NCBI GenBank assembly: GCA_964362665.1
Contig: CAYIFB010000005.1
Coordinates: forward strand, 2,556 to 66,555
DNA: 64,000 nt
Origin: an uncultured Gammaproteobacteria bacterium
GTDB taxonomy: Bacteria; Patescibacteriota; Microgenomatia; 2-02-FULL-39-11
Direction of reading: 5' to 3'
The notes under the pieces are model-generated. The model was not told the origin of the DNA, ran no database searches, and was given only the letters and a program-made list of their open reading frames with translations. This document shows, piece by piece, positions 1-64,000 of this stretch. Both the position numbers and the translations under genes were made by a program. The first letter of the stretch is position 1. Each line of letters opens with the position of its first letter.

Positions 1-1046
1 TGGGAGCGATAGCCTTGTCTTTCATCTTCAAACTTTGGCTGGGATGGCCGTCTTATCTTGATGCAAATAATTTATTTTACATGGTGGGTTATATTTTCAT
101 AGTTTGTTTACTCCAGGGGTATTTTGCCGTCTCCGGGCACCAGATACTCAAAAAACTGCAATGGATCGCCACCATTTTTTTTATCCTGCTTGGTTTGTAC
201 CAGACTTATATAGTTTTCAGCCATTGGGGAGTAAATTCGCTTTTATCCTGGAGGCCAGACAAAATATTAACTGCAGCAGTTGGACCATTTAATTACAAAA
301 TTACTTTCGCACTACTGGTTGATTTACTGATTGCCTACAACTGGACGTGGGAATTTATAGGTGATTTTTCGCGCTTTGCCAAAGACAAGAAAGCCGGTAC
401 CTGGGGGCCTTTTTGGGGAGCAAACATCGCCCAGTACTGGTGGTTTTTAGTAGGGGCTTTGGCTGTGGTTTATCTGTCGGTGACGACAGGCCAGTATTCT
501 CCCTTACTGGCTGATCCTAGCTCCACCACTGTTTCTTTGGGTTTAGGGTGGCTGGCGGCGATCATAGTACTTCTGGCAACCGTTACTACCAATGCTGCCA
601 ACATCTACGCGTCGGCACTGGGCTTTTCCAATATTCTGATTGAGAAAAAAATTTCTTTTAACTCTCTTCTCAAGTTTTCAGCCTGGCTGGTGGTGCCTTT
701 ATCGTTAATACCACTTCTTTCCGCGAGTTTTGTAGGTTTTTATATCTTTTTTCTGGATTTTATAGGGGCAATTGTCGTGCCTCTCTGGACTATAACACTG
801 GTTGATTATTTCCTCATTCATAAAAGAAATTACACCGATGATATGTTTGAAAAGAATAAAGGCAGATATTGGTACCAAAACGGCTGGAACTTGCCGGCGG
901 TAATTTCACTGATTGCAGGGACCATCATTTACTGGTTATTTGCTTACGTCTTTATTAACATCCGCCAATCAGTAACTGCCACAATTCCGACAATCATCAT
1001 TGTGACAATTATTTATCTTAAATTAAAATATGCCTCTAAAGTATAA
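1..1046 (+). CDS. NCS1-family nucleobase (cytosine/purine-type) permease, probably 5'-truncated by the window edge
   Basis: Polytopic membrane ORF with many hydrophobic helices. Has a Trp-rich segment and a 'GDFSRFAKD' motif resembling the NCS1 'DY(S/T)RY' signature. No upstream non-coding sequence is visible before the first Met. Confidence 0.5.
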   Translation, partial: GAIALSFIFKLWLGWPSYLDANNLFYMVGYIFIVCLLQGYFAVSGHQILKKLQWIATIFFILLGLYQTYIVFSHWGVNSLLSWRPDKILTAAVGPFNYKITFALLVDLLIAYNWTWEFIGDFSRFAKDKKAGTWGPFWGANIAQYWWFLVGALAVVYLSVTTGQYSPLLADPSSTTVSLGLGWLAAIIVLLATVTTNAANIYASALGFSNILIEKKISFNSLLKFSAWLVVPLSLIPLLSASFVGFYIFFLDFIGAIVVPLWTITLVDYFLIHKRNYTDDMFEKNKGRYWYQNGWNLPAVISLIAGTIIYWLFAYVFINIRQSVTATIPTIIIVTIIYLKLKYASKV

Positions 1047-1728
1047 CTTACAATTTCTTGATTGGCTGGCGGAGTGGAAGAATAGCTTGCCGAGTATTGT
1101 CTTGTCCAAACTTCTGATTAATCCTGATCGGACAGCGCTGGTATCGATAGACATGGTCAACGGTTTTTGCCATCAGGGAAGTCTGGCAAGTGAAAAGGTA
1201 AAATCCATCATTCCGGAAGCGGTAACTCTTATGAAAAAGCTAAACGACTCCGGCGTAACTAAATTTCTTCTGTTTCAGGATACCCATGATGCCAAAGCAG
1301 AGGAATTTCAAGCTTATCCGCCTCATTGTGTTAAAGGTAGTCTGGAATCCCAAACCATCCCTGAGTTTCTCAATCTTCCTTTTGCTGACAAGTTTGAGGT
1401 GTTTGAAAAAAATTCAATCAGCGCTTTCCAAAATACCCATTTTTCAGATTGGCTGGCCAAAAACAAACAAATTAATACCTTTATAATGGTCGGCAACTGC
1501 ACTGATATTTGCATTTATCAGGCTGTCTTAGAATTAAAAACAGAGGCTAATAGTCGAAATATAACGCGCAGTATAATAGTTCCGGAGAATTGTGTAGCTA
1601 CTTTTGAGACGTCTCTTGAAACCTCCAGGAAAATTGGCGCCATGCCGCATGACAGTACATTGCTGCATGATATCTTTTTATATTCCATGAAGCTCAATGG
1701 AGCAGAAGTTGTTAAAAGCGCTTCCTAA
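1030..1728 (+). CDS. isochorismatase-family cysteine hydrolase (nicotinamidase / RutB-like amidohydrolase)
   Basis: 'ALVSIDMVNGF' matches the isochorismatase 'xLLVIDMQNDF' N-terminal motif. 'MVGNCTDICI' matches the catalytic 'G..TD.CV' cysteine motif. Overlaps the upstream permease by 17 nt, so likely operonic. Confidence 0.7.
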   Translation: MPLKYNLQFLDWLAEWKNSLPSIVLSKLLINPDRTALVSIDMVNGFCHQGSLASEKVKSIIPEAVTLMKKLNDSGVTKFLLFQDTHDAKAEEFQAYPPHCVKGSLESQTIPEFLNLPFADKFEVFEKNSISAFQNTHFSDWLAKNKQINTFIMVGNCTDICIYQAVLELKTEANSRNITRSIIVPENCVATFETSLETSRKIGAMPHDSTLLHDIFLYSMKLNGAEVVKSAS

Positions 1729-1883
1729 GACATTTTCAAGCCTCAAAACTTGTGTTTTATAAGTTGGTGTGATACTATTCTCCACAGGTAACAAGTAAGT
1801 TCCACGGTATCCTCAAGGCTATAAACTCCTTAGGCATCCTGGAATCAATTGGACCAATGAACATGAGAGGAGGTGAAACTAGG

Positions 1884-2177
1884 ATGCAAGCATCAAATTT
1901 TAGCGATCAGACATTAGTATGTCGTGATTGCGGAAATCAATTTACATGGACCGCAGGTGAACAAGAATTCTATAAGCAAAAAGGCTTTGATAATTCTCCC
2001 ACCCGTTGTCCGGATTGTAGAACAAAAAGAAAAGCCGAGAGGATGTCTCAAAGAACCATGTCAAAAATAGTTTGTAGCAAATGTGGCAAGGAAGATGAAG
2101 TGCCTTTTGTACCCCGCAAGGGAACAGGAGTACTTTGTCGAGCTTGTTTTGCTGAACAGAGACAGAACCGAGTTTAA
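1884..2177 (+). CDS. zinc-ribbon protein (zf-trcl-like, two CxxC pairs repeated twice)
   Basis: 'VCRDCGNQFTWTAGEQEFYKQKGFDNSPTRCPDCR' and a second CxxC...CxxC unit. A GGAGGTG Shine-Dalgarno-like sequence sits about 10 nt upstream of the ATG at 1884. An earlier in-frame Met at 1857 is less likely. Confidence 0.55.
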   Translation: MQASNFSDQTLVCRDCGNQFTWTAGEQEFYKQKGFDNSPTRCPDCRTKRKAERMSQRTMSKIVCSKCGKEDEVPFVPRKGTGVLCRACFAEQRQNRV

Positions 2178-2205
2178 GATTTGTAATTAATTTTATAAAC
2201 TTTAA

Positions 2206-2299
2206 GGGCGTACTCCAAAATAACGTTGACATTTTGGATACGCCACATAGGGCCGTAATCCTAAATAATCGTAAGGATTATTTAGGAACGAGCCCTAAG
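2206..2299 (+). repeat. 95-bp palindromic repeat, family B copy 1 (intergenic)
   Basis: Reverse complement of 41156-41249 with a single mismatch. Contains a 12-bp stem tcctaaataatc/gattatttagga and a second imperfect stem ggcgtatccaaaat/attttggagtacgcc. Confidence 0.75.
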
Positions 2300-2334
2300 A
2301 AGTCCCGCAGTTGGCGGGACTTCTTTTATTTTAA
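2299..2334 (+). terminator. rho-independent terminator (plus-strand orientation)
   Basis: Perfect 9-bp stem aagtcccgc-agtt-gcgggactt followed by cttttatttt. It overlaps the stop codon of the minus-strand gene ending at 2326. Confidence 0.5.
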
Positions 2335-4698
2335 CCACTTTAAAAACTTTATAGATTTAATTTTCTTTCTGAAGACTACTAGAAGTACCAGTCCGGCTAT
2401 CTCTAACCATAAAAGAATTACTTTGAGTGTATTCGGCTGATAAGTGAACTCTACTTCATGAACTCCAGGACCAGCCTGCAGGGCCAGATAGAAAGGAAAT
2501 ACGGCAAAGGTCGGCACTTTTTGTCCGTCAAGCGTCGCTTTCCAGTTGGGATGATAATTCATTTTTAAAAGGATAGTACACTGTTTGCAATTTTGAGGAA
2601 CTTCTACAGTCGCTTTATAAGACTGTTTCACGACGCTTTCTTTGAGGATTTTTCCGGAGACTGTTGCCTCCGGAAAAGTAAAAGGAAAATCGGCAAAGAT
2701 ATTGTTTTTTTTACCGTTTTCCGTGTAAGTTACTTCGTCCTGCATGGAGAGGGTTCTTTTCATGCCATCCGGAACTTGGGGATTTTTTTCAAGACTAATA
2801 AACGGGTATGACTTCCAAACCCGGGGATAGGATTTTTGCCAGAGATGGACGATATTGAGAAAGTTTGTTTTGTCAGATTTAACAAACATATCACTCGTAA
2901 CCACGTCAAACCAGCCGCTTGTTGGTACTTCATAAACTTTGAAAGGGCCGAAAGTCTTGGTGAGTTTTGCCTGCGGGGTAAATCCTTCGTCTTTGGTGGC
3001 AACGATAAAGTGAATGTTAAAAAGATCATAGTCAGCCTCAACCCTTTCGTCGAAATTCTGTTCGGTTTCAGATAAAGGCGACCAGGTTTCCGGCAGAAAT
3101 TGGCTCATATCAAAGCCGTTAACCCCAAGAAGCATATACATTTCCGTGGAGCCCAGCCTCATTTGTTTTCCCCAATTGCCGGGGCGACCTGCATAAATTC
3201 GGGCGTTAGGTTGGGATTTCAGGTAATTAATTAGATCCAGAAAATTATGATAATCATATTGATAAGCAATATTCGCTTCACCGATCCAGCGGTTGTTAAA
3301 GCTGGCATAATCTATTGTTTGTTTGACAAGGGTTACGCAGATCACTGAAACGAAAGTTAATACAAGGATATAATATATAATATTTTGATATAGAGATTTA
3401 GTTTTATCATCAAGAGACAATACTCTGGTAATTTCTTCTCCCTGACCTCTTATATATTTTTGTAATAAAAATTTTAATAAATTAATTATCCGCTCAAATG
3501 CCCATTCAATCATTTTTCTGAAAGAGCCAAAAATAGAGGAGTAGGCTACAGGCAGGAGAAACAGAGAGGTGATCTGAATACCTACAATAAATCTATGCAG
3601 GTGAAATTCAGACAATCCCGGAATAAGATTTATAAGTCCTCCCCAAGTCGTTCTGCCGAAGTACATAATAACCCACAGTAAAAACATCAAGGCAAAGATA
3701 AACAGTTTTTGGTCAAGAAGAATGGTGAAAAAACCAATACCGACAAGGTAGGTTGTTACTGCAGGTCTTTTCCAGTCAAAAATTTCACCCTGAAAAAATT
3801 GCCGCACCACTTCATACCAGCCGTATGAATCAAATTTCCAGATCGGATCCCAAAAAGATATCATGTGGTAATTGGTATATAAGAGAACTGGAACAATCCA
3901 GTATGACAGGATGAAGACAATGACAAGGTAAATTAAAACAAGTCTTTTCAGCCTTAAAAGAATAAGTTTCGGATTCAGATCCAAAAAGATAAAGATCCCA
4001 CCGGAAATCAGAGAAATCATGCCAATCCCAAGGTGTCCGCTGATTGTTAAAACCAGAAAAAGAATCGCCAGGAAAATAGGTAGCGGTTTGCTGTAATTTT
4101 TTAAAGATAAATATAGGAAAGATAAGCCAAGAGGCATGAAAAATATGGCATAAAGCTGGGAAGTTAGGCCATAACCCCGCCAGAGGAAACTGGGAGGATC
4201 AATGCCGTAATATCCGTCAGTTGAGAAGTTAGCGGCCGTGAATGCCGTGAGGGCGCAGGTGAAAGGGGAGAAACCAAGTATCCGCAGGGAGAGAAAAATC
4301 GGCAGTGGAAAGAGGATCAGGAGTAGGAATTTGGTCAGATTGTAATACTGGTAAAGCGTGAAATTGCTTTGAAAAAGGCTTGTAACAGGTTGGATTATAA
4401 GATGGTATGAAGACACAAGAACAATTTGCGGCAGATGTGTGTAGTAAAAGGGCAGAGAATACCCTTCTGCCCAGGCAGTAACCAGATGATCCATCAAGTT
4501 GGGAAGGCAGTTTAAAGACAGCGGGCATCCGTAATTTTCCCAAACCCAGTTAGTACGATAGACCAGAGAATACTGGAAGATATTATCGTTGGGGTCTGCC
4601 AGAATTTTCGTCTCCGGAAAATACAGCCAAAAGTTAAACCCGATGGTAAATATCAGTATCAGATAACCCAATACAGACGTAATTTTTTTCATATTCAC
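2326..4698 (-). CDS. YfhO-like polytopic membrane glycosyltransferase (GT-C fold)
   Basis: About 14 predicted TM helices in the N-terminal two thirds and a large C-terminal extracytoplasmic domain. The C-terminal 'NYHPNWKATLDGQKVPTF...HEVEFTYQP' resembles the YfhO/GT-C C-terminal 'NYdkGWKAyVDGkev...Hkvef.Y' signature. Shares a 4-nt overlap with the next gene. Confidence 0.6.
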   Translation of the reverse strand: MNMKKITSVLGYLILIFTIGFNFWLYFPETKILADPNDNIFQYSLVYRTNWVWENYGCPLSLNCLPNLMDHLVTAWAEGYSLPFYYTHLPQIVLVSSYHLIIQPVTSLFQSNFTLYQYYNLTKFLLLILFPLPIFLSLRILGFSPFTCALTAFTAANFSTDGYYGIDPPSFLWRGYGLTSQLYAIFFMPLGLSFLYLSLKNYSKPLPIFLAILFLVLTISGHLGIGMISLISGGIFIFLDLNPKLILLRLKRLVLIYLVIVFILSYWIVPVLLYTNYHMISFWDPIWKFDSYGWYEVVRQFFQGEIFDWKRPAVTTYLVGIGFFTILLDQKLFIFALMFLLWVIMYFGRTTWGGLINLIPGLSEFHLHRFIVGIQITSLFLLPVAYSSIFGSFRKMIEWAFERIINLLKFLLQKYIRGQGEEITRVLSLDDKTKSLYQNIIYYILVLTFVSVICVTLVKQTIDYASFNNRWIGEANIAYQYDYHNFLDLINYLKSQPNARIYAGRPGNWGKQMRLGSTEMYMLLGVNGFDMSQFLPETWSPLSETEQNFDERVEADYDLFNIHFIVATKDEGFTPQAKLTKTFGPFKVYEVPTSGWFDVVTSDMFVKSDKTNFLNIVHLWQKSYPRVWKSYPFISLEKNPQVPDGMKRTLSMQDEVTYTENGKKNNIFADFPFTFPEATVSGKILKESVVKQSYKATVEVPQNCKQCTILLKMNYHPNWKATLDGQKVPTFAVFPFYLALQAGPGVHEVEFTYQPNTLKVILLWLEIAGLVLLVVFRKKIKSIKFLKWLK

Positions 4699-6527
4699 GG
4701 ATAAAGTATAGGACTGAGCCAGTCGGCATGGTCGTTATTGTTTCCGTCACCTCCGTCATCCACAATGAGCGCCAAATTTTTAACTCCGCTGACATCAACT
4801 TCAGCGTGTTTGGGAAAATCAAATCTGCCCATTTTACCACTATCAAAAAGCTTTTTGCCGTCACCCAAAATTTGAAAAACCACTGTAGCCTGAGTGCCTG
4901 CCTCGTTATCAATGCCCATATCTGTAGAAAATCTTTTGAACTTTTTATTAATATCAAAGACCAGATTTGATTTGGCATGGGCCCCAAAACCCTTTCGATA
5001 ATAAAAGTAATTATTAGAGAGTCTATTCCAGGATTTCCAGCCGGAGAAGGAATTAACGCTTTTATTTACCTGAAGAATACTAAAATCCTGAGAGGCTATA
5101 ATAGGCTTAAAGGATGTTAAAGAAACTTTTTGACGGAGCAGGAGGGATGAATTAGTGAGAGTTAGGCCAATGGCAGTAAGTATAAAAGGGACTGTCAGAA
5201 TAAATGGGGAAATCTGTGAGAAGACAAAAGGCAATAAAGCAAAAAAAAGCAGGATATGAAGATAAGCACTGGCTATTGTAAGTTGCGGTGTAGTGATTTT
5301 TGAGAGAAGTCCCCAGCCATTTTGAGGATAATTATAAATCAAACCAAAATGAATATTAAAAAAGATTAGAATGCTGGCCAAAATATATAAAATCCAGAAA
5401 TAGTTGGCGCTTCTGAATAAATTTTTCAGATAGCTTTTTAAATTAATGAACCGTATCATGAATTTACCGTATTCCAGATTCAAAAAAGGATATAAAAACA
5501 ACATCAGGACGACCACAGGATAACTGTATCTTTCGTGGCTTTCAGTGGTAAAAAGGAAAAAAGCCAAGATGCCGATAATGAGAGACAGGAAAAAATTCCG
5601 GGCGTTAGTTTTTAAATACAACAAAAGACAGCTCAAGAAGTAAAAAGAGGAAAAGATGATTAGGCCAACTGTTTTAGCATTAGTCATTCCTAAAACCGTA
5701 ATTTTATCGATGACATTAAGTCCCTTCGCATTGGAGACAATCCACCAGAGATTATGGGCATTAAGAGAGAGCCAGGGAAAATAATCGCTGTTTAAGGTCA
5801 TCAAAAATAGGACCTGATTCAAATCGCCTGCTAAAACAAAAGGAAGACAGATCACGACAAAAGTTATTGCTGAAACAAACATAGATTTTATTAGAGTTTT
5901 TGAGCCAAAACTGCGATAAATGAAGATAAAGTAGATCGGCAGATAAATAATATTCTGGAGTTTCATGAGTGTGCCCGTAATAAAAATGAAGGTTGCCAGG
6001 TATGGTTTTCTATAAAAAAGAAGAATGATGGCAAGAAGTGAAAACATAATCCCGAAAGATTCTACCTGTCCCCATAACGCCGAGTCGATGATCACAACCG
6101 GGTTAAGGTAAAAAACGGCCGAGAGAATCAAGGGTAAATTAGGAGATAAGGGAAGAGTAACCCCAAGTTTTTTCAGGCGTTCTTTTTGCGAGAAAAAAAA
6201 ATAAATTAACCAGGCAATAAAAACATCGGCGGCAATTGCGATGGATTTGGAGACGAATAAAAAAGCAAAATTATTTTCACGCCAGAAAGAGTTGAAGTCA
6301 TGCGGATTTCCAAAAAATGAATATAGTTTACCCATAATCCACAATACATAAATAAATCCCGGCGGATAATTGATGTTTGTATTATGGGAAGTCCAAACGA
6401 TTCCATGGTCGATGGCCGCCAGTCCCCAGGATTTCCAGAACGAAACATCAGCCAGAAAACCTGTGTTGCCGATAAGAAGAAGTCTAATAACAAGTCCAAC
6501 TACGATCAGAATGGGAAAGGCAGACAT
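4695..6527 (-). CDS. polytopic membrane glycosyltransferase-like protein (GT-C/PMT-like) with a C-terminal NPCBM/NEW2-like carbohydrate-binding domain
   Basis: N-terminal multi-TM region with 'LLIGNTGFLADVSFWKSW' in the first loop. The C-terminus 'ATVVFQILGDGKKLFDSG...VDVSGVKNLALIVDDGGDGNNNDHADWLSP' matches the NPCBM-type 'vDGdgk...DHADWadA' pattern. Confidence 0.5.
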   Translation of the reverse strand: MSAFPILIVVGLVIRLLLIGNTGFLADVSFWKSWGLAAIDHGIVWTSHNTNINYPPGFIYVLWIMGKLYSFFGNPHDFNSFWRENNFAFLFVSKSIAIAADVFIAWLIYFFFSQKERLKKLGVTLPLSPNLPLILSAVFYLNPVVIIDSALWGQVESFGIMFSLLAIILLFYRKPYLATFIFITGTLMKLQNIIYLPIYFIFIYRSFGSKTLIKSMFVSAITFVVICLPFVLAGDLNQVLFLMTLNSDYFPWLSLNAHNLWWIVSNAKGLNVIDKITVLGMTNAKTVGLIIFSSFYFLSCLLLYLKTNARNFFLSLIIGILAFFLFTTESHERYSYPVVVLMLFLYPFLNLEYGKFMIRFINLKSYLKNLFRSANYFWILYILASILIFFNIHFGLIYNYPQNGWGLLSKITTPQLTIASAYLHILLFFALLPFVFSQISPFILTVPFILTAIGLTLTNSSLLLRQKVSLTSFKPIIASQDFSILQVNKSVNSFSGWKSWNRLSNNYFYYRKGFGAHAKSNLVFDINKKFKRFSTDMGIDNEAGTQATVVFQILGDGKKLFDSGKMGRFDFPKHAEVDVSGVKNLALIVDDGGDGNNNDHADWLSPILYP

Positions 6528-6613
6528 AAGTCTGGGGTCATTTTAACAAAAAAGTTTACTATTTGTAATATACCTTTTTAATTAATGAGGACAATATGGC
6601 GCTTATTGGATGC

Positions 6614-6859
6614 TTATATTTTACTGACTACTTTTCTCCGGTTTCTCTTGTTTTCCTCTTTGCGGAGAAGTGAGCTGGCATGAATTGCGTCAAGATGGTC
6701 ATTTCTAACTTTCATTTCTTTATCTATTAGCTTTTGACAAGCAGGATCAGGACAAATATTAGTTGTATAGGTCAGGAGAGACTTGCCAACTAGTTCTTTC
6801 CAGCTTTTGGCAACAATTCGCTCCTTACCGCAACGGATACAGGGATTTGACTGTGACAT
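6614..6859 (-). CDS. small zinc-finger protein (CxxC ... CPDPAC), hypothetical
   Basis: 81-aa ORF with paired cysteines and a basic C-terminus. Co-directional and adjacent to the RRM protein gene. Confidence 0.35.
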   Translation of the reverse strand: MSQSNPCIRCGKERIVAKSWKELVGKSLLTYTTNICPDPACQKLIDKEMKVRNDHLDAIHASSLLRKEENKRNRRKVVSKI

Positions 6860-6888
6860 AGTCTATTTATCCTCCCTAAATGTTAAGT

Positions 6889-7224
6889 TTAATATCGTCT
6901 AGCGCCACCGCGACTTGATCCACCACCGAATCCGCCTCTTCGTCCTGCTCCACTGCCCCGGCCATCAGTATAGGTGGGTTTTGGAAGGGCTTCTTTGACG
7001 ATGATTTTTCGGCCTTCGAGTTCATGGCCGTTTAACTTTTCAATAGCGTTTTTGGCATCTTCTTCGGTAGCCATTTCAACAAAGGCAAACCCTCGGCTGG
7101 AGCCTGAAAATTTATCCTTGATAATATTTACAGATTGGACTTGTCCGACCCCTGCAAAAAGCTGTCCAAGAGCATCATCTCCAACGGTGAAAGGAAGGCT
7201 TCCGACAAATAGATTTTTTACCAT
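6889..7224 (-). CDS. glycine-rich RNA-binding protein with a single RRM domain
   Basis: RNP-2 'LFVGSL' and RNP-1 'RGFAFVEM' motifs. Gly/Arg-rich tail 'GRGSGAGRRGGFGGGSSRGGARR'. Confidence 0.85.
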   Translation of the reverse strand: MVKNLFVGSLPFTVGDDALGQLFAGVGQVQSVNIIKDKFSGSSRGFAFVEMATEEDAKNAIEKLNGHELEGRKIIVKEALPKPTYTDGRGSGAGRRGGFGGGSSRGGARRY

Positions 7225-7418
7225 TATTAACTCCTTGAGATGCTTATATTCTAATAAAAAGCAATTTTATTAAACAAATTAACCTGCTTAAATGAGAAGT
7301 TGACTTAAAAAGCGGAAAAGATGGGTGTCTAAATCTGATTTAAACAGATTAATTTATTCAAATCTGTCTAAAAGAATAGTATCACGTAACCCTTAAATTA
7401 GCAAGGTCTTCTACGATG

Positions 7419-8096
7419 TTATTTATTGGGAGTCCAATCGACACTGTCAACAATTCTGTCAAAAATAGAGGGATCCAGATTTCCATTGGCCAAATGGATG
7501 ATGAGATTGTTATTGCCAGGAATCTCGAAAAAAACATCGACATTGGGGGTTTGGTCGACATTATTGATATAAACTGCCCGATAACCTTTGAGGTTATTTA
7601 TATTTTGAAAGGCGTCAATCTTATCAACTCCTTTCAAGCCGGAAAAGTACTTGTACCAGTTTTTCACATAATCAATAACCGGTTTTCCGGTAAGCAGGGG
7701 ATCACGGTCGGATATTTTTTCAATATTGAGGATTATATTTACTTTGGGATCGACATTTTCGAAACTGAAAGCGACGCTGTCTAATTTATCCTTGGGAAAA
7801 ACCACCAGTTTGAGAGATTCGGGATAGTTAAAAGAATACGGATAAATTATCCCTCGAAATTTAATCCATTTGTCATTCTCGGATGCAGTAAATAATTTTC
7901 GGGGTTTGAGAGTGAGTGTTGGTAAAATTGGTTTTACGGTCGAAGACGGACCAAGATAGGTGACTCCGCCGGGCAAAATAATGCTACTCGACTGGAGAAG
8001 GGAATACCGGTAAGTGATGTAAAGCGCTCCGATAGTAAGACATATGGTAAAGATGAAAAAAATTAACTTCTGCTGGTTTACCTTTTTAACTAACAT
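7419..8096 (-). CDS. hypothetical N-terminally anchored secreted protein
   Basis: Single N-terminal TM/signal-anchor ('LIFFIFTICLTIGALYI'). The rest is hydrophilic. No recognisable motif. Confidence 0.35.
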   Translation of the reverse strand: MLVKKVNQQKLIFFIFTICLTIGALYITYRYSLLQSSSIILPGGVTYLGPSSTVKPILPTLTLKPRKLFTASENDKWIKFRGIIYPYSFNYPESLKLVVFPKDKLDSVAFSFENVDPKVNIILNIEKISDRDPLLTGKPVIDYVKNWYKYFSGLKGVDKIDAFQNINNLKGYRAVYINNVDQTPNVDVFFEIPGNNNLIIHLANGNLDPSIFDRIVDSVDWTPNK

Positions 8097-8107
8097 ATGT
8101 TTATTCT

Positions 8108-9841
8108 GTGATAGAATTGTATCACCAATCAGTTGATCATAAAACAGCCTGCATGAAAAATAATCCTAAAAAAACAAAGTTAATCTTGATTTTTTTAAGC
8201 ATTCTATTTGTCTTCTTTTCCTTTTCACCCAGCCTCTACGAAATCGAACAAAAATCTTTGCTACCTCCCGAAAGATCTTTTGAGCTGGTGCACAATTACA
8301 TGTTTGATTATAACTTTTATCTGTCGAGAATCAGAGAAGGGTATGAAAACAGATGGCTCGTAACGGAGAAGTACTATAATCAACCGCATAACGGATCTTT
8401 AATCCAGGTCTTATATCTGTATCTGGGCAGATTTGGCAATCTCTTGAAAGTTGATCCTTCTACGGTTTATCACGCCGCCAGAATTATCTTCGGTTTGGCT
8501 TTTTTACTCCTTACTGCCTTTTATTGTTATAGATTATTCCCGTCAAAATGGTCTATTTTAAGTTTTATCTTTACGGTTTCTGCCGGAAGCTGGCCTGTTC
8601 TTGTCCGGGCAGGCAATTTCTGGCGGTTTGCGACATACATGGGTTGGTGGTCGGTAATTGATAGTCTGCAGAGGATTACCTTCATCCCGCATATTTTATA
8701 CGGTCAGCTGATTCTTCTTTGTTTAATTATGAGAATTACCCGGATTGAAGGTGGACGAAATATTCTTAATTTATTACTTTGGGGGCTGATTGGATTTTCA
8801 GCCGGTATAGTTTTTCCTCCGGCGCTCCTTATTTTGTTTACTTTTTTTGTGGTGTACAACCTATTGGAATTTTTTTCATCCAATTTCAGTTCGTCTCCTG
8901 CCAAAAAATGGCTAAAAGTGGAAATATTGCCTAAGCTCATTATTCTTTTTCTGTCTAGCTTATCTTTAGCGGTGATGAGCTGGCAATTAAGAGAATATCC
9001 CTGGAAAGCGCTGGCAGAATTTGACATCAACCACAGATTTATCATGCCCTATTTAGAATATATTTTAGCCTACGGCCCATTCCTGATATTTGCCCTGTTC
9101 GGACTGATTCAGGCAATCAGAAAAGTCGAGAGAAAGCTGTTTGGGGTTGTTGCCTGGATTATGGCCTTAATCATCCTTTTTGCCGTCTTTGAGTTTATTC
9201 CTCAGCAGTCCGCTCTTCGCTTCACCGAAGGGGCAATTCATATACCGATTGGTATTCTGGCCGGATATTTCGTCATGGAAGTTTGGAAGTATTCCGGAAA
9301 ACTTATTGGCAATAGGAGAGTGATTACCCGTGCTGTAATTATAAGCGTTGTCGGATTGTCGATATTAATGGAACTTGGGGTAATGACTTCGATGAGTTTA
9401 TGGCTGAAAGACCAAGCAGATTCTAAAAGATCGGGAACATTCAGAGTGCCGACAGGCGCCCAGCTTATTTATCCCCTCAAAGATTTTATGGACGCGATTT
9501 TCTATCTGAAATCAAATTCAGAGATTCGTGATGTAGTATTGGCAGGTGAGACTGCAGGAAATTATATCCCAGCCTACTCAGGAAATTTTGTATATGTCGG
9601 CCATGCCAATACACCTCATGAAGCAGAAAAAGCGCAAAAGGTCGAACAATTTTATGCGGGAAAAATGGAATTAAAAGATTCCCTGCAGTTTTTGAGGCGA
9701 GAAAATATCGCCTTTGTTTATTATGGTCCGCAGGAGAAAGATATGGGCAACCTTAACGGATTAAATATAAAATATCCGTTCCTTATAGCAGTCTATAAAA
9801 ATCCTCAGGTGATTATCTACAGGCTTAATTTAGGGCTTTAA
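8108..9841 (+). CDS. GT-C-like polytopic membrane glycosyltransferase, paralog family member 1 (alternative start at 8153)
   Basis: Shares with ORFs 9830-11509, 39824-41635 and 45273-47018 an acidic first-loop motif ('HNYMFDYNFYLS...G'), an 'RITFIPHIL' motif and a conserved C-terminal 'AGETAGNYIPAYSGNFVYVGH...FYAGKM' segment. Confidence 0.6.
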   Translation: MIELYHQSVDHKTACMKNNPKKTKLILIFLSILFVFFSFSPSLYEIEQKSLLPPERSFELVHNYMFDYNFYLSRIREGYENRWLVTEKYYNQPHNGSLIQVLYLYLGRFGNLLKVDPSTVYHAARIIFGLAFLLLTAFYCYRLFPSKWSILSFIFTVSAGSWPVLVRAGNFWRFATYMGWWSVIDSLQRITFIPHILYGQLILLCLIMRITRIEGGRNILNLLLWGLIGFSAGIVFPPALLILFTFFVVYNLLEFFSSNFSSSPAKKWLKVEILPKLIILFLSSLSLAVMSWQLREYPWKALAEFDINHRFIMPYLEYILAYGPFLIFALFGLIQAIRKVERKLFGVVAWIMALIILFAVFEFIPQQSALRFTEGAIHIPIGILAGYFVMEVWKYSGKLIGNRRVITRAVIISVVGLSILMELGVMTSMSLWLKDQADSKRSGTFRVPTGAQLIYPLKDFMDAIFYLKSNSEIRDVVLAGETAGNYIPAYSGNFVYVGHANTPHEAEKAQKVEQFYAGKMELKDSLQFLRRENIAFVYYGPQEKDMGNLNGLNIKYPFLIAVYKNPQVIIYRLNLGL

Positions 9842-11509
9842 AATATAGAGAGTGACATCGTTCTGATCATAGATTGGTTGAAGAAGATTCGGATATAGAT
9901 AAGAATTGTATATAGGCTTTTCTTCCGGGCCTTGGAAAATAAGAGTAACTTTATTGTTCTTAATAAGATTTTTAACCTCTTCCATCGGCATTTTTCCAGT
10001 AAAGAATTTTTCGGTAAGTTTTCTTTTATCTTCCATATTATATGTATAGCCGTCATGGCCTATAAAACTGGTAGTGTGGGTGAAGGCGGGCAGGTAGTTG
10101 CCGGTATAAAAGGTAGATAGAGTAATAGTTTTTGACGGAAAGTTATTATTGATAAAGTCAAAGACATTATTCAGTCTGTTATCCAGATAAACATTGCCGA
10201 ATATTGGCCAGTATTCCTGAATTTGGGATTTTATACTCCAAGCAAGAGTTGGATAGGTAAAAATAATAAAAATAACACACACACAAATCCTGACTATAGG
10301 AAAGTTAAAATTAATTTTTTTACTGCCGGCTGATTTAATAATGGTGGGTATGATCTTAGATGAAGAGATTAAATTCTCAAGAAAAATTATGCCATAACTT
10401 CCCAATATGGCTAAAGTTAGATATGGAATACCCTGAATCAACCGGACATTGGAGATGCCCATTTGACGGGCAAAGGGAATCAAAAGCAGGGGAAAAATAA
10501 ACCAGGAAACAAGAAACGTGTCTCTAAACTTATTATTACGAAGGAGCTTCACAATTCCCAACAGAGCTAGAGGCAGCAGCATACCGAAGGCAAAGGGGAG
10601 TTCTTGTATGAGCGGAAATTGCTGTCCCTTTTCCCAGTTAAAGGGTTTGCTCCAAATTACGGAACTGTTGCCCTGTGAGGCGATGACATAAACCAAGATG
10701 ATATTTATCACCCAAAAAAGCATGAGATATAAAAACATTTGATAATTATTTTTAAAGAAGTCGCCCTTGATCTTTTTATAGTTTTGCAGAAAAAAAACTA
10801 TTCCGGACGCTGGCAGGGTAATAAGTAATATCAGCATGCTGGGCGGATGTACCAGCGTCAGTGGTATAGAGAGAAGCATAGCTAAAAATACCAGATACGG
10901 TTTCTGGTTTTTTATAAAATTCAGAAGAAGCAGAATTATCATGATTAAAAGTATCCCGGCCAACATATGGTGGGGAAGGTAAGCTGCTCTTCTTATGGGA
11001 TCAACCGCCGTCCACCAGTACATGTATGGCGTTGTGATGAATTTAGCCCCGTCCGGTATTTTGTGCATTAAAGGCGCAGCAAAAAGAAAAAAGAAATAAG
11101 TAAGTTTAGGATATGGGGCTTTAATAAAATATAAAAAATAAAAAATTAAAGATAAAAATATTATGCTTAATAAGATTCTTAATACTTGATAAGTGACAGC
11201 GAAAGAAAGATGCAACAGACTGCTCAATTTTCCCAGCCAGACGAAATAAGCAAAGATGACGGTTGGAGGATGAAATTCCGAGGTGTAGGGATTACTTGTT
11301 AGCCAAGCGCCCTGAGCTCCTTCATTCATCAGCGACTGGTAGAAATAGAAATCCTGGACGTTGTTATGGATAAGGCCAAAGGTACGACCGGCAGGCGCAT
11401 GTTTAATCTGTAAAATTAAAGGAGTGAGATTCAGTCCTAAAATAACAACTGTCGTGACAGTAAAAAATAATATGTCTTTAATTTTTAATTTTAAATTTTC
11501 AATTTTCAT
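9830..11509 (-). CDS. GT-C-like polytopic membrane glycosyltransferase, paralog family member 2
   Basis: Same family motifs: 'HNNVQDFYFYQS', 'RAAYLPHHML' and C-terminal 'GNYLPAFTHTTSFIGH...FFTGKMP'. Convergent 12-nt overlap with the previous gene. Confidence 0.6.
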   Translation of the reverse strand: MKIENLKLKIKDILFFTVTTVVILGLNLTPLILQIKHAPAGRTFGLIHNNVQDFYFYQSLMNEGAQGAWLTSNPYTSEFHPPTVIFAYFVWLGKLSSLLHLSFAVTYQVLRILLSIIFLSLIFYFLYFIKAPYPKLTYFFFLFAAPLMHKIPDGAKFITTPYMYWWTAVDPIRRAAYLPHHMLAGILLIMIILLLLNFIKNQKPYLVFLAMLLSIPLTLVHPPSMLILLITLPASGIVFFLQNYKKIKGDFFKNNYQMFLYLMLFWVINIILVYVIASQGNSSVIWSKPFNWEKGQQFPLIQELPFAFGMLLPLALLGIVKLLRNNKFRDTFLVSWFIFPLLLIPFARQMGISNVRLIQGIPYLTLAILGSYGIIFLENLISSSKIIPTIIKSAGSKKINFNFPIVRICVCVIFIIFTYPTLAWSIKSQIQEYWPIFGNVYLDNRLNNVFDFINNNFPSKTITLSTFYTGNYLPAFTHTTSFIGHDGYTYNMEDKRKLTEKFFTGKMPMEEVKNLIKNNKVTLIFQGPEEKPIYNSYLYPNLLQPIYDQNDVTLYILKP

Positions 11510-11575
11510 CGAATTTTCAATAATTAAATAGAAATTAAGAATTAGAAATTAGATATTAATTTAATAATTACTATC

Positions 11576-11604
11576 TTACAATAATTTTTAAAATTTGCTA
11601 TGAT
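11576..11604 (+). promoter_or_regulatory. candidate sigma70-type promoter for the GT2 gene at 11617
   Basis: TTACAA, a 17-nt AT-rich spacer, then TATGAT, ending 12 nt before the ATG. It lies in a roughly 100-nt AT-rich divergent intergenic region. Confidence 0.35.
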
Positions 11605-11616
11605 CACGATCGAAAT

Positions 11617-12399
11617 ATGACCTTAAAAAAACCCTCGATCTCTATTTTTTTCCCCTTTCTCAACGATTGGGGGACGGTAGGCAGTCTGATAGGTTTAACA
11701 ATTGATACAGTTCAAAAGTATACAGATAACTGGGAAGTGTTAATTATAAATGACGGAAGCAGAAAAGAAGACAGGGAAGCGTTAGAGATGATTATTAATT
11801 CCTTTACGAGGTTGCACCTCGTACGAGGTGCAACCTCTCGGGAAAGAATAAGAATAATTGATCACAAAGAAAACAGAGGATATGGCGGGGCTTTAATCAG
11901 CGGATTTAAGGAAGCTAAAAAGGAACTTATTTTTTATACCGACTGTGACGCTCAATACGACCCAAGGGAATTATCCCGACTTCTGCAAAAACTAGATAAT
12001 AGCACGGGAATGGTCAACGGATATAAGATTAAAAGAAACGATCCGTGGTTTAGAATTATAGCCGGAAGGGTTTATCATTATCTAGTCAAGTTTGCCTTTC
12101 AATTGCCGATTCGTGATACAGATTGCGATTTCAGACTCATCCGCAAAAGTGTTTTTAATCCTTCGGCCAGCTCAGGACGCACCGGCGTGCGGCTCTATGA
12201 AAATTCAGGTACGATCTGTGTAGAACTCGTCAAAAAAATAGATCATTTTGGCTATAAAATTAAAGAAGTGCCGGTACACCATTTCTGGCGGACATCCGGC
12301 AAAAGCCAGTTTTTTAATGTTGCACGACTCTACAAAACAGGTGTAAATCTTTTGAAGCTCTGGTGGAAACTAATAATAAAAAAAGAGTATTATTCATGA
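11617..12399 (+). CDS. GT2 family glycosyltransferase, dolichyl/polyprenyl-phosphate sugar synthase (DPM1-like)
   Basis: 'LIINDGSRKED', 'ENRGYGGAL', 'FYTDCDAQYDP' (DxD region). Size and motif order are typical of DPM1/GtrB-like GT2 enzymes. Confidence 0.75.
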   Translation: MTLKKPSISIFFPFLNDWGTVGSLIGLTIDTVQKYTDNWEVLIINDGSRKEDREALEMIINSFTRLHLVRGATSRERIRIIDHKENRGYGGALISGFKEAKKELIFYTDCDAQYDPRELSRLLQKLDNSTGMVNGYKIKRNDPWFRIIAGRVYHYLVKFAFQLPIRDTDCDFRLIRKSVFNPSASSGRTGVRLYENSGTICVELVKKIDHFGYKIKEVPVHHFWRTSGKSQFFNVARLYKTGVNLLKLWWKLIIKKEYYS

Positions 12400-13571
12400 G
12401 TATATTTTCAAAGAAAAAACTTAAATATTTTTCCTTCATAGTCATACTAATACTTCTTTTCTCAGAATTACTGGTGAGATTTTTCAAGCCTCAAATTACT
12501 TATACCGACGCTTTCAAATTTGCCATGAATTGTTTAACAAAAGACGACCTGCTCCCTTTTTCTTTAATACCGGGATTCAAAAATTGCAGCATGGTGAATC
12601 AGGACGGCGATTTTTCTACAACCGCAAATATAAACAGCCTGGGATACCGGGGGAAAGATTTTTTGGAAAAAAAGGTTGCGGGAAGCAAAAGAATTCTAGT
12701 ATTAGGCGATTCTATCACTTTCGGAATTGGCGTCCCCGATGATAAAACGTATCCGTATCTTCTTGAAGAAAAGCTCAAAAGTGAGAAAAAAGTGGAAGTC
12801 ATTAACGCAGGATACACCGATGGGTTTTCACCTGACAGTTATTACGTTTACCTGAAGAATATGGGAGAAAAACTTAAACCGGATATCATTATTCTTGGTT
12901 TTTTCGTCTGGAATGATATAAGCGATATATCAGAAACAGTTTGGGAAAAAACCGATCCGCTAGGCCTTCCGGAAAAAGTGATTTCCTGCTGTCGCCGGAT
13001 AGTCGACGGCTATCTGCAGCGCAACAATATCAACTTCAAATATCAATTACCGATTCTGCGGCAATCGCATCTTTATTTGACGGTAATTGAAGAGTTACCA
13101 AAAAAATTTAATTTATTTCAGGAAAAACAAGGTTCAGTTCCTAAAAGAGATTTACTGCAAGGGTGCGTTCTCAACCCAAGCTGTATCGATAATTTTCATG
13201 ACGAAGAAGAAAAGACCTACAAATTGCTTGAAGCCATCGATAAATATGCTTCGTGGATCGGGAGTAAATTCTTATTGGTTATTTTTCCGGTCGACCTGCA
13301 ATATTATCCGGATCGGGCCGGCAAATACGTATCAACCTGGTTTCCTGATCCGAAGGAGAGAGATTTTATCCAAAACAGAATGAAGAAAAGACTGAACAGT
13401 TTGGGAATTAAGTATCTTGATTTATATGATGTCTTCGATAAAGAAAAAGATAAAATTAACCCTTTTTTCATCCATGATGCACATCTCAATATTCAGGGAC
13501 ATGAAATTGCTGCGCGGGAAATTGCCAATTACCTGCAATCTTATAAATTATTGGATCCTGATAAACAATAA
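12396..13571 (+). CDS. SGNH/GDSL-family hydrolase with N-terminal membrane anchor
   Basis: 'ILVLGDSITFGIGV' (GDS(L) block I) and C-terminal 'FIHDAHLNIQGHEI' (DxxH block V). ATGA start/stop overlap with the upstream GT2 gene. An earlier Met at 12363 is possible. Confidence 0.65.
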   Translation: MSIFSKKKLKYFSFIVILILLFSELLVRFFKPQITYTDAFKFAMNCLTKDDLLPFSLIPGFKNCSMVNQDGDFSTTANINSLGYRGKDFLEKKVAGSKRILVLGDSITFGIGVPDDKTYPYLLEEKLKSEKKVEVINAGYTDGFSPDSYYVYLKNMGEKLKPDIIILGFFVWNDISDISETVWEKTDPLGLPEKVISCCRRIVDGYLQRNNINFKYQLPILRQSHLYLTVIEELPKKFNLFQEKQGSVPKRDLLQGCVLNPSCIDNFHDEEEKTYKLLEAIDKYASWIGSKFLLVIFPVDLQYYPDRAGKYVSTWFPDPKERDFIQNRMKKRLNSLGIKYLDLYDVFDKEKDKINPFFIHDAHLNIQGHEIAAREIANYLQSYKLLDPDKQ

Positions 13572-13591
13572 ACGGCACACTGCAAATAATA

Positions 13592-15676
13592 TCAAATCCT
13601 GCTTTTCTCCCAGACATCTAAAAAGCCATAAGTACCTGATCTTCTGTAGTTTTTCTGTAAGTAATCAAAGATTAAGGGGAAAAATTTATCTTTTGCTGCA
13701 CTATTTGCTTCATAAGAGATATAAGCGAGCGCGTCAGTATCTGTATAAACGGTTTGAGGGTTGAGTTTTTTTAAATTCTGAAGAAGATTGACATCCTGAG
13801 AGATAGTGAGTACAAGCTGGGAATTACTAAGGGGCAAGGCGTTGGTTTTACCGGATTTTATCAGAATTATCGCATCATAATAAGACAAGACAGTCACTTT
13901 ATTGTTTGACGTTTCTCTTTTCTTAATATATGCGGAAGCATCATTGATGCCGTTAAATATTTTTTCCGAAGCATACCGGTCAGCTTCAATACTTGGCCAG
14001 TATTGATGTTCGTGATTTACGATAATCCGGAAAAAGTAAACGGTGATACTGAAGGTTACAATACTGCATAAAATTAAGTAGGGAGCAAAAATTGTGAGTC
14101 TCGATAGGGAAAATGCATGCGAATCCCTGTTTTTTAATGAGAAATGAAACAGTTCCTGAAAAAGATTCACCATTAATATGATTGCAGGAATAGAGACAAT
14201 GGCTAAATTAAGAATATAAGGACTTTTGACGTAATACATGTATATCATCAGGCCGTAGACGGCAAAACTTATTTTCCACAATGCATTGTTCTCATTCCAT
14301 TTATAAATATACGAAAGACATGATTTTATCAAAACGATTAAGTAGATGGCCAAAGTTATGAGGTGTAATCCGATTACAGGTGGCGGATCACCTCCGGCAA
14401 AGCCTTTACTGAAAATACGAATATAAAACATGAGGGAAGACCAGTCCGGATATTTACCGGACACAAATTTTGCATAAAGACTATAGAGAAAACCTAGAAT
14501 AATAATATAAATAATTATCGTCAAAACTGATTTGAATATATTAAATCCTTTAACAATTAAGCTATTATCTTTACCTAGCCAAAAATCGTGAAGTGATTTA
14601 TAAACCAGATAACTGATGATGATAGAAGTTCCGGCTTCCAAATTATAGAAAAAAGCTACTGCCGCCAAAAAAGGAAGGAAATACCCCAGCCATTTTTTTG
14701 GGGTATTATCATAAAGAAGAAGCAGAAAAAAGAAGGGAAGATCCATGAGGTATCTGAGGGGAAAAACCTGTGGACGGGTATAGCGGTCAAATGTTGAGTA
14801 AAAATGAAGCGTAAACATAACTATAAGACCTATTAACGCCCAGACGTTGCTTTTGGTAAAAATCTTAAGTTCCAAATAGGCAAAAACGTAGTATATAATT
14901 CCGACAACCACCATCAGATAAAAGAAATTCGGGATGGAAAGGGGAATTAACTTGAATATCCAGGCAAAGAAATAAGGAAGAAGTAGGCCGTATTGTGAAT
15001 AAGCGTCTACTAATATAACTTTTCCCATGAGAATATCATTGATTGATCCTATGAACGGTGCTGTATGCAAATAAGCCCCGGGATATCCGGTAAAATAATA
15101 TTTTTCATCTATAATTCTGTCAAAAAGAGTAATGACGATCAGGATGATTGAAACGAGCGGAAGATAATTATAGATAGTTCGAAGTGCCGACGATAAAATG
15201 GGATGTAACCGGCGATTGAAATATAAAGATATAAAGAAAAAAGTCCCGATTAAAAATGCGGTGATTTGAAGCGGATGAAAGATGATGGGATCAAGTTTAA
15301 AAATGTAATAATACTCATTTATTATGGCACGGCCATAATATAAAATAAGATAATAGCTCATCGAAAGGATTTCTATACTCAAGAGAGAAAGCGGAATTAA
15401 AAAAAAACGCTTTAATCTGATGATTTTCTGAATCAACCTGCGGGAGGAAATAAACAGTAAGATTGTGATGAAAGGAATTCCAACTGCAACGATAGAATAG
15501 TAAACCAGTTTATAGCTTTGAGGGATGAAGTTTGTTCTATAAGCAGGCACAATATCTTCAAGTCCGGAAACGGGAGCAGGATTTATATGCAATTGACTAA
15601 AAATTAGTATGGTAAATACCACTGCGATGAGAAAGCTGTAAAAAAATCTAAGATAGTAGTAGAAAAACTTGCCCAT
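13592..15676 (-). CDS. large polytopic membrane protein, possible glycan polymerase or GT-C-like enzyme
   Basis: 694 aa with more than 15 hydrophobic helices. No soluble domain recognised. Confidence 0.4.
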   Translation of the reverse strand: MGKFFYYYLRFFYSFLIAVVFTILIFSQLHINPAPVSGLEDIVPAYRTNFIPQSYKLVYYSIVAVGIPFITILLFISSRRLIQKIIRLKRFFLIPLSLLSIEILSMSYYLILYYGRAIINEYYYIFKLDPIIFHPLQITAFLIGTFFFISLYFNRRLHPILSSALRTIYNYLPLVSIILIVITLFDRIIDEKYYFTGYPGAYLHTAPFIGSINDILMGKVILVDAYSQYGLLLPYFFAWIFKLIPLSIPNFFYLMVVVGIIYYVFAYLELKIFTKSNVWALIGLIVMFTLHFYSTFDRYTRPQVFPLRYLMDLPFFFLLLLYDNTPKKWLGYFLPFLAAVAFFYNLEAGTSIIISYLVYKSLHDFWLGKDNSLIVKGFNIFKSVLTIIIYIIILGFLYSLYAKFVSGKYPDWSSLMFYIRIFSKGFAGGDPPPVIGLHLITLAIYLIVLIKSCLSYIYKWNENNALWKISFAVYGLMIYMYYVKSPYILNLAIVSIPAIILMVNLFQELFHFSLKNRDSHAFSLSRLTIFAPYLILCSIVTFSITVYFFRIIVNHEHQYWPSIEADRYASEKIFNGINDASAYIKKRETSNNKVTVLSYYDAIILIKSGKTNALPLSNSQLVLTISQDVNLLQNLKKLNPQTVYTDTDALAYISYEANSAAKDKFFPLIFDYLQKNYRRSGTYGFLDVWEKSRI

Positions 15677-15715
15677 GAGATTTATTTTACTTTATTCCAG
15701 GTCAAGAAAAAATAT

Positions 15716-16978
15716 ATGAATTTAATAATTTTCTTTGCTGCCGGGATTTTGTACCGTTTATGGTTAATTCATCTCGTTCCTCAGCCGTTTGTCTATGATC
15801 AGAACCAATATTTATCAGTTGCCTGGGGCATCCTGCAATACGGGTTGTATGCGGATTATTCAAGGCTGTATGGTTATGGACTCTTAATTGCGCCTTTCAT
15901 CAAAATCTTTGGTTTATCAAATCCATTTCCCTGGCAGTTGTTTCAGGCAATTCTTGACACCCTTAGCGCTTTTTTGGTTTATTATATCGGTAAGAAGATT
16001 TTTAAGACGGAAAGAGCAGCTTTTTGGGGATTTATACTTTATCTGTTTAATCCTTTTACTTCTGCCTACGTAGGAGTGATGCTGACAGAGATAGCTGCAA
16101 TATTTTTCATGGTACTGGTGTTTTTTATTTATTTACGTTTTTTAGAAACCAGAAAAATATCTCTGCTTTTGCTCCTCGGTTTCATACTTGGATATTTCGT
16201 CCAGGTGAGGCCAAGTTTTTTGTATTTTACGATTTTTTTTCTAATATGGCTTATATTTCTGATTTTTAAAATTATAAAACCGAATAAACATAAGGCTTTA
16301 CTTTGTATTATTTTACCCATAATTTATTTAATACCTTTTTCATACAATATTGCGGCAAATTATAAAACTTTTCATCAATTTGCAATGTTGTCTGTTGACA
16401 AGTTTTTCTTTCGGGATGTCTATGTCAGCTTAATAGTTGACAGGGTACCACGCACATCCAGCGATCCTTATTATTTTTGGTCGGGAGAAGCATTGTATGT
16501 TTGGGGTGTGTTTTCGACGCCAAAAACTGTAATCGAAAGGCAAAATATGGCAGATAAGTATTTTCAACTTGGAATGGCAATCATAAAGAAAGACCCCATA
16601 AAATTTATCGTTTCAAGGGCCAAAAAAATGCAATATGTCTGGGAGAAGCATTATCTCTTTCCATATAAAATGGAATCTACAAATCCCATTATTAATTTTC
16701 TCGTGTATTGGATTAACGTCTGCTTTTTAGTTTTGACTCTATTTGGACTCATTATGTTTTTCAGGAAAAGAAAAAATGAAAAATCTTGGGCGGAAAAGCA
16801 GTCGATATATATAGTTATTTTTATCTTGATGTATATTACATTTGCCCATATGTTTAGCACCGGTGAAGAAAGGTTTTCACTGCCGGCTTACACTTTTGTT
16901 TTTATGTTTGCGGGTTTTGGATTATATACATTGCAAAATCGGTGGTTGGGTAGATATAATATACTTCTTTTATTATAA
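15716..16978 (+). CDS. GT-C-like (PMT/ArnT-type) membrane glycosyltransferase
   Basis: N-terminal 'RLWLIHLVPQPFVYDQNQYLSVAWG' resembles the first-loop acidic motif of the PMT_2/ArnT family. Multi-TM throughout. Confidence 0.5.
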   Translation: MNLIIFFAAGILYRLWLIHLVPQPFVYDQNQYLSVAWGILQYGLYADYSRLYGYGLLIAPFIKIFGLSNPFPWQLFQAILDTLSAFLVYYIGKKIFKTERAAFWGFILYLFNPFTSAYVGVMLTEIAAIFFMVLVFFIYLRFLETRKISLLLLLGFILGYFVQVRPSFLYFTIFFLIWLIFLIFKIIKPNKHKALLCIILPIIYLIPFSYNIAANYKTFHQFAMLSVDKFFFRDVYVSLIVDRVPRTSSDPYYFWSGEALYVWGVFSTPKTVIERQNMADKYFQLGMAIIKKDPIKFIVSRAKKMQYVWEKHYLFPYKMESTNPIINFLVYWINVCFLVLTLFGLIMFFRKRKNEKSWAEKQSIYIVIFILMYITFAHMFSTGEERFSLPAYTFVFMFAGFGLYTLQNRWLGRYNILLLL

Positions 16979-17046
16979 TTTGGAATCAGCATATACTCTT
17001 CTAAACTGTCCCTCGCTATCGCTCGGGATCGAGTAAGAAGAGTATA
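16961..17046 (+). repeat. family C repeat (~86 bp) copy 1, overlapping the last codons of the upstream gene and the 5' leader of 17059
   Basis: atacttcttttattataatttggaatcagcatatactcttctaaactgtccctcgctatcgctcgggatcgagtaagaagagtata. Near-identical to 17727-17812 and to the reverse complement of 29346-29432. Has terminal inverted repeats atacttctt / aagaagagtat. Confidence 0.65.
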
Positions 17047-17058
17047 ATTAAAAATTTT

Positions 17059-17715
17059 ATGGCAGAAGTAAACCTTCTTAAAAACTATCCGAGCGTCAAA
17101 AGAAATATTTCCCAGAGAGCAATAAATAAAACTGAGAGTATCCGGGCAGTTGCCCGAAAATTCGGTAAAGAATATTTTGACGGGGAGAGGAAATATGGCT
17201 ATGGCGGATTTAATTATCACCCGCGTTTCTGGCAGGGAGTGGCGCAGGATTTTCAAGAATATTATCACTTAACTGCAAAAAGCAGTATTTTGGATGTGGG
17301 TTGCGCTAAAGGCTTCATGATGCATGATTTTGCGGGTTTGTTTCCGGGAATTCAGATTACAGGCATCGATATTTCAGAGTATGCCGTGCGTCATGCGCTT
17401 GAAGATATGAAATCCCGTATAAGAGTGGGGAACGCTAAAAAATTACCCTACCAGGATAAATCATTTGATTTGGTCATCTCCATAAATACAATTCATAATC
17501 TTGCGCTTGATGAATGCAAACAAGCGCTTCGTGAGATACAAAGGGTGAAAAAAAAGCACAGCTTTATCACGGTTGATGCATACCGAAACAGTGAAGAGAA
17601 AAAAAGACTGGAAGCATGGAATTTGACAGCCTTAACTTATATGTCTGTACCAGAATGGGTCAAGCTATTTCATGAAGTCGGATATACCGGCGACTATTGG
17701 TGGTTTATTCCATAA
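17059..17715 (+). CDS. class I SAM-dependent methyltransferase
   Basis: Motif I 'ILDVGCAKGFMM'. Motif post-I acidic residue 'ITGIDIS'. Confidence 0.75.
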   Translation: MAEVNLLKNYPSVKRNISQRAINKTESIRAVARKFGKEYFDGERKYGYGGFNYHPRFWQGVAQDFQEYYHLTAKSSILDVGCAKGFMMHDFAGLFPGIQITGIDISEYAVRHALEDMKSRIRVGNAKKLPYQDKSFDLVISINTIHNLALDECKQALREIQRVKKKHSFITVDAYRNSEEKKRLEAWNLTALTYMSVPEWVKLFHEVGYTGDYWWFIP

Positions 17716-17726
17716 ATATTCATGAT

Positions 17727-17812
17727 ATACTTCTTTAATTATAATTTGGAATCAGTATTTACTCTTCTAGACCGTCCCTCGTTATCACTCGGGATCTAGT
17801 AAGAAGGGTATA
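17727..17812 (+). repeat. family C repeat copy 2 (5' leader of 17814)
   Basis: atacttctttaattataatttggaatcagtatttactcttctagaccgtccctcgttatcactcgggatctagtaagaagggtata. Confidence 0.65.
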
Positions 17813-17813
17813 T

Positions 17814-18488
17814 ATGAAGAAAAAATTAAAACAAACAGATGCTTACCGTTTAGGAACAGAGTACCAATTTATCAACCCCATCCCGATGGGACCATGGACT
17901 TCATACAGTCTTCTGAATGATCCTATCCATATGTCATTTGTCCTGGCCCGCTATAAATTTTGTGCCAGAATGCTTAGCGGTAAAAAGATGGTTTTGGAAG
18001 TTGGGTGCGGAGACGCTCCCGGGACGCCAATTGTGGCAGAATTTACCGGTAAAGTTATTGCAGTTGATGTTGAAAAAAGGCTAATTGACTCTGACAGAAA
18101 GCGGCTGCGGGATGTCAAAAATATAGAGTTCAGGGTGCATGATATCTGTAAGGATGCACCCTATGAGAGATTTGATGCAGTATATTCGATCGACGTCATC
18201 GAACATCTAGACACAAAGCTAAATATCCCTTTTATGGAAAATTCCGTTAAAAGCCTGCAAAAGCACGGAATTTGTATTATAGGTACACCAAATATTAAAG
18301 CAAACCAATATGCCTCTGAAAGAAGCAGAGTACAGCATATTAATCTTTTCAGCCATAAGTCTTTACATGACCACCTCTCCCGTTACTTTAATAATGTCTT
18401 CATGTTTTCGATGAGTGATGAAGTAATACATACAGGGTATGGAAATATGGCGCATTATTTATTCGGTATGGGCGTCGGGGTAAAATGA
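17814..18488 (+). CDS. class I SAM-dependent methyltransferase
   Basis: 'MVLEVGCGDAPGT' motif I. 'VIAVDVE' motif II. Confidence 0.7.
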   Translation: MKKKLKQTDAYRLGTEYQFINPIPMGPWTSYSLLNDPIHMSFVLARYKFCARMLSGKKMVLEVGCGDAPGTPIVAEFTGKVIAVDVEKRLIDSDRKRLRDVKNIEFRVHDICKDAPYERFDAVYSIDVIEHLDTKLNIPFMENSVKSLQKHGICIIGTPNIKANQYASERSRVQHINLFSHKSLHDHLSRYFNNVFMFSMSDEVIHTGYGNMAHYLFGMGVGVK

Positions 18489-20254
18489 AACTTGCAGATT
18501 ATGTAGCCGAATATTTAGTTTCTCAGGGCATAAAACACGTTTTTGTTGTCTCGGGCGGAGCGGCAATACACATGATTGATTCCGTCGCCCGAAACCCAAA
18601 AATTGACTATATTTGTTCCCAGCACGAACAGCACTCAGGGGCCGAAGCGGATGGATATAGCCGCATAAGCAATAATTTGGGTGCGGTGATAGTCACCAGC
18701 GGCCCGGGTGGAACTAATCTGGCAACGAGTATTGCTAATGCATATTATGACTCAATCCCCATAATTTTTTTATGCGGTCAGGTATCAACCTTCAGGTTAA
18801 AGAAAAACCCGGGACTTCGCCAAAAAGGATTTCAGGAGACAGATATTGTCGGGATGTTTAAACCTATCACCAAGTATGCCTCACAATTATTGGATTCTTC
18901 AGATATAGGATATGAACTGGAAAAAGCCACATACTTTGCCCGTGAGGGAAGGCCGGGACCTGTGGTTTTGGACATTCCGGATGATTTATCCAGAAGCGAA
19001 ATTGACCCTAAAAAGATAAAACACTTCCACCCTCCAAAAACTAAAAAAATAATAAAGAGTAATTTAATTACCCAAATAAAAGATTTAGACAGGTTAATTC
19101 AGGCTTCTTCTCGTCCTGTTTTGATTGTAGGAGCCGGTGTTGGAATTGCTGATTCCCGCCGGGAGGCTATAAGATTCGCAGAGTTTTACCATTTGCCTTG
19201 TGCCCATACCTTTGGGGGAGCGGATATTATGCCGTCTTCTCATAAATTAAATATAGGTACGATCGGAGTCTGTGGTCCAAGATCCGGAAATTTTGCCCTG
19301 CAGACATCAGATTTAATTATTGCAATCGGTACCCGACTTTCTCCGATGGTGACAGGCGGTAAGCCGAATCTATTTGCGCCGCACGCTAAAAAGGTAATGA
19401 TTGATATTGACCCTGAGGAGTTTATTAAATTTACCAAGCAGGAGTTTATACTGGATCTGGCAATCCGGACCGATGCAAAGAATTTTTTTGCAGTTTGGGA
19501 AAAACAGTTTAATAAAAAAATAAAGAATAAATTATTTGATAAATGGTTGAATAAAATTAAGATTTGGGAAGATAAATATCCGATTTGCCCAGCCTCCTAT
19601 TTTGCCAGTAAAAAGCAGATACAGCCTCACGTATTCATTAAAGAACTTGCCAAACTGGCTAAACAGGGCGACGTGATAGTAGGCGATACCGGAGCTAATT
19701 TATGCTGGTTGCTTCAAGCTTGGGAGACAAAAAAGGATCAGAGAATCATATCAGCCTGGAGTCACACTCCAATGGGTTATGCTCTTCCGGCCTCGATTGG
19801 GGCTGCTTTTACAACACATAAAAACATTCTTTGTCTTATTGGAGACGGCGGGCTTATGATGTGTCTTCAGGAATTGGCCACAGTGATTCGCTACCATATC
19901 CCGATTAAAATATTTATTTTCAATAATCACGGACATAGTATTCAGAAACAGACGCTTGAAACCTGGCTCAAAGGGCGATTTTCGGCAGTAGACGTTCCCA
20001 GCGGTTTATCTTTCCCGGATTTTCAGAAAGTCGCAAAGGCCTTCGGGATATCTACTCTGACTCTTGACCGTCATCAAGATCTTAGTAAAAAACTGTTACG
20101 GATTTTATCCATGAGAGGTCCAGTGCTTGTGAACGTGGAGATTGATCCTGACGCGAGAATTGTACCTATGCTGAAATTTGGCGCCGGACTTGAAAACATG
20201 GATCCAAAACTTCCAGAAGAAGAACTCTCATCACTAATGGGTGTTTTAAACTGA
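18485..20254 (+). CDS. ThDP-dependent enzyme of the acetolactate-synthase large-subunit family (YerE-like sugar branching enzyme candidate)
   Basis: N-terminal Pyr domain ('HVFVVSGGAAIHMIDS...GPGGTNLATSIANAY') and C-terminal PP domain with 'GDGGLMM...NN' ThDP-binding motif. The ATGA overlap with the upstream methyltransferase suggests operonic arrangement. Confidence 0.8.
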   Translation: MKLADYVAEYLVSQGIKHVFVVSGGAAIHMIDSVARNPKIDYICSQHEQHSGAEADGYSRISNNLGAVIVTSGPGGTNLATSIANAYYDSIPIIFLCGQVSTFRLKKNPGLRQKGFQETDIVGMFKPITKYASQLLDSSDIGYELEKATYFAREGRPGPVVLDIPDDLSRSEIDPKKIKHFHPPKTKKIIKSNLITQIKDLDRLIQASSRPVLIVGAGVGIADSRREAIRFAEFYHLPCAHTFGGADIMPSSHKLNIGTIGVCGPRSGNFALQTSDLIIAIGTRLSPMVTGGKPNLFAPHAKKVMIDIDPEEFIKFTKQEFILDLAIRTDAKNFFAVWEKQFNKKIKNKLFDKWLNKIKIWEDKYPICPASYFASKKQIQPHVFIKELAKLAKQGDVIVGDTGANLCWLLQAWETKKDQRIISAWSHTPMGYALPASIGAAFTTHKNILCLIGDGGLMMCLQELATVIRYHIPIKIFIFNNHGHSIQKQTLETWLKGRFSAVDVPSGLSFPDFQKVAKAFGISTLTLDRHQDLSKKLLRILSMRGPVLVNVEIDPDARIVPMLKFGAGLENMDPKLPEEELSSLMGVLN

Positions 20255-20258
20255 TCAT

Positions 20259-21110
20259 ATGACAAGGAAGGTACGTGAAGGTTTCGACTCAAAAAGAAAA
20301 ACAGTCATTATACTCTCAATAAGTAGTGATATTGGTAAAGATTTAGGCAGAAGATTCCTCCGGGATGGCGTTAACCTCATTGGTACTTATAGAAAATACG
20401 GTGAAATGGATGATCTTGATAAAAACACCAAATGCCGTTTACTCAAATGCGATATCTCACAAAAAAAGAGTATAAATAATTTTTTACAGCAATTTAAAAA
20501 ACTCAAATTAAAATGGGATATTATCCTGTCCTGTGTCGGTGATCTCCTGCCTCTGAATAGTTTTTTTGAATGCAATTTCGAAGGTTGGCAATCCTCGATG
20601 CAGGTTAATTCCATCGACCAACTGCGTGTTATACATGGACTTTACCCATATAGAAATACAAAAGGCGCAAAAGTGATATTTTTTGCCGGGGGAGGAGTAA
20701 ATAACGCAGTGGTTGATGCTTCTGCTTATACCGCAGCAAAAATAATGTTGATTAAGATGTGTGAGTTTTTGGATGCTGAAAATAAAGACATAAGTTTTTT
20801 TTCAATCGGACCCGGTTTTCTTAAAACCAAAATTCACAGTGTCGTATATCTGGATAAAAACGTCTCGAGAAAAAAAGTTATTGAAACGGATAATTTTATC
20901 AAGACAAAAAAAGAGGTAAAAATGGCATACCTTTATGAAAGTTTAAAGTGGTTATGCCAGCAGCCTAAAGAAGTGGTTGGCGGCCGAAATTTTTCGCTGA
21001 AAGGCGATCCGTTCAGCGGAAAAAATCGTAATTTATTGGCGGCGGAACTTATTAAAGATAAGGCTATGTATAAGTTGAGAAGACATAAAAATGATTTTCT
21101 GAGAATCTAG
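20259..21110 (+). CDS. short-chain dehydrogenase/reductase-like protein
   Basis: Rossmann-like 'VIILSISSDIGKDLG'. 'YTAAKIM' fits the YxxxK pattern. The start position is uncertain. Confidence 0.45.
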   Translation: MTRKVREGFDSKRKTVIILSISSDIGKDLGRRFLRDGVNLIGTYRKYGEMDDLDKNTKCRLLKCDISQKKSINNFLQQFKKLKLKWDIILSCVGDLLPLNSFFECNFEGWQSSMQVNSIDQLRVIHGLYPYRNTKGAKVIFFAGGGVNNAVVDASAYTAAKIMLIKMCEFLDAENKDISFFSIGPGFLKTKIHSVVYLDKNVSRKKVIETDNFIKTKKEVKMAYLYESLKWLCQQPKEVVGGRNFSLKGDPFSGKNRNLLAAELIKDKAMYKLRRHKNDFLRI

Positions 21111-21118
21111 TTACTGAT

Positions 21119-22126
21119 ATGAAAACAAAAGCTGCAATTTTATTTAAAACCGGGGAACCACTTCGTATCGAAGAGATCGAAATCCCCAAGTTAAGGCCGG
21201 GCCAAGTGTTAGTTCGAATGCTAGTGAGCGGGATATGCAGGGCGCAGTTAAATGAAGTTCGGGGATGGAAAGGCGAAGATAAATATCTTCCTCATTTATT
21301 AGGCCACGAAGGAGCAGGAGTCGTGGAGGAAACTGGTACCGGCGTCAGCAAAGTTAAACAGGGGGATTATGTTGTCACGTCATGGATAAAGGGGAAAGGA
21401 CTTGATGGAGGGGGAGCTCAATATAAATTAGGTAAAATTACCGTTAATTCCGGTTCAATAACCACTTTCGGAAGTAGAAGCGTCATCTCGGAAAACCGTC
21501 TGGTAAAAGTGCCTTCTCAAGTCCCGCCGCACATCGCTGCTCTTCTTGGTTGTGCGGTGCCAACCGGAGCCGGGATTATTTTCCACACTTTAAATGTTAA
21601 GAAAGGTTCATCAATTGCGATTTTTGGAATAGGTGGAGTAGGAGCAAGTGCAATTTTGGCGGCAAAAATGAGAGGCTGTAAAGTCATTTTAGCTGTCGAT
21701 ATATCAGAGGAAAAATTACAATTTGCCAGATTGCTTGGAGCTACGGATGTTTCATTATTTGATAACCTGAAGCCTCTATCTGTAGATTATAGTATTGAGG
21801 CAAGCGGTAATAAAAAGGCAATGGAAAAAGCCATTGAAGCAGTTTGCGATCATGGACAGGTGGTAATTGCAGGAAATTTAAAAAGGGGTGAAAAAATCAG
21901 CCTTGATCCATTTGAACTTATAAAGGGTAAAAAGATTATGGGCACCTGGGGAGGGGAGACAGACATTGACCGCGATATCCCGTTCTACGCAGAAGCTTAT
22001 CTTGAGGGTAAAATGAAGATTGATGGATTATTCTCTAAAAGAATTAAACTCCAAAAAGTTAATGAAGAATTAGACATAATGGAGAAAAATCAATTATTGG
22101 GAAGGGTTGTGATTGATTTTAAATAA
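21119..22126 (+). CDS. zinc-dependent alcohol dehydrogenase (MDR family)
   Basis: 'GHEGAGVVEETG' zinc-ADH signature. 'GIGGVGASAI' NAD(P)-binding glycine motif. Confidence 0.8.
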   Translation: MKTKAAILFKTGEPLRIEEIEIPKLRPGQVLVRMLVSGICRAQLNEVRGWKGEDKYLPHLLGHEGAGVVEETGTGVSKVKQGDYVVTSWIKGKGLDGGGAQYKLGKITVNSGSITTFGSRSVISENRLVKVPSQVPPHIAALLGCAVPTGAGIIFHTLNVKKGSSIAIFGIGGVGASAILAAKMRGCKVILAVDISEEKLQFARLLGATDVSLFDNLKPLSVDYSIEASGNKKAMEKAIEAVCDHGQVVIAGNLKRGEKISLDPFELIKGKKIMGTWGGETDIDRDIPFYAEAYLEGKMKIDGLFSKRIKLQKVNEELDIMEKNQLLGRVVIDFK

Positions 22127-22165
22127 ACATGGAGTTCATATAATTAATCAAGTCTTTCTCACGCA

Positions 22166-22240
22166 GGGCCTGCCGCTCGTCACCCTATTGCTGTGCCGGG
22201 TTAAACGTCACATCAACAGGGTACCTGACTCGCGTCACCC
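22166..22240 (+). repeat. family A GC-rich repeat, copy 1
   Basis: Starts gggcctgccgctcgtcaccc and ends cctgactcgcgtcaccc. Contains the gggttaaacg core shared with copy 2. Confidence 0.6.
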
Positions 22241-22256
22241 GCTTGCTGTATGACTT

Positions 22257-23246
22257 ATGTTAACTAAAACAGTAGTTATCGGAAGTAATTCTTTCTCAGG
22301 AAGTGATTTTATTGATCTAATCCTCGAAAAAAAACTTTTTAATGTTATCGGCATAAGCCGTTCGCCGGAAAAGAGTGAAATCTTTCTTCCTTATAAAAGA
22401 CACGGGGTTTCCCGGTTTAAGTTTTTTCAAATGGATCTTAATCAAGATCTCAAAAAAATATGCAGATTACTGGATGATTTCAAACCCCAATATGTAGTTA
22501 ATTTTGCAGCCCAAAGTGAAGTTGCTCCTTCCTGGGAACATCCCGAGCATTGGTTTCAGACAAATACCGTGGCTTTGGCCGGTCTTATCAACTATTTAAG
22601 GTCAGCCGATTATTTGAAAAGATACTTGCATATTTCCAGTCCTGAAGTTTACGGCAGTTGTGAGGGAACTGTGACAGAGAAAGCGCCGCTCAATCCAAGT
22701 ACGCCCTACGCAGCTTCCAAAGCTGCTGCCGATCTGCTACTTCTGACATTCGTCAAAAATTTTAATTTTCCTCTTATTACGATCCGCTCAACAAACGTTT
22801 ACGGAGCTCACCAACAACTTTTTAAAATTATTCCCCGGTCGATCATTAATATCCGTAAGGGAATAAAAATTCATCTTCACGGGGGAGGCAAAGCCGTAAA
22901 GTCTTACATTCATATTCGGGATATTTCCCGGGGAGAACTTCTGGCTTTACAAAAAGGAAAAATCGGCGAGATTTACCATTTATCACCCGAGAGGGGAATC
23001 AGCGTTAAAAATGCAGTTAAATTAATCTGCGATAAAATGAAAGTGGATTTTGCCAAAGCCACGATTTCAGTTGGCGAAAGGCTAGGGCAGGACAGAGCCT
23101 ACGTCATTGATTCCTCTAAAATACGCCGCCTCGGTTGGAGCGAGCAGGTATCTTTAGATCAGGGTCTTAAAGATGCAATATCCTGGATTGATAAAAATTG
23201 GAAGGTGATTAAAAAGATGCCCTCAGATTATAAACATAGACCCTAA
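22257..23246 (+). CDS. NDP-hexose 4,6-dehydratase (CDP/dTDP-glucose 4,6-dehydratase family, extended SDR)
   Basis: 'VIGSNSFSGSDF' Rossmann motif, 'NFAAQSEV', 'SSPEVYG', 'YAASKAAAD' (YxxxK). Confidence 0.65.
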   Translation: MLTKTVVIGSNSFSGSDFIDLILEKKLFNVIGISRSPEKSEIFLPYKRHGVSRFKFFQMDLNQDLKKICRLLDDFKPQYVVNFAAQSEVAPSWEHPEHWFQTNTVALAGLINYLRSADYLKRYLHISSPEVYGSCEGTVTEKAPLNPSTPYAASKAAADLLLLTFVKNFNFPLITIRSTNVYGAHQQLFKIIPRSIINIRKGIKIHLHGGGKAVKSYIHIRDISRGELLALQKGKIGEIYHLSPERGISVKNAVKLICDKMKVDFAKATISVGERLGQDRAYVIDSSKIRRLGWSEQVSLDQGLKDAISWIDKNWKVIKKMPSDYKHRP

Positions 23247-23250
23247 AGAA

Positions 23251-23757
23251 ATGGCCTATTTAGCACTAAATCTATTTATTTTCATTATTTGTGGTATTTT
23301 ACATATTATAATTCACCGCTTTTTCGCCAAAAGAGGGATTTTGACTCTCAAAACTGCTTTAATATTTTTACCCGGATTATTTATTAGTATATATATTTCA
23401 GGTGTTTTACCCCGATCAGAAATCTGGTGGAATGTGTCGATTCCTTATTCAGGGGTGATTTTTTATATTCTGATGGTCGGTATACTTATCATATTTTATA
23501 CTACGCCATCTTTTTCAAGCATCAGCCCGTCAACCATGATCTTAAGACTGCTGAAAAAAAATGGGAAGATGTCATTCCGGAAATTAAAGGGATATTTTTC
23601 TGATGAGTCACTGATCGTCTTTCGATTGAAAGATCTTCTTCGGGACGGACTGATCTTTTTGAAAAAGGATAAATTCAGGGTAACCCCAAAGGGCAACAGG
23701 ATAATAAAAGTGATTGATATTTATAGAAAGATATTCGGCTGGAGGACAGGCGGATAA
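23251..23757 (+). CDS. small membrane protein with C-terminal winged-helix-like domain (paralog 1)
   Basis: Three to four N-terminal TM helices. C-terminal 'MSFRKLKGYFSDESLIVFRLKDLLRDGLIFLKKDKFRVTPKGNRII' looks like a winged helix-turn-helix. Confidence 0.4.
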   Translation: MAYLALNLFIFIICGILHIIIHRFFAKRGILTLKTALIFLPGLFISIYISGVLPRSEIWWNVSIPYSGVIFYILMVGILIIFYTTPSFSSISPSTMILRLLKKNGKMSFRKLKGYFSDESLIVFRLKDLLRDGLIFLKKDKFRVTPKGNRIIKVIDIYRKIFGWRTGG

Positions 23758-24257
23758 TGGATAATTTTATCATTATAAATACTTTAATCTCTATAACGGC
23801 CTACTTTATCTTACATATAATTATTCTGCGGAAAATTAATCAGAATGATATTTTTAAATGGCTGGTCTATGTCTATCTTCTGGCGGGATTTTTTCCTTTT
23901 CTTATCGGGTGGTGGGGAGGATTCATTTTCGGGTCACTAATCTCATGGATGTTTTATACTTTATTGGTTTTAATTTATGTGTTGGCTATACTTGGGGTTA
24001 TGGAGTCGTCAATAAGAATAAGACTATTAAAAGAGATTTACGATGCCAAAGACCACGGAATTGATCTGAAGCAAATATTAAAAAAATATAATAAAGATGT
24101 TATATTACACAAAAGACTGCAAAGATTTTTGTCTGCAGGAGAAATAAGCTTTTGTGAGGGAAAATATCAGCTGGAAAAAAAGTTTACGGCTTATACATTA
24201 CCGGATTTTGCAATCAGGATGATTTGGAAGTTATATACTTCTCAAACTAAAGTTTGA
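23757..24257 (+). CDS. small membrane protein with C-terminal winged-helix-like domain (paralog 2)
   Basis: Same architecture: TM helices, then 'IRIRLLKEIYDAKDHGIDLKQILKKY...RLQRFLSAGEISFCEGKYQL'. Start overlaps the previous stop. Confidence 0.4.
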   Translation: MDNFIIINTLISITAYFILHIIILRKINQNDIFKWLVYVYLLAGFFPFLIGWWGGFIFGSLISWMFYTLLVLIYVLAILGVMESSIRIRLLKEIYDAKDHGIDLKQILKKYNKDVILHKRLQRFLSAGEISFCEGKYQLEKKFTAYTLPDFAIRMIWKLYTSQTKV

Positions 24258-24976
24258 ATCAGTATAAATACAGGAGAAAAACTATGAACAATAAAGGCGT
24301 CAGCATCATTATCCCGGCTTATGATGAAGAGAAGAATATCCAGTCGGCAATTAAAAGCGCAGACAAGGCGGTGAGAGGCATATGTTCGAAATATGAGATT
24401 TTAGTCATTAATGATGGCAGTCATGATAGAACATGCCAAAAAGCAGAACTTGAAACCAAATCAAATAAATCGGTCAGAGTGATAAATTTAGTTCGTCACG
24501 AAGGTTATGGAGTGGCCATTAAAAAAGGTATAGAAGAAGCCAAAATGGAATATTTGACAGTTTTTCCGGGAGATAATGATATGGATTTAAATTCTCTCTC
24601 TGACCTTCTCAAAGCCATGGGGAGCGAGGATTTAGTCATTTCATATCTCGGTAAAAGCGATACGAGGAGGCTTTGGAGACGCATAGCATCCCTCACCTAT
24701 ATCGCGCTTCTTAGTACGCTTTTTAAACTGAAACTTGAGTACTATAACGGGCCGTTTATCTGCAGGAGCAAACTATTAAAAAATCTCCGTTTAATCTCAA
24801 CCGGCTTTACCGTTTGTGCAGAATTGAAAATAAGACTCATAAAAAAAGGATTTTCTTATAAAGAGATCCCCTTTGTGCACATAGGCCGGTTGTACGGAAA
24901 ATCTAAAGCTTTAACATTCCGATCCATAGCAAATGCATTGATTGTAACTTTAATAATGTGGAAAGATATTAAATAA
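24254..24976 (+). CDS. GT2 family glycosyltransferase (DPM1/GtrB-like polyprenyl-phosphate sugar synthase)
   Basis: 'VSIIIPAYDEEKNI', 'VINDGSHDRT', 'HEGYGVAIKKG', 'FPGDND'. Confidence 0.75.
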   Translation: MNQYKYRRKTMNNKGVSIIIPAYDEEKNIQSAIKSADKAVRGICSKYEILVINDGSHDRTCQKAELETKSNKSVRVINLVRHEGYGVAIKKGIEEAKMEYLTVFPGDNDMDLNSLSDLLKAMGSEDLVISYLGKSDTRRLWRRIASLTYIALLSTLFKLKLEYYNGPFICRSKLLKNLRLISTGFTVCAELKIRLIKKGFSYKEIPFVHIGRLYGKSKALTFRSIANALIVTLIMWKDIK

Positions 24977-25965
24977 TGAGAACTCTTGTGACAGGGGGAG
25001 CGGGCTTCATCGGCAGTCATTTGGTGGAAAGATTGCTTGCGGCCTGTCATGAAGTGGTGGTTTTAGATGATCTTTCAACCGGAAGGCTTGATAACTTAAC
25101 TTCGGTTAAAAACAATTCTTTATTAAAAATCCGGAAAATAAATATAACTGATCCGAAGATTGATTTAGACAACTATTTTAAGGGGGTTGATTTTGTATTT
25201 CATCTGGCCGCCCGAGCGGACGTGGTGCCTTCGATCGAAAAGCCTTTTGAGTATCACAATGTGAATGTGAACGGTACCGTGAAAGTTCTGGAAGCCGCGC
25301 GGCATGCAGGCGTAAAAAAATTCATATATACCGCTTCATCTTCATGTTATGGAATTCCAGAGAGCTATCCAACGAATGAATCAGCTAAAATTGATCCCCG
25401 ATACCCTTATGCATTGACAAAATTCCTGGCTGAACAATATGTGCTGCATTGGGGGAAGATTTATAAACTGCCGGTTGTCAGCCTTCGTTTATTCAATGTC
25501 TTTGGTCCGCGTAGCCGAACTAGCGGCACATATGGCGCAGTTTTTGGCGTATTTTTGGCTCAAAAGCTGGCAGGCAAGCCGTTTACGGTGGTGGGTGACG
25601 GAAGACAGAGCCGGGATTTTACTTATGTATCTGACACGGTAGACGCATTGGTTACAGCGGCGCAGTCACAATTAGCTGGTGAGATTTTCAATGTGGGATC
25701 GGGAAAACCACAAAGCGTTAACAGACTGGTGGGATTAATTGGCGGATCTGTAATTTATATTCCGAAGCGTCCCGGAGAGCCTGATTGCACCTGGGCTGAT
25801 ATTTCTAAAATTAAAAAAAAGCTTGAATGGCGCCCAAAAGTCAGTTTTGAGAAAGGGGTTGAAATACTTCTTCAACACATTGATTACTGGAAAAAAGCAC
25901 CCGTCTGGACACCGCGATCAATTGAGAAATCAACCAAGGAATGGTTTAAATATATGAGTGTCTAA
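24976..25965 (+). CDS. NAD-dependent nucleotide-sugar epimerase/dehydratase (GalE/WbpP-like)
   Basis: 'TGGAGFIGSHLVERLL', 'YALTK' catalytic YxxxK, 'DGRQSRDFTYVSD'. Confidence 0.8.
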   Translation: MRTLVTGGAGFIGSHLVERLLAACHEVVVLDDLSTGRLDNLTSVKNNSLLKIRKINITDPKIDLDNYFKGVDFVFHLAARADVVPSIEKPFEYHNVNVNGTVKVLEAARHAGVKKFIYTASSSCYGIPESYPTNESAKIDPRYPYALTKFLAEQYVLHWGKIYKLPVVSLRLFNVFGPRSRTSGTYGAVFGVFLAQKLAGKPFTVVGDGRQSRDFTYVSDTVDALVTAAQSQLAGEIFNVGSGKPQSVNRLVGLIGGSVIYIPKRPGEPDCTWADISKIKKKLEWRPKVSFEKGVEILLQHIDYWKKAPVWTPRSIEKSTKEWFKYMSV

Positions 25966-25973
25966 TATGACTA

Positions 25974-26106
25974 GAGTTTCGCGTTATTATATAGTTATTC
26001 CCAGAGGGTCCTGCCGCTCGTCACCCTGCTGTTGCGTCGGGTTAAACGCCGACAACAGCATGGCACCTGACTCGCGTCACCCACTCGATTTCTGTTAACG
26101 CGAGAC
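25974..26106 (+). repeat. family A repeat copy 2 with flanking terminal inverted repeats (MITE-like, fills the intergenic region)
   Basis: Core gggtcctgccgctcgtcaccc...cctgactcgcgtcaccc (26006-26082). Flanked by gagtttcgcgtta (25974-25986) and taacgcgagact (26095-26106), which are inverted repeats. Confidence 0.7.
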
Positions 26107-26113
26107 TTGTGAA

Positions 26114-27733
26114 ATGATAAAAAAAAGATTATTGATACTTTTTATCGGCCTTATCAGTCTTTCAGTGCTGGAATTTCAGTATTTTAATTTGTCTTTCCAC
26201 ACTCCGCCGGATTCAATCTATCTGGGTACCGTGCATTATCCTCCTGACTATTTTTCATACCTGTCATATATTGTTCAGGGAAAAGATCATCTTCTTTCCT
26301 CGACTGCGCTTTATAATTCCGAAAAAACACCCCTAGTTTTAGTCAGATGGCAGTTTGTCCTGTGGGGTAAAATATTATCCTTTTTTCCATTAAATACGGG
26401 TCAAATGTATCAAATAGGCGTGATAATTTTTACCATTGGTTTCATGATCAGCGCATATTTATTAATTTCACTCTTACTGGCAAAATACGAAGAGAAATTG
26501 CTGGCGTTCGTATTTTTTGTCAGCTCGACTGCCTGGCCAATAATAACGGTTATTGAAGGTAAACTAAGTTTTTCATACCACTCTTACTGGTATAATACGG
26601 GAGATTTCTTTACCCGTTTTAGTCCGACTCCAAACCATCTTTTGGGAAGTATACTTCTAATTTCAGGTTTTATTCTGATTTTACGCTGGTGCCGGAATAT
26701 TGATTCCAAAAGGAAAATATCACGCTTCATCAATAATATTGCTTTTACTTTTATCGGACTTACTTTAGCCAGTTTGTCACCGATGCATTGGATTCTATAT
26801 TTGGGTAGTTTGACAGGACTGATGGTGATTTTATCCATGCGGGAACTCATCATAGATAAAAAGCCTGTTTTGTATATACTCAAATATCTTCAACCTATTT
26901 TATTTTCGCTGGCCGGAGGACTTCCTGCGATACTATATATCCTCTCAGTCTATAAAACGTTTCCTTACAACATCGGTAATTCATGGGAGGCTATAAATCA
27001 GGTATTTATGGATTTTCCGAATCTTTTTTACGGAAGCGGATTGGTACTGCTTTTTGCGGCAGGAGGATGCTATTCATATTTTCGGCATAAATTTTTTACA
27101 CCTGAAAAACTGGTCACTTTATTTTTTATCGCGATCAGCCTGATCTTTTTTTTCACTGATCTGCCATGGAAACTGGGAACCTCAAATGTCAGGTACTGGC
27201 CTGAAGGAATATATGTTTTTCTCGCGGTTTTAGCCTCCCATGGGGTATTTTTTCTTGCAGGAATGGCAAAAAGAGCAAAGCGTTTAGTACTTTTTGTTTT
27301 TATTTTATTATATTTTGTGACAACCGTACCATCCATTTTCGCCGGGATTAAAGAAAGGTCGGATGTCGTCATAAGTAATACTAATTACCTCCCTCTTAGC
27401 ATTTACGAAATTTATGAATTTTCCTCAAAGACAATAAAAAGACCGAGCGTTTTTCTTATTCCCTGGCCCTTTGATAATTCATTTCCTGCTTTCACCGGCC
27501 AAAAATCCTTTACCGGCCATCCGCTTTCTCAGATGACTATTGACGCAGATAAGAAATATGCTCTTTCTGCACAGTTTTTTAGCGGGACGCTCGATGAAGA
27601 AAAAGCCCGCGCGATTTTGCTACAAAACGGAATTCAATATGTCTTATTGCCTTACAGGTCAGCAATTGCAAAATACAGCTTTCTCAAAAATCTGTACAGC
27701 CGCGGAGATGCAGCTGTTTTTGAGGTGAAGTAA
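26114..27733 (+). CDS. GT-C-like polytopic membrane protein, divergent fifth member of the paralog family
   Basis: 'LGTVHYPPDYFSYLSYIVQGKDH' parallels the 'HN..D(Y/F)..YLS...G' loop motif of the other four paralogs. Multi-TM. Confidence 0.5.
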   Translation: MIKKRLLILFIGLISLSVLEFQYFNLSFHTPPDSIYLGTVHYPPDYFSYLSYIVQGKDHLLSSTALYNSEKTPLVLVRWQFVLWGKILSFFPLNTGQMYQIGVIIFTIGFMISAYLLISLLLAKYEEKLLAFVFFVSSTAWPIITVIEGKLSFSYHSYWYNTGDFFTRFSPTPNHLLGSILLISGFILILRWCRNIDSKRKISRFINNIAFTFIGLTLASLSPMHWILYLGSLTGLMVILSMRELIIDKKPVLYILKYLQPILFSLAGGLPAILYILSVYKTFPYNIGNSWEAINQVFMDFPNLFYGSGLVLLFAAGGCYSYFRHKFFTPEKLVTLFFIAISLIFFFTDLPWKLGTSNVRYWPEGIYVFLAVLASHGVFFLAGMAKRAKRLVLFVFILLYFVTTVPSIFAGIKERSDVVISNTNYLPLSIYEIYEFSSKTIKRPSVFLIPWPFDNSFPAFTGQKSFTGHPLSQMTIDADKKYALSAQFFSGTLDEEKARAILLQNGIQYVLLPYRSAIAKYSFLKNLYSRGDAAVFEVK

Positions 27734-27816
27734 CCGGCTCAATTGATTTATTTTCCTGCATTTATTAAGATACATAAGTTAAATATTCCCTTTACAAAAG
27801 TAAAACTATCTTTTAC

Positions 27817-29343
27817 ATGCAAAAACAAGTCAAACTTTCAGAGCTCATAAAGATAATAAATATAGCCAGATCAGAAGGTAAAAAGATTGTTCAGTGCCAC
27901 GGAGTCTTTGATTTACTTCATCCGGGTCACATCAGGCATTTTGCCAGCGCTAAAAAATACGGTGATATTCTTATAGTGACTATAACCGCTGATAAATTTG
28001 TGAAAAAAGGCCCCGGAAGACCGGTTTTTAATGAGAATTTGAGAGCAGAATCTCTGGCTGCAATAGAATATATCGATTATATTGTCATTGTCTCCTCTGA
28101 CTCCAGTAAAGACAGTATTTTAAAGATAAAACCGGACTTTTATATTAAAGGCCCGGATTATAAAAAAAGAAAAATCAGTCCTTACATCTCCCAAAAACTG
28201 GTGGCGGAAGAAAAAGCAGTTGTCGAGTCAGGAGGCAAATTAATTATAACCGAGGATCAGGTGGTGTTCAGCTCTTCCAAACTGATCAATGAGTATCTGG
28301 AAGTTTATCCGGCTACTACAAAGAAATATCTGGACAGCTTAAAATTGAAATATACGCAGGATTATCTCTTGGAGAAATTAGATCTTATAAGAAACATCAA
28401 GGTGTTGATAATAGGTGATGCAATCATCGATCAGTATAATTTCTGCGCTCCCATAGGTAAATCTTCTAAAGAGCCGGTAATCGTGCATAAATTCATCTCT
28501 TCCGAGTCGTATTTGGGAGGAGTTTTGGCAACAGCTAATCATACCTCTTCTGTCTGTAATGAGGTGGGTCTCGTCACTCTTTTGGGAAAGAAAAAATCAT
28601 ATGAAAAATTTATCAGGAAGCATCTGAAAAATAATATCTCGGAAAAATTTTTTTTCCGGTCAGACTCAAGCACAATTATTAAGTCCAGATTTATCGATGG
28701 AGTTCTTTATCAAAAACTATTTCAGGTGAGTTTCATGAAGGATGAGATTATCAGTGATGACTTATCTCAAAAAATAAGCCAATATCTTCGCTCTGAAATC
28801 AAAAAATACGATATGGTTATCGTCAATGATTATGGACACGGAATGTTGACCAAAAGGATAATCCAAACAATCTGTCACAATGCAAAATATCTGGCGCTGA
28901 ATGTTCAGGCCAATAGCGCAAATTATGGATTCAACGTCATCACTAAATACCCGAGGGCTGATTTTATCTGTATTGACGATCAGGAATTAAGACTTGCCGC
29001 CCAGGACAGATATTCTGACCTGATTAAACTTATCAACAAGATTTATAAGAAAATGAAGTGTCAGGATATGATAGTTACCAAAGGATCGCAGGGATCAATC
29101 AGTCTATCGAGCGATAAAAAAATTATTGAAACTCCGGCCTTGAACCAAAAAATCGTGGATCGGGTGGGAGCGGGAGATGCGTTTTTTGCCATATCTGCGC
29201 CCTGCGCTTATTCAGGTATGGACAAGGATTTAGTCTCATTCATGGGGAATGTTGCCGGGGGATTAAAAGTCCAGACGATCGGCAACAGAAAGCAAATCGA
29301 TTTCACCGAGATGATCAAATTTATTACCAGCTTATTGAAATAA
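27817..29343 (+). CDS. bifunctional heptose-1-phosphate nucleotidyltransferase / sugar kinase, HldE-like but with the domain order swapped (nucleotidyltransferase N-terminal, pfkB kinase C-terminal)
   Basis: N-terminus 'IVQCHGVFDLLHPGHIRHFASAKKYGDILIVTITAD...GPGRPVFNE...LAAIEYIDYIVIV...IKGPDY' matches the HldE domain-II cytidylyltransferase fold (HxGH). C-terminus 'VLIIGDAIIDQY' and 'DRVGAGDAFFA' are pfkB/ribokinase signatures (HldE domain I). Confidence 0.7.
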   Translation: MQKQVKLSELIKIINIARSEGKKIVQCHGVFDLLHPGHIRHFASAKKYGDILIVTITADKFVKKGPGRPVFNENLRAESLAAIEYIDYIVIVSSDSSKDSILKIKPDFYIKGPDYKKRKISPYISQKLVAEEKAVVESGGKLIITEDQVVFSSSKLINEYLEVYPATTKKYLDSLKLKYTQDYLLEKLDLIRNIKVLIIGDAIIDQYNFCAPIGKSSKEPVIVHKFISSESYLGGVLATANHTSSVCNEVGLVTLLGKKKSYEKFIRKHLKNNISEKFFFRSDSSTIIKSRFIDGVLYQKLFQVSFMKDEIISDDLSQKISQYLRSEIKKYDMVIVNDYGHGMLTKRIIQTICHNAKYLALNVQANSANYGFNVITKYPRADFICIDDQELRLAAQDRYSDLIKLINKIYKKMKCQDMIVTKGSQGSISLSSDKKIIETPALNQKIVDRVGAGDAFFAISAPCAYSGMDKDLVSFMGNVAGGLKVQTIGNRKQIDFTEMIKFITSLLK

Positions 29344-29345
29344 AT

Positions 29346-29432
29346 ATATACCCTTCTTGCTCGATCCCGAGCTATAACGAGGGATAGTCTAGAAGGGTTT
29401 ATACTGATTCCAAATTGCAGTAAAAGAAGTAT
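29346..29432 (-). repeat. family C repeat copy 3 (inverted), overlapping the start codon of 29431
   Basis: Reverse complement reads atacttcttttactgcaatttggaatcagtataaacccttctagactatccctcgttatagctcgggatcgagcaagaagggtata. Confidence 0.65.
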
Positions 29433-30438
29433 GAAGAAAGTATTAGTAACAGGAGGAGCCGGATATGTGGGAGGTGTCCTTGTGCCGAAGCTACTTAAAG
29501 CAGGATACGGGGTAATCGTACTCGATTGGTTTTTATACCGCGAGAAAATATTTAAAAAACACAATGCTTTACAGCAAGTTAAAGGCGACATCAGAGATGA
29601 AAAATTGATTAAACGCTTATTAGTAGGATGTGACTTCGTCATACATCTTGCATGTATTTCCAATGACCCAAGTTTTGAACTGGACAGGAAGTTATCCAAA
29701 GAGATCAACAATGACGCCAATAAAAATCTGGTGAAATTATCCAAAAGAGCAAAGATTAAAAGATTTATCTATGTATCGAGTTCCAGCGTCTATGGCATCA
29801 GACGTGAGCCAAACGTAACAGAAGATTTAATTTGCGCTCCCTTGACCGACTATTCACGGTATAAACTTGAAGGGGAGAAGTATGCCTTGTCGGAAAGATC
29901 TGACAGTTTTGTCGTTTGTGTGGTTCGTCCGGCAACAATTTGCGGCTATTCTCCGCGATTAAGGCTTGATTTGACCGTGAACATGCTGACCTTACAAGGA
30001 CTAGTGAATAAAAAGATTACGGTTTATGGGGGAGAGCAGAAACGGCCAAATATCCATATTGAAGACATTACCGATTTATATGTGCAGTCTTTGGAGTTTG
30101 CCTCCGAAAAAATAAATGGAGAAATTTTCAATGTAGGCTATGACAATATGTCTGTTTTAAAAATAGCAGAATTAGTGAAAAGCACCCTCAATGACAGGAG
30201 TATAAAAATTGAAGTGTCCAAAACTGACGACTTAAGAAGCTATCATATTTCCAGTAAAAAAATTAGAGAGGCGCTTGGTTTTATACCAAAAAAGAGCATA
30301 AAAGATGCCATCTTAGATTTAAAAGAAGCATTTTTAGCCGGAAAAATTCTAGATCCATTGACTGACGAAAAATATTACAACATAAAGACCATGAAATCGT
30401 TTACTCCTAAATATTCCTATGAAAAAACAAAAAAATAA
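29431..30438 (+). CDS. NAD-dependent nucleotide-sugar epimerase/dehydratase (extended SDR; HldD-like or CDP/ADP-sugar epimerase candidate)
   Basis: 'VTGGAGYVGGVLVPKLL'. 'YSRYK' fits YxxxK. Confidence 0.7.
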   Translation: MKKVLVTGGAGYVGGVLVPKLLKAGYGVIVLDWFLYREKIFKKHNALQQVKGDIRDEKLIKRLLVGCDFVIHLACISNDPSFELDRKLSKEINNDANKNLVKLSKRAKIKRFIYVSSSSVYGIRREPNVTEDLICAPLTDYSRYKLEGEKYALSERSDSFVVCVVRPATICGYSPRLRLDLTVNMLTLQGLVNKKITVYGGEQKRPNIHIEDITDLYVQSLEFASEKINGEIFNVGYDNMSVLKIAELVKSTLNDRSIKIEVSKTDDLRSYHISSKKIREALGFIPKKSIKDAILDLKEAFLAGKILDPLTDEKYYNIKTMKSFTPKYSYEKTKK

Positions 30439-31039
30439 TACAGAGGATTTAAAACAATTTGTAGAAGATTATCAAAGAGAGTTAAGCCGGGCACTGCAAC
30501 TATTGGATATCGTGCAAATAAATAAAATATTAGAAATATTACTTGATGCATATCAGCGTGGAAGAAAAGTATTCATAATGGGGAATGGAGGAAGCGCCAG
30601 TAATGCATCTCATTTTGCCTGTGATATAGGAAAAGGTACGCTGAAGAGGGTTTATGACAGGAACGAAAAACGTTTTAAAGTGTATTCACTGACTGATAAT
30701 GTAGCTCAAATAACAGCCTTTGCAAATGATCTGAACTATGATGATATTTTTGTCCAGCAACTGCAGAATTTGGTGGAGAAGGGTGATGTGGTTATTGCTT
30801 TATCGGGCAGCGGAAACAGCCGGAATATTATAAAAGCCCTGCAATACGCACGGAGTCAACAGGTAAAAACTATTGGAATACTGGGTTTTACGAATGGAGG
30901 AAAAGCTGCCAAACTGGTAGATCTAGCAATCATCATCAAAAGTAATAAATACGGAATCTGTGAAGATATCCAGCTTATTCTAAACCACATCATAATATCC
31001 TGGATGTCGCTTGTGAAAGACAATAAAGAAAACAGATAA
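30419..31039 (+). CDS. gmhA: phosphoheptose (sedoheptulose-7-phosphate) isomerase, SIS domain
   Basis: 'VFIMGNGGSASNASHFACDIGKG' resembles GmhA 'GNGGSA.DAQHFAAEL'. A second SIS block 'DVVIALSGSGNS' is present. Confidence 0.65.
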   Translation: MKKQKNNTEDLKQFVEDYQRELSRALQLLDIVQINKILEILLDAYQRGRKVFIMGNGGSASNASHFACDIGKGTLKRVYDRNEKRFKVYSLTDNVAQITAFANDLNYDDIFVQQLQNLVEKGDVVIALSGSGNSRNIIKALQYARSQQVKTIGILGFTNGGKAAKLVDLAIIIKSNKYGICEDIQLILNHIIISWMSLVKDNKENR

Positions 31040-31049
31040 ATAGAATAGA

Positions 31050-32009
31050 ATGACGAAACATAATTTATTAGTACTTTATCATAATCTTCTGAGGATCCGC
31101 TTAGTTGAAGAGGAAATTGCCCGAAAATACAAAGAGCAGGAAATGCGCTGTCCCGTGCATTTGTGTATCGGTCAGGAGGCAGTAGCTGCAGGAGTCAGTT
31201 TTTTACTTCATAAAGAGGATATTGTTTTTTCCGGACACCGGTCTCACGGCCATTATCTGGCTAAGGGAGGCAGTCTTCGCAGGATGATCGCAGAAATTTA
31301 TGGCAAACAAACGGGTTGTTCACTGGGTCGCGGCGGCTCACAGCATTTGATTGATCTTCAGGCAAACTTTTACGGGGCAAATCCGATTGTGGCCGAAACT
31401 ATACCTGTCGCAGTAGGAACCGGCTTAGCGCAAATTTACCAAAAGACAGGAAATATCGTCACAGTCTACTTTGGAGACGCAGCTACAGAAGAAGGAGCGA
31501 CCTATGAAAGTTTGAATTACGCCTCCTTAAAAAATTTACCTGTGTTATTTATTTGCGAAAATAATCTATATTCAATCTCGACTCATATCCGGGAGCGCCA
31601 ACCCAAACGTAATATTTATATAATTGCAGAGGCCGCAGGGATAAAAGCTTATTCTGGAGACGGCATGGATATTTTAAAGGTTTTGGAGTTAACTAAAAAA
31701 GCGCTGAGTTACATGCGAAAGACTCAAAAGCCGGTTTTTATCGAATTTTCAACCTACAGATTTTTGGAGCACGTCGGTCCGAATCCTGATCCTACCGGAT
31801 CCCGTCCTGAAAAAGAAAAGAACTATTGGCGAAAAAAATGTCCGGTAAAACAATTTGAAAAATACTTGTTGGAACAAAAAATACTCAATCTCGATTTAAA
31901 AGCTAAAATCTTCACCGAAATAAATGACGAAATAAAAGATGCCTTTCGCTTCGCCAAAGAAAGTCCATATCCGGAGGGGAATTTAGAGGAGAAACAAGCT
32001 TATGGTTAA
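31050..32009 (+). CDS. ThDP-dependent 2-oxoacid/acetoin dehydrogenase E1 component, alpha subunit
   Basis: 'HLCIGQEAVAAG', 'GHRSHGHYLAKGG', 'GRGGSQHL', 'GDAATEEG'. Confidence 0.8.
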   Translation: MTKHNLLVLYHNLLRIRLVEEEIARKYKEQEMRCPVHLCIGQEAVAAGVSFLLHKEDIVFSGHRSHGHYLAKGGSLRRMIAEIYGKQTGCSLGRGGSQHLIDLQANFYGANPIVAETIPVAVGTGLAQIYQKTGNIVTVYFGDAATEEGATYESLNYASLKNLPVLFICENNLYSISTHIRERQPKRNIYIIAEAAGIKAYSGDGMDILKVLELTKKALSYMRKTQKPVFIEFSTYRFLEHVGPNPDPTGSRPEKEKNYWRKKCPVKQFEKYLLEQKILNLDLKAKIFTEINDEIKDAFRFAKESPYPEGNLEEKQAYG

Positions 32010-33090
32010 TCATTCGAAAAAAAGGATTATTCCCTATGCGCAGGCGATTAACGAGGCGCTTCGACAATGCCTTGATAAATATCCGGAAGTTTTTCTTGTA
32101 GGTGAAGGGGTGCCGGATCCGAGTGGTATTTTTGGCACCACACTTAATCTTCAAGATAAATACGGCAGAGAACGGGTGATGGATATGCCTGTCTCAGAAA
32201 ATGGACTGACCGGAATCTGTATTGGCGCAGCCATATCGGGATTAAGGCCGATAATGACCCATCAGAGAATTGATTTTTCGCTTCTATCTTTTGACCAGAT
32301 AGTCAATTGCGCAGCTAAATGGTTTTATATGTTCGGGGGGAAGAGGTCTGTGCCTCTGGTGATCCGGATGATTATCGGACGCGGTTGGGGACAGGGAGCA
32401 CAACACTCACAAAGCCTGCAATCATTATATGCCCATATACCGGGACTTAAAGTCGTCATGCCCACATTTCCCGTAGACGCTAAGGGTATGCTGATTAGTG
32501 CAGTCAAAGATAATAATCCGGTGATTTTTATCGAACACAGATGGCTCCACCCGCTGACGGGCGATGTGCCGGAAGGGTATTATGAGGCAGACTTAAATCA
32601 AGCCGCGGTTATAAAACGAGGCAGTGATGTGACAATAATTTGCGTCTCTTACATGACGATTGAGGGATTGAAAGCAGCCCGGATTTTAAAAAAAGAAAAT
32701 ATCAATGCGGAAATCATAGATTTACGATCACTTAAGCCAATTGATATGAAAACCATTATTAAATCCCTTAAAAAAACAGGCAGAGTTGTTATTGCCGATA
32801 CAGGGGTAAAGTATCTCGGGATTGGAGCCGAAATATTGGCAGAGATTCTGGAGTATGATAGAAATATATTAAAGGCGGGTCCAATTCGCTTATCTTTGCC
32901 TGATTTGCCGACTCCAACCAGTTTTCGGCTGGCGGAGAATTATTATCCGACTTATAAAACCATCGTTTCGAAAATTATGAAGATGTTTGGCAAAAGCGAT
33001 GGGCATACTAATAAAATAATTAGTAGTTTAAAATCAAAAGAAGAAGTATTTTCTGATGTTCCCGATAAAAGCTTTACCGGACCTTTTTAA
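32002..33090 (+). CDS. ThDP-dependent dehydrogenase E1 component, beta subunit (transketolase-like Pyr and C-terminal domains)
   Basis: 'VFLVGEGV...DKYGRERVMDMPVSENGLTGICIGAAISGLRPI'. Overlaps the alpha-subunit gene by 8 nt. Confidence 0.8.
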   Translation: MVNHSKKRIIPYAQAINEALRQCLDKYPEVFLVGEGVPDPSGIFGTTLNLQDKYGRERVMDMPVSENGLTGICIGAAISGLRPIMTHQRIDFSLLSFDQIVNCAAKWFYMFGGKRSVPLVIRMIIGRGWGQGAQHSQSLQSLYAHIPGLKVVMPTFPVDAKGMLISAVKDNNPVIFIEHRWLHPLTGDVPEGYYEADLNQAAVIKRGSDVTIICVSYMTIEGLKAARILKKENINAEIIDLRSLKPIDMKTIIKSLKKTGRVVIADTGVKYLGIGAEILAEILEYDRNILKAGPIRLSLPDLPTPTSFRLAENYYPTYKTIVSKIMKMFGKSDGHTNKIISSLKSKEEVFSDVPDKSFTGPF

Positions 33091-33096
33091 TAAAAA

Positions 33097-34104
33097 ATGA
33101 CATCATTTTACCAAAATAAAAATATTCTGATTACAGGAGGCTTAGGATTTATCGGCAGCAATCTGGCGATTGCACTCGCAGCAAAAAAAGCCAACGTTCT
33201 GATTATTGACGCCTTGATAAATGGTTATGGCGGAAATTTATTTAACATAGAACCGGTGAAAAAGAACATTAAGGTAGAAATTGTTGATATCAGAGAGACC
33301 AAAAGAATGGATAAATTAGTTTGTCATCAGGATATTATATTTAATCTGGCCGGTACTCTGTCTCATGTTGACAGTATGAAAGATCCTTTGACTGATCTTG
33401 ATATCAATTGCCGGGCACAATTGTCACTTCTTGAGTCTGTCCGCAAATATAATCCAAATACGAAAATTATTTTTGCCGGTACCCGTAATCAGTATGGAAA
33501 AGCTAAATATCTTCCTGTTGATGAAGGTCATCCGCAGGAGCCAACTGACATAAATGGAATAAACTGCATTGCTGCTGAGAAATACCACCTGATGTATACC
33601 AAGGTATATGGCATTAAGACGATGTCACTGCGCATGACTAACACATTCGGCCCGCGTCATCAGATGAAACACAGCCGGCAGGGAGTCTTGAATTGGTTTA
33701 TCCGAAAAATTATAGAAGGAGAAGAGGTGGTGCTATATGGCAAAGGTAAACAGATAAGAGATGTCAATTATGTGGACGATGTAGTTTCAGCATTATTAAA
33801 GGCCGGCCAAAGCAGCAAGGGGTGGGGAGAGGCATATAACTTGGGCGGAACACCTGTTTCTCTCTTGGATTTCGTGAAGAAAACTATCGAGATTGTTAAA
33901 TCGCTCCAAAACGAGGTGCAACCTCGTATGCGGATTGTTATGAAGCAATTTCCAGCTGACAGAAAACAGATTGAGGTGGGAGATTATATTGCCTCAACTG
34001 AAAAGATAAAGAGAGTTTTCGGCTGGCGCCCTATGATATCTCTGGAAGAAGGCATCAAAAGGACTTTGGATTATTATAAAAAATACAAAGAAATTTACTT
34101 TTGA
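33097..34104 (+). CDS. NAD-dependent nucleotide-sugar epimerase/dehydratase
   Basis: 'ITGGLGFIGSNLAIAL'. 'YHLMYTK' fits YxxxK. Confidence 0.75.
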   Translation: MTSFYQNKNILITGGLGFIGSNLAIALAAKKANVLIIDALINGYGGNLFNIEPVKKNIKVEIVDIRETKRMDKLVCHQDIIFNLAGTLSHVDSMKDPLTDLDINCRAQLSLLESVRKYNPNTKIIFAGTRNQYGKAKYLPVDEGHPQEPTDINGINCIAAEKYHLMYTKVYGIKTMSLRMTNTFGPRHQMKHSRQGVLNWFIRKIIEGEEVVLYGKGKQIRDVNYVDDVVSALLKAGQSSKGWGEAYNLGGTPVSLLDFVKKTIEIVKSLQNEVQPRMRIVMKQFPADRKQIEVGDYIASTEKIKRVFGWRPMISLEEGIKRTLDYYKKYKEIYF

Positions 34105-34122
34105 ACAAATGGGAATCTATTA

Positions 34123-34276
34123 GAAGTTTCGCGTTATTCAATTTCGGGTCCTGCCGTTCGCGTATCCCAAGATTCGTTTCTGAACGCTTGAGAAATAGAA
34201 TTAAAGCTAATAGAAACTCATCTTGGGAGCCTTCACTCGCGTCACCCGTTAATGATTAAGGAATACGCGAAACTCG
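34123..34276 (+). repeat. family A repeat copy 3 with terminal inverted repeats; its right TIR supplies the last codons of the minus-strand gene 34256-35626
   Basis: gaagtttcgcgtta (34123-34136) ... gggtcctgccgttcg ... cactcgcgtcaccc ... tacgcgaaactc (34265-34276). The internal segment differs from copies 1 and 2. Confidence 0.6.
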
Positions 34277-35626
34277 TAAGTATGTCCAAATTTGCCCGCA
34301 TGAATAGAAAATAAATAAATACAATAGAGGTTGAACTACTACAATAAGTCTTCCAAACTCTTCATAAGAAAAGAACACTGATAAGACTATTTGATAAAAA
34401 GAGATCATTCCGGCAAGAAAAAAGACCGCAAACTTGAGATTATTTCTCTTCTTAAAAAATAAAAATATACTCACAATGAAGATAGGAATGAAAATAAGCG
34501 TCAGATATTGAACTGTTTTGTAAATTTCATAAAGATAGCGGTAAACAAAATTAGCCAGTCCGACCGGGGGAATAACAGTTTTGATAAATTCACTCTTTTC
34601 CAGCATGGCAGACGGAATTTGACTGATAGAGCGGGTGAAAAAGCCGGTCAAATTAGAGGAAATGACCTTTGCGTTAAATCCTGAAAGACTATTTAATTTT
34701 TCGGTGTGACTATAAATCAGCGGATCATAATACTCTAAAAATGTATAAGGCATCGGAGGAAATTTTTTTTGCCGATAATCGGAAAGAGTTTCGTAAAAAT
34801 ACCGGAATTTTTTGGCATTTGTGATGGGTAAATTAAATTGCATTATTTTCCCGAGTAAATTTATATCAGTAATATGATTTATTCCCAGATATTTTCGCTG
34901 CACGAAGTTATATCTGACATAAGCCAATGGTAAAACAAGATATATTATCAGGAAAATAATAGCGAAACGAATTTTAGCCCGTTGATATTTATGGAGACAA
35001 TATATTAATAGAATTAGAAAAGGTAAACCTAAATAGATTGGTTTTAAGAGAATAAGCAGCGCCGAACAGAGAATAAGCAATAATTTATACGGAAAAGTTT
35101 TATAGGTTAACAGATTGACAGAAATATAAAAAATTAAAATCAGCAAGAATATCGTCAAGGATTCCGTGAGTAGAATTTTTTCCCAGGAAAAAATCATAAT
35201 ATTGCCGGATAAGAAAAGAGAACAAAGCAAAGCTTTTTGAGGATTAACTTTTATCTTTATCAGCGTAAAATAGATTAATAGAATGCTTAAAATGCCAAAA
35301 ATAGTTTGGAGAGAGGTAACAAGATAAGCACCGTTGTAAAATTCCGCTGATTTATATATAGGATTAAAATTTCCAGACAAGCTCATACCAAAATGTAAAT
35401 ATATAAGATAAAGCGGTGTCCTCTCGTCATTGAAGACCATGTTCAATATTTTGCCGTCAGTAAGTTTTCTTTCCAGTTTGTAATATCCGTCAGTATCGGC
35501 AGTTGTCACAGCTGAATGCGCGAAGAATAATGGTAAACGGATTACAAGAGATGCTAAAATAATAATCAAAAGATGATGGGTGAATTTCACTCCTTTTGGC
35601 ATTTTTTGAAATATTGTAAGATACAC
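34256..35626 (-). CDS. GT-C-like polytopic membrane glycosyltransferase (GTG start at 35626; alternative ATG at 35602)
   Basis: Multi-TM. N-terminal loop 'AHSAVTTADTDGYYKLERKL...FNDERTPLY' has an acidic motif. The last 7 codons (RVSRIP) lie in the repeat TIR. Confidence 0.5.
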   Translation of the reverse strand: MYLTIFQKMPKGVKFTHHLLIIILASLVIRLPLFFAHSAVTTADTDGYYKLERKLTDGKILNMVFNDERTPLYLIYLHFGMSLSGNFNPIYKSAEFYNGAYLVTSLQTIFGILSILLIYFTLIKIKVNPQKALLCSLFLSGNIMIFSWEKILLTESLTIFLLILIFYISVNLLTYKTFPYKLLLILCSALLILLKPIYLGLPFLILLIYCLHKYQRAKIRFAIIFLIIYLVLPLAYVRYNFVQRKYLGINHITDINLLGKIMQFNLPITNAKKFRYFYETLSDYRQKKFPPMPYTFLEYYDPLIYSHTEKLNSLSGFNAKVISSNLTGFFTRSISQIPSAMLEKSEFIKTVIPPVGLANFVYRYLYEIYKTVQYLTLIFIPIFIVSIFLFFKKRNNLKFAVFFLAGMISFYQIVLSVFFSYEEFGRLIVVVQPLLYLFIFYSCGQIWTYLRVSRIP

Positions 35627-35647
35627 TCATTCTAACAATGATTTAAT

Positions 35648-36802
35648 ATGATTCCAAGTTTTGATATTAAAAGACAAAATAAAACATTAAACCGTGAATT
35701 AAACAGGTCTATTCAAGAAGTATTAGACCGGGGTATCTTTATTTTAGGAGAGAAGGTGGAAGAATTTGAAGACAATTTTGCCTCATATCTCGGGGTAAAA
35801 TATGCAGTCGGGGTAGGGAGTGGGACTGATGCCCTGTCTTTAGCTCTTATTGCAATTGGAATTAAACCGGGAGATGAAGTGATTATGCCGGTAAATGCTT
35901 ACCCCACGGCTTTTGCAGTTACCGCGATTGGTGCCCTCCCCGTCCTTATCGATATTGATCCAGCTACCTTTAACATTAATCCTGATCTCATTGAACAGGC
36001 AATCACCAAGAGAACTCGTGCCATTCTCCCAGTCCACCTCTACGGACTCCCTTGTGATATGAATTCCATCATGAGGATTGCCAAAAAGCACAATCTGAAA
36101 GTCATAGAAGACTGTGCACAGGCACATGGGGCCACGCTGAGCGTGGCTATACCCGCGCTGAGCGCGGGGGCAGAGATTCGTTCACTTTCAACTGGTACTG
36201 ATTTAAATTGGAAAAAAGTGGGCAGCATTGGCGACGCGGGGTGTTTTTCGTTTTATCCGACAAAAAACTTGGGATGTTTTGGTGACGGGGGAATGGTGGT
36301 GACGAATAATAAAGAAATTTACGATAAAGTAAAGCTGCTCAGGATGTATGGGGAAAAGACACGATATAAAAGCGTAATACTCGGGCGAAACAGCAGACTG
36401 GACGAATTGCAGGCGGCAATCTTGTTGGTTAAACTTAAATATTTGGATAAATGGAATAAAAGGAGAAGGGAAATAGCTGAGTTGTATTTATCTCATATAG
36501 CCGGCCCCGCCGAGTCTACTGCCGTAGACTCTTTCTTTCACGTTTATCACTTATTTGTTATCCGGACAAAGAAACGAGACCAATTAAAAAAGCATCTGGA
36601 GGAAAAAGGAATACAAACCGCGGTTCATTACCCAACCCCAGTTCATCTGCAGGAGTCTTTCCGGTTTTTAGGATACAAAAAAGGAGATTTTCCTGTGGCA
36701 GAAAAGTTGGCCGATGAGATTTTGTCCATACCCATGTTTCCTGAATTAACCGAGTCGGAACTTATGGCGGTAGTTTCAGGAATAAATTCTTTCTTCGTAT
36801 GA
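35648..36802 (+). CDS. DegT/DnrJ/EryC1-family PLP-dependent sugar aminotransferase, carrying a roughly 25-aa in-frame insertion
   Basis: 'GVGSGTDALSLAL', 'AQAHGA ... VGSIGDAGCFSFYPTKNLG' (PLP-lysine region). The insertion 'TLSVAIPALSAGAEIRSLSTGTDLNWKK' sits between HGA and VGS, where family members normally have about 5 residues. Confidence 0.8.
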   Translation: MIPSFDIKRQNKTLNRELNRSIQEVLDRGIFILGEKVEEFEDNFASYLGVKYAVGVGSGTDALSLALIAIGIKPGDEVIMPVNAYPTAFAVTAIGALPVLIDIDPATFNINPDLIEQAITKRTRAILPVHLYGLPCDMNSIMRIAKKHNLKVIEDCAQAHGATLSVAIPALSAGAEIRSLSTGTDLNWKKVGSIGDAGCFSFYPTKNLGCFGDGGMVVTNNKEIYDKVKLLRMYGEKTRYKSVILGRNSRLDELQAAILLVKLKYLDKWNKRRREIAELYLSHIAGPAESTAVDSFFHVYHLFVIRTKKRDQLKKHLEEKGIQTAVHYPTPVHLQESFRFLGYKKGDFPVAEKLADEILSIPMFPELTESELMAVVSGINSFFV

Positions 36803-37389
36803 TCAGAGAGTTGCAAGCTGAAGACATAAAACAAGTGGTACAAATACATCTAAGTCAACTGCCGGGTTTTTTATCCCTGCTTGGTAAAGAGCTTTTAACC
36901 AGGTATTATCAGGTAAGTTTAGATACCCCGGAGATGTTTACTCTAGTCGAAAAACAGGATGAACAAATACATGGGTTTACTACCGGAGCGGTGAAGCTGA
37001 AGGGTTTGACAATCAGAATATTATTTAAGGATGTATTAGGTTTCGTTCGCATATTTATGAACATTTTATTTACTCACCCAATTTTACTTTTAGGATCCGT
37101 AAAAACTCTGACTTACCCGGGCTTTAGTCAAGACGTCCCAGAGTTATTAACTATAGCGGTCCAAAAGAATTTTCAAAATAGAGGAATCGGTAAAAAATTA
37201 TTTCAGGCAATCAAAAATAAATTTCAGAAAAGGGGTATCAAATATTTTCAGGTCAGCATGTATGCCAAATTATCTGCAGGCAAATTTTATGAAAAAATGG
37301 GATGCCGTTTAACAAAAAATTTTTCTTTTCAGGGGCAAATCATGAGTTATTATATGTGTAAGGTAAATGAGCGAGGATTAAATAATTAA
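36799..37389 (+). CDS. GNAT-family N-acetyltransferase
   Basis: 'VQKNFQNRGIGKKLFQAI' (motif A Q/RxxGxG/A). Confidence 0.7.
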   Translation: MIRELQAEDIKQVVQIHLSQLPGFLSLLGKELLTRYYQVSLDTPEMFTLVEKQDEQIHGFTTGAVKLKGLTIRILFKDVLGFVRIFMNILFTHPILLLGSVKTLTYPGFSQDVPELLTIAVQKNFQNRGIGKKLFQAIKNKFQKRGIKYFQVSMYAKLSAGKFYEKMGCRLTKNFSFQGQIMSYYMCKVNERGLNN

Positions 37390-37428
37390 CACGCTCATCC
37401 TGAGCGATCGTAGAGAGTCGAAGGATTA

Positions 37429-39171
37429 ATGATTAAAAAAATAAGCACCCATAAATTAACTCTTACTTTATACACAGTTCTTCTGATAATTTTAGCCTAC
37501 CTTCTGAATTGGCATTTTAGGCTGGCACTGACAAGATATTTTGACGTTGATGAATTTGCTCATTTGCACTGGGGTTACAATCTTTGGTCGGGAAAGTATC
37601 CATTCAGAGATTTTTTCTATATATTCCCCCCGTTTTTTTTATATACCATAGCCGCGATTATACAATTTTTCGGCCGAAGCGTGGCTTCACTTATTATGGC
37701 CAGAGTGGTGATTTTTATGGCTTTTTGCGCAATCGCTTTGATGACGTTTTTCATAGCCCGTAAATTAAGCAATACTTTGACAGCCCTCATTTCTGTCATT
37801 ATTTTAAGCATACTTCCGATTCCCGGGGATAAAATGCTGGAAATCCGGCCGGATAATATTGCTTTGTTTCTTTCTCTCTCAGCATTTTATGTCTTTATTC
37901 TGGCTCATGAAAAAAAGTCCCGGATCATGTTTTTTCTGTCCGGCTTATTTTTCAGTGTAAGTCTTGGTTTTGTTCCAAAGACAATATTCTTTCTCATTCC
38001 TCCGGTGGTAATTTTGATTTATGATTTTTTAACACTATCAGGAAACCATAATTTTAACGATTTGAAGCACTATTTTCTGCCATTTTTTACAGGGATAATC
38101 ATACCGGCAATTGCGGTTATTTTGCTTTTTATTTATTATCAGAAACCCATCTTAGCCATTCAGAGCATCACGAGTATTTCAGCTGCAATTACTACCTTAC
38201 TTGGGGTTAAATTTTATATGAGACCGGATATTTTTTTATATCCGAATGACACCTATTATGGATTAAACGGATATAGTTCCGGTTATCTCCTTAATCTTCT
38301 CTTATATTTTTCAGCCAGCATCTTTGCCGTTTTTTTTACACTGTCATCTTTGAGCCACAAAACCCATGAGAAATGCGTGAGAGAGTTTATGACAGGGGCA
38401 ACTTTTTTTCTTAGCCTTTATGCGTTTGTCTATATCTTTCCTTTAAAACATGCCCAATATCTTATTCCGCTTACTCCTTTTATCTCCATCTTTTTCGCAA
38501 TGTTTTTTACCAAACTTATACAGCATAGATATTTGATCAGATATAAGTCTTGGATAATTATGGCAGTCTTAATCTATTTTTGTCTGATTGCCAAAGACAT
38601 GTTTATACCTAAATCGAGATGGACGAATCAGGCGACTTTAGATGAAGTAGAGAATGTCCTGACTGCAATTCCCAAAAATGAAAAGATTTTCGATCTAACC
38701 GGCGAGAGCGTATTTTTTCCGGATGGTTATTACTTCTGTTGTCTGCCTTACGGACAGTATGATGAAGGAATTCCTTTTCAGCTGCCAAGTTTGGAAAAAT
38801 CCTTAAGGGACAATCAAGTGCATTTTGTACACGTTGGGGAAGAAAACAGGCTGGGCGTAATACCTATTTATCAGCAAAAAATTGTTGAGACCTATTATGT
38901 GAAGGATAAATTGGGGATGATGATAGCCGGAAAAAAACTGGATTTTGAACAGGGAAACATCAGCCACAACTTTGAGATAATCGCCGGCGGAAACTATACA
39001 ATTTTTTGGAATGGCGCTCTGAAAGTTAATGGAACGGATACAGTGGTGAGATTGGATGAAAAGGAAGTAAATTCCGAAAATGTATATTTATCATCAGGTA
39101 AGCACAAAATTACAGCGTCTCAAAAGGGTGAATTGATTTTAAAATATATATTTTTCCGCCAAGGCCTCTAA
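37429..39171 (+). CDS. GT-C-like (PMT/ArnT-type) membrane glycosyltransferase with a C-terminal extracytoplasmic domain
   Basis: 'RYFDVDEFAHLHWG' DE motif in the first loop. 11 or more TM helices, then a roughly 200-aa soluble C-terminal domain. Confidence 0.55.
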   Translation: MIKKISTHKLTLTLYTVLLIILAYLLNWHFRLALTRYFDVDEFAHLHWGYNLWSGKYPFRDFFYIFPPFFLYTIAAIIQFFGRSVASLIMARVVIFMAFCAIALMTFFIARKLSNTLTALISVIILSILPIPGDKMLEIRPDNIALFLSLSAFYVFILAHEKKSRIMFFLSGLFFSVSLGFVPKTIFFLIPPVVILIYDFLTLSGNHNFNDLKHYFLPFFTGIIIPAIAVILLFIYYQKPILAIQSITSISAAITTLLGVKFYMRPDIFLYPNDTYYGLNGYSSGYLLNLLLYFSASIFAVFFTLSSLSHKTHEKCVREFMTGATFFLSLYAFVYIFPLKHAQYLIPLTPFISIFFAMFFTKLIQHRYLIRYKSWIIMAVLIYFCLIAKDMFIPKSRWTNQATLDEVENVLTAIPKNEKIFDLTGESVFFPDGYYFCCLPYGQYDEGIPFQLPSLEKSLRDNQVHFVHVGEENRLGVIPIYQQKIVETYYVKDKLGMMIAGKKLDFEQGNISHNFEIIAGGNYTIFWNGALKVNGTDTVVRLDEKEVNSENVYLSSGKHKITASQKGELILKYIFFRQGL

Positions 39172-39837
39172 AATATATTTAATTCCTTCAATCAGGATAT
39201 TGAATTTCGACCTGCGGGTTGTACCGGTATACCGGACGGGGACAGAGGTAATTTTCAGATGTCTATTCATGCTCCATATTGCCAGCTGTGTCTGGAAAAA
39301 AATACTTTGGGCGTTACACGAGGCGAGTAATGGTAAAATTTTAGCCCGCTTCATAAAGATTGTTCCCTGGGTGTCTGAAATAGTGAGCCCAAAAAATATT
39401 TTTGTAAGGTATGAGTGAAGGTAAGTTGCAGTTTTACGGAATAAACCGATTTGATAATGGGATTTTGAGTGTGTTTTTGAGCCGTAGATAAGATCAAATT
39501 CAGAGGAAAGTGCGAGCATTTGTTTCAAATCTTCAAAGCGGAAGGGATTATCAAGCCCGTTGAGATAAACATACGGAAATTTGGCTTTTTGAATCCCTTT
39601 TTTTAAAGCTGTACCGATATTGGTGGAATTTAGATAAGTAATTTGGGAGAATTTTCTGCACAACTTTTGGCAAAGTAAAAGAGTATTATCAGAACTTCCA
39701 TTTTCGCAAAGGATAATTTCAAAACTCCTGATATTATTTTCACGAGACAAATAATCGAGAAATTGCAGAATGGCTTTTTCCAGCAGTGACTCTTCATTTT
39801 TTACAGGTATGACAAGAGACAAATCAATTTTTCTCAT
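39139..39837 (-). CDS. GT2 family glycosyltransferase (DPM1-like)
   Basis: 'LSLVIPVKNEE', 'ILCENGSSDNT', 'IGTALKKG'. The start overlaps the end of the upstream GT-C gene by 14 nt. Confidence 0.7.
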   Translation of the reverse strand: MRKIDLSLVIPVKNEESLLEKAILQFLDYLSRENNIRSFEIILCENGSSDNTLLLCQKLCRKFSQITYLNSTNIGTALKKGIQKAKFPYVYLNGLDNPFRFEDLKQMLALSSEFDLIYGSKTHSKSHYQIGLFRKTATYLHSYLTKIFFGLTISDTQGTIFMKRAKILPLLASCNAQSIFFQTQLAIWSMNRHLKITSVPVRYTGTTRRSKFNILIEGIKYILEALAEKYIF

Positions 39838-41635
39838 AAATGAAAGTGGTGGGCGAGCTGTAAACTTGCTTTAATTTCCATTTAGTTATCAGTTCAGGTT
39901 TTGGCATATTTGTATCACGACTGTACAAAACATAGGACACGTTGTATTTTTTAAAAATTGCCGGTGCATCGGTATCATTTTTGGGTGAGAAAACCAGATA
40001 GGCATCCTCCTTTTTTTTGGTAGAAGCATAGGTATTTGCGGGATGACCATAGACAACTTTGTCATGGGTAAAAGCCGGAATCAGATTGCCTATAAAGCCT
40101 CCGGCAAGAACAACTGACTTATCAGGGGAGTTTTTGTCGAGCCACTTGAAAGCCTTCATGATGTCGTTGGGAACGTAAATATTATAAAAGTTTTTGGTAA
40201 ACTGCAAAGGTTCATTGGTCAGGGAAAAATAAAAGGGAACAAGAGAATACAGGAGTATGGCGACTAAAATTAAAGTGGAAATTATTTTCTGATGTTTGGT
40301 AAAAATTGTTTCCAGATACATGGCTCCAAATCCTGCTAAAATACCGATGGGAATATAGGTGGCAGTTTCCAGAAAATAAACATCACCCAACTGGGGCAGA
40401 AAAAATCTGAATAAGGGAATTCCCAGAATGGGAAAAATAGCCCATCCCAAGAGTATTAAGGAAAGAAAAGTTAATTTCTTGAACATCACTTTCAGTCCGA
40501 TTACCATAAGTATAAAAAATGGACCAAGTGATAAAAGATACTCCCATAATTTGAAAGAAAAAGTGAATTTTACGGCTACTTTATTGTATCCCGACCAGGG
40601 AAAGCCGGAGCGGGAAATGTAAAAAATATATACAAGAGACAATCCGGCTAGCGCGACGTAGACTGCGATGAGCATTAACTTATTTAAGAATAGCGGGTCC
40701 TGTCTCAATATTCGCGGGTCCTGCCGCAAGTTTCTCTCCCGCCAGTACTCGCCTCCGATTGTCGGTTGCGTGCTGTCGGGATCCCTTCTTCTTGCGTCAC
40801 CCGCTCTGATAAAATTTATTATCTGATTAATTAGAACTATCAAAACTGCCGTACCCAGTCCGCCTAAGAGGCTAAGCATGGTGGCAAAATACACAAAACC
40901 CGCCAAAAACCCCAACAAACCTGCCAAGAGACAATAACGGAGTAAATTTTTTTCGAGAGCAATAACAAGAAAATAAACAGACCAAACAGCCAGAATCGTA
41001 CTCAAAAGATGATGGGGAATATAGGTAATTCTCATGATGGGATCAAGTCTGGTCCAGAAAGAGAGAAACTGTTGAAACTCATATTGTCCGTTATTAAACT
41101 TTAAAAACCAGAAGCTATTATTGATTAGAAGAAATAAACAAGTCCAGACGAAATACTTAGGGCTCGTTCCTGAATAATCCTTACGATTATTTAGGATTAC
41201 GGCCCTATGTGGCGTATCCAAAATGTCAACGTTATTTTGGAGTACGCCCTTTTTACTGCCAAAGATTTTATGGGCCAGAAAAAAAGAAGACAAAATCAGG
41301 ACGAACCCGAGAATAATTCTTGAGAAAAAGTAAACGTTGACAAGGGACAGATGAAACCATTTCGCCAGGTGTCCTGTGAACGCGTAGAAAGTATGGACAA
41401 AGGCAGGGGTAAAGCTTTCAGGGGTCATGTAGGTTGTCAAAAGCCAGTGTCCGTCAAACCCCTGGCGCATCAGGGAAAGGTAATAAAAATAATCATCAGG
41501 ATGGTTATGCACCAAAGGAAATACGGTTCCGGCAGGGGTATGTTTCAACCGGGTAAGGTCGGGAATGATGGAAAGTAAAACAAAAGAAGCAGCTAGCAGG
41601 GCCAAAAGAAAGACTGGATTTTTTACTCTTTTCAT
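39824..41635 (-). CDS. GT-C-like membrane glycosyltransferase, paralog family member 3, containing two in-frame repeat-element insertions
   Basis: Family motifs 'HNHPDDYFYYLSLMRQG', 'RITYIPHHLL' and C-terminal 'GNLIPAFTHDKVVYGH'. Contains the family A repeat (40716-40802, translated RAGDARRRDPDSTQPTIGGEYWRERNLRQDP) and the family B repeat (41156-41249, translated DTPHRAVILNNRKDYSGTSPK). Confidence 0.6.
   Translation of the reverse strand: MKRVKNPVFLLALLAASFVLLSIIPDLTRLKHTPAGTVFPLVHNHPDDYFYYLSLMRQGFDGHWLLTTYMTPESFTPAFVHTFYAFTGHLAKWFHLSLVNVYFFSRIILGFVLILSSFFLAHKIFGSKKGVLQNNVDILDTPHRAVILNNRKDYSGTSPKYFVWTCLFLLINNSFWFLKFNNGQYEFQQFLSFWTRLDPIMRITYIPHHLLSTILAVWSVYFLVIALEKNLLRYCLLAGLLGFLAGFVYFATMLSLLGGLGTAVLIVLINQIINFIRAGDARRRDPDSTQPTIGGEYWRERNLRQDPRILRQDPLFLNKLMLIAVYVALAGLSLVYIFYISRSGFPWSGYNKVAVKFTFSFKLWEYLLSLGPFFILMVIGLKVMFKKLTFLSLILLGWAIFPILGIPLFRFFLPQLGDVYFLETATYIPIGILAGFGAMYLETIFTKHQKIISTLILVAILLYSLVPFYFSLTNEPLQFTKNFYNIYVPNDIMKAFKWLDKNSPDKSVVLAGGFIGNLIPAFTHDKVVYGHPANTYASTKKKEDAYLVFSPKNDTDAPAIFKKYNVSYVLYSRDTNMPKPELITKWKLKQVYSSPTTFIYEKN
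40716..40802 (-). repeat. family A repeat copy 4, inserted in-frame inside CDS 39824-41635; a partial duplicate lies at 40693-40706
   Basis: gggtcctgccgcaagtttctctcccgccagtactcgcctccgattgtcggttgcgtgctgtcgggatcccttcttcttgcgtcaccc. About 90% identical to 50148-50234. Confidence 0.65.
41156..41249 (-). repeat. family B 95-bp palindromic repeat copy 2, inserted in-frame inside CDS 39824-41635
   Basis: Reverse complement of 2206-2299 with one mismatch. Confidence 0.75.
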
Positions 41636-41669
41636 GTATTATGTACTTGATTATTTTGAATTATATTAT

Positions 41670-42677
41670 ATGAATAATTCTAAAGTTTTGAAAGTCGCAG
41701 TCATAGGGGTCGGAGCCATGGGTAGAAATCACGCCCGAAGTTATTCCTCTATAAAAGGCGCCTCTTTAGTCGGAGTTGCGGATGTGAACGAAAGCCTGGG
41801 TCGAAAAATTGCCAAGACGTATCACACCAAGTTTTATGCGAGTTATTTAGATTTAATCAGTAATGAAAAACCCCAGGCCGTTAGCATAGTTGTGCCGACG
41901 TCGTTGCATTTTAAAGTTGCCATGGACTGCATCAACCACGGAATTTCAGTTCTGGTGGAAAAACCCCTCACCTCAACAGTTGAGGAAGCGGAAAAGCTAG
42001 TCAGAGAAGCCAAAAAAAGAAAAGTTGTCATACTGGCAGGACATATTGAGCGGTATAATCCGGTTATTGTAAAACTGCAGAAATTGATTAACTCAGGGAA
42101 ATTTGGCGATATTTTATCCATTGTAGTAAAAAGAGTCGGACTTTATCCGCCCAGGGTCAGGGACGTCAATGTGGTGACTGATTTGGCTGTGCATGATTTG
42201 GACATTATCTGTTCACTTCTTGGCCAAACGCCCACGCGGGTTTATGCCAGGGGAGGAAGAAGTTTAAACAATCAGAGGATAGACCACGCCGAAATTTTCC
42301 TCGACTTCGACCGCTCCAGCTGTTTTATTCAGGTCAATTGGATTACACCAATTAAAATAAGAACTCTGTCTATTACCGGAAAAAAAGGATTTGCAGAAAT
42401 CGATTATGTAGCTCAAAAGTTGGATATTTATAAATCAAATAACAACACCGGACTGCCTGCAGGCTTTCAGGAATTTCTTTCCAAATTCGGCGCTCCGCAA
42501 AAAGAGCAAATCAGACTTAAAGGGGAAGAACCCTTACGTCTCGAGCTTGAAGATTTTATACAGGCCGCCAGATTAAACAGATCCACTCTGGTTACTCCGG
42601 AGGAAGGAGTCCGGGCAGTAATGCTTTCCCAGGCAGTTCTTAAAAGCATCGAGCAAAATAAACCTGTTAAAATATGA
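41670..42677 (+). CDS. Gfo/Idh/MocA-family NAD(P)-dependent oxidoreductase (WbpB-like nucleotide-sugar 3-dehydrogenase candidate)
   Basis: 'LKVAVIGVGAMGRNHARSY' Rossmann motif. 'EKPLTSTVEEAEKL' EKP motif. Start set at the Met preceding NNSKVLK, because the longer ORF would overlap the convergent gene. Confidence 0.7.
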   Translation: MNNSKVLKVAVIGVGAMGRNHARSYSSIKGASLVGVADVNESLGRKIAKTYHTKFYASYLDLISNEKPQAVSIVVPTSLHFKVAMDCINHGISVLVEKPLTSTVEEAEKLVREAKKRKVVILAGHIERYNPVIVKLQKLINSGKFGDILSIVVKRVGLYPPRVRDVNVVTDLAVHDLDIICSLLGQTPTRVYARGGRSLNNQRIDHAEIFLDFDRSSCFIQVNWITPIKIRTLSITGKKGFAEIDYVAQKLDIYKSNNNTGLPAGFQEFLSKFGAPQKEQIRLKGEEPLRLELEDFIQAARLNRSTLVTPEEGVRAVMLSQAVLKSIEQNKPVKI

Positions 42678-43405
42678 AAAAAGTTTTTATCAGCGGATCT
42701 ACCCGCGGAATTGGGCGGGAAACCGCGCTAGAATTTGCAAGGAACGGCTATTGTGTGATTCTTAATGGACGACGTAAAAATCAAAAATCAGAGCAGATAC
42801 TTGCGGATATTAAAAAAATTTCCCCTGACTGCGAAATTTACTATTTTGATGTGTCAGATAAGAATAAAGTCAAACAAAACTGCCAAAAGATAGTTAAAAA
42901 ACACGGCTCTCTCGATGTTCTGGTGAATAATGCAGGTATAATCAAAGACAGTTCGTTCATTAAAATGAGTAACGAAGATTGGGATAAAGTTATTAAGACG
43001 AACCTTTATGGTCCTTATAATCTTATCAAAAACTTTTTGCCGGCAATGATCAAAAGACACTACGGGCGAATAATAAATATTTCATCTGTGGTGGCTTTGA
43101 CAGGTAACTTCGGGCAAACAAATTATGCTGCTTCCAAAGCAGGACTTTTGGGATTGACGAAGTCACTTTCCAAGGAAACGGCCAGATATAATATTACAGT
43201 CAACGCAGTTTGTCCCGGTTTTACTAAAACAGAGATGACAGCTTCAATTCCCAAAGATATATTAGAGAAAAAAATCCTGCCTAAAATTCCTGCCGGAAGG
43301 CTGTGTGATCCGAGAGAAGTCGCCAAATTAATCCTGTTTCTTTCCTCCGAGGAGAGCGGTTACATTAATGGAGAATGCATCAATATTAATGGAGGAATGT
43401 TTTAA
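42674..43405 (+). CDS. short-chain dehydrogenase/reductase (FabG-like 3-oxoacyl reductase family)
   Basis: 'ISGSTRGIGRETA', 'NNAGI', 'YAASKAGLLGLTKSL'. Confidence 0.8.
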   Translation: MKKVFISGSTRGIGRETALEFARNGYCVILNGRRKNQKSEQILADIKKISPDCEIYYFDVSDKNKVKQNCQKIVKKHGSLDVLVNNAGIIKDSSFIKMSNEDWDKVIKTNLYGPYNLIKNFLPAMIKRHYGRIINISSVVALTGNFGQTNYAASKAGLLGLTKSLSKETARYNITVNAVCPGFTKTEMTASIPKDILEKKILPKIPAGRLCDPREVAKLILFLSSEESGYINGECININGGMF

Positions 43406-43406
43406 A

Positions 43407-44081
43407 ATGAATGATTGTTTTATCGGTAAATTCGTCAAAATAGGGAGAGGCATAAAAATGGGCCACAACGTGGTTATCCATGACCATGTAACCATCGGAA
43501 AAAACGTACAAATTCACGACAACGCAGTGATAGGACAAAAGCCTTTTTCTTCTAAAATTTTAACCAGAAAATCTACGGCCGGGGCAAAAACTGTCATTTC
43601 TGACGGTAGTATTATAGGTGCAAATGTCGTGCTTTATGCCGGTTGCCAGATCGGGAAAAATACCATTATCTCGGATTTGGCAGCCATCCGCGAAAACTGC
43701 CGGATTGGAAATCAATGTACAATCGGAACCGGAGTGACCATAAATTTAGGAGCGGTAATCAAAAACAAGGTGAGAATCATGAATTCATCGCACATAACTT
43801 CCGATACTTTAATTGAAGATAATGTCTTTATCAGCGTGCATGTCACTTCCACCAATGATAATAAAATGGGCAGGTCAAAATTTAAAATGAAAGGCGTACA
43901 TATAAAAAAAGGCGCCTCAATAGGAGCTGGCGTAGTTTTCCTGCCGGGGGTGACTGTAGGAAGGCAGGCGGTAGTTGGCGCAGGAGCTGTCGTGACCCAT
44001 GACATTCCTGACAACAAAATGGTCTTCGGAATTCCTGCCAGAATTGTCAAAGATACGCCTGAAGATATGAAAAGCAAGTAA
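43407..44081 (+). CDS. hexapeptide-repeat (left-handed beta-helix) acyl/acetyltransferase, WbpD-like
   Basis: Repeated [LIV]GxxxxI hexads ('IGKNVQIHDNAVIGQ', 'IGANVVLYAGCQIGKNTII'). ATG at 43407 lies 1 nt after the upstream stop. Confidence 0.7.
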   Translation: MNDCFIGKFVKIGRGIKMGHNVVIHDHVTIGKNVQIHDNAVIGQKPFSSKILTRKSTAGAKTVISDGSIIGANVVLYAGCQIGKNTIISDLAAIRENCRIGNQCTIGTGVTINLGAVIKNKVRIMNSSHITSDTLIEDNVFISVHVTSTNDNKMGRSKFKMKGVHIKKGASIGAGVVFLPGVTVGRQAVVGAGAVVTHDIPDNKMVFGIPARIVKDTPEDMKSK

Positions 44082-44086
44082 TAATT

Positions 44087-45289
44087 ATGGAAATAAAAAT
44101 TTCTAATCCCTTTATCGGCAAAGAGGAAATAAACGCCGTTATCAAAGTGTTAAAAAGCGGAAATTTAGCCAGCGGAAACGTGGTTTCCGAGTTTGAAAGA
44201 GAATTTAAAGAGTATATCGGCGTCAAACATGTTGTTGCAGTATCAAGCGGTACTTCAGCATTACTTATTTCATTACTCGCCCTCGGAATTGGCCCGGGTG
44301 ATGAGGTGATTACTACTGCTTTTACTTTCCGGGCTACGATTGAAACCATTATTTTTTGCGGTGCCCTCCCCAAACTTGTTGATATTGATCCTTCTACCTA
44401 TAACATTAATCCTGATCTCATTGAACAGGCAATTACCAAGAGAACCCGTGCCATTCTCCCAGTCCACCTCTACGGACTCCCTTGTGATATGAATTCCATC
44501 ATGAGAATTGCCAAAAAGCACAATCTGAAAGTCATAGAAGACTGTGCACAGGCGCATGGAGCGTCTATCGCAGCCTCTGAGGTCGGTATGACTTTTTTGC
44601 GCACCTCCCAAACTCCCCCGATGCTATATCGGGGTCGAGGCCGTGGGCGTGCTCAAAAAGCATACCTCCCCGCGGCTGCTGAAGTTTTGCAAAAAGTAGG
44701 CAGTATAGGCGACGCGGGGTGTTTTTCGTTTTACGCTACCAAAAATATGACGACAGGTGAGGGGGGAATGATTACCACCAATAATGATGAATTATTTCAA
44801 AATATACTTCGTATCATAAAACATGAGGGGAAATTAAATATTGATTTATTAGATATACATTTCAGGATGACCGATATCCAGGCAGCGTTAGGACGGGTGC
44901 AATTAAAAAGATTAGACAGACTAAACAGGATAAGAATTAAAAATGCCAATTTTTATAAGCAAAAATTAAGTACGGTGAAAGGTTTGATCTGCCCGAAGGT
45001 GCCGGAAGGCAAAAAACATGTTTTTCATCAGTATACGGTGAAAATCAATGATAATTATTCTCTCTCCCGAGAGATGCTGTTAAAGAAATTAGAACAAGCT
45101 GGAATTCAAGCGAGAATCTATTATCCTCAGCCAATTCATAAATTATCATTATTTACAGGGTTATTCACCGGAAAAAATTTATCCCGGTCAGAACAAGTGG
45201 CCAAAGAGGTTTTATCACTTCCCATACATCCCAAACTTAATATAAAACAATTAAAGTCGATCGTTAACTGCCTTAAAAACGATAAATAA
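44087..45289 (+). CDS. DegT/DnrJ/EryC1-family sugar aminotransferase (WbpE-like), carrying a roughly 45-aa in-frame insertion
   Basis: 'AVSSGTSALLISL', 'AQAHGA ... VGSIGDAGCFSFYATKNMTTGEGG'. Insertion 'SIAASEVGMTFLRTSQTPPMLYRGRGRGRAQKAYLPAAAEVLQK'. A 160-nt block at 44401-44561 is near-identical to 35971-36131. Confidence 0.8.
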   Translation: MEIKISNPFIGKEEINAVIKVLKSGNLASGNVVSEFEREFKEYIGVKHVVAVSSGTSALLISLLALGIGPGDEVITTAFTFRATIETIIFCGALPKLVDIDPSTYNINPDLIEQAITKRTRAILPVHLYGLPCDMNSIMRIAKKHNLKVIEDCAQAHGASIAASEVGMTFLRTSQTPPMLYRGRGRGRAQKAYLPAAAEVLQKVGSIGDAGCFSFYATKNMTTGEGGMITTNNDELFQNILRIIKHEGKLNIDLLDIHFRMTDIQAALGRVQLKRLDRLNRIRIKNANFYKQKLSTVKGLICPKVPEGKKHVFHQYTVKINDNYSLSREMLLKKLEQAGIQARIYYPQPIHKLSLFTGLFTGKNLSRSEQVAKEVLSLPIHPKLNIKQLKSIVNCLKNDK

Positions 45290-47018
45290 CTGCCTGAGGA
45301 TTATTGTAGACAGGTTTTAAAAAGGGATAGACCATCTCTAAGCTCTTTCCTTTGGATTTTTCTTTTTCCTGGACGCTGACGAAGATATATTTGACACGGT
45401 TATTTTTCAGGAAGATTTCCGCTTCCCGTACCGGCATTTTGCCTGTATAAAATCTATCAACCAGACGCTGTTTTTCCTCATAATTGACGGTATTTGATTG
45501 GCCAAAGAAGACGGTATTGCCGGAGTAGGCGGGAATAAAATTGCCGGCGGTGATTTCAGCCAAAACCACATCACTGCGAATTGTGTTATTTTTCAGCCAG
45601 CGTATGCCATCCATCCAGGTTCTCAGAGGATACATGGTTTGGGGAGGATAGGGGACAGCCGGAATATTGGCCCGTACTCTTTGGGTAATGAAATTGGTCT
45701 GCCAGGATATACTAACTTTCATCATAAAGAAATTTAATGCAAGATAACAAATAACAAATAACAGATAACAGAAACAGAAAAAATGCTTTACCGACAAATC
45801 TTTATATTTGAAACTCACGATAAATTCCCAAACTTGTTGGAAAAAGTAAACAGCCAGAAGTCCTAAAGGAATGAAAAGCCCGGTTTGGGTGAAGCGGAGC
45901 GGGCTTTGCTCTTTGATATAGGTAAAAAGTATGGCAAAAAGAAAAGTCATCAAAATCCAAAAAGTGAGAGGATGAAATTTGCTGTCTCTTTTGACAAGTG
46001 AGATGAAAATACCAAAAAGAGCCAGAAAAAAGACAGGACCGGTTCCCAAAAGATATTCCCAAAAAGGAATGAGCATAGGATGGGTCTGGTGGAAAATTAC
46101 CAGAGATGACCAGGGAGGTACGCGGGTGATAAAAAATAAGTAAATTAAAGATGGTGCACTAAGAATTATGAATAATATCAGCTTGCTGAGGTCGGGTAAG
46201 AAATTTGTCGTATCTGCAAGTCGTTCGTCTCGATTGAATAGGGACTCACTCTCCCTTCGGTGCAGATAACGCCAAATTTTTACCCTCCCCGCAAGCTTAA
46301 TGAAGATGATTGTCATAATGATTCCGTAAAGAGTCATTAAACTTGGAGGAAACACTAAGCCTACGGCATTGCCTAAAATTATTAGCGGTATCAATTGTTT
46401 CAATGATAAATTGTTAATTTTTTTTATTACCAACCAATACAGCAGGAAAAACGATCCGACCTGGCCGAATAAGATGTGGGGGATGAAGGTGATTCTTTGC
46501 ACCGCGTCGATATTCGACCACCATTCCATGAACCGGCCGACCTGAAACGCTCCATTATTTTCCATGATCAGCCTGGGAAAACTGCCTGATGAAAGAATTA
46601 TTAAAAAGGCTAAAACCTGCCAGAAAAACTTTTTAAAATATACTTTGGTCAGGAAACAAATCATAATTAAAAGTAGAGGAGACAGAATAATCCTGCCCAA
46701 CTGATAAGCTGAATTAGGACTTAGTCCCATCGTTTTACCAAGTAGTCCTAAAACGACATAAAATTCCTGAATGAGTGATCCCTGGTGTGGTTCGCTCGTG
46801 AAACGCTCCAGGGCAGTCAGGCGTCCTTCAGTGCCCTGTCTGATTTTGGAGAGGTAAAGATTATAATCAGGCCAGTAGAAATTATGTTCCAGAATAAATT
46901 CACGGTTAGGGTCTCCCAGGCTTTTGGACTTCGATAATTCAAAAATCGTGGGATAAAAAGAGATTGCCAAAAAAACGATTATTAGAGAAGTAAAAATGAT
47001 AGTTTTTACTGAATTCAT
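45273..47018 (-). CDS. GT-C-like membrane glycosyltransferase, paralog family member 4
   Basis: 'EHNFYWPDYNLYLSKIRQG', 'RITFIPHILFGQ', C-terminal 'GNFIPAYSGNTVFFGQ...FYTGKMP'. Start set at MNSVKT, because the upstream 28 codons of the longer ORF are a repeat element. A GC-rich segment at 46200-46290 may be another in-frame insertion. Confidence 0.6.
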   Translation of the reverse strand: MNSVKTIIFTSLIIVFLAISFYPTIFELSKSKSLGDPNREFILEHNFYWPDYNLYLSKIRQGTEGRLTALERFTSEPHQGSLIQEFYVVLGLLGKTMGLSPNSAYQLGRIILSPLLLIMICFLTKVYFKKFFWQVLAFLIILSSGSFPRLIMENNGAFQVGRFMEWWSNIDAVQRITFIPHILFGQVGSFFLLYWLVIKKINNLSLKQLIPLIILGNAVGLVFPPSLMTLYGIIMTIIFIKLAGRVKIWRYLHRRESESLFNRDERLADTTNFLPDLSKLILFIILSAPSLIYLFFITRVPPWSSLVIFHQTHPMLIPFWEYLLGTGPVFFLALFGIFISLVKRDSKFHPLTFWILMTFLFAILFTYIKEQSPLRFTQTGLFIPLGLLAVYFFQQVWEFIVSFKYKDLSVKHFFCFCYLLFVICYLALNFFMMKVSISWQTNFITQRVRANIPAVPYPPQTMYPLRTWMDGIRWLKNNTIRSDVVLAEITAGNFIPAYSGNTVFFGQSNTVNYEEKQRLVDRFYTGKMPVREAEIFLKNNRVKYIFVSVQEKEKSKGKSLEMVYPFLKPVYNNPQAVIYRF

Positions 47019-47144
47019 ACGAGATCCTTCGACGCGTTTCGGGACGTACCGTATGGAACATCCCTTCGCTTGCTCAGGATGACATCGCCTTCGGCGAGTC
47101 ACTTGACCATGATAATATTATAGCTTAACATAAGGCACGAATAT

Positions 47145-48179
47145 ATGACTTTTCTTTCAATCATCATACCTGTTTACAATTCTCAAAATTCGATCACCCC
47201 TCTTTTAAATTCCCTGATTTCCGCCAGGAAGGTGAACTTTAAGGAAATTGAACTGATCCTGGTGGACGACGCGTCACAGGATAATTCTTTGAAACTTATA
47301 GAGAAATGGCTTACCTTAAAGGGTGACACCTTTAAAGGTGTGAAGACTTTGAGTCTGAAGAAAAATTCCGGTCCGGCCAAAGCCCGTAATATCGGAGTCA
47401 AATACGCCAAGGGAAAGGTAGTATTATTTCTAGATTCTGATGTAGAAGTTTATAGTAATACTCTTTTTGAAATAATAAGATCCTTTAAAAATGATCCGGA
47501 TCTTCATGCTTTGACAGGGGTCTGGGATAAAAAGCAGAAAGGACATAAATTATTCCAGAAATTCAAAGCCTTGAGAGACTGGAGCTATTGGATTAATGAA
47601 CGCGATCCCCGCAATTATTATTATTTATTTTCGACCCGCATCGCCGCCATCGACAGGCAGTTATTTTTAAGGCTTGGCGGGTTTGATACGACTTATAAAG
47701 CCGCTCTGGTTGAAGATATCGAACTGACTTATAGAATTGCCAAAAGGTATGCGGTGGTTTTCGACCCGAAAGCCATTGTCCGTCATGAATTTGAGGATTT
47801 TGGACCAATTTTCCGGAAATATTTCTGGAGATCATACTACTGGAGCCGGATTTACCGCGAAAGGAAAAAATTTGATCCTGTCGCAACTACCGGTAAGGAA
47901 GCAGTGACCACAATATCGGCAGGAGGCTTGGTAGCAGTATCGGCATTGATGTTATTTAGTTCTTTAAGTCACTTAAATTATTTACAATACGTATTTCAAA
48001 CTACTTTCTACCTGCTACTGATTATTCATCTCTGGGGGGTACGCAAATTTCTCTGGTTTGTCTTTCAGGAAGAGGGAATTATTTTTGCTTTTTATTCTTT
48101 TTTGACAGGTATTGCTTTATACCTGGCGATTCTTTCCGGGGCTGCTTATTCATTGTTGTGGAACAACCGTCGGAATTAA
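47145..48179 (+). CDS. GT2 family glycosyltransferase with C-terminal membrane helices
   Basis: 'LSIIIPVYNSQNSI', 'LILVDDASQDNS', 'PAKARNIGVKYAKG', 'FLDSDVEV' (DxD). Confidence 0.7.
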   Translation: MTFLSIIIPVYNSQNSITPLLNSLISARKVNFKEIELILVDDASQDNSLKLIEKWLTLKGDTFKGVKTLSLKKNSGPAKARNIGVKYAKGKVVLFLDSDVEVYSNTLFEIIRSFKNDPDLHALTGVWDKKQKGHKLFQKFKALRDWSYWINERDPRNYYYLFSTRIAAIDRQLFLRLGGFDTTYKAALVEDIELTYRIAKRYAVVFDPKAIVRHEFEDFGPIFRKYFWRSYYWSRIYRERKKFDPVATTGKEAVTTISAGGLVAVSALMLFSSLSHLNYLQYVFQTTFYLLLIIHLWGVRKFLWFVFQEEGIIFAFYSFLTGIALYLAILSGAAYSLLWNNRRN

Positions 48180-50147
48180 TTTTTGGGAAGGAAGAAGATT
48201 TAGGGCCGACGGAGATGAGTTTTCCAGATCGAGGGTGGGATTTTCAATTACCTTAACTTTTTTCAACTTCAGACTTCCGGTGGCAGTTATGGCTTCAGGA
48301 AATTGGGAGAGTTCATCTTCAATCTTTTTCATGTCACCCGAATCAAGTGGAATGAGGGATGCGGCGGTTTGAAGCTCTTTATAAGCTTCATCATACTTTT
48401 TTTGAGAGCGAAGCGCGACAGCCAGATCAAAGTGGGCATTAGCCAGGTCGGGTTTGAGATAGATTGCCTGGCGAAAGAGCATTTCCGCATCCGCATATTT
48501 TTTCAGATTAAGGTAAAGTACGCCTAAAGCAATCCTGTTTTTGGGAGACAGTGGATCCAGGGTGATTTTCTGCTGCTGGCTTTGGACGGCGAAGTTATCT
48601 GCGCCTGCTGCGTATCCGATGATATTGGAATAGGTTTTAGTCAGGTTGTCCCAGTTGATAACATTTGTGCGGAAAAGATTGACTGAAACACGGGCTTCAT
48701 CAATTGCCTGCTGGACCAGTCGGGGAATATTTTGTTGATCTTCAGCTGTGGGGTTCTTTTTAGATGCCAGAGCATTGGCCAGGGCCAAATTGGTTTGGGA
48801 GAGGGCATTGTGGTAGCGGTCGATATAGGGGTTAAGTTTTATGGCTTGCCTTTGGTAATTATAGGCAAGTGTTCCCTGATTATTGATCAGAGAATCCAAT
48901 GATTTTTTAAAATTCATTTCGGCGAAGTATGCTTTTCCTCCAAAAAAAATAACTAGAGAAAATATTATCAGAGAGGGTAAAATTAAGAGATATTTTAAAA
49001 ATCCCAGACTGGAAAAGTCTATTTCAAATGACGGTTTTTTACTCCCGGAAACAGCTAAAAGTATGATGGCCGTCGTCAAAAGTACCATACTGGTGGGAAG
49101 GATTATCTGCAGAAAAAGTATGGCGACTGCCATAATTTTGAAGGAATAAAAATTAGCGTTTTCATGATTTTTTATCAGAGCCTCTCCAAACAATTGTTTC
49201 ACTGCTTTAATAATAATTAAGACATACATTAAACCTGCAAATAATCCGTATTCAGTCAAAAGATTCAGAAGAAATGATGAGGAAGAGGTAAAAACTATAT
49301 TCCAGACAGGACTGCTGTTTATCGTCATGGGCTTGGAAAGTGTGAAAGCGGTAATAAAATTTGCAGGGCCAATTCCCAAGGCAAGCGTCCTGATGTTTTT
49401 TAAGGTTTCGAGCATTATAGACCAGCCGAAATTAAGGGGCAGAAGAATAGGCGACTGGTTGGTAGCAAGATGTATGGAAGTGATAATTGTAGCCGTTGTG
49501 ATGAGAAGTGCCGCGCTACCATAAAAAAGATAAAGATAACCCCAGGACCCTGATTGCATTATTTGGTTTTTTTCTTCACCATCTGAAATGAAATATTTTA
49601 AAAGGCAATAGATGGGATGAATCCCTAAAACGGCGAGAAATGTAACAGTTGAGAGGAGGCTTCCGGCCGGCGTTTGGATACTTTTGGGTAAAATTCCCAA
49701 ATAAAGAAAAATAAGATATAAAGATAATAAGACAGCATCAACCAAAAGAATCTGCATAAGGGTCGATTTATCATTTTCATCGACGGCATACGTCAAAAAA
49801 AGATAAAACAAAAAACCTTCAACAATAGTTGTAGTTGCAAGCGGGGTAGTGAGCGAGATAGCAAGATTTGGGGATTGGAAGAGGGTTGAGGCGATGACAA
49901 AGCCGGTGAGAAGCGAAAAGGGATATAAATAAATGTCTTTGATGACCATTAATTTCTGCTCTGTGATTATTCTGACCGACATCAGGATAAAGCCGACTGA
50001 GATAAATAAAGCCAGAAGAGCCATTTTGTTGTACTCATAATATTCAGGCACGATCTGAAGAAAAAATAAGGGGAAGAGAAAAACAAAGAGGAAAGTGGAA
50101 TATTTAATTATTTTTTTGATTGACATATATTTCGCAATGTCTATCAC
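48150..50147 (-). CDS. O-antigen ligase / Wzy_C-domain polytopic membrane protein with C-terminal TPR repeats (PglL/WaaL-like oligosaccharide transferase or polymerase)
   Basis: About 12 TM helices with a large loop of the Wzy_C type. The C-terminal roughly 250 aa hold TPR-like repeats ('YADAEMLFRQAIYLKPDLANAHFDLAVALRSQKKYDEAYKELQTA'). Confidence 0.6.
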   Translation of the reverse strand: MIDIAKYMSIKKIIKYSTFLFVFLFPLFFLQIVPEYYEYNKMALLALFISVGFILMSVRIITEQKLMVIKDIYLYPFSLLTGFVIASTLFQSPNLAISLTTPLATTTIVEGFLFYLFLTYAVDENDKSTLMQILLVDAVLLSLYLIFLYLGILPKSIQTPAGSLLSTVTFLAVLGIHPIYCLLKYFISDGEEKNQIMQSGSWGYLYLFYGSAALLITTATIITSIHLATNQSPILLPLNFGWSIMLETLKNIRTLALGIGPANFITAFTLSKPMTINSSPVWNIVFTSSSSFLLNLLTEYGLFAGLMYVLIIIKAVKQLFGEALIKNHENANFYSFKIMAVAILFLQIILPTSMVLLTTAIILLAVSGSKKPSFEIDFSSLGFLKYLLILPSLIIFSLVIFFGGKAYFAEMNFKKSLDSLINNQGTLAYNYQRQAIKLNPYIDRYHNALSQTNLALANALASKKNPTAEDQQNIPRLVQQAIDEARVSVNLFRTNVINWDNLTKTYSNIIGYAAGADNFAVQSQQQKITLDPLSPKNRIALGVLYLNLKKYADAEMLFRQAIYLKPDLANAHFDLAVALRSQKKYDEAYKELQTAASLIPLDSGDMKKIEDELSQFPEAITATGSLKLKKVKVIENPTLDLENSSPSALNLLPSQKLIPTVVPQQ

Positions 50148-50234
50148 GGGTCCTGCCGCAAGTTTCCCTCCCGCCAGTACTCGACTCGGATTCTCGTTTG
50201 CGTGCTGTCGGGATCCCTTCCTCTTGCGTCACCC
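50148..50234 (+). repeat. family A repeat copy 5, immediately upstream of the start of 48150-50147
   Basis: gggtcctgccgcaagtttccctcccgccagtactcgactcggattctcgtttgcgtgctgtcgggatcccttcctcttgcgtcaccc. Confidence 0.65.
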
Positions 50235-50352
50235 GCTTATCCTTAATTATTATCTAAAACGACGGGATTCTCAAGGAGGGGATTTCAGGTATCAGGTGTC
50301 AGGTATCAGGTGTCAGAACTAAAACCTATAACCTAAAACCTGCAACCTTACA

Positions 50353-51438
50353 TTACTGTTCGAAACAGTAAAGACGAAGCGATGAGTTGCAGGCGCTTGA
50401 GGTAAAATTTGTCCAATCGTTGGTATCAAAGTTGGCATTTTTCCCGACCCTTGATGTCCTGTTGGAAGCATTTGAAGTAAAACTCGTACAGGTAGTAGTG
50501 CCTCCTGTGTTGAGAATATTTCCGGCAATATTGGTGTTTGTCCAGACATTGGAATTTATTGTTGTATTAATCTGGCTTAAATTTATTGGAGCACCTAGAA
50601 CTCCATCTGTCAGGTCAGTCCAGTCGTCAGCGATTTTGGTAGTTTGATTAATTAAAAGATAAGGATCTAAAGAATGGGTCAGTCTGGAAGCAGCGCTCAC
50701 CGTAGTACTTGAAAGCCAGGCTTTCCATGTGCCTCCCAGCGAGGCATTGTCGGCAAGTGTTTGGCACTTGGTATCCGCACCGGATAAACCGCCCAGATTT
50801 CCGTTATAAGTTGTGGAGGAGATAAAGACTCTTTTGGCATGAAGACTACAGGCGCCGTTTCCGTTACAAGCATTGTAACCGCCTCCGCATTCTGAAAAAA
50901 TATCCAGTCCGTCTGCGATATTGACGATATTCCCGTTTGCGCATTGATTACAGGCACCGGAAGGGTTGGTGTTGTCCGGACAATACAGACCGTCATTAAT
51001 ATCCGGAGTAGTAAGAGAGAGCATGACGTTTCTGCGACGGGCATTATCCGGAGGAGAACTGGAAATGATCTGTGTCGTGTTTGATGGTAGTCCGTCTGAA
51101 TCTGAATCTATCATCCAGAGGGGAGTTCCAATATATAATGATCCACCGGTAAAGATAACAATTGATCCACCTGTCTGAATAGATAATTTTCCCATAGCAA
51201 ATTTTTGTGTGACTCCGACTGTCAAGGTGCCTGTTTTACTTACGGCGAGGACAGCGGTATTGGTTGTGTTAGTACCGGCATCCACACCATTGACATTTCC
51301 ACTAAAGGTGCAACTGGTGGAAATAGTCAAATCTCCGGATGGGGCAACATTACTACAATCAGCGGCGAAGACCGATTTAGAACGCGAAGAATAAAGAATA
51401 AAGAATAGTAAAACTATTGAAAGTAATTTCTTTTTCAA
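50353..51438 (-). CDS. secreted cysteine-containing protein, a stand-alone copy of the C-terminal roughly 330-aa module of the 1430-aa protein
   Basis: Signal peptide 'MKKKLLSIVLLFFILYSSRSKSVFA'. Shares an ordered set of motifs with the C-terminus of 55999-60291 ('WMIDSDSDGLP', 'KVF..TT', 'GADT.CQ', 'AWLS.TT', 'RLT', 'WTNT', 'TC', 'L.LYC.(E/Q)Q'). Confidence 0.55.
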   Translation of the reverse strand: MKKKLLSIVLLFFILYSSRSKSVFAADCSNVAPSGDLTISTSCTFSGNVNGVDAGTNTTNTAVLAVSKTGTLTVGVTQKFAMGKLSIQTGGSIVIFTGGSLYIGTPLWMIDSDSDGLPSNTTQIISSSPPDNARRRNVMLSLTTPDINDGLYCPDNTNPSGACNQCANGNIVNIADGLDIFSECGGGYNACNGNGACSLHAKRVFISSTTYNGNLGGLSGADTKCQTLADNASLGGTWKAWLSSTTVSAASRLTHSLDPYLLINQTTKIADDWTDLTDGVLGAPINLSQINTTINSNVWTNTNIAGNILNTGGTTTCTSFTSNASNRTSRVGKNANFDTNDWTNFTSSACNSSLRLYCFEQ

Positions 51439-51443
51439 AGAGG

Positions 51444-52004
51444 TTATCGTAAATTAATTTCTAATTGCGACGTCTGGGTTCCGCTGGCGGCTTCAAAATT
51501 AATTTTATATTTACTGTCCGTCGTATCCGATACCTGCCAAGTGCCTTCCCAAGTGCCGAAAATGTCCGATCCCTGAGTTCTCGACAGGGGAACGGTAGCC
51601 GACTTATTATCAGTAGTTACAACAGCATTAATACTGTTAATGCTTGTATCAAAATAAGCCGTGACGCTTATTTTTTGGGTATCGCCGACAAAGGGTCCGT
51701 AGGGGTCGAGATACCCTCTGGTAAATTTAGGTCCCGGGCGGTTGCCTCCGCCGACGGTGAAGCTTTTCATACTGTGCGGTAAAGGAATAGGAGATGGTGA
51801 CGGAAATAAAATCGGAGTCGAGGTGACGATTGATCGTGAGCTGCGTCGCGGAGAATCCAATCTGACACGGTTAAAATCTTGAATCTGAGGAATTGAGGGA
51901 AACAAAAAACTGAAAGTTTCAGGAATACGGTAAATTATAACTAAAATAATGATTACCGCAATTAATCCAATAACCGTAAATTTCTTTTTTCTCGACGAAA
52001 GCAT
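51444..52004 (-). CDS. small N-terminally anchored protein, paralog of 60310-60870
   Basis: N-terminal TM anchor. Pro-rich linker 'PSPSPIPLP'. C-terminal domain shares 'VTTDNKS...GTWEGTWQV.D....Y..NFEA..G' with the other copy. Confidence 0.45.
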   Translation of the reverse strand: MLSSRKKKFTVIGLIAVIIILVIIYRIPETFSFLFPSIPQIQDFNRVRLDSPRRSSRSIVTSTPILFPSPSPIPLPHSMKSFTVGGGNRPGPKFTRGYLDPYGPFVGDTQKISVTAYFDTSINSINAVVTTDNKSATVPLSRTQGSDIFGTWEGTWQVSDTTDSKYKINFEAASGTQTSQLEINLR

Positions 52005-52054
52005 AATTTACTTATATTGAATCACATTTCTGATAAATTCTCAAGAAAAAAAGA

Positions 52055-55000
52055 TTATTGCAGTACGTCCTGAATTTCCAGAGAGGTTAAATCATTGGTG
52101 TTGGCGCCTGGAACAGGAGAACTGCTGTAAGGAATATAGTTCAAGCTGGAAGAGTCTATTCTGTAATTTGACGAAGTGTTGTTATTGTAGAATTGAACTT
52201 GAATTTTATTGTAATCTTTAAGAGCCGTCACAACTGTATTTTTATTAACCCAGCCGTGGGCTATTTTGGTAAAGTTTTTTGAAGATGTTGTCTTTGTACC
52301 GTCATTATTAAAAAGCGTAATCATCATACCTGTTTTGCCAGCTAAGATGTTTGAGTCAAGATAATTCATGACATTAAAAGTAAGCGTATTACCTGCATGG
52401 CCGGCAAAGACAATAATTTGGGTAATTTTTTCGGAATTGAGTATTGAACTTGACGGAGAAAATTTGAAAGCATACTTACCGTCATAAACTTTTGAGGAAT
52501 CCAGTTTATCTCTGGCATCCAGTTTTTTGGCGGTCCAGAGGTCAGGCAGTAAATTAAAGTCAAGATCGATATCGAATGAAGAATTCAAAATCACCGGAGG
52601 ACTGACAGTTGGAGTCGGTGTTGGAGTCGGGGTAACCGTCGGAGTGGGAGACGGGGTATAAGTTGGAGTAAGAGTTACCGTTGGCGTCGGTGTGTTTGTC
52701 GGGGTTACCGTCAAGGTGACGGTAGGAGTTGGTGTAAAGGTTGGTGTTGGTGTTCGTGTAGGAGTTACAGTGGGCGTACTGGTTGGAGTAGTCGTGGGAG
52801 TAGGCGTATTTGTAGGAGTTGCTGTTGGAGTTATGGTAGGAGTTGGTGTCCTGGTCGGGGTTACCGAAGGAGTTGGCGTACTTGTCGGCGTGGAGGTAGG
52901 AGTTGGTGTAGAGGTTGGAGTTGGTGTCCTGGTCGGGGTTACCGAAGGAGTTGGCGTACTTGTCGGAGTCAATGTTACCGTCGGAGTGATTGTCGGTGTT
53001 ATTGTTGGAGTCGGTGTTCTGGTTGGGGTAACCGTAGGAGAAGGCGTACTAGTTGGCGTTAGAGTCGCCGTCGGAGTAATAGTTGGTGTTAAGGAAGGCG
53101 TTGGTGTTCTGGTTGGCCTAGACGTTGGAGAAGGAGTAGAAGTAATGGTAGGAGAAGGAATAGTCGGGTAAAAATAAAGCCCGCCGTCGGTATAATTTAC
53201 AAAGTTACCAGAAGTGACGATATTTCCCTGTGATATATCCGCAAAAACCTGGTCAAAAGAATTGGCGGAAATCTGGGTTTCTTTATTTATCCCTAGTTCA
53301 AAACTGTAAACATCGTCATTGCCGTTTCTGTAGTCTATCCAAATCATCTGATTGCCCGAAATTCTGGGATTTATCTGGCTGCAGGGGTTGGAGGTGATTT
53401 GAGTTGTGGCTGACGAGTTCAGATCGTACATATAAATATCGGAGTTTGTACCGCCCCAGACACAGGAAGTATTGCCGATATTCCTTTCGTCAGTCCAGAT
53501 TATTTTAGTCCCATCAATCGCCGGAGTGTACTGGTTGGCTGACTCGCTGGTGATTTGCGTTTCGATTCCTGAAGTTAAATTTTTCATATAAATATCAGGG
53601 TTACCGTTGCGGTTATCCTGCCAGACAATATTGTCACCTGAGACTTGAGGATTGGTCTGGTCATGGGATTCAGTTGAAACCTGTTGAATTGGACAATTGC
53701 CGCTTACTGGATCAAAAATACACGTATAGATGTCATTATTACCGCTTGAATTATCCTGCCAGACTATTCGAGTGCCTGAAACTGACGGAAAAAGATTAGA
53801 GTCGGAAGACACCGGAATTTTTTTCTCCGGACACGCTCCTCCAACAGGATCATACAGACAAGCGTAGACATCCCATTTACTGTTCCTGAAATCCTGATAG
53901 GTGATATAGTTTCCGGAAATCCGCGGATAAAGATTGACGGTAGAGCTGTATGCTAACCATCTATTACTACAGATGTTGCCATTACTTATTGTACAAACCT
54001 CCAGTTGTCCACTGGGACTAGGATCATAAGGATCATCGTAAACCCAGACAAAATTAATACCGGAAACTCCAAAATAATACTCGGGTCCCAAGACATCAAA
54101 TATCTGATATGACTGATAGCTTTCAATAGTTACCTGTACCACATCAGTAAAGATATGGTTGGTGTTGTCCGTCGCTTCCAGCTTTAGCAGGTAATCTCCC
54201 GGGGGTAGGGCGTGATAATCCCAGGTAGTTAATTTAGTAAACGTTGATACAGGGGTAAAGACCGGAGAATTTATGGGAGTCCAGACGGAGGGGTTAGTGA
54301 AAGGAGCATAAAAAAGCTGGTACTGTTTAAAATCTGTTCCAAATGCCCAGCCTAAAATATCCGTCTGAAGGTTTTGCAGGCTTAAGCCGAGCCGAAATCC
54401 CGGAAAAAAGAGTGCTGCATCCAAAGCGGAATTCATACTGACTGCCTTAAATGCATTAACTCTTCCCGCTCCGGTCTTCTGGTCAAAACCGGCAATATCT
54501 ACATCATCTGCAGAGGATTTGAGTATCTGCCTGACATTTTCCCCGGAAAGTGCGGGATTATGGGCTTTAACGAGCGCTGCAACACCTGATACATACGCGG
54601 CTGACATTGAGGTACTTCCTAAACGCAAATAATTTGTTCCAACAATCAGATTAGGATCACAGACGCCAATGTAGCAGGTGGATGTTTTTAGGGATAGAAT
54701 GTTATTTTGGGGTAAATAGTTTGGCGGTGGATTTGTTGTGCCGGAGCCTGGCGCACTAAGGTCAAGCTGGACGCCGTAATTGGAAAAAGAGGACAGTTGG
54801 TCATTTTGATCCAGAGACGCAACCACAACCGGTTTTTGCTGACCCCACGAGGCACGCACCTGGTTTTGCGGGGCATAATACCTGACATCATCACTGAAGT
54901 TGCCGGCGGCAAAAACTACCACAGACCCGGCGTTGATGGCATTGGAAATTGCCGTCTGCAGCAAGTTATAGTAATAACAGCGTGAGTTGCAGCTCCAGCT

Positions 55001-55966
55001 GTTATTGATTACTTTAGCGCCTTTAGTGACTGCTCGATTAATGGCGTCTGCCGCCATAGCTAAGGTGCCCGAACCATCATAATCAAATGCTTTAAAAGCT
55101 ATAATTTTCGATTCAGGAGCCACCCCGATAACACCGAGATTATTATTTCCCATGGCCGCAATAATTCCGGCGACGTGCGTACCATGACCATTATCGTCTT
55201 TGACATCACTCGTACCAATAAATAAATTATATCCACCCGGGGCAACTTGAGGACATGTATTGGCATCGACTTGGCTTAGAGTACATCCTCCAAATTCGGG
55301 ATGAGTATAATCGATTCCTGTGTCAATTGTGGCCACCAGTACGCTGTTACCACTTCCATCTTTGCCTTTCGTGATATCCCAGGCCGGTTCCAGATTCATT
55401 TTACTTGTCTTTAGAGCCCAGAGATCGTCGTATCCCTGTCCCCAGCTGTTAGACGAGGAAAAGTAAGGGTCATTGGGGGTAAAAGAAGTTTTTAAAATAT
55501 AGTTTGGCTGGGCATATTCGACGACTCCTGATTTCAGTAAGCTATTGATGATTTCCGGAACAGGCACGTCTGATGAGGAAAAAACAATTTTATAGATTTT
55601 ACTTAAATCAGTACCGGTTGGGGATTTAGTTTTAAAAACATTACCAAATGATTTTATGGGATACCTCTTATGGAGGTTAGAGATGGACGCGGGAATTGAA
55701 TTTGCATCCAAATCTGTCAGGGTGACATTGTCTTTTAGTAAATCTTTGCCAACACTGTCGCTTTTGACCGACAAGCCTTTCTGGTCGTCTTTCAGTTTGA
55801 GGATAACTTCACCGTGGACAAATTCTTCGCTTTTAACTTCTTTATTTTTTTTATTAGTCTGACTGTTTCCTTGGATAATCTGCGGATGGAGGAAAAAAAT
55901 AAAGACGGTTAAGAAAGAGATTATCAGGACGAGGTAACTTCGTAATTTAGTCTTTAACACATTCAA
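52055..55966 (-). CDS. giant secreted subtilisin-family (S8) serine protease with PD40-type beta-propeller repeats, a roughly 210-aa Pro/Thr-rich linker and a C-terminal domain of unknown function
   Basis: Signal peptide. Catalytic-triad blocks '[15 protein letters not shown]' (Asp), '[15 protein letters not shown]' (His), '[16 protein letters not shown]' (Ser). Five repeats of '(S/D)G..I(V/T/I)(W/Y)QD.RNGN.DIY...L' (PD40-like). Linker '[13 protein letters not shown]...' repeated many times. Confidence 0.8.
52600..53160 (-). repeat. tandem low-complexity (ACN-CCN)n coding repeat encoding the Pro/Thr linker
   Basis: Plus strand reads (ggt/agt/tgt...gg(a/t/c)gt)n, giving the antisense VGVGV shadow ORF 52692-53171. 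The sense strand encodes the TPT/PTP repeat. Confidence 0.7.
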
Positions 55967-55998
55967 AAGGCGATTAACGAAAAGGATTATAAACTACT

Positions 55999-58900
55999 TT
56001 ATTGCTGGATACAATAGAGTGCGAGAGTTGCGTTATTACAATAGGCAGATTGAGCTGGAAGTTGAGTCCAAGTCGATGTAGCGCTATCGTTTGTTCCGAT
56101 TTTGCCAGTATTAGAAGATGTCCCGTCTGTCCAATTTTGACAGGTTCCGGCAAGGGTATTATCATTAATTGTTCCGGTTGAGGTTGTATTTGTCCAAATA
56201 TTTTTTTGAGTAGTGATCCCTGCTGCGCTTTTACTGATGGGATTGACCAAACTACCGCTAGAGAATCCCGCAAAACTATTGGCGACTACGGTTCCATCCA
56301 CCAAAGTGTACTTGTAAGGTCCGGGAGTCAATCGGGCAGGAGCAGGAGTTGTAGTATTAGACAACCATGCTCTATAAGTGCCATATAATCCGGCAGCATT
56401 TGCTTGATTTTGGCAGAAAGTATCAGCTCCGCCTACCCCAGCAAAATTTCCATCATGGTTAGTAGTCGTATAAAATACTTTTCTAGGTGTACAGTCTCTA
56501 TTGGCAGTGGCTAAAGCCGGATCGCAGTCCCGTGTAAACCAGCCGTTAGTAGCTAGTTGAGAAGGTTTTTTATAACCGGGCGGAACCGTAATCATGATAG
56601 TTGGCGTCAGGCTATCAGGGTAGTTGTCTCCGTCAGCATCAGGGTAGACAGGATAGCCTTGCTGGATTTTAGAATTAGTAGCGTGAACAATCGATCCATT
56701 GATAATAATTTTTTGGCCAGGTTCCCAGACAAAAGTATAATTGGAAGGCATCGTAAAAGTGGTACCGCTGCCGATAGTAAGATTTCCGCCCGAAACAAAA
56801 TCAATTCCAGTGGCCGGAGTACAACTCCAGGTAAAATTGACATTTCCAGTGCCGGTATTACAGATTCCGGCAGTTCCGGTTGGCATTGGGGTGGTAATAA
56901 TAGAAGGAGCGGGATTCACAGGAAGAGATGTTCCTGTAGAATTTTGGGCTCTGACACGATAATAGTATGTGGTTCCCGGTAGAAGATAATCTACTGCTAC
57001 GGCCATAGTGGGTGCGGGTATAAACATTCCCGGCGGGGTGTTATCAGCTGTTTCTCCAAATGAGGGAATATATTGGTTAAAGGTTGAATCACGGGCAACT
57101 TCCACATAATATCCTGTCGGTCCAGGATTTGAAGACCAGTTTATCTGAAAGTATTTATAGGTGACGTTTGAAGCTGCGTTGAGGGTCGGAGTAGAACTGT
57201 AGGTTGTAACAGTGCCGGGAGATGTATAACTACTAACAGAACCCGCAGAGTTGACAGATGCCACTTTATAGTAATAAGTAGTTCCAGCAGAAACTCCCGT
57301 ATTCACGGAAGCAAAAGCGGTACCAACAGAGCCAGGATTATAGCTTGAGAGGGGTGAGGAAAAATCAGAGTTGTCGTCGACCATGACATTATAGGTTGAG
57401 GCGCCTGTCATAGAATCATATGAAAAGAAAAAACCGCTATCAGCGATGTTGAAAGACTGCAACGAAACATTGGTCGGAGTAGTCGGAGCAGTAAGGACTG
57501 TAACTTTATTGGATAGTGCACTATCACCGCTGGCAAATGTAGCTTTCAGGCAATAATAATATGTAGTATTGGCGCTTAAACCATTGGTGATGGAATATTG
57601 GGTAACATTACCGATATTATAAAGATTGCAGGTTCCTCCACCACAATTAGATGAAGTAATTGGAGATGTACTGCAATCAGAATTGGTCGTGACGCTTAAT
57701 TTATAGCTGGTAGCCCCGGTCACAGCCGCCCAACTACCGGTGAAACTGTTTTCATTGATAGTATTTGGTTTGATGGAAACTGCCGTAAGTGCCCAACCCT
57801 GAGCACCGCTTGAGGGAATAGTCCAAGACATCGTAACAGAATTAGCGCCTGATTGTGTGCTTCCCCTGCCATTCCATGCATTGTCAGAAGAAGTACTCCA
57901 CTGGAGTGTTTGACTAGCGCCTTTAGTCGCATCTGTCGTAGTATTCCAAAAAGTTAAAGCATCGACTACGATTTCTCCCGGGGCGCTTGTAACATTTACC
58001 GAAGCAGAGGTCACCCCAGATCCTCCAAAATTAGAAGCAAAAATTCCTAGAGGAGTTATTTGATTTGCCCCAGTAAAACTTATTGCGCCGGTTTGCATCC
58101 AGTCATTGCCTCCGGGGGTAACCACTATAGTATTTGTTCCGGTAGGAGGATTTACTAAATACCATAATTCCGAGCGAGAAAAATCACCGGATCCAGCCTG
58201 CACCGCCCCGCTTTTGGTTAGTGCAACTCCATTGTATGTCACACTGGTGACAGAGTTATATGATCTTTTACTCACTCCAACTACCAATAAGCGGTTTACT
58301 CCTGATACTGTATGAGACCAACTGAGACTTGCTACATTTGCTCCGGCTGAAGATGAAGTGGTGTCGATTGCCAAAGTTGAGGTTGCAGAATTGGCAACGG
58401 GAGTTGCAAGAGTGGTGACTGTAATTGTGCTAGAGTTTACACCAGTTCCACCACCCACAGAATCGGTTGCCCTTACTCTGTAATAATAGGTAGTGTTGGC
58501 TGATAAACCTGTGACAGAGTAGGTAGTGACATTACCTACAGCCTTAGCGTTACATGACCCTCCTCCACAGCCTGTTGCTACAAACGAGGTAAAGCCGCTG
58601 TCTGTAGCCACATCCAGCGTATACCCATCTGCACCGCTTCCTGACTGGGTATTCCAGTTGGCAGAGAAGCTTGTATCAATTACATTTGTTGCGGCGGTCG
58701 CTGCAACTTGAGCCGGTTGATAAGTGATAGTAAGGAATGGTTTATATGCGGCATTAGTATTATCCGCCGTGGCAAGGTTGATATCTTCACGTCCGGCTGG
58801 AGCAGTGTTATTAGTATCTTTATTGCTACTGAGGCAATAATAAGTAGATCCGCCATAACTGGTATCTTTAGTAATCCATGACGTACTTAAATTAGCGCTT

Positions 58901-60291
58901 GCGTATTGAGTATTGATGACTACATTACTTGAGTTTTTCCAACTATTATCGCTAGTGGCTGCCAGACACCCGTCGTAAGCCGCCTCCATATTTGAGGTAG
59001 TGAGAGGATCATTGGCGTTCCAGTTGTAATCGATTACGTTGGTAGTAAAATCTACAGCGCTGTTATCAGTTATCATTACCATTGTCAGGTTGACCTGATT
59101 TATGACCGCGCTATCAGGAATAGAGCTGGTGGTAAATTCTAAAAAGGATCGAAGGACAGTATAGGTGACTGAAACTAATTTCTGTCCTACAGTTCCCGCT
59201 ACTTGAGTTGTCCCGACAGCATCTGCCGTATTTCTAGCACCGGTATATGTCAAACCACTTCCACTGACGGATCCATCTGCGGTGGTTCCGGCAAAGTCCG
59301 GATCGATCGTCACCGGATAGCTTGTCCCTAACTTTTTCAGCCAACTGACAGGAACAGAAGTATAGAGATACCAAGTATTCCCTTCTTTTATCAAGAATCT
59401 TCTTATGGATGCAGAATTATCTTTAGCGTCATGTCCTTCCGGGAAAGGAAAGATGGTGGTTTTACCGTTGTCTGTTAGGACAAGAGAATCTTTTGTTGTA
59501 AGCTCGTATTTAGCATTATTAGCATTTAGTGATTGGCCATTTAAAGTAAGATTGGAGGTCGTGGAAATCGTAGCCTTTAAAGTGAGGAGATCATCCAGAG
59601 ATGCATTATCAACAAGAGACGGATCTTCCAGGACTAAATCTTCACGAGCTCCAAGGTCATAGGCATTAATGATAAGTTTGACGCGATCACCATCCAAGGT
59701 AAGAAGATTATCAGTCTTATTTACTTTAGGATTATCAAGATTGTTTATCCTTATAAAAGCGTTGTTGATAGGATTATAAATTCCCAGTGTCGGAGCTCCA
59801 CTTTCCAGAAGAGAGTCACCGTTCTTTTGGGTTATTGCTCCATTCTTTGACAAATATAGTCCTACTCCATTTTTGGTCTGGTAGTCGTATCTGGGATCTG
59901 TACTTTTCTCCAGTGAATAATCAATCGGTTGCCAAATACCAGGTGCAACCTCGTAGTTCTGTTTAAAGCCGGTAAAAAGAGCAGTCACAGTACCGTCAGC
60001 ATTTTTAAAATGGGTGGAATAGGCATCTTTTGATACTACCTCTTTATCCCGAAGATCCATCTTGTCTGCCTGAGTATCAATCCAACGCACGCCTGTTTTG
60101 GGGCCGATGGAGTTATTGGCATAGACTTTTTGGGAGGATAATTTTGGCAGTACCAGGTAATAAGCACCAATTAAAAGTCCGCCAATACTGGAGACAAACA
60201 ACAAAGAACAGATAATCCTTCGATAAAACTCAGGACAGGCAGGTAACAGGGAAAATCTTGACTTGAAATTACGCCGGGCAGATTTTTTCAT
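55999..60291 (-). CDS. 1430-aa N-terminally anchored surface protein with four fibronectin type III-like repeats and the C-terminal Cys-containing module shared with 50353-51438
   Basis: N-terminal TM 'LLFVSSIGGLLIGAYYLVL'. Four repeats ending in 'TTYYY(R/C/K)V(R/K)A' with upstream 'W....GA..Y' (FN3 pattern). C-terminal 'RKVFYTTT...GADTFCQ...AWLSNTT...RLT...WTNT...TCQNWT...LALYCIQQ'. Confidence 0.7.
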   Translation of the reverse strand: MKKSARRNFKSRFSLLPACPEFYRRIICSLLFVSSIGGLLIGAYYLVLPKLSSQKVYANNSIGPKTGVRWIDTQADKMDLRDKEVVSKDAYSTHFKNADGTVTALFTGFKQNYEVAPGIWQPIDYSLEKSTDPRYDYQTKNGVGLYLSKNGAITQKNGDSLLESGAPTLGIYNPINNAFIRINNLDNPKVNKTDNLLTLDGDRVKLIINAYDLGAREDLVLEDPSLVDNASLDDLLTLKATISTTSNLTLNGQSLNANNAKYELTTKDSLVLTDNGKTTIFPFPEGHDAKDNSASIRRFLIKEGNTWYLYTSVPVSWLKKLGTSYPVTIDPDFAGTTADGSVSGSGLTYTGARNTADAVGTTQVAGTVGQKLVSVTYTVLRSFLEFTTSSIPDSAVINQVNLTMVMITDNSAVDFTTNVIDYNWNANDPLTTSNMEAAYDGCLAATSDNSWKNSSNVVINTQYASANLSTSWITKDTSYGGSTYYCLSSNKDTNNTAPAGREDINLATADNTNAAYKPFLTITYQPAQVAATAATNVIDTSFSANWNTQSGSGADGYTLDVATDSGFTSFVATGCGGGSCNAKAVGNVTTYSVTGLSANTTYYYRVRATDSVGGGTGVNSSTITVTTLATPVANSATSTLAIDTTSSSAGANVASLSWSHTVSGVNRLLVVGVSKRSYNSVTSVTYNGVALTKSGAVQAGSGDFSRSELWYLVNPPTGTNTIVVTPGGNDWMQTGAISFTGANQITPLGIFASNFGGSGVTSASVNVTSAPGEIVVDALTFWNTTTDATKGASQTLQWSTSSDNAWNGRGSTQSGANSVTMSWTIPSSGAQGWALTAVSIKPNTINENSFTGSWAAVTGATSYKLSVTTNSDCSTSPITSSNCGGGTCNLYNIGNVTQYSITNGLSANTTYYYCLKATFASGDSALSNKVTVLTAPTTPTNVSLQSFNIADSGFFFSYDSMTGASTYNVMVDDNSDFSSPLSSYNPGSVGTAFASVNTGVSAGTTYYYKVASVNSAGSVSSYTSPGTVTTYSSTPTLNAASNVTYKYFQINWSSNPGPTGYYVEVARDSTFNQYIPSFGETADNTPPGMFIPAPTMAVAVDYLLPGTTYYYRVRAQNSTGTSLPVNPAPSIITTPMPTGTAGICNTGTGNVNFTWSCTPATGIDFVSGGNLTIGSGTTFTMPSNYTFVWEPGQKIIINGSIVHATNSKIQQGYPVYPDADGDNYPDSLTPTIMITVPPGYKKPSQLATNGWFTRDCDPALATANRDCTPRKVFYTTTNHDGNFAGVGGADTFCQNQANAAGLYGTYRAWLSNTTTPAPARLTPGPYKYTLVDGTVVANSFAGFSSGSLVNPISKSAAGITTQKNIWTNTTSTGTINDNTLAGTCQNWTDGTSSNTGKIGTNDSATSTWTQLPAQSAYCNNATLALYCIQQ

Positions 60292-60309
60292 TTTTAATTT
60301 TCACGTTTT

Positions 60310-60870
60310 TTATCTGAATATAGGATTTAAGGTTGACTTGGCACCGCTTTCGGCGATTGCTTCTATATTCATTATATATTTAAAATAATTGCCATCATCC
60401 ACAATCCAGGCGCCTTCCCATTTGCCGTTGTTGGCTGTTCCTGAGACCAGTTTCAATTCATGCGGGGTAGATTTATTGTCTGTAACTGTTGTTAGTATGA
60501 CACTTTTGACAGGAGATTTGTAGTCGACCATAAGGCTGACTGTCTGGTTTCCCCCTTTTATGATATCCAGAGGATTGATGGTGAGTTTACTGATAGATGG
60601 ACCGGAGTTATTTCCACTTTGGACTTCAAAAACCTGTATTCCTGTAGGAAGTGGTCTTAAATTGCCGGGAATGACAGTAGGGAAAGGGGTGGGAGTGAGA
60701 GTTATTGTCGGAGCGGGAGATATAGTATTGGCTAATTTCTTGAAAAATGGTTTAAAGCTGGGGGAAAATAAACCAACCAACAAACCGATGATAATGACCG
60801 CGATAAATAAAACCGCGATTCGTAACGAAGAGTTACTACTACTTTTGCTTTTCTTAACCTGGGCAGTCAT
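60310..60870 (-). CDS. small N-terminally anchored protein, paralog of 51444-52004
   Basis: TM anchor 'IAVLFIAVIIIGLLVGLF'. 'PTITLTPTPFPTVIP' linker. C-terminal 'VTDNKSTPHELKLVSGTANNGKWEGAWIVDDGNYFKYIMNIEA'. Confidence 0.45.
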   Translation of the reverse strand: MTAQVKKSKSSSNSSLRIAVLFIAVIIIGLLVGLFSPSFKPFFKKLANTISPAPTITLTPTPFPTVIPGNLRPLPTGIQVFEVQSGNNSGPSISKLTINPLDIIKGGNQTVSLMVDYKSPVKSVILTTVTDNKSTPHELKLVSGTANNGKWEGAWIVDDGNYFKYIMNIEAIAESGAKSTLNPIFR

Positions 60871-60946
60871 AAAAAAGATAATATCTCTTAAATTTTAGTG
60901 TATAAAAATAGATAGAAGTTTGTCAAGCGCATTTAATTTATTATCC

Positions 60947-61015
60947 ACCCCCGGTACTATGCTTACTTTGTTTCGTGGTTTACATCCACGCAAACAAAGA
61001 GCGCAAGTACGGGGC
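60947..61015 (-). promoter_or_regulatory. roughly 69-nt near-perfect nested palindrome between the fibre-like gene stop and the small anchored gene start (terminator, attenuator or protein-binding site)
   Basis: ccccggtact...agtacgggg outer stem enclosing ctttgtttcgtgg / ccacgcaaacaaag inner stem. Sits in a 150-nt intergenic gap within an otherwise co-directional gene block. Confidence 0.4.
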
Positions 61016-61022
61016 AAGCAGT

Positions 61023-64000
61023 TTAATTGATAATCCACCAATTGAATTTCACATCATAAGGAATTGGCGAGTCCAGAGCGACAGTAAAGTATGAACCGGC
61101 CTTTTTATCTGCCACAAAGATGACTTTATTGGCAGTTGGTGAAGCGGGGGTCATATATATTAATGTATGTTCGGTGATTTGACTATTATAAATGATAAGC
61201 TGCTGTGAGCCTGCCGGTATGATATTCTGGCCTGTTGTCCCCTGGGAATCGGCGCTTGGGATATTGATTCCATGCAGGCTTAAGTTCTCTGCAGCTGACA
61301 AAAGACCGGAGACGGAAGATGGCGAAGCTTCTTTATAATTCAAATTCAGCTTATTGAGCGTAAGTTCACCAGATATTGTGGCATTACCCGATGCGTCAAA
61401 AGATGCTGCAGGTTCTGCGCTATTACCTTTAATAATCAGCTTGCCGAAGCTATCCGGATCGGTAGTGTTGCTATTTGAGAGATTTATCGCAAGGTCTTTG
61501 CCAAGCGGGCTGATCTGGTCTGTCACTATTCCTTCACGGGCGATGATCTGCCCAGCCACATCCAGATTGCCGAATTTATCTATAACCAGCCGTCCGCCGA
61601 GGAAGTCTATACTATTCAGTGAGCTAAGATAAAGAGTATTTCCTAAGGAGGCAACTTTATTATTTTCAATGACAATTCCGCCATCGACGATAAGTTGTCC
61701 TGAAATAGTTGTGTCTGCCAGAGAGCTTTGGCCATATACCGTCAGGTCTGAAAGGGTATGCACCTGGTTTTGAGAACTGGTGTCAGTTGGCTGGGTAAGG
61801 ACAATATTGTCAGTCAGAGCCACGTTGTTATCAGGATTGGGGATAGATGTCGGATTGATAAAGGCCGTACTCGTGGCGATAAATTGCTCGACACTTTGAT
61901 TGAGCTGTGAAGATGATGTCAAAAATCCTGTCAGCTGGTCAAGGAGCGTGGCCGAACTTGATGATGTGTCGGCAGATGAAGTGGAAGCATTGAGCGTTGA
62001 TAAATCAATTGTGGGCGTCGGACTTGGCGTGTCAGTCGGACTTGGTGCGATAGTCGGAGTTGGTGCTTCCGTGATACTGGCGGTAATATTTTGATTTTCC
62101 AGAGTGGCAACTCTTCCCAAAAGGTCACCGAAGGAAGACTGAAGATTGTTTATTTGATCAGACTCTATCGTGCCGTTTACTTTAAGTTTATTTACAGACA
62201 ATTCCCCTGAGATAGTGGCTTCACCGGCAGATAATTTACCGGTTTGTGTTTCTTGGGAAGTTATAATTCCGGCAACTGTAGCCTCATTAAATACCGCTTG
62301 ATCAGACTTCAGAGTTCCGGCGAAAGTAGCGTTACCTGAAGCGTCTATTTCCGCAACAGTCTGTCCGTCTTTACCTATAACAGAAATGTTACCAGCGGAA
62401 GTTGATGTATTTTGACTAAGGTCAAATTCAATCTTTCCTTGGTCGGACAAAGGCGCGATTGAGTCAGTCTTCAGCCTTGCTAAATTGGCGGTACCTGTTG
62501 CTGTAAGATCACCGACAGGGGAGAGGATTTGGTTATTACCAAGCTGGGTAAGGTTGCCGACCGTCAGATTTTCAACTTTCAAATTTTTGATGACGGCAGA
62601 ATTGGCAACTATCGTGTCAAAAATTCCCTGTGCTGCATCCACAATTCCGGCTTTAATATTGGCGATTATGGCATTTGAATACGAGGCAAAGTCATAAATG
62701 ACGTCGCCTGATTTAGTACGCAGTTCATAGATGTTATTTTCACTAGGTTGATTCAGGCTGGCACTTTCACTGGAAATAAGTATGTCATAGCCGGAAATTC
62801 CACCTAATGAGTCCTGAGGTAGGTTCCCGTTTTGATCCAAAGTTACTTGATTATCAGGGCTGTTCAGGACGTATCCTAAGCTGTCGGAATATCGGATATT
62901 TTGATAATTTTGTGCATCAAATCTGGGTGCAGTCAGGCGGTAGGCGATACTTGTCGGTCGCCCTGAATAGATTGACAGCTGATTTAGGTTTTTATCAATT
63001 TTATACCAAGTTCTGGTGTTATCAGATGGAGTCAAAAGCACGACCATTTTATCAAGATTATTCGCAATATCAGTGACTTTAGAGAACAGCCACAAATCAG
63101 AACCTTTCAGCGAATTGTTAAAGTCGATAATCTTACGGTATCCGATACCCGGCACCAATTCATCGGTATTAACAAAGCCCGTGGTTTCCTCTTTGACTCC
63201 TGTCATGGCGGGTAGGTAGGTGGCGTATTTTTCACCATTTATTGTATATGGAGGATCAATTAAACCCACATCAATCTTACCGGTACCGGTACCGACTACC
63301 AGAAAGTTATTGGTTGTGCCGTCGCCGACAATATTTACTTTGCCGTTGATGTCAAGCATATAACCATTGGAAGGATTAGTAGTACCTATACCTAAATAGC
63401 CTGTATTGATATATGATTCGTTGGATGAGTTAGCGTCTAGTAGTACTGCGACGGCATTTGACGAATTATAGATGTTCAGCGATGTATTGACAGAATTATT
63501 GCCAAGTCCGATATAGCCGGACGTATCAGCAGCTATGAAAAGCTGGTTATTGACGGACCCTCCCGAGGCTTTAATAGTTACAAGCGAGGTATTTGCCGTA
63601 TCACCGAAAGATATAATAGGTACTCCTTGAGCAAAGGAAAATCTGTGAGGTCCACTTCCTTCAGCTAAGAGTCCTTTGCCGGCTACAGTCGCTGCAGTAC
63701 CGGATGTTGCTGCATAATTGGACATGGCACTTGCTTCCTCAAGTTGTGCACCCCAGGCCCAGACCGTATATCCGCCGCTTAGTACATATCCAATATAAAA
63801 GTTTACACCGGTATCAGCTCCACCTACGGCTTGAGTTATTGAGAACCGTTGCCATCTATTGGTAACTGTTATTGATTGTAATCCTCCGTTAGCATTAGTT
63901 GAGTCTTGAATTGCCAAGCTAATTGTCGTGTCTGACGCAGCTTTCAACCAGACAGATCCGGTAAAAGTTTTAGAGCCAACAGATGCTCCATAAGAATAAG
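61023..64000 (-). CDS. large repetitive fibre-like surface protein (at least 974 aa, N-terminus beyond the window), Asn/Ser/Thr/Gly-rich with a short PT linker
   Basis: Repeated '(I/F)DASGNAT(F/I)(A/S)G.L' units. Gly/Asn-rich beta-rich segments. 'EAPTPTIAPSPTDTPSPTPT' linker. No signal peptide at the first in-window Met, so the ORF probably continues upstream. Confidence 0.55.
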   Translation of the reverse strand, partial: YSYGASVGSKTFTGSVWLKAASDTTISLAIQDSTNANGGLQSITVTNRWQRFSITQAVGGADTGVNFYIGYVLSGGYTVWAWGAQLEEASAMSNYAATSGTAATVAGKGLLAEGSGPHRFSFAQGVPIISFGDTANTSLVTIKASGGSVNNQLFIAADTSGYIGLGNNSVNTSLNIYNSSNAVAVLLDANSSNESYINTGYLGIGTTNPSNGYMLDINGKVNIVGDGTTNNFLVVGTGTGKIDVGLIDPPYTINGEKYATYLPAMTGVKEETTGFVNTDELVPGIGYRKIIDFNNSLKGSDLWLFSKVTDIANNLDKMVVLLTPSDNTRTWYKIDKNLNQLSIYSGRPTSIAYRLTAPRFDAQNYQNIRYSDSLGYVLNSPDNQVTLDQNGNLPQDSLGGISGYDILISSESASLNQPSENNIYELRTKSGDVIYDFASYSNAIIANIKAGIVDAAQGIFDTIVANSAVIKNLKVENLTVGNLTQLGNNQILSPVGDLTATGTANLARLKTDSIAPLSDQGKIEFDLSQNTSTSAGNISVIGKDGQTVAEIDASGNATFAGTLKSDQAVFNEATVAGIITSQETQTGKLSAGEATISGELSVNKLKVNGTIESDQINNLQSSFGDLLGRVATLENQNITASITEAPTPTIAPSPTDTPSPTPTIDLSTLNASTSSADTSSSSATLLDQLTGFLTSSSQLNQSVEQFIATSTAFINPTSIPNPDNNVALTDNIVLTQPTDTSSQNQVHTLSDLTVYGQSSLADTTISGQLIVDGGIVIENNKVASLGNTLYLSSLNSIDFLGGRLVIDKFGNLDVAGQIIAREGIVTDQISPLGKDLAINLSNSNTTDPDSFGKLIIKGNSAEPAASFDASGNATISGELTLNKLNLNYKEASPSSVSGLLSAAENLSLHGINIPSADSQGTTGQNIIPAGSQQLIIYNSQITEHTLIYMTPASPTANKVIFVADKKAGSYFTVALDSPIPYDVKFNWWIIN

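Follow-up and report, generated by a model that had tools for sequence, protein, structure and literature searches.

Host binding in Saccharibacteria is mediated by lectin-like minor pilins (PMC11623550), and Bdellovibrio, a bacterium living on bacteria, recognises its prey via fibres (MATs) with interchangeable lectin-type tips, including the C-type-lectin fold (PMC10769870). The 64-kb stretch of DNA analysed here (the window) contains a block of genes encoding a fibre, small anchored proteins, sugar-binding-type adhesins and a subtilase (Table 1). The set of fibre, small anchored protein and adhesin has not been described before and is common to many ultra-small groundwater bacteria. Its probable role is adhesion of the cell to a partner, as suggested by fold and domain analogies, namely the endostatin/C-type-lectin fold, beta-helix adhesins, a collagen-like fibre and links to pilins. 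The best explanation, with about an even chance of being correct, is that the block corresponds, in this genome, to a conserved cell-surface attachment operon specific to CPR/Patescibacteria. The interpretation made in the initial annotation, a candidate attachment or surface apparatus, is partly supported.

Gene arrangement and protein architecture

The ORF calls confirmed the six consecutive minus-strand genes claimed initially (A to F), with operon-like intergenic spacing and a G+C content that climbs from about 0.39 to 0.43 at the block. No terminator-like sites were found in the intergenic gaps from E to A, and a promoter-like site retrieved by a consensus scan may possibly mark the start of an E-D-C-B-A transcript. 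Export signals were present in A, C and D, and transmembrane (TM) anchors in B and E. An HMM search of the window retrieved two small genes (B and E) and two proteins with a shared module (A and D), and no more. The small paralogues had been thought to bracket the block; instead, each directly precedes a shared-module protein, with gaps of 18 nt (E to D) and 5 nt (B to A), and the arrangement is better read as two tandem cassettes, E-D and B-A, each consisting of an anchored Ig-like protein and a secreted protein.

Table 1. Coordinates of the genes, domains and sites considered in the window
Feature	Position (nt)	Strand	Position (aa)	Description or evidence
TPR665	48150..50147	(-)		polytopic membrane protein, C-terminal TPR repeats
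A	50353-51438	(-)		361 aa; secreted, signal peptide
A endostatin-fold domain	50356-50835	(-)	202-361	
A beta-helix module	51073-51360	(-)	27-122	HMM
B	51444-52004	(-)		186 aa; small anchored protein, paralogue of E
C	52055-55966	(-)		1303-aa subtilase
D	55999-60291	(-)		1430-aa exported protein
D endostatin-like domain	56002-56484	(-)	1270-1430	phmmer, Pfam
D beta-helix module	56608-56853	(-)	1147-1228	module HMM, E = 1.2e-15
E	60310-60870	(-)		186 aa; small anchored protein
Promoter-like site	60897..60926	(-)		TTGACA-18-TACACT, just upstream of E; consensus scan, 10/12 matches
F	61023..64000	(-)		C-terminal 991 aa of fibre protein; gene runs past window edge
Fcterm	61026..61754	(-)	749-991	conserved C-terminal fibre-family domain; HMM, iE 1e-93
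Fmid	62193..63413	(-)	196-602 of window ORF	conserved fibre-family core; iterated HMM, iE 3.6e-152

The reading frame of F is still open at position 63998, so that the 974 aa given by the ORF tool are a minimum. The overlapping contig L001 lengthens the protein to at least 1408 aa and supplies the upstream part with at least 97 collagen-like GXY triplets. F contains a GTA head-spike-fibre domain (NF048003; 77.5 bits versus a cutoff of 36) and Fmid, whose alignment has invariant columns and the motifs GIGTxxP..KLxVxG, IDPxYxIxGxKYATY..MxGxKEExxG and SYRLTAPRFD. Among related loci, Fmid was found in 30 ORFs and the C-terminal domain in 11, the latter being common to the upstream genes of L004, L006, L009, L010, L016, L023, L026, L027, L028 and L032. 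The initial description of a fibre-like protein of at least 974 aa holds, but its DASGNAT repeats come down to a motif present just twice in F.

The small proteins share one architecture: in E, a TM helix at the N-terminus is joined through a PT linker to an Ig-like domain at the C-terminus (aa 73-186), and B likewise has a TM helix, a linker and an Ig-like domain (aa 74-186; family HMM, E = 1.7e-29). As claimed before, B is homologous to E (33% identity over 118 aa, E = 4e-18); it is nearer to small proteins from other genomes (35-40%) than to E and is, by sequence comparison, an old paralogue of the latter. The family comprises 1,168 clusters at 50% identity, for which no matches were found in Pfam, NCBIfam or PHROG. 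Its Ig domain is C-terminal in every case, on differing anchors: a TM helix with a PT linker (B and E), a prepilin/T2SSG N-terminus (L050, L061, L072, L076 and L015), or PG_binding_1 with three FN3 domains (L014). Because of this constant position on different anchors, the Ig domain is read as a distal unit displayed at the surface.

Protein A comprises a signal peptide, the beta-helix module, a DxDxDG motif, a Cys-rich linker and an endostatin-fold domain (AF2 model, pLDDT 91). In D, an uncharacterised N-terminal region is followed by four FN3 repeats with a 215-aa insert (aa 528-628, 844-932, 946-1030 and 1038-1134; all four, as annotated, found by Pfam and self-matches), the beta-helix module and an endostatin-like domain. 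Both adhesins thus end in an endostatin-fold (C-type-lectin-like) head, the four FN3 repeats of D forming an upstream stalk. The head of D matches the endostatin chains 1dy0 and 1koe over the entire domain (phmmer, E = 6e-4), as well as Pfam DUF1554 (26.5 bits). A is 37% identical to the C-terminus of D over 163 aa (E = 6e-26), and the homology reaches upstream into the beta-helix module (HMM, E = 1e-15 to 2e-22). A had been called a free copy of the C-terminal Cys module of D; the copy in fact spans the whole C-terminal architecture of about 290 aa, which is more than a generic domain. From locus to locus, partner proteins differ greatly in size and in their head, which may be a LamG, endostatin-like, DUF2341, disintegrin-like or other domain, and in other CPR proteins DUF1554 heads occur in fusions with pilins, LamG, FN3, collagen and cohesin/dockerin. 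The endostatin-like head was absent from the module proteins of 76 sampled loci, and is therefore interchangeable and says little on the core function.

The subtilase C carries a signal peptide, an S8 domain (aa 206-501; Peptidase_S8, 175.7 bits) with the D/H/S motifs DTGID, HGTHVAG and GSTSMSAA (read from the translation), beta-propeller repeats at about aa 640-930 (five TIGR04275 repeats and TolB-like matches), a PT linker (aa 934-1124) and an uncharacterised C-terminal part of 178 aa, which agrees with its annotation as a subtilase with propeller repeats and a PT linker. Its proposed membership of one system with the other genes is not supported, as S8 occurs in only two ORFs across 76 related loci; judged by this distribution, C is accessory and outside the conserved core.

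Conservation of the gene order and its surroundings

Sixty distinct loci were chosen solely by the motif of the small family. The module was present in the downstream same-strand neighbour in 33 of the 44 evaluable cases (median gap, 5 nt); of the 11 negatives, eight were interrupted by a contig end. Upstream, Fmid or Fcterm was found in 13 of 23 neighbours. The expected partner domain was missing from about a quarter of the downstream and nearly half of the upstream neighbours. The order F-like gene, small gene, module gene is repeated across dozens of divergent CPR loci, where gaps are close to zero and overlaps common. In L004, the order F-E-D is kept at 70-76% identity, the D orthologue (75% identical) lying directly after that of E, and L016 contains F-like, small, D-like and TPR665-like genes. 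The synteny is reciprocal: in a reverse search, A orthologues in L082 and L084 were directly preceded by a small-family gene, even amid housekeeping genes, the minimal pair of small gene and A standing alone among such genes. L080 is an exception, where a different TM protein is encoded upstream of the A orthologue. The homologues are linked and not scattered in related loci, in line with the earlier claim of one functional system as opposed to unrelated surface genes.

A large glycan-synthesis island adjoins the block. The neighbouring TPR665 is 30% identical over 611 aa to a protein of L010 (2692-4707) that matches Wzy_C at 34.6 bits, and its homologues in L007 and L008 match Wzy_C at 58-61 bits; TPR665 itself gave TPR matches only and no direct Wzy_C match, even at E <= 1. 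The family model retrieved 10 ORFs across 76 loci. These relationships identify TPR665 as a divergent member, by homology, of a Wzy_C/TPR family recurring near these loci, and as a candidate O-oligosaccharyltransferase. Its annotation as a Wzy_C/TPR neighbour is thereby borne out for the TPR repeats and for the recurrence of such proteins near these loci, but not by a direct Wzy_C match in the window protein.

Proposed mechanism and alternative explanations

The core of the attachment operon would consist of a secreted fibre (F), with a collagen-like triple-helix region, a jelly-roll head-spike-fibre domain, Fmid and the C-terminal domain; a small bitopic protein (E, B), whose TM helix and Pro/Thr linker would present the Ig-like domain of about 110 aa beyond the wall; and a Sec-exported protein (D, A), encoded immediately downstream, with a short right-handed beta-helix module with DxDxDG motif. 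The anchored Ig domain may serve as a docking or adaptor unit by which the cognate beta-helix-module protein is kept non-covalently on the cell surface, so that lectin-tipped adhesins would be held beside the collagen-like fibre. The lectin-like heads and the fibre may in turn attach to a host cell or substrate by binding its glycans or proteins, a role in host attachment assuming an episymbiotic lifestyle. The adjacent Wzy_C/TPR-type enzyme probably adds O-glycans to the PT-rich linkers, drawing on the output of the neighbouring glycan locus, and C would be a lineage-specific accessory, possibly involved in maturation or shedding.

Alternatively, the block may be an accessory set of a type IV pilus (T4P), with pilin-derived small proteins, and with the fibre and module proteins as PilY1-/tapirin-like tip adhesins presented on the pilus and not on the cell body. 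The Ig domain is indeed fused to a canonical G|FTLIE prepilin N-terminus in seven distinct proteins, five of which were confirmed by Pfam (N_methyl in 5/5, T2SSG in 3/5). In L053, the triad is surrounded by four N_methyl proteins that carry LamG, FN3 or Lcl_C domains. In L009 and L032, the gene right after that of the module protein encodes an N_methyl pilin, P0221, P0222, P0236, P0242 and P0249 are fusions of DUF1554 with a pilin, and the beta-helix module resembles tapirins, which are encoded beside a T4P locus (10.1101/359786). However, B and E have no N_methyl match, no Gly at -1 and no Glu at +5, neither an ORF with a prepilin motif nor a pilus machinery gene is present in the 64-kb window, and the strict prepilin motif occurs in only 19 of 76 loci. 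Moreover, tandem small genes combine a pilin-type and a TM-type copy, indicating that the TM type is a distinct form, and the pilus explanation is considered unlikely. The link to type IV pilins is an important addition that had been missed before.

An S-layer-like envelope layer, in which B and E are membrane stalks (cf. archaeal SlaB) holding a canopy of F, D and A that builds the envelope without binding a host, would suit the TM anchor, extended PT linker and distal beta-sandwich, the large, probably glycosylated secreted partners and the adjacent glycan island. It is nevertheless improbable, as the extreme variation of the partners suits adhesins more than a lattice-forming protein, the minimal pair is found by itself amid housekeeping genes, and the SlaB match is not above those to dozens of Ig-like folds. 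Dedicated help with folding is a frequent requirement of beta-helix proteins, as in autotransporters and two-partner secretion substrates, and this requirement, together with the tight coupling to the downstream gene, would agree with a small protein that is a chaperone-like export, folding or maturation factor for the beta-helix protein and not a surface receptor. Such a function has little probability too: the Ig domain, placed distally on pilins and on a PG_binding_1-FN3 stalk, fits display and not a membrane-proximal chaperone, and the long PT linker sets it far from the membrane. Finally, the matches of F to PHROG tail-fibre families and to the NCBIfam 'phage head spike fiber' domain, as well as the G+C shift, could point to a phage-derived tail-fibre or receptor-binding module (a prophage remnant) or to an accidental cluster of unrelated surface genes. 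This is very improbable. The PHROG matches fall on the collagen repeats, phage structural or replication genes are absent nearby, and 2.9 million IMG/VR contigs contained no relative of the small family or Fmid, whereas the same patterns found nine genomic and 64 metagenomic loci; accidental clustering is excluded by the conserved synteny.

Comparison with known systems

Wzy_C-family enzymes O-glycosylate pilins. TPR665 resembles the PglL/TfpO-type O-oligosaccharyltransferases of this family in being a polytopic protein with Wzy_C homologues, encoded beside pilin-like and PT-rich surface proteins and a glycan island; it differs by the lack of a direct Wzy_C match and by its C-terminal TPR domain, its activity being a predicted one. 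The GXY triplets of F match the models of the collagen-like adhesins Scl1/Scl2 and Legionella Lcl in the repeat region (about 144 bits), but these scores are well under the family cutoffs (325-500), F has no LPXTG motif or Lcl_C domain, and the non-collagen parts are unrelated. A hypothetical likeness to the cohesin-dockerin pairs of the cellulosome lies in an anchored beta-sandwich with co-encoded secreted proteins carrying a small DxDxDG-type module, and other CPR DUF1554 proteins carry Pfam Cohesin and Dockerin_1 (P0225, P0227). Yet no Cohesin or Dockerin HMM matches were found in A, B, D and E, and the module folds as a beta-helix instead of an EF-hand pair.

At the cell surface, Len proteins act as adhesins that bind host matrix and complement regulators. 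The heads of A and D share four conserved Cys with the endostatin domain of collagens XV/XVIII, DUF1554 (PF07588) and leptospiral LenA-F, and gave borderline DUF1554 and Endostatin HMM matches and a weak LenA/B match. Their identity to endostatin is 19%, and they sit here behind a beta-helix module and a Cys-rich linker, in a CPR bacterium of monoderm type. A Len orthologue was ruled out (LenAB model score of 31.9 versus a cutoff of 300). As to tapirins, related loci likewise sit among pilin genes, but there is no sequence similarity, the module measures about 95 aa versus about 350 aa for the tapirin domain, the window has no T4P genes, and tapirins bind cellulose. F resembles Bdellovibrio MAT and phage tail fibres as a long fibre with the GIGTxxP..KLxVxG motif, the only match of Fmid in Pfam and PDB being a weak profile match to the fibre motif of the MAT fibre 8ol4 (E = 0.012), and phage fibres by its GTA head-spike-fibre domain. 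Unlike MATs, F has no S74 chaperone domain, and its Fmid and C-terminal domain have no known counterpart; MATs do not feature a coupled small anchored protein, and the lectin-fold head resides here on the separate proteins A and D instead of on the fibre.

Gene order and its conservation

The six consecutive minus-strand genes reported in the initial annotation (A to F; see the table) were all recovered as described by ORF calling. The intergenic gaps on this strand measure 152 nt (F-E), 18 nt (E-D), 32 nt (D-C), 50 nt (C-B), and 5 nt (B-A), and 205 nt separate A from the next gene. A consensus scan revealed a promoter-like site directly upstream of E; a search for terminator-like sites in the gaps from E to A retrieved none, which is weak evidence. 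The exact sequence of the region was retrieved from contigs of groundwater of Hainich well H51 (0.1 and 0.2 µm filter fractions). The G+C content amounts to 0.42-0.45 at positions 50001-64000 versus mostly 0.35-0.41 at positions 1-50000, and this increase may simply reflect the Thr/Pro/Gly/Ala-rich proteins encoded.

Coordinates of features in the window and of Ig-domain fusions at related loci
Feature	Position	Strand	Size	Remark
A, module protein	50353-51438	-	361 aa	
B, small anchored protein	51444-52004	-	186 aa	
C, subtilase	52055-55966	-	1303 aa	
D, module protein	55999-60291	-	1430 aa	
E, small anchored protein	60310-60870	-	186 aa	
F, fibre protein	61023 to past the window end	-		frame still open at 63998
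Spike-fibre domain of F (NF048003)	aa 360-523 of L001 ORF; across the window end, about 63681-64000	-		HMM
TPR membrane protein (TPR665)	48150-50147	-		
X609 paralogue	45273-47102	-	~540-610 aa	polytopic membrane
X609 paralogue	8108-9841	+	~540-610 aa	polytopic membrane
X609 paralogue	9830-11509	-	~540-610 aa	polytopic membrane
X609 paralogue	39824-41635	-	~540-610 aa	polytopic membrane
X609 paralogue	26114-27733	+	~540-610 aa	polytopic membrane
NPCBM/NEW2 membrane protein	4695-6527	-	610 aa	
Prepilin-Ig fusion	L050:345-1217			N_methyl/T2SSG N-terminus
Prepilin-Ig fusion	L061:1022-1906			N_methyl/T2SSG N-terminus
Prepilin-Ig fusion	L072:7437-8339			N_methyl/T2SSG N-terminus
Prepilin-Ig fusion	L076:3441-4292			N_methyl/T2SSG N-terminus
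Prepilin-Ig fusion	L015:799-2790			N_methyl/T2SSG N-terminus
Stalk with terminal Ig domain	L014:651-3179		843 aa	PG_binding_1 + 3xFN3

Gene order was compared across loci chosen solely by two small-protein motifs, namely nine from species-representative genomes (MAGs labelled Microgenomates, Patescibacteria, Saccharibacteria, and Uhrbacteria, and two TPA records labelled Gammaproteobacteria) and 64 from metagenomes. Iterated HMMs built from the window proteins were run over 500 called ORFs and matched 94 of them for the small anchored proteins, 51 for the beta-helix module of A and D (the same 51 from either seed), 30 for the conserved core of the fibre protein (Fmid), 11 for its C-terminal domain (Fcterm), ten for TPR665, and six for the membrane protein family X609. 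Removal of duplicates left 60 loci, in which the module was present in 33 of the 44 evaluable downstream same-strand neighbours of small genes (median gap 5 nt, several overlaps), eight of the 11 negatives being cut by a contig end. Fmid or Fcterm occurred in 13 of the 23 upstream neighbours. A small protein plus a module protein form the minimal unit, and fibre, small protein, and module protein form the common core. This triad order, represented by F-E-D in the window, was found in L004 (70-76% identity), L009, L016 (which has F-like, small, D-like, and TPR665-like genes), L023, L032, L052, L053, L058, L063, L077, and L078 as well. The window contains one fibre gene and two anchor-adhesin pairs (E-D and B-A). 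Orthologues of A found by protein search lie amid housekeeping genes, with a small-family gene directly 5' in L082 and L084. In L080, the A orthologue has no small gene directly 5', and a 197-aa TM-anchored protein (9370-9963) without a match to the small-family HMM is found instead, which could be a non-homologous anchor replacement. Scattered and unlinked homologues, which would have spoken against the single functional system initially proposed, were not encountered; the order is conserved, and the block very probably constitutes one such system.

Anchors, heads, fibre, and protease

The homology of the two small anchored proteins B and E was confirmed (33% identity, E-value 4e-18). Both consist of one TM helix, a Pro/Thr linker, and a beta-sandwich of about 110 aa, for which an AF2 model of a small protein gave a pLDDT of about 80-90 (69 overall). 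A word-indexed protein search from E returned merely five close relatives and missed B, a 24-sequence profile added little, and a genome scan with E as confirmation sequence gave 39 pattern matches, none of which was confirmed; two alignments were too diverse for patterns, and a consensus-like alignment (A5) gave working ones. When 1.84 billion representatives were searched exhaustively by profile, 1,168 clusters passed E <= 1e-3, of which 629 also passed E <= 1e-10; the length is 170-290 aa in nearly all of them, and they share the TM helix, the PT linker, the motifs RPLPxGK, IDPYDP, TDNK, and GxWEGxW, and a C-terminal TLR. No model in Pfam, NCBIfam, or PHROG matched this family. A recent local duplication was ruled out, B and E being old paralogues; E shares 70% identity with its orthologue in L004, and B has nearer relatives than E among the small proteins of other genomes. 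Neither protein carries the prepilin N-terminal motif (Gly at -1, Phe/Met at +1, Glu at +5; PF07963), their N-termini (KKKFTVIG in B, SLRIAVLF in E) lacking both the Gly and the Glu, and no N_methyl match was obtained at E <= 0.1. Where two small genes occur in tandem, the product of the first (280-320 aa) has a canonical prepilin sequence (G|FTLIE) at its N-terminus and ends in the same Ig domain; N_methyl was found in all five fusions tested and T2SSG in three of them. The Ig domain is invariably located at the extreme C-terminus of these pilin fusions and of the peptidoglycan-binding stalk. Its occurrence on three kinds of anchor (TM helix, pilin, and PG_binding_1 stalk) indicates that it is a distal, surface-displayed unit.

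Protein A had been described as a free copy of the C-terminal Cys module of D. The relationship holds (37% identity over 163 aa, E-value 6e-26), but the copy is wider, comprising the whole C-terminal architecture of about 290 aa. A contains a signal peptide, a module of about 95 aa, an invariant DxDxDG motif, a Cys-rich linker, and a DUF1554 domain, the module (A 27-122, D 1147-1228) being recovered reciprocally by HMM with E-values of 1e-15 and 2e-22. D starts at its N-terminus with a hydrophobic segment for export or anchoring, followed by about 470 unmatched residues, the four FN3 repeats originally noted (with a 215-aa insert after the first), and the part in common with A; the 470 residues and the insert had no match in PHROG, NCBIfam, or Pfam. 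Both proteins matched DUF1554 (PF07588; gathering threshold 27.5 bits), with scores just above (A, 27.7) and just below (D, 26.5) the threshold, and precomputed Pfam data list the domain in A and nearly all of its orthologues. The domain has the three-dimensional endostatin fold, and all of 28 sequences compared keep C225, C317, C350, and C358, which may form the two disulfides known from endostatin. Compared with the LenA/LenB outer membrane proteins (NF047482), the likeness is at the domain level only (31.9 bits versus 300 required for the equivalog).

DUF1554 is widespread in CPR bacteria (source names including Levybacteria, Daviesbacteria, Beckwithbacteria, and Patescibacteria), where its fusion partners are pilins, LamG, FN3, collagen, and cohesin plus dockerin, as expected of an interchangeable binding head. 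It was found in none of the 500 ORFs and in none of the module proteins of 76 sampled loci, which bear LamG_3, DUF2341, disintegrin-like, or unknown domains in its place. One 1195-aa module protein 3' of a small gene (L010:6355-9939) combines LamG_3 with a Hint/intein-type domain (Intein_splicing 35.5 bits, PT-HINT). Four CPR homologues of the domain (P0225, P0227, P0214, and P0199) carry Cohesin and/or Dockerin_1 domains, PT linkers, and a DUF1554 head, and share a conserved N-terminus of (K/R)GF plus hydrophobic residues, resembling a class III (pilin-type) signal in which the Glu at +5 is missing. The use of cohesin and dockerin in CPR bacteria seems to merit separate study; the anchored and secreted partners of the present block belong to neither Cohesin (PF00963) nor Dockerin (PF00404).

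The fibre protein F had been reported as at least 974 aa long with DASGNAT repeats. The lower bound stood and was raised to 1408 aa by contig L001, which lacks the N-terminus too, but DASGNAT occurs in merely two copies. The ORF tool called a complete 974-aa ORF (61023-63947, TTG start); the frame is open up to the window edge, so 63947 is no true start. Beyond position 64000 (L001:1-880), F contains at least 97 unbroken GXY triplets (GPTGSTGATG...), which, judged from their sequence, form a collagen-like triple-helix region. This stretch is followed by a spike-fibre jelly-roll domain belonging to the phage/GTA head spike fiber family (77.5 bits versus a cutoff of 36), Fmid, a short PT linker, and the conserved C-terminal domain. 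Matches to the collagen-like adhesins Scl/Lcl (NF038329, NF046116) were limited to the GXY repeats and fell below the family cutoffs (about 144 bits versus 325 and 500), and the many PHROG tail-fibre matches lie on the collagen repeats as well. No match was found for the non-collagen part in a PDB sequence search, nor for the C-terminal domain in PHROG, NCBIfam, or Pfam. The Fmid profile gave a sole, weak match to PDB sequences (E = 0.012), at the GIGTxxP..KLxVxG motif of the Bdellovibrio MAT fibre 8ol4. Bdellovibrio recognises its prey with MAT fibres, adhesins that resemble phage tail fibres and have tips of lectin fold (PMC10769870). Short Fmid proteins (390-534 aa; L012, L013, L052, L053, L058, and L063) share a mature N-terminus, KPNPGHSxxExECxTNxC, directly after the signal peptide, which matched no known family.

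The assignment of C as a subtilase was borne out by a full-model match to Peptidase S8 (175.7 bits), with intact Asp, His, and Ser motifs in the translation (DTGID, HGTHVAG, and GSTSMSAA). It further contains five beta-propeller repeats, a 190-aa PT linker, and a C-terminal domain of 178 aa without matches in PHROG, NCBIfam, or Pfam; kinship of this domain with the spike-fibre domain of F was ruled out. The S8 model matched two of the 500 ORFs, and a role for the subtilase as a conserved member of the system was ruled out.

Glycan-synthesis surroundings

A large island of glycan-synthesis genes occupies the remainder of the window, encoding GT2 and PMT-type GT-C glycosyltransferases, DegT, hexapeptide, SDR, and GFO sugar-modifying enzymes, and an HldE-like kinase/cytidylyltransferase. 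The five X609 paralogues had no Pfam match and may be GT-C-like glycosyltransferases; homologues lie within a few kb of small-family genes in L007, L008, and L034. Another membrane protein of the window carries a C-terminal NPCBM/NEW2 glycan-binding domain (118 bits). The block was initially placed beside a Wzy_C/TPR enzyme and a glycosylation locus, of which the island and the TPR repeats were retrieved, but TPR665, encoded next to A, showed no direct match to Wzy_C (PF04932) at E <= 1. Over 611 aa, it shows 30% identity to L010:2692-4707, itself scoring 34.6 bits for Wzy_C (cutoff 31.7), and it shares a profile with proteins 3' of small genes in L007 and L008 that score 58-61 bits for Wzy_C. 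The Wzy_C family includes the O-oligosaccharyltransferases PglL/TfpO, which glycosylate pilins. This kinship and this role make it reasonable to suppose that the PT linkers may be O-glycosylated.

Functional interpretation and known systems

The gene set is conserved, tightly spaced, and co-directional, and all members bear export signals or anchors; they comprise a collagen-like fibre, a beta-helix module, a head of endostatin fold whose structural relatives are of adhesin type, and an Ig domain that is anchored and distally placed. An attachment model based on anchor docking is about equally likely to hold or to fail. In this model, the Ig domain would serve as the surface dock of the module protein and possibly of the fibre, glycans of a host or substrate would be bound by the heads and the fibre, glycosylation would occur on the PT linkers, and the subtilase might mature or shed components. 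A wider and more doubtful proposal is that the Ig-like domain of about 110 aa is a CPR-wide docking receptor, carried by a TM stalk, a type IV pilin, or a peptidoglycan-binding stalk, and capturing secreted proteins via the beta-helix/DxDxDG module.

The main rival, in which the proteins form an accessory complex at a pilus tip, seems unlikely. Pilin genes directly follow the module protein in L009 and L032, and the triad of L053 lies amid four N_methyl proteins with LamG, FN3, or Lcl_C domains; the window itself contains no ORF with a prepilin motif. Less likely still are an S-layer-like scaffold, a chaperone role of the small protein, and an origin by accident or from a phage. The phage origin was rejected on viral-contig scans, the small family and Fmid having no confirmed relatives in 2.9 million IMG/VR contigs, whereas the same patterns gave 73 cellular loci, and no phage genes are present near the block.

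Host recognition and attachment by CPR/Patescibacteria are largely obscure beyond a few cultivated Saccharibacteria, in which lectin-like minor pilins are implicated (PMC11623550). The locus exposes a widespread, unannotated three-gene core in which fibres and exchangeable heads of lectin type are combined with anchors in the membrane, a pilin, or the wall; its small-protein family counts over 1,000 clusters (50% identity) and is absent from Pfam, NCBIfam, and PHROGs. If docking holds, it would offer a testable molecular model of surface display and host attachment across Microgenomates-type CPR bacteria, a rule for finding adhesins (the gene after the small gene), and, for the glycosylation machinery in which these genomes abound, candidate substrates. 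If the docking receptor is real, it would amount to a plug-in system like that of cohesin and dockerin but with unrelated folds, and ultra-small episymbionts could use it to exchange lectin heads (endostatin-like, LamG, and others) and so determine their host range.

The literature searched contained no description of the conserved triad or of the small-protein family, and no account of such a system for CPR combined with endostatin or DUF1554. Endostatin/DUF1554/Len adhesins, tapirins, MAT fibres, collagen-like adhesins, and the cohesin-dockerin logic each resemble some part of the locus, the resemblance failing family thresholds or remaining at the domain level for all but DUF1554, S8, and the spike-fibre domain. 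Of F, only the GIGT fibre motif gave a match, a weak one, to the MAT fibres, which are trimeric and beta-helical with an N-terminal anchor and a variable tip. Bacterial surface adhesin operons are already known as a kind; the triad and its small-protein family appear to be new.

Follow-up and report, generated by a model that had tools for sequence, protein, structure and literature searches.

A two-domain DUF1554 module and its co-encoded, predicted membrane-anchored partner in DNA of an uncultured groundwater bacterium

ORF A and the C-terminal end of the giant ORF B carry what the alignments show to be the same two-domain extracellular module, homologous in both blocks and composed of an N-terminal domain (N-domain) and a DUF1554 head. 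Taken as a whole, we read these proteins with fair confidence as lectin-like binding heads displayed by the module and a partner protein on the surface of a cell that is likely to belong to the Patescibacteria (CPR). The window is the whole 64,000-nucleotide stretch of DNA that was analysed, all features named below lie on its minus strand, and its source is an uncultured groundwater bacterium.

Both ORFs are present as described in the original prediction. ORF A (50353..51438 in the ORF list) encodes a secreted protein of 361 aa with a signal peptide, the N-domain, a six-cysteine insert and DUF1554. ORF B (55999..60291) encodes 1430 aa that begin with a hydrophobic segment and continue with a region unmatched in Pfam, FN3 modules, and then the N-domain and DUF1554. 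Using composition-adjusted BLASTP, we aligned residues 202-361 of A with residues 1270-1430 of B at 37% identity (E 6e-26), which is similarity beyond composition. All the motifs from which the relationship had been read by eye (K/R-VF..TT, GADT.CQ, AWLS.TT, RLT, WTNT, TC..(F/W)T and L.LYC.(E/Q)Q) fall inside this alignment. A tblastn search with the domain as query found two copies of DUF1554 in the whole window, those of A and B. The N-blocks are much less similar than the C-terminal blocks, with a pairwise score of 30.8 bits that carries no composition correction. With a profile of 28 A-orthologues limited to residues 25-150 as the query, hhalign gave the N-block of B a score of 44.3 (probability 92%), and 100 shuffles gave a mean of 12.0, a standard deviation of 2.5 and a maximum of 21.2. 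Plain hmmsearch with an A-only HMM did not recover the N-block of B; the bridge protein P0130 matches this block at 41% identity (E 3e-12) and the A-family N-domain HMM at 4.4e-13. The DUF1554 domain of B matches the A-family profile with a probability of 99.9% (hhalign). The original prediction had described one module of about 330 residues. Its homology stands, and its length does not: the shared stretch of B covers about 290 residues (1141-1430) in two homologous blocks, and the six-cysteine segment of A has no counterpart there. The acidic loop does occur in both proteins (DSDSDG at D111-G116 of A, DADGDN at D1218-N1223 of B). It belongs to the separate N-terminal domain, and the module is two separable domains, not one. 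The conserved cysteine spacing that had been noted is found in both domains, with four cysteines in DUF1554 (C225/317/350/358 in A, C1293/1384/1418/1427 in B) and one pair in the N-domain (C28/43 and C1144/1157).

The product of ORF A is identical to the database protein P0001 (NCBI, ENA) and has about 28 full-length orthologues with 35-60% identity. Its signal peptide (residues 1-25; 51364..51438) was delimited from the model helix and the orthologue leaders. In the model, a hydrophobic helix covers residues 3-17 and pLDDT is low at residues 20-25, and the orthologues keep a mature start A-x-D-C behind a variable hydrophobic leader. The signal peptide is probably cleaved near the junction of VFA and AD. 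Asp stands before the first cysteine downstream of the leader (VFAADC), and A reads as having no lipobox. The leader is followed by the N-domain (residues 26-150; 50989..51363; from alignments), which contains C28 and C43, the DxDxDG loop and then an RRRN segment. Next come the six-cysteine insert (residues 151-200; 50839..50988; C153, C163, C166, C184, C191 and C197) and the DUF1554/endostatin-like domain (residues 201-361; 50356..50838), the latter defined by PF07588, Foldseek and the profile search against the PDB. The insert forms two small hairpins in the model, with block-mean pLDDT of 75-95. It occurs in most A-orthologues and is missing from P0037, P0044 and B. In B, the N-domain copy (residues ~1141-1245; 56557..56871; from hhalign, the P0130 bridge and the N-domain alignment) has its DADGDN loop at residues 1218-1223 (56623-56640). 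A short two-cysteine linker, instead of the six-cysteine segment of A, leads to the DUF1554/endostatin-like domain (residues 1270-1430; 56002..56484; from BLASTP, PF07588, PF06482 and hhalign). Pfam fn3 matches two stretches of B (E 1.5e-17), and B forms a singleton cluster (P0317).

The C-terminal ~160 aa of A and B are DUF1554, the domain of the Leptospira endostatin-like (Len) adhesins, and this is known biology. PF07588, a model of 136 positions, gives 27.7 bits for A (model 2-133) and 26.5 bits for B (model 2-134) at a gathering threshold of 27.5; A is just above the threshold and B one bit short, and we count these scores against our preferred explanation. PF06482 (Endostatin) matches the same stretch with 21.1 bits in A and 26.0 bits in B, both below the cut-off of 29.4. 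Most orthologues have a precomputed PF07588 match, and some are named "DUF1554 domain-containing protein" by NCBI. The NCBIfam search with NF047482 (LenA/LenB) gave 31.9 bits over residues 204-361 only of A, short of the cut-off of 300, and no match in B. The DUF1554 identity that had been suggested at first is borne out. The cysteines C225, C317, C350 and C358 of A are invariant across 85 sequences. The two proteins end in LYCFEQ (A) and LYCIQQ (B), and C-x-[EQDN]-[QENK] is the exact C-terminus in 100 of 130 DUF1554 homologues.

The AlphaFold2 model of A has a pLDDT of 92.9. Its best PDB matches in Foldseek are the endostatins 1dy1, 1koe, 1bnl and 1dy2 (E 5e-9 to 1.5e-6; 5e-9 to 3e-8 for the first three), with a TM-score of 0.73-0.77, an rmsd of 2.5-2.8 Å over about 178 columns and 16-19% identity. 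The family profile also found endostatin in the PDB (E 2e-9) and aligned all four cysteines position for position, together with the GAD..C, W-x-S/T, C..W, C and LxC.E positions. Neither A nor B matched PF00059 (Lectin_C), the family of canonical Ca2+-dependent C-type lectins with their EPN/QPD and WND motifs for sugar and Ca2+, at E<=0.1, and C-type lectin structures matched the model of A only at a non-significant Foldseek E of 2-10. As modelled for A, DUF1554 adopts an endostatin-like version of the C-type-lectin fold. In the crystal structure of endostatin, the four cysteines form two disulfides with nested 1-4 and 2-3 pairing, and the DUF1554 head is probably held by two disulfides. The endostatin match, the four aligned cysteines and the signal peptide of A fit, at the level of the model, the earlier proposal of an extracellular binding domain that is stabilised by disulfides and lectin-like in fold. 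Most likely, the head is non-enzymatic and binds a glycan or protein polymer on the surface of another cell or particle. In other proteins, DUF1554 is fused to dockerin, cohesin, pilin N-termini, SLH, FN3, LamG, collagen and PPC modules.

The beta-rich N-domain spans about 110-125 aa, contains a single pair of cysteines and closes with an invariant DxDxD(G) loop. Neither Pfam nor NCBIfam has a match for it. Its profile found 1,297 representative clusters at E<=1e-3, in which the domain mostly stands right behind the signal peptide. DUF1554 was present on only 3 of 107 sampled N-domain proteins; the remainder carry Fib_succ_major, DUF2341, LamG_3, ALK_LTK_GRD or Lcl_C heads, or heads without a Pfam match. 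Judged from these profiles, the N-domain is an independent and widespread domain that usually carries heads other than DUF1554. Positions 77-125 of the profile are repeated in 14-29 tandem copies in giant proteins. In A, the loop D111-S-D-S-D-G116 (51091..51108) is a putative Ca2+ site. D111, D113 and D115 are invariant in the 28 A-orthologues and in a 20-sequence N-domain alignment, and the type of motif suggests that the DxDxD(G) loop probably binds Ca2+. Three of the 107 proteins match PF11617. The model of A renders the N-domain as a run of 3-4-residue strands, for which Foldseek gave no confident structural match, with beta-helical proteins at E ~1 only.

We define a cassette as a gene for a ~170-200-aa protein with TM, Pro-rich and Ig-like parts that lies directly ahead of a co-oriented N-domain gene. 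The window contains two cassettes, in which partner-a (51444..52004) precedes A and partner-b (60310..60870) precedes B. Partner-a encodes 186 aa, with a TM helix, a Pro-rich linker, an Ig-like beta-sandwich and a C-terminal end NLR, and its stop lies 5 nt before the start of A. Partner-b is a 186-aa paralogue (33% identity, E 4e-18 in BLASTP) that ends 18 nt before the start of B; its close relatives elsewhere are P0134, P0135, P0137 and P0143. The first reading of this DNA had missed that a paralogous partner gene stands ahead of each of A and B. The AlphaFold2 model of partner-a (pLDDT 86.8) has a helix at residues 3-25, a low-confidence linker and a sandwich at residues 80-186, and the linker of the partners is rich in Pro/Thr. 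At the level of the models, the partner spans the membrane once and carries its Ig-like ectodomain on a Pro-rich stalk. The family comprises 40 clusters and has no Pfam match. It was found by a word-based search, less sensitive than the one used for the N-domain; with 40 clusters against ~1,300 for the N-domain, most N-domain proteins may work without a partner.

The partner tracks the N-domain and not the head, in a strict order of partner gene and then N-domain gene. This order is seen in 11 of 11 distinct partner loci (the window twice, L005, L006/L016, L007 and L009-L014): the partner gene is followed directly downstream, on the same strand, by an N-domain gene that overlaps it or is separated from it by no more than 18 nt. 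The order seen in the window is therefore the same in 9 further distinct loci, and across the 11 loci the heads vary and the N-domain is constant. Distances between partners and between N-domains correlate with r 0.90, a value driven by few close relatives and expected for any co-inherited adjacent genes. One contig encodes a single polypeptide that joins a domain resembling the partner to a segment weakly resembling the N-domain. In limited searches, the cassette of partner and N-domain appears to be undescribed, and the domain libraries that were searched have no entry for it.

In the explanation that we prefer, A is exported alone as a secreted two-domain protein, and in B the module tops a stalk that contains FN3 modules and is more than 1,100 residues long. 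An anchor may be unnecessary for B, given the hydrophobic segment at its own N-terminus. The N-domain may dock onto the partner, which would hold it at the cell surface in a manner analogous to cohesin and dockerin. Interchangeable heads, here DUF1554, would thereby be displayed on a likely Patescibacteria (CPR) cell. A bolder proposal, which we offer tentatively and hold to be doubtful, is that the N-domain is a dedicated docking domain whose target, probably bound with Ca2+, is the Ig-like ectodomain of the membrane-anchored partner encoded next to it, and that the two form a previously unrecognised surface-display system, comparable in function to cohesin-dockerin, that swaps lectin-like heads. 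If this is true, Patescibacteria and their relatives swap heads (DUF1554, Lcl_C, Fib_succ_major, DUF2341, LamG and cysteine-rich ones) to attach to host cells.

It is also conceivable, though rather unlikely in our judgement, that A and B are ordinary paralogous surface or secreted DUF1554 proteins and that the 186-aa genes are merely co-transcribed neighbours whose products make no stable contact with the N-domain. The partner might then assist in secretion, folding or maturation, for instance, or it might be some unrelated protein of the envelope. Adjacency of genes alone does not prove contact, and P0018, an orthologue with N-domain and DUF1554 (L003/L004), has no adjoining partner gene. 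The partner has a generic Ig-like fold, for which no PDB structure matched at E below 1e-3. The cassettes in L011 and L013 adjoin VKOR and DsbA genes, which makes folding help for disulfide-rich cargo plausible. However, the partner follows the N-domain and not the head in every one of the 11 loci at such short distances, it was duplicated along with the module in this genome, and a possible fusion of partner and N-domain exists.

We regard as very improbable a polymorphic effector or toxin-like system, in which the N-domain would serve trafficking or delivery, the C-termini would act as payloads on the cells of hosts or competitors, and the small gene would provide immunity or export. C-termini that vary strongly behind a conserved N-terminal domain, an always adjoining small gene, and HINT or pretoxin-HINT domains in 1 of 107 N-domain proteins would suit such a system, but the identifiable heads are binding-type folds (DUF1554/endostatin-like, Lcl_C, Fib_succ_major, LamG, DUF2341 and FN3). 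Moreover, the small gene lies upstream, stays conserved while the heads change, and encodes a membrane-anchored protein with an extracellular Ig-like domain, which is the opposite of what one would expect of a cognate immunity protein.

Directly upstream of partner-b lies a gene for a fibre-like protein of at least 974 aa (61023..63947). It is syntenic with, and 30-31% identical to, the giant proteins that L014 and L009 encode ahead of their partner genes (E 5e-78 and 5e-73). Between the two cassettes lies, as context only, an S8 subtilase of 1303 aa (52055..55966; Pfam Peptidase_S8, E 1.7e-51) with beta-propeller repeats (TIGR04275) and a long Pro/Thr linker that corresponds to the PT-repeat DNA family D1. 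C-type-lectin-fold C-termini are the usual scaffold of the variable proteins of diversity-generating retroelements (DGRs), which are common in CPR genomes. That A and B are DGR targets or phage receptor-binding proteins seems to us scarcely credible. Their C-type-lectin-like fold does stand at the extreme C-terminus, and the fibre-like neighbour weakly matches the NCBIfam "phage head spike fiber domain" (33.6 bits, cut-off 36), but neither A nor B has a template/variable-type repeat of its 3' end in the DNA of the 64-kb window, only two copies of DUF1554 occur there at the protein level, and the cluster is flanked by cellular envelope-glycan genes. Finally, although A and B are both rich in T, S, G and N and their N-blocks score low pairwise, a purely compositional similarity is ruled out for practical purposes by the composition-adjusted E-value and the shuffles, and the profile, fold and bridging evidence is independently concordant.

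Several known systems resemble parts of the display system that we favour. The invariant D-x-D-x-D-(G)-[YFL]-P loop of the N-domain recalls the calcium loops of thrombospondin type-3 repeats (PF02412) and the MopE "putative metal-binding motif" (PF11617), whereas neither model is matched by A or B at E<=0.1. Lcl_C/DUF1566 (PF07603) and Fib_succ_major (PF09603), which we take to be members of the C-type-lectin clan, take the place of DUF1554 at the C-terminus, behind the N-domain, in proteins such as P0130; they are Pfam families distinct from DUF1554, and neither occurs in the window. Endostatin (NC1 of collagens XVIII/XV; 1koe, 1dy0/1dy1, 1bnl, 1dy2) is the closest structural match to A. The relation is real but distant, in view of the low identity, the sub-threshold PF06482 scores, the bacterial context and the lack of release from a collagen. 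Its N-terminal Zn-binding histidines presumably lie outside the aligned region and are not kept in the family alignments.

With the Leptospira adhesins LenA-F and Lp95, which bind matrix, A and B have the PF07588 domain in common, as well as a fold predicted to be endostatin-like and a location on or outside the cell. The Len motifs end in CVEQ (PMC2063517), which is similar to C[FI][EQ]Q in A and B. In contrast to LenA/LenB, A and B are not equivalogs by NF047482, lack a lipobox (A has a Sec signal peptide, and the B domain ends a giant FN3 protein), and have the additional N-domain and partner gene; the host here is likely a CPR groundwater bacterium and not a spirochaete pathogen. Laminin, fibronectin and factor H are ligands of Len proteins (PMC2063517, PMC2387172). 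They are mammalian and are no guide to the ligand in groundwater, where mammalian matrix cannot be the ligand. The N-domain and the partner have no sequence or fold similarity to dockerin or cohesin. By analogy, however, cohesin-dockerin and SLH display may be the nearest parallel to a small Ca2+-motif adaptor on many cargos with a dedicated anchored beta-sandwich partner, and DUF1554 itself is often fused to dockerin, cohesin and SLH in other proteins.

The original prediction placed one module of about 330 residues in both the free-standing ORF A (50353-51438, minus strand; 361 aa, TTG start) and the tail of the giant ORF B (55999-60291, minus strand; 1430 aa, ATG start). Comparison of the two proteins indicates that the similarity is genuine and falls into two blocks. 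Composition-adjusted BLASTP aligned residues 202-361 of ORF A with residues 1270-1430 of ORF B at 37% identity (E 6e-26), and this C-terminal alignment contains all the motifs by which the resemblance had been noticed. The N-terminal blocks align weakly when compared pairwise (30.8 bits). Using a profile of 28 full-length orthologues of ORF A, trimmed to residues 25-150, we obtained an hhalign score of 44.3 against ORF B (probability 92%); 100 shuffles of the ORF B segment gave 12.0 ± 2.5, with a maximum of 21.2. The N-terminus of P0130, an otherwise unrelated protein, matches the block of ORF B with 41% identity (E 3e-12), and the HMM of the N-terminal block of the ORF A family matches P0130 at 4.4e-13. 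When the sequences are aligned jointly, the DxDxD loop is in register at all three aspartates, as are both cysteines and the glycines. Taken together, the profile score, the bridge through P0130 and the joint alignment show that the N-terminal blocks are homologous. A compositional artefact as the source of the similarity is ruled out by the BLASTP E-value and by the shuffle control. The sharing was therefore predicted correctly, its extent and unity were not: the shared part of ORF B is about 290 residues (1141-1430), and it consists of a DUF1554 domain preceded by a separate domain with the DxDxD loop, here called the N-domain. A six-cysteine segment of ORF A (residues ~151-200) is absent in ORF B and in the ORF A orthologues P0037 and P0044. 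In the window, tblastn with the C-terminal domain found no copy besides those of ORFs A and B, and the N-domain HMM matched none of the ORFs beyond ORF A.

The C-terminal block of both proteins is almost certainly a DUF1554 domain with an endostatin-like fold. Pfam PF07588 matches ORF A with 27.7 bits and ORF B with 26.5 bits (cut-off 27.5). On the same residues of both, PF06482 Endostatin stays just under its own cut-off, and the NCBIfam LenA/LenB match, on ORF A, is weak (31.9 bits vs the equivalog cut-off of 300). We modelled ORF A with AlphaFold2 from an 85-sequence alignment (mean pLDDT 92.9), and its only significant matches in the PDB are the endostatins of collagen XVIII and XV (E 5e-9 to 1.5e-6, target-normalised TM 0.73-0.77, rmsd 2.5-2.8 Å). 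C-type lectin-like proteins are next in the ranking, with non-significant E-values. From sequence alone, the family profile finds endostatin in the PDB at E 2e-9 and aligns four of four cysteines as well as the G-A-D..C, W..S, C..W and L.C.E positions. The four cysteines of endostatin form two nested disulfides. Successive cysteines are separated by 92, 33 and 8 residues in ORF A and by 91, 34 and 9 in ORF B, and by analogy their pairing is predicted to be nested as well. The name DUF1554, which had been proposed, is borne out by the family libraries, the structure, the profile and the literature. In the literature, DUF1554 is equated with the "Len motif" found in the endostatin-like proteins of Leptospira, and a conserved CVEQ closes this motif. 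Laminin, fibronectin and factor H are ligands of Len proteins (PMC2063517; PMC2387172). Lp95 is a further DUF1554 protein (PMC4109591).

Homologues of the DUF1554 domain number 335 at E<=1e-3. In 100 of the 130 homologue sequences retrieved, C-x-[EQDN]-[QENK] is the exact terminus, and the modules joined to the domain include dockerin, cohesin, type-IV-pilin N-termini, SLH, FN3, LamG, PPC, collagen and TSP3. Judged from these sequences, DUF1554 appears to be a terminal extracellular binding head placed on many types of anchor or stalk. From this pattern, and from the known properties of Len proteins and of endostatin, we propose a non-enzymatic binding function, and a role as binding head is fairly probable for ORFs A and B. 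The C-terminal 340 aa of ORF B, used as a query, gave 10 weak matches, ORF B itself not among them. ORF B (P0317) forms a singleton cluster in the 15-billion-protein collection, and its giant architecture of FN3, N-domain and DUF1554 was seen in no other protein. Self-comparison of ORF B did not resolve the FN3 repeats.

The N-domain has no match in Pfam or NCBIfam. In the model of ORF A, it is a run of beta-strands of 3-4 residues (pLDDT 88-97) followed by the DxDxDG loop, and Foldseek gave only non-significant matches, to beta-helical proteins. When 1.84 billion representative proteins were searched exhaustively with the N-domain profile, 1,297 clusters matched at E<=1e-3, of which 667 reach E<=1e-10. 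The domain mostly occupies residues ~25-150, right after the signal peptide; in a minority it is internal, as in ORF B. Giant proteins contain 14-29 partial matches to the profile, which indicates that its last third (D-x-D-x-D-G-Y-P ... R-R ... D-x-N-D) also occurs as a unit of tandem repeats. Only 3 of 107 sampled N-domain proteins have DUF1554. Fib_succ_major, DUF2341, LamG_3, ALK_LTK_GRD, FN3 and a MopE-type metal-binding motif occur among the others, most of the sample carries cysteine-rich tails without a Pfam match, and the head of P0130 is Lcl_C. Given this diversity of heads, the shared module is one of many pairings of the adaptor-like N-domain with a variable head.

Both ORFs belong to a co-directional run that encodes large secreted or surface proteins. 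Its order is a fibre-like ORF (61023-63947, at least 974 aa), the 186-aa ORF partner-b (60310-60870), ORF B, an S8 subtilase (52055-55966, 1303 aa), a second 186-aa ORF, partner-a (51444-52004), ORF A, and a multi-pass membrane protein with TPR repeats (48150-50147, 665 aa). Downstream of the run, at lower coordinates, lie genes for enzymes of sugar modification and glycosyl transfer (DegT aminotransferase, hexapeptide transferase, GFO/IDH oxidoreductase, SDR, GT2, PMT_2). No known RNA or tRNA context was found. Contigs of a Hainich groundwater metagenome encode a protein identical to ORF A, whose named relatives come from Levybacteria, Daviesbacteria, Beckwithbacteria and "Patescibacteria group" genomes. 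Judged from these relatives rather than from a phylogeny, the window most likely belongs to a CPR/Patescibacteria bacterium. The subtilase lies between the two partner-module cassettes. It has at least five beta-propeller repeats (TIGR04275), degenerate repeats with a 6-nt phase encode its Pro/Thr linker (~270 aa), and its C-terminal domain is without a Pfam match. The fibre-like ORF has a near-threshold match to a "phage head spike fiber domain" (33.6 bits vs a cut-off of 36). The window also holds two copies, 93% identical, of a GC-rich repeat of 94 nt: one (40712-40805) is inside a 603-aa ORF, and the other (50144-50237) occupies most of the gap between the ORF A stop and the start of the TPR gene. 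The copies share the same long-range stem fold (z -3.4 to -5.7 in three of four strand/copy combinations) and have no Rfam match; shorter pairs resembling the repeat are at 22166-22252 and 26007-26094. Two DegT-type aminotransferase paralogues share a 203-nt repeat (35930-36132 and 44360-44562, 94% identical) and a 60-nt repeat (36208-36267 and 44686-44745, 85% identical). Between these repeats, the paralogue at 44087-45289 contains an unusual insert rich in Arg and Gly (about residues 160-200).

Partner-a and partner-b are paralogues (33% identical, E 4e-18). The stop of partner-a is 5 nt ahead of the TTG start of ORF A, and partner-b ends 18 nt ahead of the ATG of ORF B. The family comprises at least 40 clusters; their lengths range from 168 to 293 aa, and a single one is not below 220 aa. 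The search was word-seeded, and the family may be larger. None of its clusters has a precomputed Pfam domain, and NCBIfam does not match the family either. The common layout is a short cytoplasmic tail, one transmembrane helix, a Pro/Thr-rich linker and a ~110-aa domain ending in ...TLR. In the AlphaFold2 model of partner-a (pLDDT 86.8), a helix at residues 3-25 and a low-confidence linker lead to an Ig-like beta-sandwich at residues 80-186 (pLDDT about 98). The PDB matches of this fold are generic, of the Ig-like or E-set type, and all have an E of 1e-3 or more. A single degenerate peptide pattern from the partner alignment matched one genome locus and four metagenome loci. Relatives of both subtypes occur on other contigs, so the two pairs seem to stem from an old duplication, not from a recent one in tandem.

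We surveyed every partner locus with available DNA, 11 distinct loci. In 11 of 11, the next same-strand gene downstream of the partner encodes an N-domain, at a gap of at most 18 nt or with an overlap. The head behind it is DUF1554 at the two loci of the window and at L005, L006/L016 and L007, a ~100-aa cysteine-rich tail at L009, L010 and L014, and DUF2341 at L011 and L013; at L012 it has no Pfam match on record. Since the heads differ among these loci, the partner tracks the N-domain and not the head. One counter-example is the orthologue P0018, whose upstream gene (197 aa) is unrelated to the partner and was ruled out as its homologue. Synteny extends to the giant protein upstream of the partner: the 974-aa ORF of the window is 30-31% identical to the giants of L009 and L014. 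This fibre-like ORF may represent a third conserved component of the cluster. At L011 (7357-8426) and L013 (3568-4634), VKOR and DsbA/thioredoxin genes directly follow the N-domain/DUF2341 gene, which fits a need for extracytoplasmic disulfide formation. At L009, L010 and L014 (about 6300-8400 in each), the pair is followed by three small N_methyl (pilin-like) genes in the opposite orientation and then by a Wzy_C-family membrane protein and GT2. The equivalent place in the window holds the TPR membrane protein and GT2. The TPR protein was rejected as a counterpart of the Wzy_C proteins of L009, L010, L012 and L014, as no relationship to them is detectable. The contig CAYUUX010000010.1 (L007/L008), titled "uncultured Gammaproteobacteria bacterium", carries the cassette of partner, N-domain and DUF1554 as on CPR-like contigs; the contig may have been misbinned or mislabelled.

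We propose that ORF A would be exported by Sec and folded with disulfides, and that its DxDxD(G) loop would form a putative Ca2+ site. The membrane-anchored partner would offer its Ig-like ectodomain as the docking site for the N-domain, and the DUF1554 head would bind a surface polymer of another cell. ORF B would carry the same tip on an FN3 stalk. The signal peptide and the transmembrane topology are established at the level of models. The docking step is tentative, and we consider it rather doubtful. The main rival is that the partner genes are merely co-transcribed with the N-domain genes or encode a maturation helper. Pairwise distances of partner and N-domain correlate (r 0.90), as expected for co-inherited neighbours, which is not evidence of contact. 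On the metagenome contig L018 (4824-6548), one ORF of more than 575 aa, cut by the contig end, has a partner-like transmembrane and Ig-like region (residues 2-180, E 6e-21) and, 180 residues further on, a segment at residues 365-430 that weakly resembles the N-domain (domain E 7e-7, hhalign 84%). The two domains may therefore be joined in one polypeptide, an observation that is suggestive only. Much less probably, variable heads behind a common N-domain could be read as a polymorphic-effector system. A DGR or phage receptor-binding role is a further, improbable reading; its DGR version is rejected for this window, as no template/variable-like DNA repeat was found within the 64 kb.

For Patescibacteria, a life in attachment to host cells is presumed, and to our knowledge the molecules behind it are largely unknown. 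If the docking reading is true, the operon of anchor, secreted adaptor and interchangeable lectin-like heads would provide testable candidates for host recognition. It would also give a role to a large domain family without a Pfam or NCBIfam match. The operon may be a dedicated docking system for swappable heads. In the open-access literature, searches on DUF1554/PF07588, and on endostatin in connection with Patescibacteria, returned Leptospira work only, and nothing on the N-domain, the partner family or endostatin-like proteins in Patescibacteria. The DUF1554 family itself is already known, some orthologues being named "DUF1554 domain-containing protein" by NCBI, and its relationship to endostatin is already published for Leptospira. 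The sharing of DUF1554 is thus known biology, annotated in public records of related genomes, and matters little alone. As far as we know, work on endostatin-like domains has dealt almost exclusively with collagens and with the virulence of Leptospira; these domains are also common extracellular building blocks in environmental bacteria.
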